64,000 nt of DNA, from NCBI GenBank assembly GCA_024679065.1, contig JAGIQG010000016.1, forward strand, positions 50,158,001-50,222,000, read 5' to 3'. Every line of letters begins with the position of its first letter. Position 1 is the stretch's first letter. Of the stretch, positions 1 through 64,000 are shown in pieces. The translations under genes were made by a program, and so were the position numbers. The stretch is from Sphyrna mokarran (Eukaryota). The notes below the pieces were generated by a model. It was not told the DNA's origin and searched no databases. It saw nothing but the letters and a program-made list of their open reading frames with translations.

Positions 1-3000
1 GACCTCTATGATTGTTAGAACACTGGATCAACACAGCACGGCAGACATATGCAGTATACTGAGTGCGCTTTTCACCTGCTAGAGGACATAGAAAACAAAC
101 ATAGAATAAAACTATAGCATAATACAAAGCTGTGCTGAACATGTCCCTACCTTAGAGGTTACTAGGCTTATCTATAACCCTCTATCTTACTAAGTTCCAT
201 GCACTTATCTAAAAGTCTCTTAAAAGACCCTATCGAATCTGCCTCCACTACCGTTACTGGCAGCCCATTCCATGCACCCACCACGATCTGAGTGAAAAAC
301 TTACCCCTGATATCTCGTCTACACCTCTGTTATCTTTGTGTGAGGGCATGAAAATAACAGAAGTTACAATAAAAAAGTCATCCTTTGGCTCAAACAATTG
401 TGATTAGTGAGCAAATAGTTCAAATCATACATACTTTGATCAATAACATCTTATTTCCTTATCTTTAATTCACATATCTGATGATCGCAACAATTAATCC
501 TGGCAAGAATTCCACAGTGCATTACTCCTGGTATAAACCAGCTCTGTTCTATTATTTAATTTCATTTTAGTAGACATTTCTCAGATCTTGGCTACTGGAA
601 ACTATTTATTCTTCTTCACAATTCCAGCACATGATCTGCATTTTTTCTAATGAAAATAAGCTACTGTAATCTTTCATATTAGTGTGATAATGCATCTGTG
701 TTTTCTCCAAAGCCACAAAAGTTTTCTGTACCATGCAGCCCAGTACCTCACACAATAATATAAGTTCACAGCAGTGGGGTTGATTCTTAAATGCCTTCTG
801 AAAATGGTCCAGCAAACCACTAAGTTCAAGGACAATTAGGTAATAAATGCTGGTCTAGTCACTGACGTCCACTTCCCACAAAAGATAGGGAAAGACTATA
901 ACTAATGACTCATCATAGTATTACATAGGCTCATCATTGTCTTTTCCAAAATATTCTGATTTCTAGAATTCCATTAGTTTTTTTTAAAAATGGTTTTGTC
1001 AGCCTTTGAGGTCATATGAGCCTATATCTCCAAACCCTTTTGTCCTTTCACAGCACTTTACCTACAAGTGCAATGACTTATTGTCAATAAGACACATTAC
1101 CTCATACAAATTGACAATTGGTTCCATAATGACTTTGTAATCCAGCCTCCATCTAACTGAACTGAAATCAACATATTGTAAATGGATGCTAATAACCTGA
1201 AAGAGGAAATGCTGGTAAACTGAGCAGGTTTGGCAGCTTCAGTGGAGAGAGAAACAGAGATAATGTCAAGTCATATGGAATCAAAACATTAACCCTTTCT
1301 CCTTCCACAGTCGAAATAAACTAATAAAATGCGCTCCAACTTTCACACGCACGAAGTAAGTACTGAGGAAGGTAGATTAAGCACGCCAATAACATTAAAG
1401 GGAGATACAGTTTTTGGATGAATTGACTGGTTTCTATGATCCTGAGCTGATGACATTGCGATGATTTAAAGATGTAAGTGGAAAACTTCTTCTAGAGACA
1501 GTAATGCTGGAGTAAATCCTTGACAGCAGGGTCTTTCAAAGTGCGGGTCATTATTGTGTGTGGGTTGTAGGGATGTTGAACATGGTTTACCAGGTATTCT
1601 GTTTTAACAAAATGCGGGATGTTCTGAGATCCTTTTCAAAAGAAAAGTGGGATATTTTGTGGTCCTATTCACTATATTGTATAAGATTTTGTGATCCTGT
1701 TCCAAAGAAAAGTGGGATTTTGATTTATTACTGTCACGTATTAGTATATCGTGAAAAGTATTGTTTCTTGCGTGCTATACAGACAAAACATACTGTCCAC
1801 AGAGAAGGAAAGGAGAGCGTGCAGAATATAGTGTTACAGTCATAGCTAGGGTGTAGAGAGAGATCAGCTTAGTGCGAAGTAAGTCCATTCAAAAGTCTGA
1901 TGGCAGCAGGGAAGAAGCTGTTCTTGAGTAGGTTGGTGCATAAATAATATGCATTTTGTAGAAGACAGTTTGACAATAAGGATCTCTTGACTCAGACAAT
2001 GACATAGCCAGCATAAAGAGAAATAAATTAGCTTGCCTGATACAATTCAAGTTATGTACACTTTATGAAAGGAAAAGGTAAGGTGGTATATTTTTAAAAT
2101 GTGTAGTAAATCCTGTTTAGATTGCGACTGTAGCAACAATATTGCAGCTTTCCTGGGCATTGTGTCATAAGGGGCAGCCATTTTGTAGAAGGGAATCTCT
2201 GGGGGGGAAAAGAATTGAAAACTATTCTTTTAAAGAAATCTCAGTCTGCAACACTGGGGTAGCTACAATCAACAAACATGGTTCAAAAGGTTGGACTGGA
2301 AAGAGAAAGGAAGGAACCCATTTGCCTCTTAATCCTTCTGCATCTCAGTTGCTAATGTTTAAAAAGATAGCATTGGTTTATAGTATGTCCCATGACTGAT
2401 CCTCTCCAAATAATCTGTAACTCAAACACACTGGTGACTAATGTATTCCACTTGTGACTCAATTAAATCATGCCTGAGTATCTCTTTCTTAACCACTGTC
2501 CACATGATTAGTGATTGGGTTAAATAGTTTGTCTCCAGCCAATTATCTCAGGTTATTGTCTTGCTGTTTTGTTAATGGAACAGAAGGTGCGATTGACTTA
2601 GGTTTCCCTGCGGGGTCTTCATCGCAGTAGTACAAAGGTACAGCTATGCAAATTGTGTAGTCATAGAAGCGTTGAAAGATATGGTGCAGAAAGAAGCCAT
2701 TCAGCCCATCATCTTTGCTCCAGCCAAAAAGAGAGAAACTAGCGACTCATTTTAGTCCCGTTCTCCAGCACCTTGCAGGTTACAGCACTTGGTACCTGGA
2801 CGCGTTAAAATGAGGGTTTCAGACTCAACCACCAAGTTGGGCAGTGAATTCCAAATGCCCACTATCCTCAGGGCACAGGATTTACCATCCAACCCACCAT
2901 GTACTATGTGGTAGCTGGAGATGGCCTGTCGTTGGCTGGTGGTGGGATCTTTCGATCCTGGTATTGTCAACACGGGTTTAATGCACCCCTCGCTCCAACA

Positions 3001-3629
3001 AAATCCACGGCAGAGATGTGCCACTGACAGAGCTGGAAAATGAATGGCCAGGAAGTTCCGACAAGAGTGAAAAGTTTTTCCTCATGTCCTCTCTAACTAC
3101 CTTTAACTCTGAACTCAAGTCACTGGAATGCAATTTTTAATCTCTATTTCTTAAAAGTTTAATTTGACTTTCCAGTTGATAGATTCAAAAAATCAAAATG
3201 AACATAAAGCATAACATTTTCATAACAGTACAATGTATTAATTGCCTTTGTGCTAAATATCATTACGTCTCCTTTCAACTAATAAAGAGCTAAATTTCTT
3301 GAGAAATAGCATTTCAGTCAGAGATCAAGCATCATACCTCTCATAACTATTCACACAATTTGTTTCAACAACCTCAGTTTCTTCTCAATTATATCTTTGT
3401 AACTTTTAAAAAAATTACAAACAAGTTAGTTCCACACCCAGCTCTCACATTTGTTTCTTCATTGGCCAGTATGGACATGTCTCTCCTGTTACAACAAACG
3501 ATGTATAATTGTGGATAATATCACCTTGGAGATACTTAGCCTAAATGGGTACCCACCTTCGCTCAGGGATATAATTAAAGAGTCATAGTCATTCTACAAC
3601 ATGTCCTAAAACAAACAAAGATTATGGTT

Positions 3630-3790
3630 ATAAAGGCAAAATACCGTCTGCTGGAATCTGAAACAAAAACAGAAAATGCTGAAAAATCTCAACAGGTCTG
3701 ACAGCATCTGTGGAGAGAGAATAGAGCCAATGTTTCGAATCAGAATGATATGAGGTTATCCAGACTTGAAATTTTAGCTCTATTCTCACA
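3630..3790. mobile_element. Second Penelope-like terminal family, fold-back copy (others at ~1180-1310, 32280-32405, 32465-32625, 33160-33290, 34180-34270, 38835-39020, 62040-62160)
   Basis: Recurrent AAAACAGAAAATGCTGGAAAATCTCAGCAGGTCTGACAGCATCTGTGGAGAG module, often joined to its own reverse complement. Confidence 0.6.
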
Positions 3791-5341
3791 GTTGTTTCCA
3801 AACAACTTGGAAACTTAAAATCAAAAAAGAAAGTATCAGTTTTCCACCTGGAAGTTCTCCCCAATAAGGTAACAATATCTTTAAGGATTAGCATTAGCAA
3901 TAGTGTTTAGCATTTCATTGCTGCATTTTTAAGAAACATTTTTGAAATGGGCAGCATGGTTGTACAGTTCTTCTGCTTCACAGCGCCAGGAACCTGGGTT
4001 TGATTCCTGGCTTGGGTCACTGTCTGTGTGGAATTTGCACGTTCTCCCCGTGTCTACGTGGGTTTCCTCTGGATGCTCTAGTTTCCTCCCACGTTCTGAA
4101 AGACATGCTGGTTAAGGACACTGAACAGGCACCGGATTGTGACGACGAGGGGAATTTCAAAGTAACTTCACTGCAGTGTTAATGTAAGCTTTACTTGTGA
4201 TTAATAAATAAACTTTTTAAAGTGAAATATTTGAAGGATACAGTTTTCTTTAGTCCCCCCGTTATTTATTTTCCAGTTTGACAATTTATCTTTTTGGAAA
4301 ACTGCTTATGCATTTTATATTTCCCTGACTTTTACCTATAATTGGAAGTCTATATCCAGTATATGATGGTTAGATGTAATTTGGAAATCTAGTTAATCCA
4401 AATTGGTTGTTAGTGGAAGGTGGAGTAGACATAATCATTAGGATGGTGAGAGTTTTCTTCATTCAAAAATTAAAACATACAGGCTGGAATTCTCTGACAT
4501 CACCCGCGGCTGGGATCCTGCAATCCTGCTGCATTGAATGGCATCTTGGCTGAGCGCCAAATTCTCTGTTGTCACTGGCAACAGTGGCAGGACGAACCAG
4601 ATTGGAGAATTCTGGCCATAGTTTCGGTAATGTATTTAAGGATGAATAGGCAAAATTCAAAGGTAAAAGTAATATTGTTTTCATAATAATATTAGTCTGC
4701 TTCTTAAAGCAGCAGGATGTGGTTTGAATCCCATGTGAAATAGATATACAAACATCAAATTACAAAACAGTTAAGGGTGCTAATAGGTTACACATACTGG
4801 TATTAACCTTATATCCATTTAAAGTTCCGACTGAACAATTTTTCAATTTGTTCTTGGGTTGTGATCATCACTGGCAAGCGAGCATTATTACCCATCTCTA
4901 ATTGCACTTAAGATGGTGTTGATGAGCCACCTTTTTGAACTGCTGCATTCCATGTGGTGCAGGTATATTCAGAGTGCTGTTAGAGAGGGAGGGAGTTCTA
5001 GGATTTGATCCAGTGATAATGGAGGAACAAACATATTCCAAATCAGGGAGATGTGCGCCTCGGATGGGAACTTGAAAATAGTCATTTTTCCTTGCATAAG
5101 TGCCTTCATTCTTTGAGGTTATACAGGCCAAAGGAGTTGCGTCAAAGGAGCTTTGGTAAGTGCTGCAGTGATGATATACTCTGCTGCTACAGTTTGCCAA
5201 TGGGAGTGAATGTTTAAATGGTGAATTAGATACTGATCAAGTGGATTGCTTTGTGCTGGATGGTATCAAGCTTTTTCTTTGGTTCTGCACTCAATCAGGC
5301 AAGTAGACATTACATTCTTGACATATGTTTTGTAGATGATG

Positions 5342-6093
5342 ATGTAGAGATACCGGCGTTGGACTGAGGTAAACACAGTAAGAGGTCTGACAACACCAGT
5401 TTTAAATCCAACCGATTTATTTGATAGTAAGCTCACAAGCTTTCGGCTTTATAGCCTTCGTCAGGTGAATGAGATGTTCTGGTCTGCAATAGCACACATA
5501 TCAACACAGACAGTTTACAGATTGCTGATTAGAATGCAAATCTTTACACCTAACCTGCTATTCAAGTCTTAAACTGGCTAACAATGTGAGTTCCCCCATG
5601 GTAAATGAATCAGACTTTCAGAAGCTGCTACATAAAATCTGTGCACCTTTTGACAGAGACAGAGAGAAATGTGCATGCTTGGGCAGTAAAAGCAGTTTAG
5701 TTCATCCACATTCTTTCAGTTTAATAGTATGCTAAATACTCTTTTTGTCTTAAAAGCAATAAACATTCACACAGAATGATAAGCTGTGCTCACTTGCACC
5801 TAATCAATCAATGTTCAGAGTTGGTCCAATGACCTATCCTTGTCCTTAGCAGCATGGTGGCACAGTGGTTAGTGCTGCAACCTCACATTGTTAGCCACTT
5901 TAAGACTTGAATAGCAGGTTAGGTGTAAAGATTCGCATTCTAATCTGCAATCTGTAAACTGTCTGTGCTGATATGTGTGCTATTGCAGACCAGAACATCT
6001 CATTCGCCTGATGAAGGCTATAAAGCCGAAAGCTTGCGAGTTTACTATCAAATAAATCAGTTGGATTTAAAACTGATGTCGTCAGACCTGTAA
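5342..6093. mobile_element. Composite Penelope-like insertion: inverted terminal arms (5383-5590 / 5882-6089) enclosing captured local DNA; 12-bp TSD
   Basis: 208-bp inverted arms with about 11 mismatches by hand count; TSD TTGTAGATGATG at 5330-5341 and 6094-6105; CTGA(T/C)GA..GAAA core in each arm. Confidence 0.8.
6008..6045 (+). ncRNA. Minimal hammerhead-ribozyme-like motif in Penelope-like terminus (second copy on minus strand ~5428-5464)
   Basis: CTGATGA-A-GGCT(ATAA)AGCC-GAAA-GCT(TGCG)AGT-T: core, stem II and a short stem III; stem I not clearly resolved. Confidence 0.55.
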
Positions 6094-7488
6094 TTGTAGA
6101 TGATGGGCAGGTTTGGGGAATCAGGAGATGAGTTAACAGATGCAGAATTCCCTGCCTCCCACCTGCTCTTGTAGCCACAGTATTTATATGGGCGATCCAG
6201 TTAAGTTCCCATTCAATGTTAACCTTCAGAATGTTGATGGTAGGGAACTCAGCAATTGTAACTCTGAGTTACCATTGCTGAACCCCTACCATCAAGAGGA
6301 ATTGGCTGGATTCTTTCTTGTTGGAGATAGTCATTGCCTGGCACTTGTGTGCCATTCAAGTTACTTGCCGCATAGCAGCCCAAGCCTGAACATTGTCTAG
6401 GAATTTTACTGCATACTGGCACAGCTATACTACATGCACCATGCTCTTTTCTAGTGGCTAGCTTATGAAAATCCTCCACGGATGAATACCAAACCGATAC
6501 TGAGGTTTTCCAGATTCTTAGAGGAAGATTTGATCATTGGGCAAACAATGCAAACTGTTGCTGACTATGAAACTGTACATCATTGAGACTCAACTGTCTG
6601 CAACATAGGACAAAGGAGAGGGCAAGGCAGAAGATGAAAATTAAGTATAGAATTTTTTAAGCTCACACATACATTGCTTCCAGTCTTAGATGATTCAGAC
6701 ACCTGGGTCATCTAAGGTATTGTATATGCTAGCAATGACTCACAGAGTGACAGGCCTTGCCATATCCATCAAGTGTTCCAAACAAATGATTAATACTAAT
6801 ATCCCAATGTAACCTTATCTTTAAGGTATTTTATCTGATGAGGAAGAAAGGACATTCGCTGAAAGAGGAAAATATAAAGCAAATAAAAGAAGCATGTCTG
6901 TTTTTTGTTTTTAGGTACCAGAGGTAATTCTACAGTGTTGAAACTTGTGTCCCAGGTAGAAAATATCAATTGAAAATGGGATGTTCCAATAGAAATACTG
7001 AACTGGGTACTGTTTATATCCTCTGTTGGAAACATCAGATTCAAAGATAAAATATAGAAAGGGAACTTTCAATGAAAATTCAGACAGATATTTTGCTACA
7101 TTGTTAATTGCAGTATTATTTACCGATTTTAAATTAACTTTTGAGTTTTTATTCAAACTGTTGAAAATATACAGTATAAACTGGTGTCTTTCATGTCTTA
7201 TCCTAGTTATGCAATGTCTGTCAGGGCCTTCTATCATCCTGATCTCGAATCACTTTTCTACTAAAAATAGTGAATGGATCCTGCAATTACAAATTAATGG
7301 TCTCCAGCTCTGATCATTATTTCCTGATGTGCAGTCTTTTCTTTTGTGCCTGCAATGAATGATCGACAAGATTTAGAGCAAATTTAAATGCTATTTTAAA
7401 AAGAAAATTCTGCATCAGAGTGATAGAGCACCAAATCACAAGAGAAACAATGGATATAGTGAAGTAAAATGTTAAATTTGTTCTGCAG

Positions 7489-7780
7489 CCATGGTAAATG
7501 GATCAGGCTTTCAGAAGCTGCTACAAAAAATCTGTACATCTTTTGACAGAGACAGAGAGAGATGTGCATGCTTGGGCAGTAAAAGCAGTATAGTTCATCC
7601 ACATTCTTTCAGTTTAATAGTATGCTAAATACTCTTTTTGTCTTAAAAGCAATAAACATTCACACAGAATGATACGCTGTGCTCACTTGCACCTAATCAA
7701 TCAATGTTCAGAGTTGGTCCAATGACCTATCCTTGTCCTTAGCAGCATGGTGGCACAGTGGTTAGTGCTGCAACCTCACA
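7489..7780 (+). repeat. Donor segment duplicated at 5596-5887
   Basis: 292 bp, about 8 mismatches by hand count, no indels; unique DNA plus the first ~40 nt of a V-SINE. Confidence 0.95.
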
Positions 7781-8042
7781 GCGTCAGGGACTCGGATTTG
7801 ATTTCTGGCTTTGGTCACTGTCTATGTGGAGTTTACACATTCTCTCTGTTTGCATGGGTTTCCTCCAGGTGCTCTGGTTTCCTCCCACAGTCCAAAAGAC
7901 ATACTGGTTAGGTGCATTGACCATGCTAAATTCTCCCTCAGTGTACTCGAGCAGGTGCCAGAGTGTGGAAACTGGGGGATTTTCACAGTAATTTCATTGC
8001 AGTATTAATGTAAGCTTACTTGTGATACTAATAAATAAACTT
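7740..8042 (+). mobile_element. tRNA-derived V-SINE (HE1-like), tail type A; others at ~3949-4215(+), 16132-16415(+), 16973-17262(+), 27790-28065(+), 35019-35305(+), 44546-44822(+), 46612-46925(-)
   Basis: A box TGGCACAGTGG, B-box-like GGTTCGATTCC, V-domain TGTGGAGTTTGCACATTCTCCCCGTGTCTGCGTGGGTTTCCTCC; tail TAACTTCATTGCAGTGTTAATGTAAGCCTTACTTGTGAC..TAATAAATAAAC. Confidence 0.85.
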
Positions 8043-10557
8043 TTTCAAAAGAGAGGAACAGGGAGATTAATAATGGCAGGGTGGTGGGAGAGCATTTCTC
8101 TCACTGTTTTGCCCTGTCTTCCTTCTGCCTGTGTTTTATGAAGTAATGTTAGTAGTCTTTGCATCTTTCGTTTGTAAATTTTCAATAACAAAAAGGTTTT
8201 CCTCACTTATGCCGCAAAAGTATCAATTTGGACTGTGAACATGTAAATAATGTGATGGTGTTCATCCTGTTCTTTTAAGAACATGAATTTTCTTTTTACC
8301 TTCGATACTCATAGTATTCCAAATCCTCAATTTAGAAAAATGCTAATTTATTCATACTTTGTATGCCCACTTTAATAAAATCGACCTCATTCCCATTTGA
8401 AATGATAGTCTTTCTAATGAAAAATAATTCACTGGAGCAACAGTCCTTCTCTTGATCTATGACATTAGGTGCCTTGTCATATTAAGATCTATTTTTATCA
8501 ACTATATGTTTATTACTTGTTTGCAAAAATCAAAATTTAGAACTGCACAATTAGAGATTTTAAAACATTGCATAACCATACAAATCTTTTAAAAAAATGT
8601 TTAGGCCTCAAAAATAGCATCATCACAAAGCAATGTGATGATGTAAATTCTTCTCTTTGCTGTTAAAATAAAGCTGGTTAATGCTGCAATTGAAATAATA
8701 GTATTTCATAATGCACTCTCGTGTCACCAGAGATTACTACTGTATGGGCCATGCCCATATATATATATACATATATATATATAAATCATGTGACTGCCAC
8801 ACATCGTTATATAACTTGGAATTTAGATATACTGTTACCACAAAATCTACAATATACCCATTAACAAATTGACTGCAACAGATCAATCACAAGCTGCAAT
8901 CAAGCAACTCAAATAGTTAAATGTAACATCTGCACAATTTGTTCAATTCAGCCTTAAGAGGTCAAGAATTTCACAGAACATGGAAGGTGGCCATTTGGCC
9001 CATTGAGTCTGCATCAACTCTCTGATAAAGTATCTTAGCCAGGCCCTTTTATCCTACATATTTACCTTGCTCTTCCCCCTAATCTACACGTCCTGGAACA
9101 CTTAAGGGCAATTGAGAAAGCAAATCCACCTAACAAGTGACTTGGAGCCACTTGTATAAGCAGTTACCATTGATCTCTGTAGATTATTCCCAATCATTCT
9201 TCAACAATCTGGATATATAAACTGTAAGCAGGAGCCTACACAGCAGTTTCTCATTCTTCACTAATTCTGAGCTGGAATTGGCTTTTTCTCACAATGTAAA
9301 AATACTTTCAATATCAGCATTTGTATGCTAAATATATTGTTTTATATGCTGCTTTTGTTCACAGATCATAGGAAGATTTGATAAGTAAAAAAGTTCGGTA
9401 CTCACAAAGTAACTCATGTAATACATCTTATTTTGCTTGCTATACATTTGTTATAATGCCTTCTGCAGGGGCCATGCAGCACCATATAATATTCCATTAA
9501 AGAACAAGTTTCCTTGTGAAAAATATTGCAATAAAAGCAGCAACTCTATTCTGAACGTGGAATATGATAAAATATGGATATACTGCCCAGTTGTTAGGTA
9601 CGAATCTCAGCACCACAATGGTGATGATTTGCAATTTATCACCGGAACGTAAAACTGTCTTGTGGGTTATCCGTTACAAAAACTGTCTCCTCTTCCATCA
9701 GATCGATACAAAACTTTCCATAAAGACCAACACCGACCTTAGTTTCTGGTGGCAAGTTGTAAATTGCCACCAGCATCTCCACTTGCTGAAGGAGAACATG
9801 GCAGCTTGAATACAAATGTGCCGATGGAGTGGCCAGTGAGTTGAACCTCCCTCAGTTTCTTCATGATGAAGTTTCCCAGTGGAAAGAATAATGGTCAACA
9901 CAGCACAGAAATCCAACATGTAAATGAACACATTTAGGTTTTTCTGAAAATGTTCACAATTCAAATATTCTCTTGCTGGATAAAAGAGTGGGACAAGATG
10001 ATACCGGACAAAAACGAGGAAAAATACATGTGTTTTTAATTGAAGTTTTTGTTCCCGACTGGCTGAGTACATACAGTGTCACGTCGCAAATTTCACTTCA
10101 TACACAAGTGAAATTACAACTCGATGAACAGTAAAACAAAACAGATACAAGCCATAGGGTAACCTTCCAAATCCGTGCTGGCAGTGGGCGTAGAACCAGA
10201 CACGTTGCTGTGACTTGCATTGAAATCAAATGCCAGCAATTTTCCAGTGTGTGCTGGGAGCAGGCAAGAGTCCCTGCTGGCAACACATAACTTGGAAAGT
10301 GACCCCTCCCTGGACTTGGAACCAAGGCAAACGATTCTGTCATTTATACATTATATCATACAAGGATACATTTTCCACTTTGTGTTCATGGCTTTACGCC
10401 TTGTCCACTGAGCATATTATTCAAGGAAGCAACCAGCTCAGCCCGTCATTTCCCCAATGTCAGTCTCAACGGAGGGGAAATAAAGGATTGCATTCACATG
10501 ATTTTTCACTATACATGTTGGGTGGTGAAGAACCCACAGAAAATTCACCTACTAATC

Positions 10558-10563
10558 TTTAAT
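10558..10563 (-). terminator. candidate polyadenylation signal (ATTAAA); alternatives at 10035-10040 (ATTAAA), 8509-8514 and 8347-8352 (AATAAA)
   Basis: Hexamer on the gene strand about 730 nt after the stop, followed by a GU/U-rich tract (TTTTCTGTGGGTTCTT). Confidence 0.35.
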
Positions 10564-11292
10564 ACAGTACCTGTAAAATGTAAAGCACCCAAATCTAATC
10601 AACACACATTACAATGCAAAGCCAGTTCTTACAGCACAAGCGAGGGGGTGAGGTGGGAGGGAAGCAGTTTGATGACATCAAATCTCTTCTGAGAAATGGA
10701 CCCCACACCCTTCTAAAAACATGATGGAAAAAGTTAACAGTTTTCACCTTAGCCCTCATGTAACATGATGTACCTTGGTATGATTCATTGAAGTTACAAC
10801 AGAGCAAATGTAGCAGTGTTTACAAACTGACAAGTCCAACAAGTAAAAAAAGGTACAATGTATAAAATTCAAGATGTAATATCTTTCTAACTGATAAAGA
10901 CTAATAACTAGCACCACAGTGATGAGAAACCCTTGTTCTGAGGTAACCATGAAGCACCATTGACATTTACACAGTTAAAAAGCTGTGTTTGTACAGATCC
11001 CAAAATGACACACTGTAAAGGGAACATGTTTCTTTGAAACAGTGCACATTGTAACTGGCACACACGAAAGGAATTTAAACAATTGAACTATTTCAGCTTA
11101 ACAGTCACTATGTCTGTGTTGAATGAGTGAGCCAGATTTCTAATGATTGAGGTGATGGAGCGAAGAGAGGAGGTGAACTGTCACAAAAATGTAAAAATAT
11201 TCAAACAATCACAGATGCATTCAGTGCCTGGATGTCAACAGAGATGATATTATAACCTGTTGATTTTTTTTTTACTGGTTGTCTCTATCGGT

Positions 11293-11388
11293 TCACTCCT
11301 CACAGATAGGGCAACATTCATCTTGCTTCGTTACTGGATTGTTGCAGCTCTGAGGGCAGGTTGTCACCACACATTTGACCTCTGTATC
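11293..11388 (-). CDS. PXDNL: exon ~23 coding part, second half of VWC and stop
   Basis: CTACTTACAG|GAT ACA ...; [31 protein letters not shown]; completes a 10-Cys VWC domain. Confidence 0.92.
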   Translation of the reverse strand, partial: DTEVKCVVTTCPQSCNNPVTKQDECCPICEE

Positions 11389-14300
11389 CTGTAAGTAGCA
11401 AGTGGTAAATAAAAAGATTACATACATCTCTCACAGAAGACCAAAGACTAGATTTTTAAAAAGAGGTTGGGGTATAGGTTGAATCAGGCTTGGAGGCAGG
11501 CATGTGAATATTTTGCCACTTTCGTAAAGGTGGTGATTCCTGCCACAATCCTGACCGATGCCATGTGGAAAGAAGTCACCCTGCCATTGGATTGGCTACC
11601 CACTAGCAAGCAGCTGGGTGACCAATTTAGGTCCATTAGATTTAACTAAGAGACCTATTAAGGCCTGTTCTCATGCTATTTCCAACCAGCAATAGGTCAT
11701 CCCATTTCCAGACCAACATAGTGGGATTGAGACAAAGGGGAGGATGTGACTTTACATGAGGACACTTGCCACACCTGATATGACCGTCTATTGGTAATTT
11801 GTTGCACTACATTGTCCCTTTAAGATTGTCATGTGGCTGCAGATCTTAAAGGGACAGCTTCAGTATGCGGCAAGTTGGTCTCCTGCACCAAATGTTTCGG
11901 AGCACTCTGTGGCTGTGCAGGTCAGAGAAAATACTGCCCCTGTTGTTCACTGTCTGCATCCTTACAATTAGCTCCCTCAGCTGTTGAGGCTGCCAATCAC
12001 CCAGAAACTCATTGGGCCTTATATTGCCTGCATTTGGAAAGGGAAGGGGAGAAAATGCGTGGCAATGCAGAATGGAAGGTGAGGTTAATGATGAAGTGAG
12101 TGACGAGGATCAAAGTGAGAACAAGATACGTTGATTGAGTGGATGATTCATAGAGCTGTAGGCAATGGCCTAGTAGTGTTATTGCTTGACTATTATTCCA
12201 GAAACTCAGCTAATGTTCTGGGGGCCCAGGTTCGAATCCTGCCATGGCAGGTGGTGGAATTTGAATTCAATAAAAAAAATCTGGAATTACAAATCTACTG
12301 ATAACCATGAAACCACTGTCGATTTTCAGAAAAACCCATCTGGTTCTCTAATGTCCTTTAGGCAAGAAAAACTGCTGTCCTTACCTGGTCTAGCCTGCAT
12401 GTGACTCCATAGCCACAGTAATGAGATTGACACTTAACTGCCCTCCAAAGACAATTAGAGATGGGTAATAAATGCTGCCAGCCAGCAAAGCACATATCCC
12501 ATGAATGAAGTGAAAAAAGGTAGTGATAGGAGCAAATGAACAGGTATGTTTAGGAGGGAGAATTAGGAAATATATTCTGTTGCTGGCGGAAGTTTCTTTG
12601 TAAGTCATTTGTTGTTTATCAGTATTTATCTGCTCCTCCAAGGTCAGAAAAAAAAAGCTGGAGAATATGATGAGTATTCCTTTCCTGCTAAACATGTCTT
12701 TTGATAATGTCACACAGAAATATCCATTTTGGATGCCTAAAACTTTAAATGGCAGTGATGGATTCAGACCGTAGCCGCCCTCAATAGGGGCATTTAATCA
12801 TTACATAAGGTCTTCTGGCAAGACCAGTTCTTATTGTTCATCCTGAGATAAATTTGAGCATTTGCTTAGCCAGAGACAACAATTAATAATCACATTTTGT
12901 TTCCAGATTCTTTGAAATCAAATTCAAACTCTCAAACCGTCAAAGTAGAATTTGAATTTACGTTCACCATATGGAGCTCCAGATTATATGTCTGGGGTAA
13001 CATTACCACTCCCATTACTTTAATCAAAATTAATTTAGGTAAACATTTATTTGATGAAAACTACACAGAATTTTAGATGGGCCTATCCCTCAGCTATTAT
13101 TACCAATATCAGAAACACAAAGTGAACACAACTTTTTACATGCATTTAAATGAATCTAGGGATTAGGAAATCCAAATCTGTTTCATACTTCCTGGTCTAA
13201 TTAGTTCCTCTGGAGATAGGATTTTTGTTGTTCTACAGACCAGAGTTAACTTATGTAAATAAATTTGTGCTGCATTACCTCATCATGTAGGTGGATCGTA
13301 ATTTTGATGGGAGTGAATTGACCGCCCTTTATACACAGGCAGGTATTCTCCAGCCATTTGTGTCGATGGGATTTCCCGCTCCTGCCGGCAGCATGCCCCC
13401 TGCTATGGGTTCCCAGCAGTTTGCGCTGCCTTCAATGGGGAATTCCCAGTGGTTAGCACTGCTGCCTCACAGCATTAGGGTGCCCGTGTTCAATTCCTGG
13501 TTTGGGTCACTGTGTGTATGGAGCTTGTAAATTCTCCCCGTGTCTGTGTGGGTTTCCTCCAGGTGATCCAGTTTCCTCCCTCAGTCCAAAGATGTGCAGG
13601 TTAGGTGCATTGGCCAGGCTAAGTTGCCCCTTAGCGTCAGGGGGACTAGTTTGGGTAAATGCATAGGGTTAGGGCCTGGATAGGATTGTAGTCAATGAAG
13701 ACCCAATGTATGGACTCTTTCTGCACTGTAGGGATGAAGGCAATTTACAACTTTCCGAGATTCCTTTCCTACCTTACAGAGGCACAATGTGCATGGATCT
13801 TTCTGCCAGTGTTCATCTTCGCGTCTTATATCCCCATCCTTATCGATACAGCCTGTTAATTTCAAGTGAGCTTCAAGCTTTTCTATCTATATTTTGTTTA
13901 AAAAAAAGTTCATGTTGAAGATTGCTAACAAACTTTTTGATTTGAATTTTCCCATATTTTCAGAAAATGTCATGGAAATGTTCCATTATTAATGCAGAAA
14001 TGAAGGCCGGGATTTTCCGGTCCCGCTATGGCAGGACCCATCACGGGAGATCCGGCCGCCCAGCCGAAAGTCCATTGATGTTCTGTGGGACCAGACAGTC
14101 CTGGCAGTGGGTGGAGCCAGAAATGCCCGGCCTTGTTACCACTGCAATATTCTCTCCCACCAACTTTGCCATCCCAAATGAGGAGGCAAAGGACTGAACC
14201 TGGGAGCGTTCTGGTCTGTATAACCCTCCAGTATATTCTGCTGCATCTACTCATTGATGAAAGGAAACACAATGTGAGCTGAAAATGAAAACATCACGGA

Positions 14301-16595
14301 GGTGATCTTACCAAAAAAAATTTTAACTGTCATAAAAAGTCTGAAAATAGGAGTTTTTCACCCTTACTTTCACACCAACATGGGTCCCTAACATGCCCTC
14401 CTGATCATGAACCCTTCCAGGACCTACCCCTGAATGGTTCCCCCCACAAACTGCCCCCCCCTCCCCCCGCCCAACCCTGTCCCTGCAAATGACCCAACCC
14501 TTTGCATAGCCTCCCTTCTATAGCCCCCCCCTTGTGCATCCCCCAACATCATGGCCCCATCCTATTCAGGTCACATCCCCTTTTCACTGCCTTACATACT
14601 TACGATCCCCAACTGGGCATTGCCAGGATGCCAGGTGGACACTGTCTGATAGACACTGGCTGGCCATGCTCCTGAGCACATAAGGGCTTTAATCCCCATG
14701 TTGTGGCCATGGCAGCTGGTCCCCACTTCTGCAGAGCAGTAGTGATTCTCACTGGCATGAGATGTTCTGGTCTTGAAGAGCAGAGCCTCGAAAGCTTGTG
14801 TGAGTTTACTATCAAATAAATTGGTTGGACTTAAACCTGGTGTTTTCAGACTTACTGTGTTCACCCCAGTCCAACACCAGTATCTCTACATCATGACATC
14901 CCACCAGCAGGGAAGAAGATTCCAGGAGGTGAAAAGAAGCCGTGAGGATTAAGGTAAGTTCTTTAACTCTTGTTAAATCTGTGTTAATAGGCTTTGCACC
15001 CTTTCTGGGCATGAAGCCATGCTTGCCAGCTAACCAGAGCAGGAAAATAGCAAATGCACAAATCACTATTTTAGGCTCAGATATTATCTTCCTGGCTCAT
15101 CACACAATTAACTGGTATGGTGAGCCAGTGAGATCGCAGCCCATTCTTTTCAAAGTATATTATAATTCTTAATGAAATGCAAACAAAATTGAATGCACAG
15201 TATTGTGCAAGTACTCCAAAACTCCACCCTACTCCAGAATGAACCATAATAAGTAGAGGTCTTCTTGAAGAGTTACTTAAGAGTCATGTAATTGTCAGAT
15301 ATATGTCAGGAATATAAAAACATAAAAGACTATTATGATACAGCTGGTTGGTGTGTTATAGTTATTGTAAGTAAATATCTTTCTGTACTGTAGGCACACT
15401 AATTAAATACTAGTGACTTCAGTTATGCACCTTCGAAATTAAAAACCAGAAAAGGAATTCCAACTGCAGCACAGCAAGTTGTAGCTTGCTGCTTTGAGAA
15501 AAGTCAGAATAACTTCATAGAAAAGGTTAGGGTGTGTATTTCCTGAAATAATGTTATTCTAATGTCAAGATTCTGTGTAAACTTTGAAAAAGCTGGAACA
15601 TGAGCTGAAATCACAGGTGAAACAGTTCGCGCAGGGGTAAGCAGGTACATGTAGGCAATACACATTGTGGGCAGAAGTTTCCATTTTGGGTGCCTTTGGC
15701 AAACTTGCACTCAAAGTTACAAGGTTTGAGGGGAGTATTGTTCTGAAGTTGCTGCTGAAAGTTTACCAAATACAAAGTCTGCCATTTAATAGAATGTAAT
15801 TTATGAGAAATATTTTTGCATATTCCTCACCATATTTCAGAATGGTTAGCTGGTGAAGCTTGATTAATACAGCTGAAAATAGGATTTTCACAAATTTTAA
15901 GCATTTTAAGTCTAGTCCACCATCTTTAAGTTACGCTACATTCAAAAAAATTATTGTTAGACTTCAGATCAGAAACCCCAAAGTTTATTATAAAGCCAGA
16001 CCTGACTCCAACTTTTGTTTTTATTTTTGGCATAGATGTGAGGATAAATTGTTTCATGGTAGGTGTGATTCTACTGACACATTAGGAAACTTTTATCAAA
16101 ACAAACGTTATTTTAAAAATGCAGTTTAAATAGCGGCACGGTAGCACAGTGGTTAGCACTGCTGCTTCACAGCGCCAAAGACCTGGGTTCGATTCCTAGC
16201 TTGGTTAAGTGTCTGTGAGGAGTTTACACATTCTCCCCGTGTCTGTGTGGGTTTCCTCCAGGTACATGAGTTTCCTTCCATATTCTGAAAGACATACTAG
16301 TTAGGCGCATTGACTTGAACAGTCACTGGACTGTGGCGACTAGGGAATTTTCAAGTAACTTCACTGCAGCATTAATGTAAGCCTTACTTGTAACTAATAA
16401 ATAAAAATGTTAAACTTTAATGAAAGCATTTACCAATTGAAATACTTAAACATGATAAGTTATGGTTCTAACTGACCTATCTTTATTAGTTCCAATTTAA
16501 CCAAGATTCCTCTTCAAAATCAGTTAGCGAAGAATATAGGCTTGTGTGTTTTACTTGATAAAAATCCTACAGTCTTTGAGCACCCCTGGAGAGAA

Positions 16596-16627
<32 letters not shown>

Positions 16628-19600
16628 ACCTGTCTTCTGACAGCTCCAAAACAGCAGCTTCCAGTGAGAAACAGGAAAAGACACCTCTTGCTTCTTGAAA
16701 TTGCCTGTTTTCCTCAAACCTTAGCATCTGTCCTTCACATTACTCTGTCTCTTGCCAATCAACTAATCAAACCCTATTCGGAAACCCCAGGGGAAAAAAC
16801 AAACATCGCAAAAAAGCATTATTCAGATTAAAATAGACACCCCATTGTCTGGGATTGTTTATTCTCCTGCATCCTCAGTATGTGGATTGCCTGGTTGCAG
16901 ATAAATTAGCAATAGGTAAACAGAGATGACTCCTAAACATACATTTCTTAAAGATATAGTATCATCACACTATGGCACACTGGTTAGCACTGCTGCCTCA
17001 CAGCATCAGGCACCAGGGTTTGATTGCCGGCTTGGGTCACTGTCGGTGTGGATCTGCATATTCTCCCCATGTCTGCGTGGGTTTCCTCAGGATGCTCTGG
17101 TTTCCTCCTACTGTCCGATCGGTGTGCTAGTTGGAGGCATTGGCCATGCTAGATTCTTTCTCAGTGTATCTGAACAGGTGCCAGAGTGTGGCTACTAGGG
17201 GATTTTTGTAGTAACTTTATTGCAGTGTTAAGATAAGCCTAATTGTGACAATAATAAATAAACTAAGCTGAAACTAACCATTAACTGGCCACATTAGTCA
17301 GTTCCTTTGTAATATAGAAATAGAAAAGAATTCTTAAAAATAAGCCTATACATATGCTCAAGAACAGCAGTTTAATTTTAAGAGCCTTGTCAAAGATCTA
17401 CAGATACAACTAGCAGAAGCTTGCGATGATGATTAATTTGATCTGGGATGTTGCCAATTTTGTGATTACAGCCAGTTTCTTCTACAATTCTTTTTATCCA
17501 GAGCAAAATATCACTGAAATTCAATTAGCACTCACTGGAATTAGCACTCGATTTAATTTGCACTCGATATTCCTGATTTTTTTGCTTCCTTGGCTGATAT
17601 TTGGTGAATTGCACTGGAAAAACCATCACAATCTAGTGTAAATACCAATATTCTTTTTACCTCAGCTTATTGCACACAGGCTATTGGTAAGAAAGTCTCG
17701 CTTGCCTCTACAGATTTTAAGTTCTTAAATTAAATGCAGTAACTTCAATTCATCTATGGTACATGTGGATACAACTAAATCAGCAATTACAATCAGGAGT
17801 GTCTATAAGTTGCTGCAAATGGGGGAAACGTCATTGATGCTGTAATGTCTATTCTGCCAGCATTACACCAAAGGTAAATTGTGGAGTGTTGCAAAGGCAA
17901 GGTTTCACAAAATGGTTATGTTTTGAACAGTCTCTTAATGCTTAACTAAACATTAATAAATCTTTTCATTTCTGTAGTTTAGAATATTAGTTGCCTATTA
18001 GACTAATAAAGAAAGATTGGATAATCAACAATAGTCAACGTTGGATAGTCCAGTATCCGCTGGAGTTTAGAAGAGCAAGAGGTGACTGAAACTCTAAGAC
18101 TGGGATGGACTTGACAGGGTGTATGTGGAAAGGATATTTTCTCTTGTGTAAGTATCTAGAACTAGGAATTACGGTTTAAAAATAAGGGGTTGCCCATTTT
18201 AAGATAGAGATGGGGAGAATTTTTTTCTCTCAGAACATAGTGAGTTTTTGGAACTCCCTTCCCCAAAAGTCAACAGAATCAGTCTTTGAATATTTTTAAC
18301 GCAGATTGTTAACTTGTTTAGCAAAAATCTAAGTGATTGGATGTGCGCTGACACCAGCAAATTACAGGTCTTAACGGAGCCATTTAGTATTACTGTAAAC
18401 AGGCTGTAACCTTTCATTTAGGTGAATTTCGGCAAAGCCACCTATCCGCTGCCCAAAGATGGACAGGTTATGCAAGTCAGCCATGCTAAATTGCCCCTTA
18501 GTGTCCATAGTTGTGCAGTTAGGTGAATTAGCCATGATAAACATAAGGGATTATGGGATGGTACTGAGTAAAATGCTCCTTGGGAGAATTGATGCAGACT
18601 CGATGGGCCGAATGGTCTCTATTCGCATTGTATGGATTCCAAGGTAGTGAAAGGTTATCAGGAATAGGCAGGGGGTTAAAATCAGATCAACCATGATCTT
18701 ATTTAATGACAGAACAGGCTTGAAGAATTGAGAGATCTACAACTACTCCTAATCGGTATGTTTGTATGTATTAGGGAATGTTTAGTTTATTGATTATGCT
18801 CTCACTACTAATGCTTAATGCTGACTTGTGGTGTCAGATCATCCCCCATTTTAAACAACAAAAACATTATTAAAGAAAAATGGTTGCTGTTATAGAGTTC
18901 AAACAAATAAGAAGCTATATTTGTCATGCAAACCCATATTTAGATTTTACAAATAAAATCCAGGCAGTTATATCGTTTACTAAATGCCTGAAACAATCCT
19001 ACCTTTCGCCTCAGGTTTTCCAGTTCAGCCCCACAGTTGTCAAGCTGTTTGGTGGAGTTGTTGGAAATCTTTTCCTGAACTTCTCCATCTCTAAAGGACA
19101 TGACCATATAACAAAATCTCAAACTGAGAACATATCAGAAACATGATGGAAATTAGAATAAATGGACCCAACATAACTATCAAGTAATATTGCATAATTT
19201 ATGTTTTTAATACATGTATTATATGAAATAGGAAGCAAAGCACCTTCGGAAGGCTTCCTAATATATTACACATTGCATGGTCTCGAAGTTACTGTTTATG
19301 TTGTTGAGCAAATTAATTGGTTATATACAGTGTTTCTTCACTAACAATTTTAGTGAACACAGTGGAAGATCTCACAACACCAAGTTAAAGTCCAACAGGT
19401 TTATTTGGTATCACAAGCTTTCGGAACACTGTTCCTTCACTGGATGAGTGATGAAGGAGCAGCACTCAAAATGAGCTGTTCTCAAAATCAGTTTTACCTT
19501 TCAGGAATTGAATTAATTTAGAACAATGACTGCAGGATGATTTCAATTAAGCGGATTACTCTGCAGCTGAGCTAAAACAAACCGATGTGTGTTATAAATT

Positions 19601-22600
19601 TCATTTGCTCTTATGCTAAATAGCAATAATGTTTTCTTTTGTTGTTGGGTAGAATTGTGGAATAAACATTGCTGAAACATGAAAAGCTGCAGTAGTCACA
19701 CAAAATGGCAGAAGGAGCAGGTTGGCTCTACCTTTTTTTTCATCGCTCAGATCCTATCCAAGATGTCCAATTCTCAGTTTTATTTTACATTTGCAATATA
19801 TATATCATCAATTCTCAGCAAAGTTCTGACTCTATGACTCTGAAGTTGGGCCTGGAAGTTGAGGGTTCAGTGAGTCTCGACAACCATACTCAGTTAGATT
19901 CTACCTGTCTTGGGGGGAAGAATGTGTAGAGTAAAATGTCTCTGTAATATAACATACATACAAAAGAACAGGGGGCAAAATGGTAAGAAGTTCTCAGCTT
20001 CTTTTTGTGAAACCAAATATTTGGAAAATGTAAAGAAAATGTAAACTACTGCAAATGTGAATTTAACCCCCATGTCCCCCACCAGAAATGGTATAGGTAC
20101 AAAGCAAAAAAAGTAGAGGGGAGGCAAGGAATAGGAATATCTTAAGAAGCTAAATAGTTTTTTTTGTAAAGATTTCTTTGTAGAGTGGCCCACTGAGCAA
20201 TGGGTAGAATGAAATCACAGGCAGCAATACTGAAATGTGAGAAATATGGAACCATTACTTTGCTTCTTAAGTATCTACCAGGGAAGCAGACCGGTTGGCC
20301 AGCAGAAGAGAGTAGAAATGATGCAACTGCATTTGGAATAAAGAGAGGAGCCTTATTAAATAAAATAATCAAACTCCAAGAGAACAAAATTACTGACTCA
20401 GGCAGATTACATGCATCATTTGAAAAATATCTAGGGAAGTGACAGCAGGGGCACTATTGTACACATTTCATAATGTGTTCAAAAATGTCATGCCAGAGGA
20501 CTTGCTGATAGCTAAAATGATACTGATATTTAAGAAGGGAGATGCAGCAAGTAACTATAGACCAGAAAGCTTAGCACTGATTGTAAGAAAACATTGTTGA
20601 ATCTTAAAGAGAATGTAAAAAATCATCTAGAGACCAAAAATGTAATGGTGAACAGTTGGCATGGATTTCAAAGGGGACACAGTAGACAGGGGTCATGCAG
20701 TGGATCTAATTTATCCAGATTCCCAAAACCCTTTTGACAAGATACCACATAATAGATCAATGAATATGGTTAGAGTAAGTATAGTCAGGAGTCAAATCAG
20801 AGAAAGGTTAGCCAGCTGACTTCAAGCCAGAAACTTGCGTGTAGGGAGAAAAGGGTATGTATTCAGAGTTTTAGAAGATGGAAAGTGGGCTTCACAAGTG
20901 CCGGGACCACTAAGTCAACAATTTAGACTTGCAGTCAAAAACAAGACTTCTAAACGTGCAAATTTTGGGATATTGCGATAATCAATACTGAAGACTGCAA
21001 ATTACAAGAATACATTAATACACTTGCAGAATGGGTTATAATTGGCAAATAAATTCAATACGGATAATTGGGAGGTCTTACGTTTGTTAAGAGTAATATA
21101 TCACATATTACTTGGAGAGTGAGAATCTAAATGAGGAAGAACAAAGGGATCTTGGAGTACCACTACACTAATCACTTAAGACGAATGATTGACGTCAATA
21201 AGATGGTTAAAAAAAGCAAACTGAAGGAATTTTTCCCTACATGGCTAGAATTGAAAATTCGGATGTTATGTCAAGCATTTGTTAGACTACAAATTGTACA
21301 CAGTGGAGTGCTATGTACAATTCTGGTCATCATATTATGAAAAGAAAAGGATTCAGAAGCACTGAAAAAGGTGCAAAGAGATTTATAAGAATGATACTGG
21401 AAATGTAAGTTCTACTAATGTGGAATGGATGAAGAGGCTGTGTCTCTTTAATAGAATTTTAGAGCATTACAGCATAGAAAGAGGCTCTTTGGCTCAACCA
21501 GTACATGCTGTCTACGGTGTCCTCCCTGCTGGTCCCAATTGCCCGTATTTGGCCTATATCCCTCTAATCCTCCCCCACCCATGTACTTATCCAAATGCTT
21601 TTTCAATGTTGCTATTGAACTACCTCAACCACTTTCTTTGGCAGCTCACTCCATAAAGACTCCAGTCTCTGCATGAAGAAGTTTCCTCTCAGATCCCTTG
21701 TAAATCTTTTCTCCCTATGCCCACTAGTTTTCAATTCCCCTTTCTGGGAAAAAGGGAGTGCATGGAATTTTATAAAACTTTTTTTTAAGTGTCCAGCCAG
21801 CAAGGATATGGGAGACTTCCTGAACTATTTTCCGGGCGATTTTTCACACTGAACCTTATGATATAGTCTTTGAAAAAGTGGGCAAGATTGTTTCTAGCCA
21901 CTAGAGGCAATGGGTGGGACTTAATTCACCAGATAGCCTGCAGTTCAGATCAGAGCTACAAACTGCACATGCGGAGAAAAAGCACAGAAACAGTAGCTCT
22001 CCTCACAGAACACCTCTGGGCCAGATACAGTCTCCCCCTCCCACCCCCACCATGGACATCAGGGACTACCATCCACAACATTAGTGACCCCTTTATCCCC
22101 TCTACTGGACCCCCTTGCACATAGTCCCTCACTATCTCCCTGGTCCTGATGGCTAACCAACATGATCCTCTCTCTCCCCTGCCCCCAATCATCAGAGAAG
22201 CACAAATTCCACTCTTCTCCCACTCCTCCTACTCATTTCATCAGCACACCTGCAAGTGCTGACTTGGCTTCCCCTCCAAGGTAACAAGGCAAACTGCATC
22301 AAACTTGCTGGAATGCTCTAACAGGCGCATGACTCACCCAAACTGCCTAACAAGGAAAAGCCCCATAAAGACTCCAAGGATGGATAGATAGGCAGGCAGT
22401 GCTGGACGAAATGGCCTTCATTTCGTTTTCTGATGCAGATCCAGCCAGGTTAAGGCAGGACACCCTCTTCCCCTCAGCAGGACTCCATTCCAAGGGAATT
22501 GATGGAAATGCAGCCTGGGAGACAGTGGCAACATGTGTAAGTGCTAGGGCACTGGTCAAGGGAACGGGGAAGCAGTGCCGCAAAATAAACTGAATGGCCT

Positions 22601-25600
22601 AATATGGGCAGTAAAAGTAAGTGTTTAACCCCAACTAGCATTTCCCCCTAAATGACCCCAAGATCCTCCCCACCCTAGCACCCTTCATACTTCCAGTCCT
22701 GATCCCCAAGCACCTCCCTCCCAAGAGTATAATAAAGTTTGCGCTCTGAGGGTCACCCCCATATCCCCTGCAGGAATTTTACATGGTTCCTTCAGTCCCC
22801 ACAGGAGAACAACATCTATAATTACCGGGAAAGAGGATGGCATGCAAGACATCTGGGTCCTCACTCCCTTTGAGGAGCAGGCACTGGAGCTTGTGGAAGA
22901 GGAGGAGATGCAGACCATTAGTGACAGCATGGTTGGGCTGGAGCAAAGAAGTGAGCACCTGCCAATCCTCCACTTGTTCCATACAGCCCAGATTCCTCAT
23001 CATAAGTCATGTGGGGGAGTCATCACCACCCTCCTACTTGCCCAAGTGGCTGGGGGGTGGAGGGGGAGAAAGGAACCCATGTATAGCATCACATTCCCCT
23101 ACTGACCAAAGTGCCTAGTGATCAGGGCCTCCCTTGCATGCCTGAACCTTGCAGCCACCAGCCCTCCAGCGACTGGGTGGTGTTGCTCATCGTTGTCACC
23201 CTCCCCCCTCCTCTTCTGTTGAGTGGTCTCCTCCACAATGACGCCCAACTGGTCGGCCTCCATGTCCTCCTCCTCCTCCTCAAGAACATCTTCTTGTTGC
23301 TGTGCCAAGTTGTGAAGGGAAAAGCACATGACCATAATGCAGGACGATATCAGGGGGTTATATTGGAGGACCCCACCAGAATGGTCCAGGCATCTGAACC
23401 ACATTTTGAGAAGCCCCTATGCACCATTCCACCATTGAACATGTGGCAACGTGCGCCTCATTATATCAGGTCTCCGCCTCAGTGTCAGGCCTCTGCACAG
23501 GTAGTATCAGCCAAGTCCAAAAAGGGTACCCCATGTACCCCTAGAGCCATCCCTGCATCCTGGGCTCCTCCTCAACGACTTCCGGGACATCGGAACTCTT
23601 CAGTATAAAACTGTCATGCATGCTGCCAGGGGATCTGGCACAAACATGCATGATATTCAGCTGATGGTCATACACCAACTGCACATTTATTGAACGGAAG
23701 CCTTTTCTGTTCATGAATCTTCCTGGATTATTCACTGGAGCTTTGAGGGTGATGTAGGTGCTGTCTAAAGCCTCCTGCACATTTGGCATCCCCACCATTC
23801 CTGCAAATCCTGCAGTTTGGGCTCTCTACTGCACCTAATCCAAGTCAAATTTAATATACTGGCCAACCTGGACGCACAACACATCCATGACTGTAATATA
23901 ATGTCCAAACTCCTTTATTCAATACCCTGACTGATAAAGGCCAATGTGCTAAACGCCTTCTTCACCGCTCTGTTGATCTGTGATGCCACCTTCAATGAAC
24001 TATATATTTGTACTCCTAGGTCCCTCTGTTCCTAATCTTGAAAAGAGAAGGCTGAGGGGTAAGACGTCTTTGAACTTCTGACATTTTTTGATAGAGTAAA
24101 CACAGAAAAAAGTATTTTCACGTTGGGAAAGAGCAAAATTACAGGCCATCAATATAATGATTGAGAAATGTAATAGGGATCTCAAAAGGAAATGCTTTAA
24201 CCAAAAAGACTGATAGGGATATGGAATTCACTGCCACAGGAAGAGGTGTGGGTGAATGGCTATTTAAGGGGCAGCAAGGTACGCATATCAGAAAGAATAG
24301 AATAAAAGATTATGCAAATAGTTTAAGACAAGGAAGGATGGTTGAATGAAGCATAAATGTCAATATGAACTAATTGGGTTGAATAGCCTGTTTCTGTACA
24401 TTATATTTTAAGTAATTATCTGAAAATTAATTGATCATCATTTCAATGAAGCAATAAAAAGTTATAAACAAATTGCTACTGGTTGTTAGCTTCAGATTAT
24501 TTGATCTGACCTGCAGCAAGTAACACAATAATTATTCAACAGTTTTATTATGCAACATGCTAAACAATGATTTCCACTAAGTTTGAAACTGCTTTGGTGA
24601 ATTCACAGTTTCCATGCTCCCATTTGGGAATCTTCATCCAGGAAATGGGATTTGGAAATAGGGCTAAAGCACTGCAGTGCCAACTTTCTACACTCCATTC
24701 CCTTAGCCTGTGGCTCCAACTGGAAGGGTAGAATTGCTGAGTGTCTCATCGGCATAAATATATCATCTTAAAACGTCTGGATAAATAGAAGGAAAACTAA
24801 AAAAAATGACAGAATGAGGCCACGAGCAAGTGTGGAGGAAAAATACAAAAAAACCCTCAATGTATGCAAGACAATATGCAGCAATTGTGCTTCAATGAAA
24901 AGAGCAAGCAATTTAACATACTGAATTGTTTGTTGTGGCTGGCACAGAGTTAATTTGATTACTCACTCACATAGCATTGGCATCACATTGTGCCCAGAAC
25001 TGTGGAGTTAAGTTCCCCTCCAGAAAGGCTTGGCACAGAAATAGTTACCTCTCACTTTGTTCTGTCACCCGTTTGTAATTTGCAGACTTGTCTTCCGGGA
25101 AACTAAACTCTTCTGAACGCTTGCTACGGAATCTTTGTGACAGAGAGTTGAACTGTCCTCGAGTTGCGCAGTCTGGACAAATAAAAACATGACGCTCATT
25201 ATTACCAGCTTGAATGCCCTTGATTCACTTCAAGGTTTTATTCAGGAATGTCAAAAATCCAAACTTTTCAATGTGCGTGTTTGATTTATAGGTCGATTGA
25301 TTTTCCTGACACTTGGGCCAGAGCTTTCAGACGCCTAATGCTCTTGCCCCCGCTGCCCATTGATTTGGTGCTCAGCCAATTCTCCATTCGCTATAGCGGG
25401 ACTGGAGAATCCCGATCGTAGGCAGCGTTGGAGAAGTCCGGCTTTAGGCTGCATATTTCTCTTTATGGTTGAATGTTGTGAAAGACTGTTGGCAGATTTG
25501 TACATTTGAGTTTTTGCTCTGCTCCCACTAACTCATAGGAAGCTATTCCTGTTTTGTAAATATTTTTCCATTCTTACATGACTGAAGGAAGCTGAATCCA

Positions 25601-28600
25601 GGATTCTGGAGTGTTGCATGATCACAGCTCAAGAATGACTTCCTTTCCTACTTTCGCCGTTTGCCCTTGTGGAGTCATTAAATCTCCATTAGCTTACTCT
25701 CAACATGGCTGAGATTCATGACTTGGGATATGATAAATTTTGTAAGCATATGTTTTATGGAGTTTAGAAGGCTGAGGGGGGACCTTATAGAGACTTACAA
25801 GATAATAAAGGAGCTAAATAGGATAGAGATTCTTTCTGCTTAGGAAGGAAATCAGAACTGGGGGAACAGCCTCAAAATACGGGTGAGGGGGGGCAATTTT
25901 GAACAGAGTTGAGGAGGAACTTCTTCGCTCAGAGGGTGGTGAATCTTTGGAATTCTCTGCCCATTGAAGTAGTGGAGGCTACCTTGCTGAATATATTTAA
26001 ATCATGGGTAGATGGATTTCTGTTAGATAAGGGAGTTAAGGGTTATGGGGAGCAGGTGGGAAAGTGGAACTGAGCCACTTCAGATCAGCCATGATCTTGT
26101 TGAAGGGCAGGCTGAAAGGGCCACATGACCTATCCCTGTTCCTATTTATGTTCTTATGTCGTATGCAGTAAAGTGTAATGTTGTTGCCTAATTTATGCTT
26201 TTTTATTGATATTTAACTTTTGTGATGAAGTATGTGATTTACACTTCCTCATTATCCCTTGCAGTACTTGCATTTATTGAGCACCTTTAAAAAAATACCA
26301 AGGGAATAATCAAAGAGCAGACACAAAGGCAAATTAAGAGATATTTGTATAAGCGACCAAAAACATAGACGGAGGTTGATCTTCATGAAGTGAGAAAGAT
26401 AGAGTGGTTTACTGAGGAAATCTCCGAATGTTGGGCTAAGGCAACAAAAGACACAGTAGGGATTTGAAGGGATAATTGGATGTGCCAGACCTAGAGTATG
26501 AGGGACAGTTATATCTGGAAGGAGCTTAGGAAGGGAATAGTGTAGCCAATGAAAAGATTTAAATCTCATGAGAATCAGAGACCCATTTAGGTAACTGAAA
26601 GTGGAGGTGATGGGTGAGAAAGACTTGGTGCAAGGCAGGAAATGTGGAGGAATTGTTCTGGATGATCAGAAGTTTGGTCGGTGTGGAATGGTAAGGTGGC
26701 CAGGAGAGTATTGGCAAATACAAATCTGGTAGTGAGTTTCAGCAGCGGAAATGGGACATGATGGCAATGTAAAAGAGGTGAAAGTCGGAAAGCCTTGTGA
26801 TGGGGACAATATGGAGGTGGGTACTCAGCTTAAGGTTGATCATGGTGCAAAAGGTTGCAAACAGTCTTTTTCAATTCAAGATAGTGACCAAGAAGAAGGA
26901 TCAATTTGGTGGTGAGATAAGAGTTTAGCTGATGTTAATGACTTAGGCCTTTGTAATGATTAAGTGAAGGAAATTGTAGCTCTGTTAAGATTGATAATCA
27001 GATAAACAGCCTGACAACACAAGCAGCAAGGAAGTTCTAAAATAGTGACGGAGAGTCAGTTGAGAGCATACGTGCTGGTTGACCCCAAATCTAGGGACAT
27101 TGTCACCAAGCACTAATATAACAAAAAGCCTTGTTTCCCCCTTATGTAGAAGGCTAGGACCAGAGGGCATAATCTCAGAGTGAGGAGTTACTCATTTGAG
27201 AGATGAGGAGGAAATTCTTCTTTCGTAATGTATCTGTGAAGCTTTTCAGAGCAGAGGGCTGTAGAGTTTGGTCATTAGATATGTTCAAGGCTGAGATAAA
27301 CATATTTTTAATCAGTGAGGGAGTCAAGGGTTATAAAAATCAGATGTGAAAGTGGAGTTGAGGATCAGTCATGATCCTAGTGAATGTCAGGGCAGACTCA
27401 ATGGGCCGAATGGTCTACTTCTGCTCAGTGTCTTATCACAGAATCCTCACAATGCAGAAGGAGGTCATTTGGTCCATCAAACCTGCACTGACAACAATCC
27501 CATCCAAGCCCCATCTCATAACCCCAACACTAATCCCTCTGACATGAAGGGGCAATTTAACATGGCTAATCAACCAAATTGCACATTTTTGGAGTGTGGG
27601 ATGAAACTGGGGCAACCAGAGGAAACTCCACACAGACGCAGGCAGGACGTGCAAACTCCACACAGATAGTGACCCAAGGCCAGAATTGAACCCGGGACCC
27701 TGGCTTGTGAGGCAGCAATGCTAACCACTTTGCCACCAGGCCACCTTTATGGTCTTAAAAAATTAATTTTCAAAAGAGAGTTCTTTCACGATAGCTCTGT
27801 GGTTAGCATTGTTGCTTCACAGTCCCAGGGGCTTGGGTTCAATTACCAGCTTGGGGTTGTTGTCTGTATGGAGTTTGCACATTCTCCCCATGTCTGCGTG
27901 GGTTTCCTCCAGGTGCTCTGGTTTCCCCCACAGTCTGAAAGACACATTGATTAGGTGCATTGACCCGAACAGGCGCTGGAGTGTGGCGACTGTGGGGAAT
28001 TTCACAGTAACTTCATTGCAGTGTTAGTGTAAGCCTTACTTGTGACTAACAAATAAAATGTTAACAAATTTACTCGTGCCTGAGTCTAACCTGGTCTGAG
28101 TCTATTTGTTCTCTTGCCACTAGATGGAGGCAAAAATGTCACCGAGCTGGATCTGCTTTATGTTCCAATTGGCTTCCATCCCAAAAAGCCAGCAAACAGC
28201 TGACACTTTGTCCAGAATCGTGTGTACATCTGAAGCTGGAAATTGTAGCTTGACACAATGATTTAATTTAAAGCTTGTCAAGCCAATATTTACTCTGTAG
28301 TATAATCAAGTATTACTCCAACATTCCTTCAGGTTATTCTATTAAAGTCATAAATGTTTCTTGGTAGTGTAACACTGTCAGCACCGGGGGCTGTATATTC
28401 AAAGGAAACCTATTCACGGGAACACACATGAGGTGCTGTACGATTTCGCAGCTGTCACCCATGCAGTTGTCAGTGCAATAGATGATGGAATGTGCTTGTA
28501 AGCAATCATTATGGTATAACTAACAAAATGTATTACTTGTACTTTATTATTTAGTGCAGTCAGAATCCTCAGCATTAATGGGACTCTATGTACTTTGGGA

Positions 28601-31600
28601 ATATAGCAACAAGACTGGCTAATATGTTAGGAGCATAGGATTTAGTCACAGCAGTAGACCATTCAGCCTTTCAAGCCTGATCCATCATTAACTAAGATCA
28701 GGACTGAACTGGTTGTGGTCTCAACTCCACTGTGCCATCTGCACATTCTGCAAACCACCCCCCCGCCCTTGCCCATCCCCTCACACCAATACTAACCCTT
28801 GACATCCTTCTTTTTGAACAGAGTTGTTCAAAAAGTTGAACAACTCTGCCTTGAAGAAATTCAAAGATCCAGCCTCCACTGCTTTCCAGGGAAGAAATGC
28901 TACCATTGGAAGGGAAAGATTTCTCTTCACAACTGTCTCAAATGCAGATCACATTCTTAAACTGTCCCCTCTAGTTTCTAGTTTCTCTCACAAGTGGGAA
29001 TGGCCTTGCAGTGTCTACTCCATTAAATCCCTTCAGGAACCTACACAACTCGATCAAATTGCCTCTGATTTTTCTAAACTTCCACAGGTAGGGGACCAAC
29101 CTATTCAGCCTTTCTTCTTAAGATGAGCCCCTCACCCCAACCAAAATAATTATGATTCTTCTCTATTCATTTTTGATGGATAGTTTTTGATAGACATGGG
29201 AGTCAGAAGTTATGGGGGGGGGGGGGGGGCGGGCAGCAGATGACAAAATGGTATCGAGACCACATTCAGATCAGCCATGATCTTGCTGAATGGTGGAGCA
29301 GGCTTGAAGGACTGAATGGCCTAAATTACAAAGGGTTGTGAATGTGATCGAATCCATCACATAAATTAGTCTCCTATCCATTGACTCCATGTACACTTTC
29401 TGCGACTTCAGAAAAGTAGCTAGTATAATTAAAGACTTCACGCATCCGGACATACTCTCTTTCACGTTCTTCCATTGGGGAAAAAGGTATAAAAGTCTGA
29501 GATCCTATATCAACCAATTCAAGAACAGCTTCTTCCCTGCTGCCATCAGACTTTTGATGACCTTACCTCACATTGAGTTGGCCTTTCTGCATACCCTGTG
29601 ATTGTAACACTACATCTTGCATCCTTTCCTTTCCTTCTTCTCTATGTATTCTAAAAACAATAGGTTTAGTCTGTATAACATGCAAGGAAAAATACTTTTC
29701 ACTGTCAACCTGATATCCTTTGCATTGTACTCTATGCAACATCGGCCAGGATGGTTTAGACTCTATTCAATGTTGCTTTAGTGGCCCACCAGAGGATCCA
29801 TAGTTTGCTGACATCCAGCCACTTCTGTCAACAGAACGTGAAAACCTGCAGCCTATTTATAGTATTGTTTTAAGGCTACATTATTAAAAAACACACACAC
29901 ACACACACACGTATACTAACTACATGTGAACATTGCAATGAGCCCCTAATTAAGAAGAGTTCACTTTTTGATTGAGTCGTTACCTTCACAGCAGTCCTGC
30001 CACATCCGGAGGTCAATCTGTGGAATTTCCCTGCAGCTGACAAAGCCCTGGGGGTAATTGGCCACTCTGAAGACGTCTGGCTGAACCTGCTGGATGTTGT
30101 CTCCATTGTCACACATAACCCGTGCAAGTGAGGCTTGTTTAATCTGAGTTAACTGGGTTGGGGTGAACACTCCTGGATTTTCATACCAGAATCTGAGCAA
30201 ATGTAAAAAAAAGTTCCAATTGTCTCAATAACTCTCGCAACATGAAAAGATAGCTAACACTGTTGCACTGATAAGCTTTTGTCCATAATGGATGATTCAC
30301 AGCACTGACAATCAGTGGCTGGTGCTATTGATATGATGAATAATTTACCCAGACAGATTTAAATCTGGTATATTAATCCCATCCATAGAATAATCCCATC
30401 CATACAATGCAGAAAAAGAGGCCATTCGGCCAGTGAGTCTACACCGACTCTCTGACAAGCATCTTTCCCAGGCCCATCCCCCCACTCTATCCCCAGGACC
30501 CCATGCATTTACCATTGCTATTCCACCTAACTTACACAAACGTGAACACTAGGAGGCAATTCAGTGTGGCCACTCCACCCGACCTGTACATCTTTGGCCT
30601 AAATTCACCCAAACGAAAGGTTACAATCTGTTTAGTGTAAGACTAAATTACCCATTTAAGACCTGTAATTTGCTGGTGTCAGCACACATCCAATCACTTT
30701 GTTAAATAGTCTATCAACTTGGACTCTTTTACAGAACATGAAAGCCTTCAACTTCAACTTTTCAAAACAGCCGTAAGAATTCCTTAACTGATAACCCAAC
30801 AATACACCACTGACTATCCTTGGGAAGGTGGCTTATCAGCTGAAAAAAACTTTGAGACATGCTGAGGTTGTGAAAGTGTCGTATGAATGCATGTTTTCCT
30901 TGAATAGACTATGCAGTGTAACACAGTCACAGAAGCAGGAACATCTCTCTTTCCTCTGTCCCTGCAAAACAAGTAACAGATGCACAGAGTTCCTCAGCAT
31001 TCTTGGGTAAATGTGCTTGATCAGCATCTTATAGTAACTGTGCAAGTGAATACAGAGCCAGATTTGGACATGATTCTTATAATGTCCATGTCAAAGAATT
31101 CAATAAAAATCATTAAATAAAAACAAATGGATACAGAGTCAGAGAGACAAGGATTGGGAATGAGATTAGGGAGAACATGGGAATAAAAATTGTCAATGCA
31201 GTGCCAGAAATTAAGTTTGTTTAAAAGATTTAATTCTCTGTGGAAAAGAGGCAATACTGTTAACGTAAATAGTGGAAAACAGATGCTGGATGGATGAGCT
31301 ATCATGGACTGAATAGCATTTGTTATCTGCATTTAGCTTATGGCTAACTTTCATTGTTCAGAATAAACATTTGAATGAGATATTGGAGGCCGACCAGCAG
31401 CTGTACAATAATATCCTGCTATACACTTCCACGTCTCATTTAAAATTTGTGAGGAAGCCATTCTGTGAAATTTGTGAATCAGTTTTGTAATGCTTTGCAA
31501 TGATTCCAGATGCGTCAATAGATTTCACATGATATTGGAACATCACAAACTTTGAGAAACCCCTGGAATTTCCTCAGTTTCTTCTGAATATTTCTTTCTT

Positions 31601-34600
31601 TTCCCCCCACTTGTGTAAAACAATTCCACATGATCTCATACTTTTGAAACTTGCTTTCTGTTCGCTTCGACATCTTTGTACAAACATAACAATAGATACT
31701 GCAAATAGACGAAATGTACAAAATATAAAAATGTAAAATGTAGTAGACTGACTGAAGAAGCATTGCTTAACCAGAATTAACAGACAAGCATGTTAAACAG
31801 TGTTAAGGTTTCCATGATCTCAAAACTGTCTACTTGACACTTATATAAAAACAGATTCAGTGGTATGAAAAATTCATTTGAAAGTAGCTGGATAGCAAAC
31901 ATGTACATCATATCTTTTATCGATGGGTCAGACAATGGGGCTGGATATTTACCTGTCTCCATCTCTCAATCTACGAAACTGAGTACTAAGCAGGCATAAT
32001 AGCACTGGTCCCACTCTTGTGCCAGGTATCAAATCTTCCACCATCAGGGCAGGCCAAAGGTCTATACTCCGTGGAGAGCCGTACAACCTATGACATTAGC
32101 AAGGTTAGCTATTGGTAATATAAATAAAGACTTGTGTTGCATAGTTGGTATGAGTTACACGCAAACCAAGCTGAGGAAGTACCCAATGAAGGGGCATCAT
32201 CCAAAGACCAGGTATATTCTTAAAGTTGCTACTTTTTGTTGCACTTTCTACTGTTCTAACACATTGTCCCTCCCTTCAGTTCTGACAATGAGTTTACAGG
32301 CTCAAAATATTAACTCTATTTCTCCCCAATGGATGTGGGCAGAGCTGCAGAGTTTTTCCTGAAGTCTCTGTTTTAATTTCAGATTCCTGCAGTATTTTGC
32401 TTATTTTATCTAAATTTCTACAAGTGACTGATGTCTGTATTCACTCCACATAATTGATAATAATAAAAACAGAAAACGCTGGAAATATTTGGTTCCAAAT
32501 AAGAATCATATTGGACTCAGAACGTTAACTCTGTTTCTCTTTCTATGGATGCTGCCAGACCAGCTGAGATTTTCCAGCATTTTCTGCTTTTATTGCAGAT
32601 TTCCAGCATCCACATTATTTTGGTTTCAGTTTATTAGAAAGCCTACAGTGCAAAGGAGGCCATTCAGCCCAGTGAGTCTGCACCGACCAAAATCCCACCT
32701 TTTCCCTATTCCCCTAAACCCACAAACTTACCCTGTTCATCCCCCAACACTATGGCTACGTTAAGATGACCAATCAACCTAACCTGCACATCTTTGGAGT
32801 GTGAGAAGAAACCAAAGCACTCAGAGGAAACCCATGCAGATGCAGGGAGAACATGCAAACTCCACACAGAGCCGAGGCCAGAATTGAACCTGGGTCCCTA
32901 GTGCTATGGGGCAGCAGTGCTAACCACTGTGCTGCCCTTGGCATAAGTTGTGTAACTGTTTATCCCACATCAAAGATTTCATTTTATACTTTTCCATCAG
33001 ATGAATCCAGGTATTTCAATGGAAAATAGTATTTTCTCAACTAAATGTCATCTTGCCATGCTTTCTCTATCCTCTCTGACCCCAAACAATCAACAAAAGG
33101 TTCTAGTTTCATTCCCTAATGGCCCAACCTAATAACTTTTAACAACCAGAATACTGCATGAGGATGCTGAAAATCTGAAATAAAAACAGAAATGTCAGCA
33201 ATATTCAGCAGGGCTGGCAGCATTTGTAAAGAGAAACAGAGTTAACATTTCTGGCCAATGGTTCCTCAGCAGAATTTGAGCTTCGATAAAGCATCTCTCT
33301 CTTTTCAGCAAAATTCTAACATCTCCAAACTAAAGTGGCAACTGGCCCTATTGAGCCAGTTACATAATTAGGATTAATTAGATAATATTACCATCCCTCT
33401 GATGTGTTAATCATTCCATTAACCCGAGGCAAATCAAATTAAAATGAACCTCATTAAGTGTATGAATGGTTAGTTTCAGCTCTGAAGAAGAACCAACCAA
33501 TCACCTGTCTTCTCTTTATCAATAAGGACAGACTTGTGGACAAATGTGATTAAGAAGAAAATAGTATTTGTCTTTAAAGAGGTGGGTCAAAAGATAAAAA
33601 AAACTTCCTCAATAATCACTAAATCTGTAAACATCCTAAGAACTATTAAGTTATCTATTATCAATCTCCTGTGTTCTCTAGCCATAACTCAATCCTTGAA
33701 TATAACTTCAACATGACTAAAACTTGCTTTGCATCTTTCGCCACTCTCGGGAATTTGGGAGGCTTGTGGGTCTGGAAGGGATAACACAACGAAGATGGGT
33801 GCAGCACGGTGGCACAGTGGTTAGGACTGCTGCCTTACAGTTCCAGGGGCGTTGGTTCAATTCCTGGCTTGGACCACTGGCTGTGGGGAGTTTGCACATT
33901 CCCCTTGTTTCCTACGGGAGCTCTGGTTTCCTCCCACAGTCCAAAGATGTGCAGGTTAGGTTGATTGGCCATGCTAAATCACCCCTTCGTGTCCTGGGAT
34001 GGGACGGATTAGCAAGGTAAATATGTGGGGATTCAGTGGGATTGTGGTTGGTGCAAACCCAATGGGCCAAATGGTCTACTTCTGCACCATTGGGATTCTA
34101 TGGGTCTATGATTCTAAATGAAGATCAAGTTATATTATGATGGCATAGAACATCTGTTTTTTTTCTACCCAGTGATTTTCTCTGAAGAAGAGTCATATGG
34201 ACCTGCTGGACTTATACAGTATTCTCTATGTTTATTTTAGATTTCCAGCATCTGCTGCATTTTGCTTTAAAATTGGTTAGCTTGGGACTAGCATAAATTA
34301 TGACCAAAACAAAGAACAAAGAACAAAACAGCACGGGAAACAGGCTCTTCGGTCCAATGAGCCCGTGCCGCCACCCCGATGTTCCCACCTCTACCCATGA
34401 TCCCCGTCTATGTTTATAGATCTATGGATTACAAACCAAATTTGAGACAATTTAGGGAGAATTTGTTTTGCCAATTAGCCTAAGAGCACATCTTTGGGAT
34501 GTGGGAGGAAACCGGAGCACCCGGAGAAAACCCACGCAAGCACGGGGAGAATGTGCAAACTCCCACAGACACAGGCCCAAATCCATGTATCTGCACAGCA

Positions 34601-37600
34601 CAGCGATATTCTTCTACCTTTTCCCCATAACCTTTAATCCCCGTACCAATCAAGAACCTATCTTTCTCTGCATTAAAATATACTCAATGATATGCCCTCC
34701 ATAGCCTTCTGTGGCAATAAGTTCCATAGATTCACCACTCTCTGGCTGAATAATTTCCTCCTTATCTCAGTTCTGAAAGATTGTCCTGTTTTTGCTAAGG
34801 ATGTGTCATCAGGTGTAGACCAGATGAACAAGCTTCTTCTGACAATTGCTTTTTCACCGTTGTACTTAGTTGAAAGATTGGAACGGGTTTCAACAGTGAA
34901 GTTCTAATTCCTCATCAACAATGGTCAGTAGCAAAATACTGCCAATAATTTTCTCCAGTTGAGTAATTTCATCCTGCGTCACTATAAGATAAACCTGATG
35001 GGAAATGGAAAGGGAGAGGGTGGCACGTGGTGAGCATTGCTGCTTCACAGTACAAGGGACCCGGATTCGATTCCCGGCTTGAGTGACTGTCTGTGTGGAG
35101 TTACGCATTCTCCGCACGTCTGTGTGGATTTTCTCCGGGTGCTCCGGTTACCTCCCACTGTCTGAAAGATGTACTGGTTGGCTGCATTGCTAAATTCTTT
35201 CTCAGTGTACCCTAATCGGCACCAGAGTGTGGTGCCAGGGGATTTTCACTGTAACTTTATTGCAATGTTAATGTAAGCCATCCTGTGACACTAATGAATA
35301 AATTTAAAGAGAAAGTTATAAGGGAATCTTGTTTGGATAGTAACCTAGAAATGAATAACTCCAAATTTTATATAGGATAATGCCATATCCGATCTTAGCG
35401 CTGTTGATATCAAGCAAAGGGAAAATCAAATGAACATGTTTTTGTTTATTTTAGTTAAATTAGGGACCAGCTCCATAAATTACGTTAGAAGAGGTGTACT
35501 TGTCTATTTTATTGTTCTGCTTACCTTTCTAGCTTTTTGCGAATCTCTGGATTTTTGATCTCATTTTTCAAATCTTCGAAGTCCTGAGCAGATGTGAGGT
35601 TGCAGAAAACCCTGAAGTCATTGTACGGAGGTATTCCATGATCACGGCCACGCTGGATATTCATTGCTGCTAAATCCAGGGAGACAGCGTGCACCATGGA
35701 AAACAACTTCTCTGTGAGCTCCAAGTTCAATAGCTCAGTCGGCACCCTCATTTTCCCAGGGACAGCAAAGAGGCCTCGGAGGAGTGGGTCAATGCCGCCC
35801 TCCTGGATGAGCCTGAATGGTGAGAAGAAGGCTTTGTGCAATGGGAGGTGGCCCTCCGGAATTGGCTGGAAGGATTCATTCAACCGGTACAGAATCGGGT
35901 TGATGAGCGTGTGACCAAAGCGAAAAGCTGCGGTGGCAAAAGCATTGACAATGCCTGCGTTGATATTTGGATTATAGCCCTTGAAGTCACCTAGTACTTT
36001 CATACCGACATCCCCTAGGATTTTGGATAACCAGTGTGAATAGGTGATGTGCTGCATTTGTGCGGCAACTATCTTGCGCGCTTCGTGATAGATGGTATCG
36101 CCATCCCAGTGCGGGTTGAGTTTCAGTAGCTCTGTCGCAATTCGGTTGTGTTCACGGAACCACAGGGTGTGTATGGCTGTCAATGCAATGTGCTCATTGG
36201 ATCTGTGATCGCCAGCGAGGAAGCATGGAATAGGGCTCTCATTGGTGTCCCTCATGCACTCTGTGGGTGGGCCTGTTGCAAAAGGCAACAAGTGTTTGCC
36301 AGACTTGGGCACAACCTGACCGGCCTTTAATAGACCCCGTTGGTTGGTTAGGTCCCTCAACTCCTGCGCCTCTTGCTCCGTACTTCCATAAACATTGGAC
36401 GCATCGATGTAGGATGTCAAGTGATTAATCTGTTCTCTTGGGTAGACAGAATTCATCAACAAGGAGGTCATTCCGCTCCCGCACACGGGACTGGAGCGCA
36501 CAAAGAACATACACCGGCCATTCCTCACACGGGGATCGTCATCTGGGATCAAAATGGGAAAGCAGGGGGGATCATTGGTGCAGAACCTGTTGCATGGTTC
36601 TCCATCAGAAAAGCGAGACATACTCAGTGCAGCCACTGTTAAATCCAAGTCGTGGTCTAGAAATTGGCCCCACTGCATGACCAGATGTGTGTACTGGTCA
36701 TCGGGAGTGATTGTTTCTGTACCAATTACTGTGGTGGAGACCAGGCGGGGCAATGGAAGAGGCTGCCTTGTATCCTCCACGTTCACATTGGAGCCCCTGG
36801 GAAGGTTAAATCCATTTTCGTACACCGGTTTTAGAAGTCTTTCAAAAGCAGTGAGTGATGCTCCCCACATCGGATGCTGCAGGTTGTTACAAGTACCATC
36901 GTGTGTTCTATACTTTTGGTGAAAACAAATGTCTACACAGTCAGGAGACCGTCTGTGAGTAGTGCATCCCGAAATGTTAGCAATCATGTTAAGATATCTG
37001 GGAGAAACCAGATCATTATAGCGATAACCTAAAAAAAATGAAGCGTCAAATCAAATAAAATCAGAACCAAATGTAATCGCTGATCACAAGCAGTGTTTTA
37101 AATGAATTTAGGTACGTGGAATTCTCGCACATTCTGTACCCTCTCTTTTCCTTCTCTCCATGTACTCTATGAATGGTATGCTTTGTATGTATAAAAGAAC
37201 AGACAAAATTACAGCACAGGAACTGGCCCTTTGGTCCTCCAAGCCTGCACTGATTATGCTGCCTGACTGAACTAAAACTCCCTACCTTTCCGGGGATCTT
37301 ACCCCCGTATGGCACACAAGAAACAGTACTTTTCACTGTATACCAATACAGTGACAATAATAAATCAAATCAACATGGGATGAAATTTTCACCTGCCAGG
37401 GGAATTGCAGTCGGGAGGGCATATGTAATATTTTTCCCAGCACCTTCTCACGGAGTTCTGGCTTATTCTGACCTCTCTGCAATTTTATGCTTGCACAGGC
37501 AAGGCCAGCCTGCCCAGCTTTGACCCAACTGAAGTTCTTAAGTGCTCAACTCCATCAGCAGTCTCCTTTTAACACTGGGCGCTCTGCTTTCTCCTCCCAT

Positions 37601-40600
37601 TAATATCCAGTCCCTGCAAATCCTCCCAACCACATCAACCTCATCATTAACACCTATGCCACCCCCAGAGACCCTGTCATCCTCAAAATCCGGCCATGAT
37701 TGGAGCTTCCGTGGTTCTTTCACTCAAGCTTCTACTGCTTCTTTTTAAACAGGAGATAGACCGATTGGGTTTTGTATATTGTTTGTTCTTTTGATAGTTT
37801 TGAAGTACATTTTCTGGAAAACAAATGTGTACTCAGATACTTCAGGGTGTAGAGACAGTTTTTGTATGTTGGAACGATTATTAACCAAGATCAGAAGAAA
37901 TAGTTTTGATTGCTTGGACCAATTTCATCACTGTTATAAATCAGATAGCTAATTGTTGCTATAAGCAACTGTACAAAAAAGAAGATCATTAAATTTTTAT
38001 ATGGCTATTTGTGTGGATATTCAGAGTTTTCCCTAACCATTAATGCCAATATGTGATATGCGGTTACCCTGTGCAAATACAACAATAGAAAAGAAAGCTA
38101 ATTCAGCATGTAAAGTATACACCATCTATAGATTTTATACAATGCACATTTATTGATCATTCTGAACATATTTTAATTTGCAGAGTGGGTAAGTACTGGT
38201 AAATTTTCAAGAAAATAAACTTCCTAGTATCAAAAGATAATTGAGTGAGAAACAGGTTTGCTCTCTAGAGTTGAAGGTATGGGAGTGTGATCTGTGAGGT
38301 GGGTGTTATAATAGTACAGAATAGGGGATGCCCAAGAATTGGTTTTGAGACTACTATTTTTTAAAATTTACATATTCTGGGTAGATTGTGGCATCAAAGG
38401 ATGAAGAAATGCAGGAAAACTGGCAAAACTGGAGCTCCTTTATCTTGAAAGAAGGCGGCTGAAAGGGGACATCAGGATGCAGACAAGACGATATCTAGTA
38501 TAGGTGAGTTCATTACTTCAAGGTAAACTGAGACAGATTTCAAAAGCGTATGTTAAAACTGCAAGAGATCTGATTAGGTAAACACATTGGAAGAGATCAA
38601 CGTTTAGAACATGGAGCTAATGGAAGTTTGATTCATTCAAGATGCCCTGAAATGGCTAAGTGCTTTCTTCCCCAATGGATGAGTTAAGATAGGTCAACAT
38701 GAGTTTCTCATCTCCACTTATCTTGCGAAATATTAGTATCATTCAACAAGGACGTAGGATGCCAAATGCAGTTCAATATATAAATGATTAATATAGAAGC
38801 AGGAAACCAAAAGAGGAATTAAAAATCAAATCAAAGTACAGAGGTTGCCAGAGATTTGAAATCCAAAAGGAACCTCAGAAGACCTGGCAGCATCTGTGGA
38901 GAGGGAAGTCAAGTTAATGTTCAGCTTTGAAGAATCATATTGGACTTGAAGCGTTAACTCTGCTTCACTCTCCACAGATGCTGCCAGACCTGCTGAACTT
39001 TTTCAGCAGTTCTGTTTTTTCAACCAAAGGAAGAAATTGGATGCTAAACAGAATAGTGGTACACAGTTCAGGATAGGTACACAGCAATAACAATAGTTAA
39101 ATGTTTGAAACTGAGAACACAGAGATTAGATGTAGTCAAAATACACGGTACTAGATGTATAAAAAGAGCAGAGGTCAGATTTGATTCGATTTATTATTGT
39201 CACATGTATTGGTATATGGTGAAAAATATTGTTTCTTGCATGCTATACAAAGCATACCGTTCATAGAGTACATAAGGGAGAAGGAAAGGAGAGGGTGCAG
39301 AATGTAGTGTTATAATCATAGCTAGGATATAGAGAAAGATCAACTGAGTAATATAAGATAGGACCATTCAAAATCTGATGGCAGCATAGAAGAAGCTGTT
39401 CTTGAGTTGGTTGGTATGTGATCTCAGACTTTTGCATCTTTTTCTTGATAGAAGAAGGTGGAAAAGAGAATGTTAAGTGTGTGGGGTCCTTATTATGCTG
39501 GCTGCTTTGCCGAGGCAGTAGGAAGTGTAGACAGAGTCAATGAATGGGAGATGCAGTCCTGATGACCAAATCATAGGAAGACTACATTTGGTTTTGGAAG
39601 GTATAGAGGTGAGTGAATGAAATGGTTCCAACAGTTAATAACAGAGATCAGACTTATTTTATTTAAAATGAATCAAAGTAGACTTGAGTTTTCAGTAAAG
39701 TTGATTCAGGAAAATTACTCACCATTGCAGTCGGTACAAGTTACAAGAGACAGAAACATTAAAAATAAGTTGTTAAGAATTATAAGGTAGAGTATCATCC
39801 AAAAGGATAATAACATTATAGAATAGATTGTTTGGGAAAGCTTTCAAAGTATAATGCACTTAAAAAAAAATTAGATAAGAAGGAAACAATCAAAAGGCGT
39901 GGTGAAACAGCCTTTTCAGGAAGAATTTGCTGGGCCTCCTAGCTTCATCTGAATTTTAAAGTCTTTCCTTTCCCTGTTGTGTTCAATTTTAGCTTTTTAA
40001 TTTTCATCTTTTATGTGGTTTTTTTTAACAACCACCATTCTCTTTTCTTCTTTGCCATACTGAGGTAGTTTTTGTAAAATTATCATTTCGTTTCAATCCT
40101 TTCAATTTTTTCTGAAAACGTTGTCACATCCTTTTACAGATACAACCAGAAAAAATGCTTTCTATGGTGTATCACAGCTTGGTATAGCTCCTGCTCTGCC
40201 CGAGACTACAAGAAACTACAAAAGGTCATGAATATATCCCAATCCATCACGCAAACCAGCCTTCCAACCACTGACTACATCTTCTATTGCCTTGGAAAAG
40301 CAGCCGGCATAATTAAGGACTCCAGGCATCTCAGACATTCTCTCTTCCACCTTCTTCCATGGGAAAAAAAGGTACAAAATTTTGAGATCATGTACCAACC
40401 AACTCAAGAACAGCTTCTTCCCTGCTGTCATCAGACTTTTGAATGGACCTACCTTGCACTCAGTTGATCTTTCTCTACACCCCCTAGCTATAACCGTGAC
40501 ACTACATTCTGCACTCTCTCCTTTCCTAATTAAGAATTACCTGGATAGTCACATGAACAGCCTGGGAATGGAGGGATACAAACGAATGGTCTAATTGGAC

Positions 40601-43600
40601 CAATGAGTGGCACAGGCTTGGAGGGCCAAAGAGCCTGTTTCCTGTGCTGGACAGTTCTTTGTTCTATGAATGGTATGCTTTGTCTGTATAGCATGTGAGA
40701 AACAATACTTTTCACTGTACACTAATACATGTGACAATAATAAATCAAATCTTTTCCAGCTATTTACACTGTTCGGGTACAGATTTGTCAGTCTCATGAC
40801 CTGTTCCCTGTCTCCCTTCTTTATTTTGTTCAGTCCTATTAAGGATATCTCCTAGCTTCAAGTTACAACTGATGGTCTAAAAATATGATCTTTGCCAGTA
40901 AATGACAATCCTCCTCTATACTTCCAACATTAGCTTTTATTTTGAATGTTATTTTCTATTGCCTGCAGCAAGATTTCTAAGCAGTAATTGGCAATATAAT
41001 TAAACAGTTCATGCCATCCTTATTGCAACTTAGTTTTGGTAAAACTCCAAAACCATTATTGCGTTTCAGATACAATGCATCATGTGATAGTAATCAGGTG
41101 ATAGTAATTGGCGTACATATACTGCCACCATCACAAATTTGTTTCATACGAGAGCTATTGTCACTTACTTGTATTGTTAAGGTTCACAGTTAGGCCTTGC
41201 TGAACATGCTCCTGAATCAACTGTAGTGTTCTCTCAAAGATTTCACCTGCTCTTGCTGCTTCCACAGTATAGGGGTCACGTGGGTATCGGAATAGGGCTA
41301 GTAGGTCATTTGGGGTGCGTGGACGCCTGCCAAATGAAAAGGTAGAACTCGAGTTCTAAGATCTTTGGAATGCCAGAAAGTTATTTATAACAAAACTAAA
41401 GAGAACATTTCTTGGATACCAGCTCAAAATATGCAGACAAAAGTCCCTTAGAATCATAGAATCCTGGCAGTACAGATGGAGGCCAATCGGTCTATCGAGT
41501 CTGCACTGACCACAATCCCACCCAGGTCCTTTTCCCGTAACCCCATTTATTCACCCTATTAATCCCCCTGACACTGTCAATTTAGCATGGCCAATGAACC
41601 TAACCTGTAAATCTTTGGGAAGGAATTGCAACATCCGAAGGAAACTGATGCAGACACCAGGAGAACGTGCAAAATCCACACAGACCTTGCCCGAGATTGG
41701 AATGAACCTGCTGCTGTGAGGCAGCAGTGCTAACCGCTGTGCCATCGTGTGCTTCCTGTGCCATCCCCTGAAGCAGCACCTTCCAAATCCACGACCATCC
41801 AGAAGGAAAAAAGCAACAGATACCTGGGAACACTACAGTCACTCCCCACGCTGACTTGGAAATATATTGCCATTCCTTTGCTATCGCTGGGTCAAAATCC
41901 AAGATCTCCCTCCCAAACAGCACGTCAGGAACTGCAGGGTTCAAGAAGGGAGCTCACCACCACCTTCTCAAAGGCATGGGCGATAATGCTGGTCTAGCCA
42001 GTGATGCACATATCTTATAAATTTTTTTTTTAAAAAAAAACTTCTATGTGTCATTAGTGCTGTGTTTTCATCAAAGGATTTTGGTTCACAGATAAAACTG
42101 AGCGGGTCCCAGGGGTTTCTATTCAGACATTTAAATAGTAGAGTTGCTTTAAATAAAATTCATGCGAAAATGCCTCACAGCTGAATAAACAAAGGCAGCG
42201 CTCAGTCACATTAATATGTTCACCACGTGGCTCAAGCATGTAAGAAAAACATGTAATCAGGGCTGAGACCATCACAGTTGGTGACATTTACACAGCTGAG
42301 GTATAACATTAACACTCATAACAATAAATGAATCCACTATTTATAATTATAAAGAACCTCCACATTTTTCACACACGAAAACATTTATATGTGTGTTTGA
42401 CTGAATTGGAATGGGATTTTGAGATTACTGCATACTTACTTGTCGAACAAATCCCTTCGCGTTGAATTAATCGCACTGTCAATGCTGTTAATAGCTTCCT
42501 GCAGAGACTCTTCAACAAAGGTATCGCCAGTTCGCCCACCCTCCAGGGCTGAAAGCCAAAGCATCGAAGATACAAACATACAAAGACGTTACTATTTAGT
42601 TTCCTTCCTTATATAAAAAAGGCCATCTAAAGGGAAGATGGACATCAGCATCAACTGCAGTATTACACAACAGATGTTATATAGCCACACACACACACAC
42701 ACACACACACGGCCCTATTTTACTGATTGTTAAAAACACTGGGTTAATCTTGTTAAGCGATTAACACGATTTGCTTCCGTGCAGATGCCTGCTTAACCAA
42801 GGCCTGAAAATGGCTGCGATCCGAACTGTGCCCAAAATGGGTGCACTGGCGATTTAAATATATTTGCATGCCCAACTTTATCAGCATTTCCTCCTTTACC
42901 ATCGTGTTTGCCCGTCCAGATTCAGCATGAAACAGACCCGCTCGGCTGTTTCGGGTGCTCCAGCTTCTGAAAAGATAAGTTCAGAGCTTCCAACGGCTCT
43001 CTGCCTTAGATCGGCGATGGGGAGTTGTGCCAGATCATTCTCTGTGAGGGCGGGGTGGGGGGCGGGGGGGGGGGGGGGCGCTGGAGGGAAGAGAGGAGGT
43101 GGGTCAAATGTATTTGAGGTGGGGGTGGGGGAGGGTGAAGGAGGGAAGCCTAATCATTCTCTGGTGAGGGGGAGGAAGTAGCGGCGGGTAGAGGAAGGAG
43201 GCCAGCTTGTCTCTGGTGGTGGGAAGGGGGTGAGGTGGAGGGAGGAGGGAGCCCGATTGTTCTCTGGTGGGGGCAAGGGAGGGAGGTTGGATGGATCTCT
43301 GGTGGCAGGGTGTGGGGGGGGGGTGCGGTGGTCAGCAGGACGGGGGCACCCACTGCAGTGATTGATGGGGGCGGGGGGGAAGGGGGCAGAGGATAACGAT
43401 TGGTCTGGGTAGCTGGGAGGGCAGGGAGTTAGTGGATAATGGGGGTAGTTTTATGTTATAGGGTAAGAGTGATATCAGTGGTGGCCATCGCTCCTGTTTT
43501 TTGCTCCCAGACTGCTTTATCTGTTATTTTGTGGCCCAGGAGCAATGTGACAAAGGCTTGTTTTTAAAATTATTTCTCACTGCAAATGCGCAGTTCAAAG

Positions 43601-46600
43601 CTCCGATCAGAGCAGCAATGTTTTGGGCATGAAATATAAGCCCCACCCACAGTGCGATTCAGACTCGTGATTTTTTGTTCAGACTAAGTGCTTACGGGAG
43701 TACCTGAATAGATTTCAGGATCTGAATTGCAGCCAGATTCAGCACTTAGAATCGAAATGGTAGAATCAGGCACATAGCCTCAGGAATATATTTATATCTG
43801 GTTCACTGCTAATGGTTAGGCATTGTAATAAAATTCCACTTGTGACCATTACAGTATCTGGTCGTCTGTTCCACAAATGGTACGCACAAAAGTCAAGAAT
43901 GAGTGATTATTTGACCCACTGAATCCTGTCCCTCCAGCATTCCAACTCCATAAGGTTAATATGAAACTTTGATTTCTATGCTCCTTGATCCTGCATCTCT
44001 ATTAACTTGTGGGATTTGTTCTAAATTTGGCCAAGGTAGAAAGATAAATTGCAGGTAGCTCATTTTTTCTCCCAATCCTCCAGCACAGTTCATTTAAAAA
44101 CAAATTATTTTCCTTTGCAACTACAAAAAAAATTCAATATACCCAAAGCCAATTCTGTACCAACCATACTGCTGAGAAAGATATCATCTCTGTCCATAAC
44201 AGATTAAAATACGATAATAACAGTAACATACCAGTGACAGTTAACAACATATTACTGGAGATAAAACCGAACGCATTACGGGCAATGCATTCATATCGAC
44301 CCTGGTCTGCTTCCCCAACATCGCGAATAATCAGAGCTCCCTCTGGAGTGACAAAGAACTTTCCACTGTCTGTAATCTGCACACCATCCTGTTTACAAAG
44401 AGAGAGATGAAAGTAAACCAGCTTTGCGAACATAAACATTTAACCTATTTCATTTGTGAACTTCTGCCTTTTCCTGAGTCTGGGAATAGACACTGTGGCG
44501 AAGGTTTCTTGAATTACTTCTCCTCTTAGTAACTAATATCTCAATGCCACAGTTGTTAGCATTGCTGCTTCACTGCGCTAGGGACCAGGGTTTGATTCTT
44601 GGCTTGAGTCACTGTATGGAATTTGCACATTCTCCCCATATCTGCGTGGGTTTCCTCCGGGTGCTCCGGTTTTCTTCTAGAGTCCAAATGTGTGCAGGTT
44701 AGGTGGATTGGCTAAATTCTCCTTCAGTGTACCTGAACAGACACTGGAGTGTGGCGACTAGGAGATTTTCATAGTAACTTCTTTGCAATGTTAATGTAAG
44801 CCTACTAATAAATAAATAAACTTTAATATCTGATTCATCACTTATCGATGCTGAACCCCACAAAAGCAGCCCATGGCATGACTCCATCATCACTTAATGC
44901 TGTTAAATGATTAATTTTCTCTCAGGCCTCAAGGTGATAATTAGGGTTGTACCTGTTAGCTCCGGTGAAGTGAAAATCATGAGATTATGTGCTATTCTTA
45001 GGAATACAATGGCTGAATTTCTGCAATGGGGAGGATATAATTTGGGGTGAATCGCTGCTAGCATATTGTGGAGGAGGAGAAGGGGGGTGAGGGTGCTTTT
45101 GTGACAGAAATTTAGGCCGAAAACCAGATCTGCCAAGTTTCTGTCTCATATGTCCACAGTCAGTGGAGTCTAGAATTAGTCAGAGTTTGAAGACAAGGGC
45201 ATAGATGTGGCTTCTGTACTACTATCTTGCTTTGTCACATTTCTAATAGTAGAGCGTAGATGTGGCCCCAATGAAATCATAGTGCTTTAACAATACAGTT
45301 TTGGCCCCAAAATCAGACATTTAATTGGCAGAGAGAGTCGAATCTATTCCAAGAAGTTACGAGGCTGTGGAAGTATGCTATTGAATGCCAGTTGGGCAAA
45401 TGCCAGTTTGGAGGAAACAGTAGCATAATGGCAATGTCACCGGACTGGTAATCGAGAGGTCCAGACCAATGCTTTAGGGCACAAGTTCAAATCCTACCAT
45501 GGCAGCTGATGGAATTTAAATTCAATTAATAAAATCTGGAATTGAAAAACTGAAGCTCAGTACTGGTGACTATGAAGCTATTAATAATCAATAGTGAAAA
45601 ACCTGCCTCATTGATTAATGTGCTTTTGGGAAGGAAATCTTCCACCCTTACTTGGTCTGGCCTACATGCAACTCAAGATCCACAGCAATCCAAACTCGTG
45701 ACTGTCCTCGGAAATGTTCTTGCAAGCCACTCAGTTTAAGAACAATTAGGGATGGACAATAAATGCTGGCTTTTCCAGCAAAATGCACATCCCAAGAAAG
45801 AATACATTTTAAGAATCTGAGATCTGGGAATTCCTGGGCATGTTGGGCAACTCTGGACATTCAACTACAAAGTATGGACTATGTACTCGATCTTCCTCAT
45901 TATATCCCCAAAAATTTTAAAATATGCTTAATATCAGATTTCAAATCCATTTTCTCCTCCATTAGCAGTTCAGCTGGCATTACTAATAGCTTTAGCGAGA
46001 TGCTAGCCATTGCCTTCTATTGGTTGCAAAATTACGAAGCTTGTCTCCAAGTGACGAGGCAGGCGAGTGACCCATTCACAGATCATTTGAATCACATGTC
46101 CATACTAGTTTGTTGAAAGTTGTGCTGCAACAGCTCTAAGCAAATCTTTCTTCTCTGTGCTCTAGACACTCATTGCTCCAACAGTGGTTTAAGTAAGATT
46201 AGAAAATCCCAAGCATGGGTGAGCTTGCCAATAGAATCATAGAATTCCTACAGTGCAGAAGGTGGCCATTCAGCCCATCGAGCTTGCACAACTCACTCAG
46301 GCCCTATCTCCGTAACCCACGTATTTATTCTGCTAATCCCCTTGATACTAAGGGGCAATTTAGCTTGGCCAATACACCTAATCAGTACATCTTTGGACTG
46401 GGGGAGGAAACCAGAACACCTGAAGGAAACCCACGCAGACATGGGAAGAATTTGCAAACTCCACACAGGCAGCCACCTAAGGCCAGAATCAAACCTGGGT
46501 CCTTGGTGCTGTGAGGCAGCCATGCTAACCATTGTGCCACCTTGCCACCTCAGCTTGTGGCAGATGAAAAGTACGTTATTAGAAAGAAAGGGACAAAATG

Positions 46601-49600
46601 TCTATTTTATTACTTTATTTATTAGTGTCACAGGTCAGCTTGATTTAACACTGCAATGAAGTTACTGTGAAAATCCCCTACTCGTCACACTCTGCTACCT
46701 ATTTGGGTACACAGAGAGAATTTAGCATGGCCAATGTACCCAACTAGCACATCTTTCGGACTGTGGGAGGAAACCGGAGCACCCAGAGGAAATCCATGCG
46801 GACACAGGGAGAACATGCAGACTCTACGCAGACAATGACCCAAGTCAAGAATCCACCACCTGCTGTGGCAGGATTCGAACCTGGGTCCCTGGCATTGTGA
46901 GGCAATAGTGCTAACCATGGTGCCAGAATTTCTGATTTTGGGAAAGACATAGATCCAAGAATAACTTGCTTCTTTGCTCAAATTCAGACAGGAACTTCAC
47001 TTCAATAATCTTCAGAAAATAACTGACTGTCTACCTTTGTCCATGTAATGATGGGATGAGGTTCTCCTTGCGCAGAGCAGCGAATTTCCACATCCTGACC
47101 GGTTTCTGCTGTGGTGTCAGATGGTGTGTGAATAAACACCGGTGTTACTGTCCAGAGAGAAAAGCACAAATCAGAACTGAATTTTCATCAAGTGGAATTT
47201 TTTATCATTGGCACTACTCTGCACAATTTGACATTAATATTTGTTGCGTTGTCCAGGGGTATTAACGCAAGACTATTAATCCAGAAACTAAGCTAATGTT
47301 CAGGGGACCAACGTTCGAATCCGGCCACAGCAGGTGTTGGAATTTGAATTCAATAAAAAATATCTGGAATTAAGAATCTACTGATGACCATGAAACCATT
47401 GTCGATTGAAGGAAAAACCCAATAGCTTCACTAATGTCTTTTAGGGAAGGAAATCTGTCATCTTTACTTGGTCAGACATATACATGACTCCAGACCCACA
47501 GTAATGTGGTTGACTCTCAACTGCCCTCCAAGGACAACTAAGGATGGACAATAAATGCTGGCCAGCCAGTAACACGTGTCCCAAGAATGAATTAAAAAAA
47601 AAACCATGGTTTTTTTAATATCCATTTGAATGCAAGCAGCATAAGCACTGTAAAACTTCTTGACATTTAAGAATGTCAAAAATTCTGATATTTTTGAGAG
47701 AAATGGTACAATGGTTTCACATACAATGAAGATCCATAGAATTTTATGGTTTTATCTGTAATTGATGAACACTTTCACAGAATAATTAAACTGATCCTGG
47801 AGTCATAAAGATCATTCTACATTGTGTTAGTGAAAAAAGATTCTTATACTATAGCTCCAAAGACTATTATAAAAGTTGCAGCTCTCACCGAGTGATTCAA
47901 CAGTCAGTTGAACTGGCACGTGTCTTGCCCCCACGACACTAATTGCATGACATTCATACTGGCCTTGATCATGGGCAGCAACTCTAACAATACGCAGTGT
48001 TCCGGTAGATAAAACAGTGTGTCTTCGGTCATTGGGCAACTGACCACCTGAAAGAAATGGGTAATCCAAGGGTTGGAAACTGACATGACATTGGCTTTAG
48101 TTGAAAATACAGTATACTTGAAAGCCAAGAGAAGTTAATCAATTGGATTTTCTCAACAGACGAATATGTTAATACAATGAGTAAAGTTTAGCCAACATAA
48201 CAGGTTTGTGATTTAGTCCTTGCTAAGTTAGCTAAGGTCACATTGTGTTGTATTACTGGCTTTAGAACTATTCCTAATGCACTTGGGCAGCAGGGTGGCA
48301 TAGTGGTTAACACTGCTGCTTCACAGCATCAGGACCCGTGTTCAATTCCAGCATAGAGTCTGTGTGGAGCTTACATGTTCTCCCCATGTATGTATGGGTT
48401 TCCTCCAGATACTCTGGTTTCCTCCTACAATCCAAAGCTAAATTGCCCCTTAGTATCCCAAGATGAGTAGGTTATGGGGATCAGCGTGGTAAATGGGTAT
48501 GTTAAGGGAATAGGACAGGGAGGTTGGGCTGTATAAATTGCTCTGTCAGAGTGTCAATGGGCCGAATGGCCTCCTGCACTGTATGGATTCTATGATTCAC
48601 TTGGCATAAGGAATTCCTACTTCTGATCCTGACCAACAACGTCTAGTAGACACGTTTAGGCATCAAGCAGACAGGATCACGCTTAGCTGTGATGCCCCTT
48701 TGGCCAAATGCTCTGACAATAAGTTGCATGGATTCACGTGTAGAGAATGACCAGAAAGGCATGGAGCTGGAGGGTGATCAACAAATATGAAACCATTATC
48801 CAGTGAGAAACCAACAAAAGGAGCGAATAGAAACAAATTAATGGTTTAAAAAAAAGGAAGAAATAAAGCTTTCAAAGAGCAGAGATAACTCAGAACGGGC
48901 AATATAACCCAATGAAGAGATAGTTAACTGAAAAGCAGTTTATTTGCAGGTGGAATTGCTTAGAAGAGAAATTTAATGCACACGGGATGTGCAATATTTC
49001 CTCTACAGTACAATCTGCCTGATGTTAAAAAATACATCAGAATTGCATGTTGTTTAGTTTTCTCTGATTTGTTGGACCTTTGGGGATCAGATCGGTGAGT
49101 TAATAGTAGGGACAAAAAATGGCTAAGACACTAAATCAGCATTTTGCCTCAGTTTTCATGGTGGAGGACACCAGTACTGTTCCAACAGCAACAGGTAACA
49201 CAGAGGTAATAGAAAGGCAGGAACTTAGAACAGTCATTATCAATAGGGAAAGAGTACTGAGCGTACTATTGGGATGGAAGGCAGATCAATCCCCAGGACC
49301 TGATGGCTTACATCCTAGGATATCAAAGGGAGTGGCAACTGAGATAGTAGATCCATTGGTTACAATATTCCACAATTCCCTGGACGCGGAGAAGGTTTGA
49401 GTTGAAAAAATGCTAATATAATGCTTTTATTCAAAAAGGGAGGGAGACAGAAAGTAGGAGACTATAGATCAGTTATTTTAACGTTTGTAGGGAAATTGTT
49501 AGAATCCATTGTTAAGGAAATAATAATAAGACATTAGAAAAATTAAAACAAAATAGTTTTATGACGGGTAAATTGTGTTTGGCTAACTTTCTAGAGTTCT

Positions 49601-52600
49601 TTGAAGAATGTAACAAATGAAGTGGATAGTGGGAATCCTATAGATGTGGTATATCTGGACTTCCAGAAGGCACTGGATAAGGTGCCACACTAAAGATTAA
49701 TATACAAGATTAGTTCACATGCAGTTATGGGTAATATACTAACTTGGACAGAAGACAGGCTAACCAACAGAAAGCAAAGATTGCAATAAACGGTTTCTTT
49801 TTTTGATTGGCAAGATGTAACTAGTAGGATGCCACAGCGTTCAATTCTCAGGCTCCAAGTATTTACAAACAGTATTGATGACTTGGATGCAGGAATAGAA
49901 GACACTGCAGCCACATTTGCAGATTACATTAAAATAAGTGGGATAGTAGGTTACAATAAAGAAATAATAAGTTTACAAATGGGTATGGATAGATTAGGTT
50001 ATAGGCCAAAATTAGGCAGATAGAGTTTAATGTGGTTAAATGTGAGATTATTCATTTTGGTTGGAAAAATGGAAAGATAATATATTATCTAGTGAAACTC
50101 TGGTGAAACAGTGCAGAGGAATCTGGGTGTCCTCGTGCCTGAGTCACAGAAAACTGGTATGCAGGTACAGCAGGTAATAAGGCATTTATATTTGGCTAAA
50201 GGAATAGAATATAAAAGGAATGAAGTGTTGCTGCTACTGTACAAAGCATTAGTGAGACAGCACTTAGCACATCGTTATAGTTTTGGTCTTCTTACTTGAG
50301 GAAGAATGCCGTTGCATTGGAGGTGGTTCATTAAATTGATTCCAAAGATGAGGGATTTGACTTACTAAGAGAGATTGGACAGTTTAGGCCTATACTCCCT
50401 GGAGTTTAGATGAATAAGAGGAGATCTAATTGAGATGTACAAGATGATAAAGGGGATTGACAAAGTAGACGTGGAGAGAATATTTCTTCTTGTGAGGCAA
50501 TCTAGAACAAGAGGTCATAATTTTATAATAAGTCGTGGCAGATTGAAAACAGAAGAGAAGTTATTTTTCCCAATTGGTCATGAGTCTGTGGAATTCACTA
50601 CCTCAGACTGTTGCCAGGAAACTGAATAAATTTGAGAAGATAGTCAGATTTTTAATTAGCAATGGGTGAAGAGTTATGGAGAATGGGCAGGAAAGTGGAG
50701 TTGAGGCCAGGGTGAGATCAGCCATGATCAAACTGAATGATGGAACAGGCTTGAAGGGCTGAATTGCCTACTCCTGCTTTTAGTTCTTACGTTCTTATGA
50801 CATTCTTAGCTTAAAGAAAATACTTCTTAAATAGTCAATTTATTTTCAATGTATTGCAAATCACATATCTGATGCATATCTTGTAAATTATATGATAATT
50901 CTTTTGTCCACACTTATAATAGAAATTGACTACATAAATTTGTTACTCTAATTACATCTCAACCAATGTTTCTTTGAAGTGGACTGAGTGGTTAATAGTG
51001 TTAAAATGTAACATGCAGAGATCAAACAGGTTGGGTCAAACATTTCTGCATTAAAACAGTGCTACGTTGGAAAATACTTCATTGCTGTAAAGCACCTTTG
51101 ATGTCGTTGAGATCATGAAAGATGCTACATAAATGCAAGTCTTTCTTCCACGTGCTGAGAAGTTCCTTACATCACAACAACTTCAGAACCACTTCTTTGA
51201 CTTAAAAGGAGCCATCATAAACATGTGAATATCCAATCTATATGTGTTAGATCAGTACACTCAGTGTTGTTATTTAATAGGATTAATCATTTGTAACAAC
51301 TTGTGTTATGTACTTCAGTTATCTACATCATTTCATTGGTGAACTCCTAGATTTTCTATACAAACATTGGATAAGTTAGACCTTGGAGTCCACACCCATT
51401 GCACACGAAAATAAACATATTGAAGACCTGCTTTAGTCCAGGCAATGACTGGGGCTGGGGTCCCCTCTGCAAGGCAATAAAAATCCACAGCAGTTCCTTC
51501 CACCACAACCTGATTGCTGGGAATCACAGAGAATTTAGGACCATCTGTAGAAACAAAACAGATCAAATCCCAGTGTAACGTTAGAATGTGATAGGTTGCT
51601 AGGTGAACAAAACATTGCATTATTTTGATACTGAATTTTGCCTAACAATACAACTGTATCTAATCAAATTTAGAAAGTTACTCGATATAGAAACATAGTA
51701 ACTAGAAGCAGAGTGGGCCATTCGGCCCTTTCAGCCTACTCCACCATTCATTATGGTCGTGGCTGATCACCAAACTGAATATCCTGATTCCCCTCTTATC
51801 CCTAGATCCCTTTAGCTCCAAGAGCTATATCTAATTTCTTCTTGAAATCAGACATTTTGGCTTCAACTACTTTCCATGATAGTGAATTCCACACATTCAT
51901 CATCCTCTGGGTGAAAAAATTTCTCCTCCCTCAGTTCTAAAAGGCTTACCCCTTATCCTCAAACTATGATCCCCTAGTTCTAGGTTCTCTCACCATCAGG
52001 AACATTCTTTCTGAACCTATCCTGTCTAATCCTGTTAGAATTTTAAGTTTTTCTGAGATCTCCTTTCACTCTTCTAATTTCAATAATTAGATCACAATCA
52101 AAGACTTTAATATTCATAGAATCCCTACAGTACAGAAGGAGGTCATTCAGCCCATTGAGCATATTCTGACAACAAATCCACCCTATGCCCATAACCCCAC
52201 TTATTTACCCTGATAATCTCCCTGAAACTAAAGGCAATTTGACATGACCAATCAACCTAACCCATATATCTTTGAACCGTGGGAGGAAACTGAATCACCC
52301 GGAGTAAACCCACGCAGACACGGGGAGAATGCACAAACTTCTCATAAACGGTGACCGAGGCCAGCAATTGAAACCAGGTTCCTGGCACAGTGAGGCAGAA
52401 GTGTGAACCATTGTACCACCACAACTATATTATTCTATAGTTCTAGTGTAATGGGAATCAAGTACTTCCTCTGAAACATGCAGTAAACAATGAAATGAAA
52501 GGTGATAGTATAGTATGGAATCAGAGTAAATCATGCAGCAGCCCTGCACTTAACCCATATTACGTAGCAAAAAAAGTGCATGTTAAGTTATGAATGGATA

Positions 52601-55600
52601 CAAAAAGGGCTGCCTGCTTTTCCTGAGAAAGGATCAGGAGTCTTGCCTTAAAGCGATTAATGCTGTTTTTGGCAATAAACCGCTGCGAGGCAGCCATTAG
52701 GATTGTGGAAGAGCTAAACCCCCATCCACTCACTTTTTAACTTAATGGGGAGAAGGGGGTGGAGAAATAGAGAAACAGAGCTCATGATACTGCAAAAAAA
52801 GCCAGCCTCCTCTGGTTCTATACAACTGTATTGTTTTATTACTGGATTCACAGCCACGAGGCACTTTATAGCAAAACTTCAAAAAAACAATTTGATGCCA
52901 CGAGATGAACTTGTCTTCATGAAACTGAGCCATGGCTCACGGCTACCTCATCAGAATTCCTTAGCTCAGAAACTGTTCAGTGTGACACAAGCATATTAAA
53001 CACGTTCGCTTGACATTTTCAAAATAAATAGATCAATACTTCCATTAAACAGCAGAGCAAAGAATGTCATGCAATTATGTCAAGCATTCATGGACTAATA
53101 TTTGAAGAGATAACTTTCAAACCTTTGGAATGTAATCCTCATCTCATCAGCATGCTTTTCTTGTTAAATCAACAATGACATTCACTATATATAAAGTATT
53201 TATTGTGTTAGCTGAAACTCAACTTAAACAGAAAACCACAACTCTTAAACATTTGCATTGCTCTGCACACTAATGTATGAATCACTGAAAATTCACATAT
53301 ACCCATTAGACTATCGGTAAAAGGGCTCCAAGGCTCTTGATAATGTAAAATTTTACCATTCATTGAATCTGCTGCTGTTTGTATAGGAACTGGTCTTTTT
53401 AACAGAAGGTTCTAAGAAAGCAAATGGGGAAAATCGACATGCCCCGAAAATTATTCGCATAAATATAGATGTAATTACATTGTAGATTTAAATTCTCTAC
53501 AATACCTCTTGCTTAACAGATATAGGGCACCGTAGTAAGCAATACTGCCTTGCAGGATCAGGGACTCGGGTTCAGCCTTGAGTGACTGTCTGAAAGAAGT
53601 TTGCAAGTCTCCGTGTCTGCATGGGTTTCCTCCTGGAGTTCCAGTTTCCTCCCACAGTCCAAAGATGTGTGAGTTAGATGGATTGGCCTTGGTCAATTGC
53701 TTGTATCAGGCGGATTTGCAGGGTAAATATGTGGGGTTATGGGGTCTGGGTGGGATTGTTGTTGGTGCAGGCTCGATGGGCCGAATGGCCTCTTTCGACG
53801 CTGTACGTATTCTATGATATCAGCCTGGATTTTTTGAACCGCTCCCACTATTTTGCTTCAGTAGATTTGGGTTCGTTAGTGGGTCGAGCACATGCAAACT
53901 ACTGAGTGGCTCAGAAAATCAACTTAATCAGAAACAATGTCTTTGTCCTGCTCCAGCGAGTCCCAGAGTTCTGCAGCAGCAAATCCCCACCCTCCACAAC
54001 TCCAGTGTAATGGATTGTCTGCTAACAAATTGTGAGCTTGCCTTTCACATTCAGGATATTCAAGACTGCAAGAAGGAAGTCACATCTCCCAGGAGAGATG
54101 TATCCAAATTAGAAAATGCAGATTACTGAAACAAAGGAGGAATTCATGAGTTGCACATTTATTACTTACCAATGCAAGATATGAACATGGGGCACTTAAT
54201 CAACCAAGCCTACAGTGCATTAGCGTCATTAACACAGAATGCACTAAGGTAACTATCCTGAAGTCCAACCATGAACTCTCACAATTTATAATTACTAGAC
54301 GAATAAGCAGTTATATGATCAATGGAACACTGCACATTTAAGGAAAAACAGCCAATGTGTATTGTGGCTATAGACTCTTTCGCTACCCCAGCAAATTTTT
54401 TTTCAAACTCAGCAAGAGTCCATCAGTCAAAAAGGATTTTGGCTGCTACCAGTGTTACAATCCCAATGGAGATTAGCACACCAAAAAAAACTGAATTTAT
54501 CAAACAACCTCTAATTAGGTAATAAATCAACAGACAATGAGCTTTATTGGAAGTTTGTGAAACAACTTTTTATAAAGTATTTCATTCAGCATTAATCAAT
54601 TTCATCATGCTTATTTAATCAATGGATTATTGTAGCAGTAACTGAAAAACAGTTAACATTGTGTACCTTGCACGATGATGTGGGCCACAGCCTGGATGGA
54701 GCCTTCAGTGTTGCTCGCATTACAGTTGTACTGTCCCTGATCCTCAAAGGTGACATTCTGCATGAAAAGCCCACCAGATGAAGTGATAGTGTACCTGGAG
54801 TCATCAGGAATCGGGTTGTTATTGCCCTTAGTCCAGATGATGCGGGGTTGAGGATGACCTGACACTCCGCATTCAAGCGTGACGCTTTCCCCGACCAATA
54901 CCTCTGTGTTTTGAGGCTGAATTACAAAAGTGGGTTTCGCTGAAAAAAAAATGTTCAGCTTTTAAAAATATTCGACCCAAGGAAATTCTGAGTTCGTGTT
55001 ACATACAAATCATCCAGACAGCATTACATTGTGAAAATCACAACTTCTCGCATCAAGCAATTCATAAAATAGACAGAACTGTGCCCAACCTTTGCAAATA
55101 GTCTTAAGTAATCTGTTAAGCATTGCATTTCGCACATTGATGCATCAATATCAAGTACCATCTTTGGGTTGTGGATGAGAGATAATTGGACTGGTGGTGA
55201 GGGATAGAGAAAAGAGTAAAGAGGGAAATAAGGAGAGGCTTGGAAGGAAGGAGAAATCAGGCAGGAATGGAGAAAAGTACATCAGCACAGACGATGGATG
55301 TTGGAATATCCCAGCATGCAAGGAGAAAATGCCCTGATTACAGACAACATTAATAAGGCAACCTGCTTTTTCTATTACTGCTAAGTTCTGACAAAACTGT
55401 GCAGAACATTATAATTAATAGACCCCAATTTATCAAACAACAAATAAATTTAGGATTTGCAAACAACAGAGATTGCAATTTACTTAAGCTTTGTTAACAA
55501 CACAGGTGCCTGTCAATATTGTCAAGAACTTTTCATTTTTAAACAGAAGATCAATTCCTCCAGGAATGTTCACGATATTAAAATTATTAGTAACACTTCA

Positions 55601-58600
55601 AATCGGAACTCCTCATCACAATACTACCTACAGGTTTGATAGTTAACACAATTAAGTGTGGATACTTTTATGATGCAACTTTCCCAAAGGATGTGTTTAA
55701 TTCAGGAGTCTTCAATGCATTTCGAAATGCAGTGTTTTGAGCTTCCACCCCTTTTTATTATGTATGTTAGAATATAACTGATGATAACATTGGATCTGTT
55801 GTCCACCAATATGACAACTGGTAAGAAGCTGTAAGAGTCACCTGACCCAGTAAACTGTGTAACCAATAACAGAATGATGTGATGATCAGCTGATTCAGTA
55901 TAAATTAGATCATGTTGGGAATTGTAGGAGCTGGGAATGGCCCAGGATGAGCCTTCATCTTTGGAGTAATGAAGTTTTTTTACTGAAACTTTTCTATGAT
56001 TTATAAATTGGATTAGGTTTTGTTAAATTTTTATTGTCTACACTGGAAGAGTTCCTTCTGGATCAATATTGAATTCTGCAACAGTACTTATCTATTGAAT
56101 CGTGTAGATTCATAGTGTCGAATTTCACATTTGCTTCCTTAACATTAGACACTCTAGTAGTGAAGATTACAGATCAAAATCATTATTTTGGTGGAAACAT
56201 TATGGTGGAATAATTGGTAATTTTGACCATATCTAAACAAAGAACGCAAATTTTAAAAATGTTTAAAATTAAATCCAGTTCCCTACAGATCACAATTTGC
56301 TCCATTAACATTGAGAAACATGCCTTCCACCCAGTCTGATTGGCTGAACATTATTTCTGATGTGAGTGTGTTAACTAATCAATTAGCTGTTTGTGAACAT
56401 GATTTATGTTTGTGTCCACCCTCTGAAGTTTAACTAGGTAATAGTTTGACAAAAGAAAAAGTGATTTATACATTTTTTTGTGGTAGTTTTTATGAAATGT
56501 ATGTTTTCATTAATTAAATTTAATTGTAAAGATAAAAAAAACTCATGACAAGCGTCACGCATTACTTCACAGCTTAAGCCAAACAAAAATTTCCAACAGT
56601 AAGACAGTAAAAAGTATCCATTGATCAAAAAGTCAATTGCCTCATCTTAAAATAAAAAAGCCGTTGACTATCTTAAAGAGATTGTGTTCATCTTTCCAAT
56701 GCTAAATTCAATAATGTGAATCAATATTATTACATTTTATGCCAAAGAACAGAAAGTGTAATGCAAAATAATACAAACATTTATCTTGTGTTTTGTTGAG
56801 TATAAGAGAGAACAAAGGGAGTCACTTGTAGGCCAGACCTGGTAAGGATGGCAGATTTCCATCCCTAAAGGACATTACTGAACCAGATGCTTTTTTCCGA
56901 TAATCAACAATAGTTTCATGGTATTCAGTAGATTCTTAATTCCAGATTTTTTTTGTTTTTGATTGAATTCAAATTCCACCATCTGCCATGGTGGGATTCG
57001 AATCCAGGTCCACAGAACATTAGCTGAGTCTCTGAATTAATAGTCTAGCAATAATACCACTCGACCATCACCTCCCTGGTGTACCAAAAGTTGCTATTGA
57101 AGCAGGGATCGTTATTAAAAGCGAATCGGATAAAGAATGTGGAAATGTGACAGCTGAAATGGTTTAGCAAACCCCAGTTGGAAAAACTAGCATTGGCACA
57201 GAAATGCGGCCCACTCCAGCTCTAACTTTTTATAACCTTAATATCTTGTGTCTGAAGAAAGACCCTCCAGACCAGCAGAAAATGCAACATAAATGGTCAA
57301 ATGTACTTCTGCTTCCTTACATGGTGTTCCAAAATATCGGAGAATTACTTCATTTGTCTTGACTTCTCCTGCAACGTTTTTGGCCATGCACTGGTAGGCA
57401 CCTTGGTCTGACTCTTTGATGTCTTGAATCATCAGTGTGCCATCTTCTAATAGGTTCACACGATTGTCATCCTTCATATCTATCTCATTACTGAGGGGAC
57501 ATAAATAAGTAATGAGGATGTAGCATGGCAACTTGCGCATGTGATACATGAACCAAATGCAAAATAAAAAGCTCATCCAAGAATACAACAAAGAATTGTG
57601 AATGCAATATTAAAGTAAAACACACACTTCATGTTATTATTGATCTTGCTCTGTATATAACAAAAAAAAAGTCCTTCTTTAAAAGGCCTTGGTCAAGCCT
57701 CATCTAGAATCCACTGTCTAATTTTAATTCCATCAGAAAATGGGAATATGGAGACCTTGGAAAAAGTATGGAATAAGGGCACTAATTAATTAAATTAGAG
57801 ATCCTCAGAACACATTTAGAACTGGGGCTTTTTAACTTTGGAAAAGTGGAGACTTTGAAGTGAGTCTTGAAAACAATATAAGGATATGGTTTAATTGGAA
57901 TAAGTAGATTATTCAAGCTGCAAGGGTTATAATGGATACGTATATGTTGGTTGGATGCTCTTGTGGAGAGCTTCCAGAACAAGTTGCCACCACGAAGTGC
58001 GGGGGCAGATTTGCCGCAAGTATGTCAAAGAGCAGCTGGGCAGATTCCTGAGAGTGAGAAATGTATAGAAGGTAGTTGAGTCACTGATAGCTGAGCCAGA
58101 TAGTCTTTGCCTTCAACAAAATCTGGGAAATTTCCTAAATTGTTCTCTGTTTTTTCCTGGAATTTTGCCACTTTTGGAGATTTTGTGGCAGGATTGGGAA
58201 AGGGTAAAGTACCAAGAGATAGAAGATGGAATTGACTAATGGTGTGTGGATGTGCGGGAGCTGGACAGGCTTGGTGAACCAACTGGTCTTTTCCTGTCTT
58301 CCATTTTTATGTTTTTGAGCGGGATTTTAAATGTAGTGTATTAAAAAAGTTTCTGAAGATCATGAGTTTAACAAAGGGAGGGGAGAAAGAAGGAAATAAA
58401 ATAATTATTGCTGTACAAATATTGCAGAAATGCAACATCTGCTTTGAAACTTTTTTTTTTGGCCTAAATATTGCAGTTGCCTGTTCTGAGGTATTTGCTT
58501 GGTGCACAACAGTTGAAGTGTATTCAGTTTAACAACACTATTAGAATAAAAGTTCCACAAATATTCTTGCAGTCAATAAATGTTTTGAACCTGGAGAGAA

Positions 58601-61600
58601 ATTTAGGTCTATATTTCACTCAATGAACCACCCTTAACGCATACAAATATGAAAGAGTGAAGAAATGTGAAGTTGTAATCCAAGATATATTGTGGAGAAA
58701 AAAAAGCGCAACTAAAATAGCTTATTTTCCTATAGAGTCCCTGGATATTATGGAAAACTCCATTGCGAAGAAATATATCTGGACTGTTGACAAAGGAAGA
58801 CCACCCACAAATTCAAAAAGACAATAAGTGGGCTATTGTGTAATTGAAAGAATCTATACCAAGTTAAACCTTTGGAGGATTTGGTGTGATTCCCCCAAAG
58901 CAGCATGTGGTAACGGATTTGGTAACAGAGGGCATATACCAGTTTCTTTTTACAAAATGTGTGTTGAGGCCTTTGTCTGCCTATGCAGGTGGGTATAAAA
59001 GACCTCTTGATATTTTATTCCAGCGCTCAGCAGAAGTGCCTTTGCTGTCCTGGTCAACATTTATCCCTCAACCAACAGCACTGAAAAACAAACAATTCTG
59101 TTATTTATCTCACTGCTGTGTGTGTGATCTTGCTGTGCGCAATTTGGCTGCTATGGCTTTCCTACAATACAACAGTGACAATACTTTACTGCTATTTAAT
59201 TAGGCAGAAAGTGCAAGGGGATATTTTTAGGATTTAAAAGGCACCAGATGAAAGCAAGTTCTTTCTTTCATTGTAACATTATGCTGGCTGATTAAAAAAC
59301 AATCAACTGCTGATCTGCAGAATGCAGTTTTGAGTGGCTGAAAAAGAGAGATCAAAATAATTGGGCCAAAGGTGTTGCTTAGCAACAATTGCCTTGTTTT
59401 TCTGAATTTATTTTGTATCATGTGTTTCTCTGTGGGTGCCCCAAAGCAATTGACATCCAATTAAAGAGGAAACACATTGTTTTTTAGGTAATGTTTTGGC
59501 AACACTATTTAAAAACACTATTTCTATGTCAAAAGTGTAATAGATATAGTGAAATGTGTCCTTCATCAACCTGCAGTTTATGTAATTTGTAATAATGGAA
59601 CTGTTTAGCCAACGATGACTTGGAGTATGCCAATTATTAGGACATGTGTCAACATGGTATCAATAGTTGGAAGAAACTTTACAATTAAGTAACATTTCTT
59701 GGGAATACACAGCCATAACAAATTAGCTGTTCCACCAGTTCCTTTGGGAAGTCTCTCGGAACATTTGCTTATAAAAGCATTGAAGACCTTTTTAGCATCT
59801 CACTGTCTGAAATTGTGAATGAACTGGAACACCTTCCAATTTAAAATTGGTAAGACGTCATAAGATCATAATACATAGAAGCAGGAGTAGACCATAAGGT
59901 CTACCAAGTCAGCTCCAGTCCCATTCAATGAGATCATGGCTGCTCTGAGAGGAAAACCCTCACCTCTAGAATGACGGGGTCATTATCTTAGGATAAGAAG
60001 TAGCAAATTTAAAACAGAATTGAGGAGAAACTATTTCTCCCAAAGGGTTATGAATCTGTGGGATTCGCTACCACAAACTGCAGTGGATGCTGGCACAATG
60101 AGTAAATTTGAGAAGTTAGACAGATTTTCAATTGGTAATGGGTTGAAGAGTTAAAGAGAGAAGGCAGGAAAATGGTGATGAGGAGCATATCAGCCCTGAT
60201 CGAATGGCAGAATGGACTCGATGGGCCAAATGGGCCTAATTCTGCTCTTATATATCTTATGAGCTAATGAATTCCAATTTCCAGTCTTATCCCCATAACC
60301 TTTAATTCCCTTACTGATAAAAATCTATCATAGATTTGAACATATCCAACAACTCAGTTAATCAGTTTGGCTCAAGCAAGAAACTCTGCGTTCAACGGTT
60401 GATTCTAACTACCTTGTGTCTGCTTATTCAAGGCAGACCCACATTGTCCTATTTGACCATGAACTCACATCCTGGCCATTGGTAAAATCATAATCTTCAC
60501 TTCTGTACTGTTGCTCACTTCTATGCCATCCCTCCCCATCCTTCAACTTTCTCAAGTCCCAGTTTACACTCTCCGATATTCTGACAGCAGCTTGCTACAT
60601 GTTTCACTCCGTCATTAATGGTATAGTCTTAAACTTGAGAACATTCTTGCAAAACAATTACACATCATCCTATTCCTTTCCACCTTCAAACACACAGAAT
60701 CTAACAATGCCTTAGCCACCTGTGCTAAGTGCTAAGTCCTATTTGGCATATCTTTTTCCCTATAAAGGGTTCTTTTGTAATAGAGAGCACATAGTTACTT
60801 CTCACAATTATTGTGATTGATACCTAGTCGCCTTACAACCATTCTATTATCGTGTCTTTCTCTGATCTGTCAGTGACATTTCAGTTATTGTCTACTGACA
60901 TTTTCTACTTTCTCATGTTACAATTATACTTCTCTTGTTTATTTAGAATGGTTTCCACACCTCTTGTGAAGGTTAGACAGTGTTAAATACGAGTTACCCA
61001 AAGGAAGCTTAGCCTTTGCTGCTCTGGCAGGGTATTTGCATTTGATGAACACTTTACATTACAAGGTAAGGGGCACTGGGACGTCAGTAAATAATTATCC
61101 AGCTGAAAAGACCCACAAGTGAGTGGTATGATAACATCAAGGATTGTGCTTATGTTACGCAGTTAGTATTTTTGCTGCAGTTTTTATTGAAGTAAATTGT
61201 AATCATCAGCCACCACTTTGAATGGCTTCATTTGTGGTTTCACTCTGTGACTCCTCTGATACTCACTTATTGTGTAACCAGATGATGTTGGGTTTAGGGT
61301 TACCCTCCGCTCGGCACGTGAAGTAAACGGTGTTTCCCAGAGTGACATCCACATCCTGGGGCTCGGAGGTGATACGAGGTCTTTCTGCAAGAAAGCAGGA
61401 TTTGTGTCAAGTTCAAATTGCTTTTTCTGAGTAAGAAAAAGCCAAAAAAGGTAAGTGCAGACATTGAAAATTGTTATCACTGTGCTGAGTAATTGTGCAT
61501 AACTGGTCTGCAGCCGAAACTCTGAAATGCCTCCTATCCAAAATTATGTTTACCCAATAAATCTAAACCCAATGTCCTCGATTTCCCTTTGTTACAAAAT

Positions 61601-63184
61601 CCGACATAGCACAAGAACATAAACCACTTTGGACAGTTCTGGCGCATGTACCAGCTATGGTCAGTTAATAACAATCTCACATTGGCGTCAGGAGGTTGCA
61701 TTCCCAAGCTCAGAATCAGTTTAGAATGACTCACTTGCTTATTCCTCATTGCCTTAAGTGGCAGTCTTAAAATGAGATGTTAAGCCGAATTCCAATTTCA
61801 CCATTCTGTTAGAAATTTAAAATCTGCAAGCTCCTCTCACCAAACAACATTCAAGCACGGATTAATCCAAGCAGCCTGGCCAGTGCCTTTGGCCAGGCCA
61901 GAAACTAAATACACAACTGTTCCCCAGGCCACAGAGCATGTGTGAGCAATCTCACAGGTGATCAGCTAACACGTATATTGTACTTCCATAGGCAATATTT
62001 GGGCCTTGCTTGTTAAAAGCAATTGGTTCAAATAGTAAGATAAATGCAAAATATTGTGGATGCTGGAATCTGAAACAAAAGCAGAAAAGTGCTGGAAAAT
62101 CTCAGCAGGTCTGACAGCATCTGTGGAAAGAGAGTAGAGCCAATGGTCCTTTGTCAACAGCTTCTCCTTCAGGATAAACTCCATTTTTTTCCCTATAAAA
62201 ATAAGAGCTTGAACTTTCAAACTCTGATGTAACTTTGACATCCAAATGCAGGGCATACACAGGCTTGTGATTTATGACAACAGTTCAATAATCCTAATAT
62301 GTTATGTTGAACCAACCCTGCAATTCTCACTGGATTCTGCCTCAGCCTCAGGTCGAAAAACAACTACTGTCAGCCTCAAAATAGTTGTATTTCTGCCTTG
62401 GAGGTGAATTCTACCTTCATCCATGGTCTTGGCCCTTAAAATGGTTCCATTCCTAGCCTTAGCCCAAGATTTTACTTCTCCAGGTTGCAAAATATAGCAA
62501 CCAGACTTCCTTCCATTGCTGCATGAACTTCAGTCTCAGTGCTTGGTTCAATTCCCACTCACTCCTCACTTCAGAGAATCATAAGATCCCTACAGTGCAG
62601 AATGCCATTCGGCCCATTGAGTCTGCACTGACAACAATCCCACCCAGGCCCTATCCCCATAACTCCATGTATTTATCCTGCTAATCCTCCTGACACTAAG
62701 GGGCAATTTAACAGGGCCAATCAACCTAACCCACACATCTTTGGAGTTTAGGAGGAAACTGAAGCACCCAAAGGAAACCCATGCTGAAATGAGGAGAATG
62801 TGCAACCCCCCACACAGACACCTTTGCCCAGCAGGTCCATTCCCTCACTCAGTGTTACATTAACCGCCCGACAGCTTTGCTTCCCTGGAGATGTTCCACC
62901 TCCCTACTCAATTCCCGCACCTCCCCCCCACCCTCCCATCCCCCACCCATCACGTACGAATAAACCCAGATGGATCAACTAGCTAACAAGAATGAAATAA
63001 CTGAGACAATTTACCACAATTAAATTCCTGTACTGTTACTGTTGTAATCGACCGCCCCTGGAGCCTTCTGGGATGTTCACAGGTAGCAGCTGTCTGGGCG
63101 TTACCATGTTCAGCATATTTCTTTAGCAGTTCTGCCAGCCACATTAATTCACAATCACAGATCAGTGAATTGGAGTCCAAGCGA
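11293..63184 (-). CDS. PXDNL: Peroxidasin-like protein gene, 3' part (17 coding exons, about 1270 aa in window; 5' exons outside window)
   Basis: Manually spliced exons give one open frame: LRR-CT, 4 Ig, peroxidase, RSKR, coiled coil, VWC, TGA. PXDNL-type motifs ([44 protein letters not shown], Rx[21 protein letters not shown]) match my recollection of human PXDNL better than PXDN. Family call is near-certain; paralogue call is less so. Confidence 0.85.
12160..12515 (+). mobile_element. Second tRNA-derived SINE family ('family B'); others at ~45410-45810(+), 47258-47600(+), 56818-57075(-), ~765-885(+, tail)
   Basis: TGGCCTAGTAG A box, GGTTCGAATCC B box; tail GGCAATTAGGGATGGGCAATAAATGCTGGC shared with the LINE at 4845. 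Confidence 0.8.
13773..13886 (-). CDS. PXDNL: exon ~22, coiled coil end and first half of VWC (114 bp)
   Basis: AATATAG|ATA GAA ... TGT AAG|GTAGGA; [38 protein letters not shown]. Confidence 0.92.
14005..14133. mobile_element. Short MITE (similar ones at ~4482-4617, 25316-25443, 2870-3062, 37377-37695)
   Basis: TIRs GGCCGGGATTTTCCGG / CCAGAAATGCCCGGCC; the 4482 copy has GGCTGGAATTCTC / GAGAATTCTGGCC. Confidence 0.6.
14298..15141. mobile_element. Probable non-autonomous DNA transposon with C-rich core, hosting the 14756 insertion
   Basis: Imperfect terminal inverted repeats GGAGGTGATCTTACC / CCAGTGAGATCGCAGCCC. Confidence 0.45.
14756..14896 (-). mobile_element. Penelope-like terminal fragment of the same family as 5342-6093, with a short inverted tip
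   Basis: 14775-14893 resembles the reverse complement of 5341-5460; 14758-14773 (TGAGATGTTCTGGTCT) matches 5470-5485 in forward orientation; flanked by CATGA on both sides. Confidence 0.7.
15955..16969. mobile_element. Possible solo LTR with nested V-SINE
   Basis: TGTTAG...ATCACA termini; flanks TTAT / CTAT (4-bp TSD with 1 mismatch); internal (GA)n. Confidence 0.45.
19003..19090 (-). CDS. PXDNL: exon ~21, linker and start of coiled coil (88 bp; acceptor ambiguous)
   Basis: TCCTTTAG|A GAT ... CGA AAG|GTAGGA; phase 2 in and phase 0 out as required by the flanking exons; [29 protein letters not shown]. Confidence 0.72.
19354..19472. mobile_element. Penelope-like terminal fragment with fold-back
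   Basis: CACAACACCAAGTTAAAGTCCAACAGGTTTATTTGG...GCTTTCGGAACACTGTTCCTTCA followed by inverted TGATGAAGGAGCAGCACTC. Confidence 0.65.
20250..21450 (+). mobile_element. Old CR1 LINE RT fragment; resumes at ~24035-24400
   Basis: Decayed IFKKG..NYRP, HGFQRG and DFQKxFDKIPH-like motifs. Confidence 0.7.
22400..22930 (+). pseudogene. Harbinger Myb/SANT-like DNA-binding protein, two decayed exons
   Basis: FSDAD...DTLFP...[11 protein letters not shown]...GKQCRKI; GTAAGT donor at ~22618; CCCCACAG acceptor at ~22804; then [15 protein letters not shown]. Confidence 0.7.
23099..23892 (-). pseudogene. Harbinger (HARBI1-like) DDE transposase, with stops and frameshifts
   Basis: [52 protein letters not shown]..., CFSLHNLA, acidic tail, AREALI. 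Confidence 0.88.
25049..25172 (-). CDS. PXDNL: exon ~20, with proprotein convertase site (124 bp)
   Basis: TTTGTCCAG|AC TGC ... GAG AG|GTAACT; [41 protein letters not shown]. Confidence 0.9.
25755..26160 (+). mobile_element. CR1 3' end (others: + ~18055-18770, 27130-27435, 29170-29325, 38200-38720, 57670-58310, 59965-60265, 63870-64000; - ~85-320, 2660-3110, 21455-21770, 23895-24030, 28630-29140, 51690-52085)
   Basis: [13 protein letters not shown]...[17 protein letters not shown]; tail AGATCAGCCATGATCTT... Confidence 0.8.
26200..27110 (-). mobile_element. Old L2-clade LINE fragment
   Basis: Decayed YADDTQL-like and NFLxLN..KTE-like translation on the minus strand. Confidence 0.5.
29984..30192 (-). 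CDS. PXDNL: exon ~19, end of peroxidase domain (209 bp)
   Basis: TTTGCTCAG|A TTC TGG ... GAA G|GTAACG; [29 protein letters not shown]...[10 protein letters not shown]. Confidence 0.96.
31953..32087 (-). CDS. PXDNL: exon ~18 (135 bp)
   Basis: TGTCATAG|G TTG TAC ... GAC AG|GTAAAT; [45 protein letters not shown]. Confidence 0.96.
33798..34115 (+). mobile_element. V-SINE (HE1-like), CR1-type tail B; others at ~13445-13735(+), 27435-27737(-), 32635-32937(-), 41450-41748(-), 46230-46547(-), 48285-48597(+), 52112-52420(-), 53525-53818(+), 62575-62820(-), 8965-9135(-, fragment)
   Basis: Same head and V-domain; tail ATGGGCCGAATGGCCTC..CTGCACTGTAGGGATTCTATG; the 48285 copy has TSD CACTTGG. Confidence 0.85.
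34308..34570 (-). mobile_element. Distinct V-SINE subfamily, head-less copy; closely similar copy at ~63587-63845
   Basis: Shared interior TTTATAGATCTATGGATTA.AAACCAAATTTGAGACAATTTAGGGAG and (AAGAACA)n tail. Confidence 0.8.
35525..37028 (-). CDS. PXDNL: exon ~17, large haem peroxidase exon (1504 bp)
   Basis: TTTTTTAG|GT TAT ... GAA AG|GTAAGC; contains the 488-aa ORF with [54 protein letters not shown]. Confidence 0.98.
38835..39020. mobile_element. Fold-back Penelope-like terminal remnant
   Basis: CTGGCAGCATCTGTGGAGAG...CTCTCCACAGATGCTGCCAG inverted arms around a decayed TTGAAGAA...TTGAAGCGTT core. Confidence 0.65.
40150..40750 (+). mobile_element. Rex1/Babar-like LINE 3' end (others: - 1720-1940, + 29325-29705, + 37095-37372, - 39178-39555)
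   Basis: C-terminus [17 protein letters not shown]; tail TACATGTGACAATAATAAATCAAATC; interrupted by a CR1 tail at ~40530-40665. Confidence 0.7.
41169..41326 (-). CDS. PXDNL: exon ~16 (158 bp)
   Basis: TTTGGCAG|G CGT ... ACA A|GTAAGT; [52 protein letters not shown]. Confidence 0.95.
42440..42548 (-). CDS. PXDNL: exon ~15, start of peroxidase pro-region (109 bp)
   Basis: GCTTTCAG|CC CTG ... GAC AA|GTAAGT; [37 protein letters not shown]. Confidence 0.93.
42686..42710. repeat. (CA)n microsatellite; also (CA)n 29890-29910, (AT)n 8757-8782, (GA)n 16588-16624, poly-G 29214-29229
   Basis: Directly visible. Confidence 0.95.
42740..43772 (-). mobile_element. Probable non-autonomous Harbinger-type element with G-rich core
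   Basis: GC/CpG-rich island in an AT-rich intron; subterminal motifs shared with 21910-21980. Confidence 0.5.
44232..44388 (-). CDS. PXDNL: exon ~14, Ig4 second half (157 bp)
   Basis: GTAAACAG|GAT GGT ... ACT G|GTATGT; [38 protein letters not shown]...LTVT. Confidence 0.95.
47035..47147 (-). CDS. PXDNL: exon ~13, Ig4 first half (113 bp); absent from ORF track
   Basis: TCTGGACAG|TA ACA CCG ... ACA AAG|GTAGAC; [38 protein letters not shown]. Confidence 0.95.
47889..48047 (-). CDS. PXDNL: exon ~12, Ig3 second half (159 bp)
   Basis: TTCTTTCAG|GT GGT ... CTC G|GTGAGA; [20 protein letters not shown]...GQYECHA...LTVESL. Confidence 0.95.
49085..50800 (+). mobile_element. 5'-truncated CR1 LINE (decayed reverse transcriptase and 3' UTR)
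   Basis: [49 protein letters not shown]; CR1-type tail ending TTCTTATG. Confidence 0.92.
51428..51544 (-). CDS. PXDNL: exon ~11, Ig3 first half (117 bp)
   Basis: TTTCTACAG|AT GGT ... GCA G|GTCTTC (weak donor); [39 protein letters not shown]. Confidence 0.93.
54667..54939 (-). CDS. PXDNL: exon ~10, Ig2 (273 bp)
   Basis: TTTTTCAG|CG AAA CCC ... CAA G|GTACAC; [23 protein letters not shown]...GQYNCNASN...IIVQ. Confidence 0.95.
57321..57490 (-). CDS. PXDNL: exon ~9, Ig1 second half (170 bp)
   Basis: CCCTCAG|T AAT GAG ... CCA T|GTAAGG; [22 protein letters not shown]...[14 protein letters not shown]...RYFGTP. Confidence 0.95.
58955..59270 (+). mobile_element. DeuSINE-like (SacSINE1/AmnSINE1-related) copy; tail fragment at ~51040-51150
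   Basis: TGTCCTGGTCAACATTTATCCCTCAACC...CTTGCTGTGCGCAATTTGGCTGC...CCTACAATACAACAGTGAC resembles the Deu core as I recall it. Confidence 0.65.
61267..61384 (-). CDS. PXDNL: exon ~8, Ig1 first half (118 bp); not in the frame shown by the ORF track
   Basis: TTCTTGCAG|AA AGA CCT ... AAT AA|GTGAGT; [39 protein letters not shown]. Confidence 0.95.
63015..63184 (-). CDS. PXDNL: exon ~7, LRR C-terminal cap (170 bp)
   Basis: TTTTGCAG|T CGC TTG GAC ... TGT G|GTAAAT; [16 protein letters not shown]...[14 protein letters not shown]...EFNC. Confidence 0.95.
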
Positions 63185-64000
63185 CTGCAAAACAAAATTA
63201 TAATTACAATACTGTAAACTCAATGCCAGAACAGTTCACAGAGTACACAACTTGATTGTTTAGGGAGTGTGTATACCCATTTGGTTAAACATCCGGGAAG
63301 CTTTATTCCTATCATAAGGAACATTCAATCTACTCATGTGTCACGAGTAGCACTCAAAAACTGCTTCTGCTAGCAAGTATTTCATGTTTGCTTGTCTGTT
63401 TAAATTAGTCGGCCTCAAGGCACTCTTGGCAATTTTATCTCTTTGATGGTTTAATCCTGAATTAGAACACCAAAATTCATTAGCATCAATACCTCCCAAC
63501 TTGACTATTTCATTGCTATCTTGGCTGCACCTGACATTGCTCTGTGCCCCAACTCATTTCAAGTCCTCTATTGCCCCTGGGGGACTAAGAACAAAGAACA
63601 AAACAGCACAGGAAACAGGCCCTTCGGCTCAACGAGCCTACGCCGCCACCCTGATGTCCCCACCTCTACCCGCAATCCCTGTCCATGTTTATAGATCTAT
63701 GGATTAAAAACCAAATTTGAGACAATTTAGGGAGAATTTGTTTTGCCAATTAGCCTAAGAGCATATCTTTGGGATGTGGGAGGAAACCAGAGCACCCGGA
63801 GAAAACCCACGCAAGCATGGGGAGAATGCGCAAACTCCCACACGACTAGGGGGTGGCCGGAGGCGGAGGGGTTTATGCATTGAGTGCTCGTGACCTATAA
63901 CTCACTACCTACGAGGGTAGTGGAAGCAGAGGTAATCAATGATTTCAAAAAGTAATTAGATAGGCATTTGAGGGTTACTGAGGCAGAGAATAGAGGAAGC

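What the first reader, a model, noticed from the sequence alone, without database searches (positions are those of the whole stretch)
5330..7780. Penelope-like insertion that captured 292 bp of neighbouring genomic DNA between two inverted arms
Seen, in order: TSD TTGTAGATGATG (5330-5341); element terminus 5342-5590; 5-nt filler TTCCC; 5596-5887, a ~97% identical copy of 7489-7780 lying 1.9 kb away; inverted copy of the element (5882-6089); GTAA filler; second TSD (6094-6105). The switch from captured DNA back to the element falls on a CTCACA microhomology. The captured piece ends ~40 nt into a SINE that is complete only at the donor site, which fixes the direction of copying. The host LINE reads through cleanly if the insert is removed. 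Known: Penelope-like elements form inverted terminal repeats and carry minimal hammerheads. Inference: one integration event with element > local DNA > element template switches, a route by which these elements could duplicate host sequence.
Basis: partly seen in the sequence, partly recalled or inferred. Interest (0 to 1): 0.82.

Follow-up and report, generated by a model that had tools for sequence, protein, structure and literature searches.

The report
Penelope-type hairpin insertion with copied neighbour DNA
A short ribozyme-carrying Penelope-type retroelement landed in this shark genome as two head-to-head arms, and the gap between the arms holds a 292-base copy of DNA lying 1.9 kb away: a clear single example of a capture already reported for these elements.

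Summary
There is an exact 12-nt target-site duplication (TSD) and two inverted arms (208 nt, 94.7% alike). The left arm carries 41 extra outer bases. TTCCC and GTAA are fillers. Bases 5596-5887 copy 7489-7780 (8 substitutions in 292, no indels), and a CTCACA overlap sits at the switch back to the arm.

The arms show the published insertion signature of Penelope-like elements (PLEs): head-to-head arms, a one-sided tail, a TSD and a minimal hammerhead ribozyme. Contigs of four runs hold the arms at huge summed depth. The spacer is not part of the family, and the donor is single copy. Two relatives, about 7% diverged, hold the donor joined to its unique flank; in one the contig runs on into the SINE (short interspersed repeat) head. 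This fixes the direction as donor to insert.

Capture during integration is likely but unproven. Non-CpG divergence is alike (2.4% for the arms, 2.7% for the copy). A later break at the palindrome centre, repaired from nearby DNA, is not excluded. No read bridges the inner junctions, and no orthologous empty site could be fetched.

Capture of unrelated DNA between PLE repeats with TSDs is in print for a rotifer (PMC3846280). Earlier notes of this scan describe the hairpin architecture elsewhere in this genome; none found held both 'Penelope' and 'captured'. I class it as a new member of a known kind, of moderate interest.

The parts
5330..5341 (.). Left copy of the 12-nt target-site duplication, TTGTAGATGATG
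   Evidence: family D11: exact repeat of 6094-6105.
5342..5382 (-). One-sided 41-nt 'tail'. It is the outermost 3' part of the element and is present only on the left arm.
   Evidence: It has no partner in the right arm. It matches the 3' end of copy 2 at 14789-14891, which ends ...GTATCTCTACAT. A 30-40 bp tail at one end only is described for PLEs (PMC8557442, PMC3846280, PMC11167929).
5383..5590 (-). Left arm. The element's sense strand lies on the - strand and its 5' end faces the centre.
   Evidence: 94.7% identical to the reverse complement of 5882-6089. Summed contig depth is 1e5-1e6 in four runs.
5431..5470 (-). Minimal hammerhead motif of the left arm: core CUGACGA, helix I of 5 bp
5591..5595 (.). 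Filler TTCCC, matching neither the element nor the donor
   Evidence: It runs into the CC that starts the copied piece.
5596..5887 (+). Captured copy of 7489-7780, in the same orientation as the donor. Its last 30-39 nt are the head of a SINE.
   Evidence: 284 of 292 identical, no indels. Summed depth is 0-6.3 in the two spacer bins, so it is not part of the repeat family.
5882..5887 (.). CTCACA microhomology, shared by the end of the captured piece and the inner end of the right arm
   Evidence: flank comparison of the two copies.
5882..6089 (+). Right arm. The sense strand lies on the + strand. It starts at the same element position as the left arm's inner end and stops 41 nt short of the element's 3' terminus.
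6002..6041 (+). Minimal type-I hammerhead. Its parts are helix I AUUCGC/GCGAGU, core CUGAUGA, an extra A, helix II GGCU/AGCC, GAAA and the palindrome AGCU. U17 is the predicted cleavage site, after 6035.
   Evidence: One search gives the motif anatomy; the MFE fold shows helices I and II. In one search the core pattern hits only the two arms in 64 kb, with 0.17 expected. The features match the min-HHR traits listed in PMC4209133.
6090..6093 (.). Filler GTAA between the right arm and the TSD
6094..6105 (.). Right copy of the TSD
   Evidence: family D11.
7489..7780 (+). Donor of the captured piece. It is single-copy DNA plus the first 30-39 nt of a SINE.
   Evidence: Contigs of X1 (6322-7770, 2 differences), X3 (6326-7765) and X7 (7066-7790) join it to its unique upstream flank.
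7745..8042 (+). Complete SINE at the donor site. Only its head was copied.
   Evidence: 18 further copies at 67-79% in the window, besides the captured head. Loose ends lie behind 8043 and SINE-to-SINE joints run 8042->5852.

Best explanation
**What it is.** This is a short, 5'-truncated or non-autonomous member of a very abundant Penelope-like element (PLE) family that carries a hammerhead. It integrated by target-primed reverse transcription at a staggered break, which gave the 12-nt TSD. It produced the family's usual head-to-head pair of arms.

**The arms.** The left arm begins at the outer RT start and so includes the 41-nt tail. The right arm begins at the inner start and so has no tail; 4 untemplated bases precede it.

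**How the spacer arose (inferred).** Before the two halves were joined, the growing + strand of the left arm stopped at 5590. It gained TTCCC and jumped to a template of - polarity 1.9 kb away. That template was either the - strand of the DNA or a - strand transcript. The strand copied 292 nt (7489 to 7780). Its new 3' end, CTCACA, then paired with TGTGAG at the inner end of the other arm's cDNA, or of its own cDNA folding back. That pairing closed the insertion.

**Shown:** the anatomy, the family signature, the uniqueness of the spacer, the direction of copying and the junction features.

**Inferred:** that the capture happened during integration, which strand was extended, and whether the template was RNA or DNA.
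For: **Anatomy.** TSD, arms, fillers, duplication and microhomology are.

**PLE signature.**
- The inverted arms face each other with their 5' ends.
- The one-sided tail is 41 nt. The literature gives 30-40 bp at one end only (PMC8557442 passages) and 31 bp in a rotifer (PMC3846280).
- The minimal hammerhead has an extra base between positions 9 and 10.1, a G10.1-C11.1 pair and a palindromic 15.2-16.2. These are the traits listed in PMC4209133.
- The core pattern occurs 2 times in 64 kb, only in the arms, with 0.17 expected.
- In vitro, an Anolis PLE cleaves and extends both DNA strands. It starts reverse transcription at two internal sites, and the interval between them is the tail. Its RT start lies 111-118 nt into the ORF and its hammerhead cut lies 26 nt after the start codon, so 85-92 nt separate them (PMC11167929). 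Here the tail-bearing end lies 95 nt after the predicted cut (my arithmetic).

**Family abundance and spacer uniqueness.** The arm bins have summed depth of 3e4 to 1.8e6 in X1, X2, X3 and X7. The two spacer bins have 0-6.3. The donor bins of X1, X3 and X7 have about 11-36, while X2 has no depth there.

**Other copies.** They join arm to arm directly. Joints run from 5427-5430 to 6034-6053, near the predicted ribozyme cut, with 0-7 extra letters between (tables 5 and 5c). The 292-bp filling is therefore the exception.

**Direction.**
- The SINE is complete only at the donor.
- Relatives about 7% diverged hold the donor joined to its unique flank (records 19 and 26).
- At 7675 the window's donor has C. 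X1, X3, X7 and the captured copy have A.

**Same age.** Non-CpG differences are 5 of 208 in the arms and 8 of 292 in the copy. Six of the 11 arm differences are CpG-type. The spacer has no CpG.

**Real rather than an artefact.** Both repeat pairs differ by substitutions only, with no indels.
Against: - No contig bridges 5590/5596 or 5887/5888. The best run (X1) has depth 0 in 5706-5806, and its left contig ends 24 nt into the element. Contigs drop variants, so this is silence and not refutation.
- No orthologous empty site could be fetched.
- Both arms end at the same element base. While the spacer was being copied, 35 of 287 positions had a 3' hexamer with a complement somewhere upstream. Annealing exactly at the arm's last 6 nt therefore needs a special reason. 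Two candidates are a common RNA 5' end and a pre-existing palindrome centre, and the second is the rival.
- All-site divergence is 5.3% for the arms against 2.7% for the copy (Fisher p=0.16). This would also fit a somewhat later capture.
- Rfam found no hammerhead at E<=1.
- No RT/endonuclease ORF was tied to this family here.
Confidence: 0.55

Rival explanations
1. Two steps. The element first inserted as an ordinary perfect fold-back, with the arms abutting at 5590|5882. Later the tip of this palindrome broke, as hairpin or cruciform centres tend to do. Host repair then patched the break by microhomology-primed synthesis on DNA 1.9 kb downstream (SDSA, MMBIR or polymerase-theta-type templated insertion). 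The repair left TTCCC at one joint and CTCACA at the other.
For: - It explains without further assumption why the spacer sits exactly at the centre of symmetry.
- Other copies of the family join arm to arm with 0-7 letters between.
- Unchecked notes of this scan list many perfect hairpin insertions in this genome.
- All-site divergence of the arms (5.3%) exceeds that of the copy (2.7%).
- A donor in cis within 2 kb, a filler and a microhomology are what templated-insertion repair leaves. That description is my general knowledge; of the MMEJ review PMC12426944 I saw only the search listing.
Against: - Non-CpG divergence is the same (2.4% against 2.7%), so any delay was short compared with the age of the insertion.
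- Neither arm lost a base at the centre, which is unusual for break repair with resection.
- 292 nt is long for polymerase-theta-type insertions (my general knowledge).
- Notes of perfect hairpins elsewhere suggest that such centres can persist (unchecked).
Confidence: 0.3
2. Assembly or sequencing artefact: a fold-back chimeric read, or a mis-join between two repeat copies, created the arm-spacer-arm structure.
For: No independent contig covers the inner junctions or 5706-5806. PLE inverted structures are known to trouble assemblies (PMC8557442).
Against: - A chimera would give identical copies. Here the arms differ at 11 of 208 sites, 6 of them CpG-type, and the copy differs at 8 of 292 sites, all substitutions with no indels.
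- An exact 12-nt TSD frames the whole structure.
- X1 matches 5100-5365 exactly across the left TSD/element junction, though only 24 nt lie inside the element.
Confidence: 0.03
3. The arms are terminal inverted repeats of a cut-and-paste DNA transposon that carries a captured host fragment, in the manner of Pack-MULEs.
For: Long inverted arms, a TSD of about 12 nt and a host fragment between the arms. The comparison with Pack-MULEs is recalled, not drawn from any call.
Against: - The outer ends are not equivalent: one arm lacks the terminal 41 nt.
- Other copies are single arms or have arms of other lengths. Copy 2 is at 14757-14891, and the joints are.
- The arms carry a sense-strand hammerhead and match the PLE tail geometry.
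Confidence: 0.03
4. Reverse direction or independent origin: either 5596-5887 is the original and 7489-7780 the copy, or both are members of a dispersed repeat.
For: Only the bare fact that there are two copies at 97%.
Against: - The SINE is complete only at 7745-8042.
- The non-SINE 256 nt has no other match in the window and single-copy depth at the donor.
- Relatives hold 7489-7765/7790 joined to the unique upstream flank.
- SINE copies in the window are only 67-79% alike, yet the captured SINE head is identical to the donor's.
Confidence: 0.02

Closest known systems
Penelope elements of the rotifer Adineta vaga with captured host DNA (Arkhipova, Yushenova, Rodriguez 2013, PMC3846280; passages and section 9 read)
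   Same: The rotifer elements have inverted pLTRs, an optional 31-bp tail on one inverted pLTR and short TSDs (8-10 bp). [quoted passage not shown] It proposes self-priming and template jumps.
   Different: This case is in a vertebrate (a shark). The captured piece sits at the head-to-head junction of two inverted arms. Its donor is identified 1.9 kb away in cis, and both junctions are readable to the base (a 5-nt filler and a 6-nt microhomology). The passages I read do not say where the rotifer fragments came from.
Canonical PLE insertion architecture and its in vitro basis (Craig et al. 2021, PMC8557442, passages; Frangieh et al. 2024, PMC11167929, whole Main text)
   Same: An inverted 5'-truncated copy, a 30-40 bp tail at one end only and a hammerhead in the pLTR. 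Both DNA strands are cleaved and extended, and there are two internal RT start sites whose interval is the tail.
   Different: Those descriptions have no foreign DNA between the arms. This copy has no ORF, and its family's autonomous partner was not identified.
LINE-1 twin priming with a template switch (Mendez-Dorantes et al. preprint, PMC11702581; passages read)
   Same: Two reverse transcripts are primed from the two ends of one staggered break. In one reported insertion a middle segment is attributed to a template switch of one RT before end joining. Templated insertions at insertion sites are also reported.
   Different: Twin priming yields an inversion of adjacent, non-overlapping parts, whereas here both arms cover the same 208 nt. 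The enzyme is of the GIY-YIG/telomerase-like PLE type and not L1 ORF2p. The middle segment in that paper comes from the same mRNA, whereas here it comes from neighbouring genomic sequence.
Non-LTR retrozymes / solo pLTR derivatives of PLEs (Li, Clavereau, Pollet 2026 preprint, 10.64898/2026.07.22.740005; abstract and passages read)
   Same: A short non-coding unit that carries a hammerhead and is related to PLE pLTRs. The preprint reports such elements in the one chondrichthyan it sampled and describes monomeric dispersed copies.
   Different: Retrozymes are defined by tandem arrays. This copy is an inverted pair with a TSD and is not a tandem.

Membership tests
Penelope-like element (insertion signature) | An inverted 5'-truncated copy forming head-to-head repeats | tested here: met
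   Arms 5383-5590 and 5882-6089 are 94.7% alike, with their 5' ends facing the centre.
Penelope-like element (insertion signature) | A 30-40 bp 'tail' present at one end only | tested here: met
   A 41-nt extension at 5342-5382 on the left arm only. It is shared with the 3' end of copy 2. The definition comes from PMC8557442 and PMC11167929.
Penelope-like element (insertion signature) | A short target-site duplication framing the whole unit | tested here: met
   An exact 12-nt TSD.
Penelope-like element (insertion signature) | A minimal hammerhead ribozyme motif in the repeat (pLTR) | tested here: met
   All sequence traits of the min-HHR listed in PMC4209133 are present in both arms. Rfam models gave no hit. 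Cleavage activity was not tested.
Penelope-like element (autonomous element) | A single ORF with a telomerase-like RT and a GIY-YIG endonuclease | tested here: not met
   This copy has no such ORF. The ATG inside the hammerhead core opens only 14 codons (read), and the antisense frame of the arm found no protein relative. The copy is therefore a truncated or non-autonomous member. The family's autonomous partner could not be sought with these tools.
Non-LTR retrozyme | A tandem head-to-tail array of hammerhead-bearing monomers | tested here: not met
   The two units are inverted and not tandem.
LINE-1-type twin-priming inversion | The inverted and direct segments are adjacent, non-overlapping parts of one RNA | tested here: not met
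   Both arms cover the same 208 nt of the element.
Templated insertion at a DNA break (MMEJ/MMBIR/SDSA type) | An inserted stretch copied from a nearby locus, with microhomology and/or filler at the junctions | tested here: met
   The donor is 1.9 kb away in cis. CTCACA is the 6-nt microhomology and TTCCC the filler. This describes the joints. It does not say whether a PLE RT or a host polymerase made them.
TIR DNA transposon with captured fragment (Pack-MULE-like) | Equivalent outer termini on both inverted repeats | tested here: not met
   The right arm lacks the terminal 41 nt of the left arm.

The most novel reading that the evidence does not exclude
In PLE-rich genomes, the step that joins the two halves of a PLE insertion may be a regular source of small local duplications. 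On this reading the nascent cDNA, after running off its RNA and adding a few untemplated bases, jumps onto whatever nucleic acid is nearest. That could be nascent or read-through host RNA from the same locus. Here a - strand transcript would fit, and the only gene found nearby is on the - strand with its last coding exon 3.5 kb upstream of the donor. If so, spacers between inverted PLE arms would record which sequences lay beside the integration complex. They would also give the first in vivo read-out of template jumping by a PLE reverse transcriptase.
Probability: 0.2. Interest if true: 0.7.

Novelty: new member of a known kind. Interest (0 to 1): 0.45.

Why it matters
How Penelope-like elements join the two halves of their inverted insertions is still described in the literature as unresolved (PMC8557442, PMC11167929). 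This copy is a natural experiment that shows an intermediate. It has a run-off point, 5 untemplated bases, a 292-nt excursion onto an identifiable template 1.9 kb away and a 6-nt microhomology at closure. With a family this abundant, a genome-wide census of inter-arm spacers could test several things. One is whether such excursions are common. Another is whether they favour one arm or one strand. A third is whether they copy transcribed DNA. That census would bear on the mechanism and on how much small-scale duplication these elements cause in shark genomes. As a single locus, with capture already reported in rotifers, it is a useful illustration and not a surprise.

Tried and rejected
- **Rfam.** No hammerhead family matched 4800-8200 at E<=1. 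I therefore judged the motif by its anatomy. Rfam's models need a helix III that minimal PLE hammerheads lack; this reason is my own inference.
- **More family copies.** Two metagenome scans with short arm stretches gave 0 hits and 3 loci. All 3 loci were chance matches of 20-24 nt. A protein search with the arm's open antisense frame found no candidate.
- **Host repeat identity and continuity.**
  - The window holds no second copy.
  - A protein search with the flank ORF found no candidate.
  - Pfam at E<=10 found nothing for 3 flank ORF pieces.
  - The Atlas gave only unnamed clusters and one weak PF09004 lead at 0.90.
  - I recall this repeat as a common shark LINE whose - strand encodes the C-terminal part of an RT. 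That is recall only and is not used as evidence.
  - I first read the depth gradient across the flanks as a LINE truncation gradient. I dropped that reading, because depth at 85% likeness also follows conservation.
- **Orthologous empty site.** The contigs of the relatives stop in the repeats. X3 ends near 5315 and restarts at 6154. I then traced the neighbouring gene, a peroxidasin homologue on the - strand. The closest listed orthologue is from Mustelus asterias, at 97.7% over the 488-aa exon.
- **RNA or DNA template.** This could not be tested, because the single read-laying run had gone to DNA runs.
- **Rejected readings.** TIR transposon, reverse direction of copying and assembly chimera; the reasons are given under the rivals.
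- **Supplements.** Supplementary files of the papers were not opened. Figs S1-S2 of PMC11167929 (positions of the RT start sites and the tail) and the supplementary figures of PMC4209133 may bear on the tail and hammerhead comparison.


Full report
**1. Observation**

The region was read and scanned for repeats. A self-BLAST of the window followed, and base-by-base comparisons.

- TSD: TTGTAGATGATG stands at 5330-5341 and again at 6094-6105.
- Arms: between the two TSD copies lie two inverted arms, 5383-5590 and 5882-6089. They are 208 nt long and differ by 11 substitutions with no indels.
- Tail: the left arm continues outward for 41 more bases (5342-5382). These have no partner on the right.
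- Fillers: TTCCC (5591-5595) and GTAA (6090-6093) match nothing nearby.
- Duplication: 5596-5887 is a direct copy of 7489-7780, with 8 substitutions in 292 and no indels.
- Microhomology: the last six bases of that copy, CTCACA, are at the same time the first six of the right arm.

The exact 12-mer at both ends and the 6-nt overlap are each far beyond chance (about 5e-7 and 2.4e-4 by my arithmetic).

**2. What the arms are**

*Termini.* A second copy of the same family lies at 14789-14891 and ends ...GTATCTCTACAT. This is the reverse complement of the left arm's outermost bases. The left arm therefore ends at the family's full 3' terminus, and the right arm stops 41 nt short of it.

*Hammerhead.* Each arm carries, on its sense strand, a minimal type-I hammerhead. 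It has a CUGAUGA core (CUGACGA in the left arm, where position 7 is free to vary), one extra base before helix II, and a 4-bp helix II closed by G10.1-C11.1. GAAA follows, then the palindrome AGCU in place of helix III, U17, and a helix I of 6 bp (5 bp in the left arm). These are the traits that Cervera and de la Pena list for PLE minimal hammerheads (PMC4209133, passages). The core pattern occurs only in the two arms in the whole 64 kb, with 0.17 expected. Rfam's models did not report it.

*Literature match.* Head-to-head inverted copies, a 30-40 bp tail at one end only and short TSDs are the published signature of PLE insertions (PMC8557442; PMC3846280). Frangieh et al. showed for an Anolis PLE that the protein cleaves and extends both strands. 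Reverse transcription starts at two internal sites, and the interval between them is the tail. The RT start lies 111-118 nt into the ORF and the ribozyme cut lies 26 nt after the start codon, so 85-92 nt separate them (PMC11167929). Here the tail-bearing end lies 95 nt after the predicted cut (after 6035) and the tail-less end 54 nt after it. The geometry fits. This copy has no RT/endonuclease ORF, so it is a truncated or non-autonomous member.

**3. Evidence from public runs**

All four runs are Logan contigs, laid at 85% likeness.

- The arms carry summed depths of 3e4 to 1.8e6 per bin in X1, X2, X3 and X7. This is a very large family shared by several organisms.
- The two bins inside the spacer carry 0-6.3, so the 292 bp is not a normal internal part of the element.
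- The stretch 6413-7725, which includes the donor, is single copy in three runs. Depth there is about 17-44 in X1, 12-25 in X3 and up to 15 in X7, while X2 is almost empty.
- X1 matches 6322-7770 with 2 differences, so it is probably the same species.
- X3 covers 6326-7765 with 103 other letters and 32 gaps. X7 covers 7066-7790 with 47 other letters. Both are relatives, roughly 7% diverged. Both hold the donor joined to its unique flank, and the X7 contig runs on well into the SINE head.
- At 7675 the window's donor has C, whereas X1, X3 and X7 have A, as does the captured copy. One of the 8 differences is therefore a later change in the donor of this haplotype.
- The SINE is bounded at about 7745 and 8042 by SINE-to-SINE joints and by loose ends.

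Taken together, this fixes the direction of copying as donor to insert.

What the runs do not give:

- No contig bridges either inner junction.
- X1's left contig stops 24 nt into the element.
- X1 has depth 0 in 5706-5806.
- The contigs of the relatives break in the host repeat before reaching the TSD.

The tool itself warns that contigs drop variants and that a hole proves nothing, so I count this as silence.

**4. Other copies of the family**

In the same output, other copies join the left arm at 5427-5430 directly to the right arm at 6034-6053. Between 0 and 7 extra letters lie between them (AC, A, TTA, GT, T, AG, AAATTTA). This is a nearly symmetric junction within a few bases of the predicted ribozyme cut. 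One X3 copy has its right arm starting exactly at 5882 after 21 foreign letters.

The usual product is therefore a hairpin-like pair of arms with little or nothing between them. Unchecked notes of this scan describe the same architecture on other pieces of this genome. No note was found that held both 'Penelope' and 'captured'. The 292-bp filling is the unusual part.

**5. Mechanism**

*The frame.* The + strand 3' end at 5341 primed the left arm's cDNA from the outer RT start site. The - strand 3' end at 6094 carries 4 untemplated bases followed by the right arm from the inner start site. This agrees with both strands being extended in vitro.

*The filling.* The simplest path for the + strand is as follows:

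1. It stops at 5590.
2. It adds TTCCC. This runs into the CC that begins the copy, so 0-2 nt of pairing are possible.
3. It continues on a template of - polarity at 7489.
4. It copies up to 7780.
5. Its 3' end, CTCACA, pairs with TGTGAG.

That TGTGAG is either the 3' end of the right arm's cDNA or the end of the left cDNA itself folding back.

*The open point.* Both arms end at the same base. During copying, 35 of 287 positions offered some 6-nt self-complement upstream, so pairing exactly at the arm's last six bases needs a reason. One reason would be that both cDNAs ran to a common RNA 5' end. The X3 copy that starts at 5882 hints at a preferred end but is a single case. The other reason would be that the arms were already joined there. 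That is the rival: an ordinary fold-back insertion whose centre broke later and was patched from DNA 1.9 kb away.

*Timing.* The arms differ at 11 of 208 sites, and 6 of these are CpG-type transitions. The arms keep 5 CpG each, and the spacer has none. Non-CpG divergence is 2.4% for the arms and 2.7% for the copy. The all-site comparison gives Fisher p=0.16. The two pairs are thus of about the same age, well below the roughly 7% that separates the relatives. This fits one event but cannot exclude a short delay.

I put capture during integration at 0.55 and later repair at 0.30.

*Template.* Whether it was DNA or RNA is open. If it was RNA, it had to be a - strand transcript. The only gene I found nearby is a peroxidasin homologue on the - strand. 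Its last coding exon (11296-11430) aligns to the C-terminus of elasmobranch orthologues. That places it 3.5 kb upstream of the donor in the direction of transcription. A 3' UTR or read-through RNA could therefore cover both sites. This is untested.

**6. Readings that were excluded**

- *Assembly chimera.* It would give identical copies, not two pairs that differ by substitutions only, with CpG decay, inside an exact TSD.
- *TIR DNA transposon.* It would need equivalent outer termini, and the right arm lacks 41 nt.
- *Dispersed repeat or reverse direction.* This is excluded by the single-copy depth, by the orthologous contigs and by the SINE being complete only at the donor.

**7. Comparison with what is known**

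- *PLE architecture.* It is known (PMC8557442, PMC11167929).
- *Capture of unrelated DNA.* Arkhipova et al. [quoted passage not shown]
- *LINE-1.* A twin-primed insertion with a middle piece attributed to a template switch, and templated insertions at insertion sites, are described in PMC11702581.
- *Literature searches.* My searches for PLE capture or template switching and for Penelope in sharks listed no paper whose title or abstract start describes a vertebrate PLE with a locally derived spacer. That is a statement about those searches only.

This locus is therefore a new and unusually legible example of a known kind. Its value is that the donor, the direction and both joints can be read to the base.

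**8. Verdict**

I class the finding as a new member of a known kind, with interest 0.45. The decisive tests are long reads across the junctions, the orthologous site in close relatives and a genome-wide census of inter-arm spacers. None of them could be run here.

Noticed in passing
window 5427-5430 joined to 6034-6053 in contigs of other copies (tables 5 and 5c): In other copies of the family, the two inverted arms meet within a few bases of the predicted hammerhead cleavage site (after 6035), with 0-7 extra letters between. This suggests that ribozyme-cut RNA is often the template, or that cDNA folds back at that RNA end. The Anolis in vitro study saw no need for cleavage (PMC11167929).
   Followed up: partly
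window 5466/6006 and 5435/6037: Two of the 11 differences between the arms form a compensatory pair in hammerhead helix I: C-G in the right arm and U-A in the left. Both are CpG-type changes. This may be coincident CpG decay, or a hint that the two arms came from two different RNA templates.
   Followed up: no
window 14757-14891: A second family copy has a different layout. It has a direct 3' part running from the GAAA of the hammerhead to the full tail-bearing terminus. This is preceded by a short inverted piece from further 5' in the element (the equivalent of 5978-6003). It resembles a twin-priming inversion rather than a fold-back.
   Followed up: partly
window 19353-19424: A third, more distant relative (76%) of the arm. 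Its helix II sequence differs (GGAAC/GUUCC instead of GGCU/AGCC) and its core is altered (CCAGUGA). Helix II covaries between subfamilies.
   Followed up: no
window 6192-6308: Many contigs of other copies of the host repeat skip about 111-125 nt here (joints 6187-6191 -> 6303-6316). The stretch holds a perfect 12-nt inverted repeat (6234-6245 / 6284-6295). It is either a small secondary insertion in this copy or a deletion variant of the repeat family.
   Followed up: no
window 11296-11430, 29964-30224, 35521-36987, 57238-57591 (- strand): Exons of a peroxidasin homologue: an Ig-type exon, the large peroxidase exon, a later peroxidase exon and the VWC end. The closest listed orthologue is from Mustelus asterias, at 97.7% over 488 aa. 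The finding lies 3.5-6 kb downstream of its stop codon.
   Followed up: partly
window 7460 and 7675: The window differs from X1 (same species by likeness) and from both relatives at these two sites. They are derived alleles of the assembled haplotype. The change at 7675 created the donor's only CpG.
   Followed up: partly
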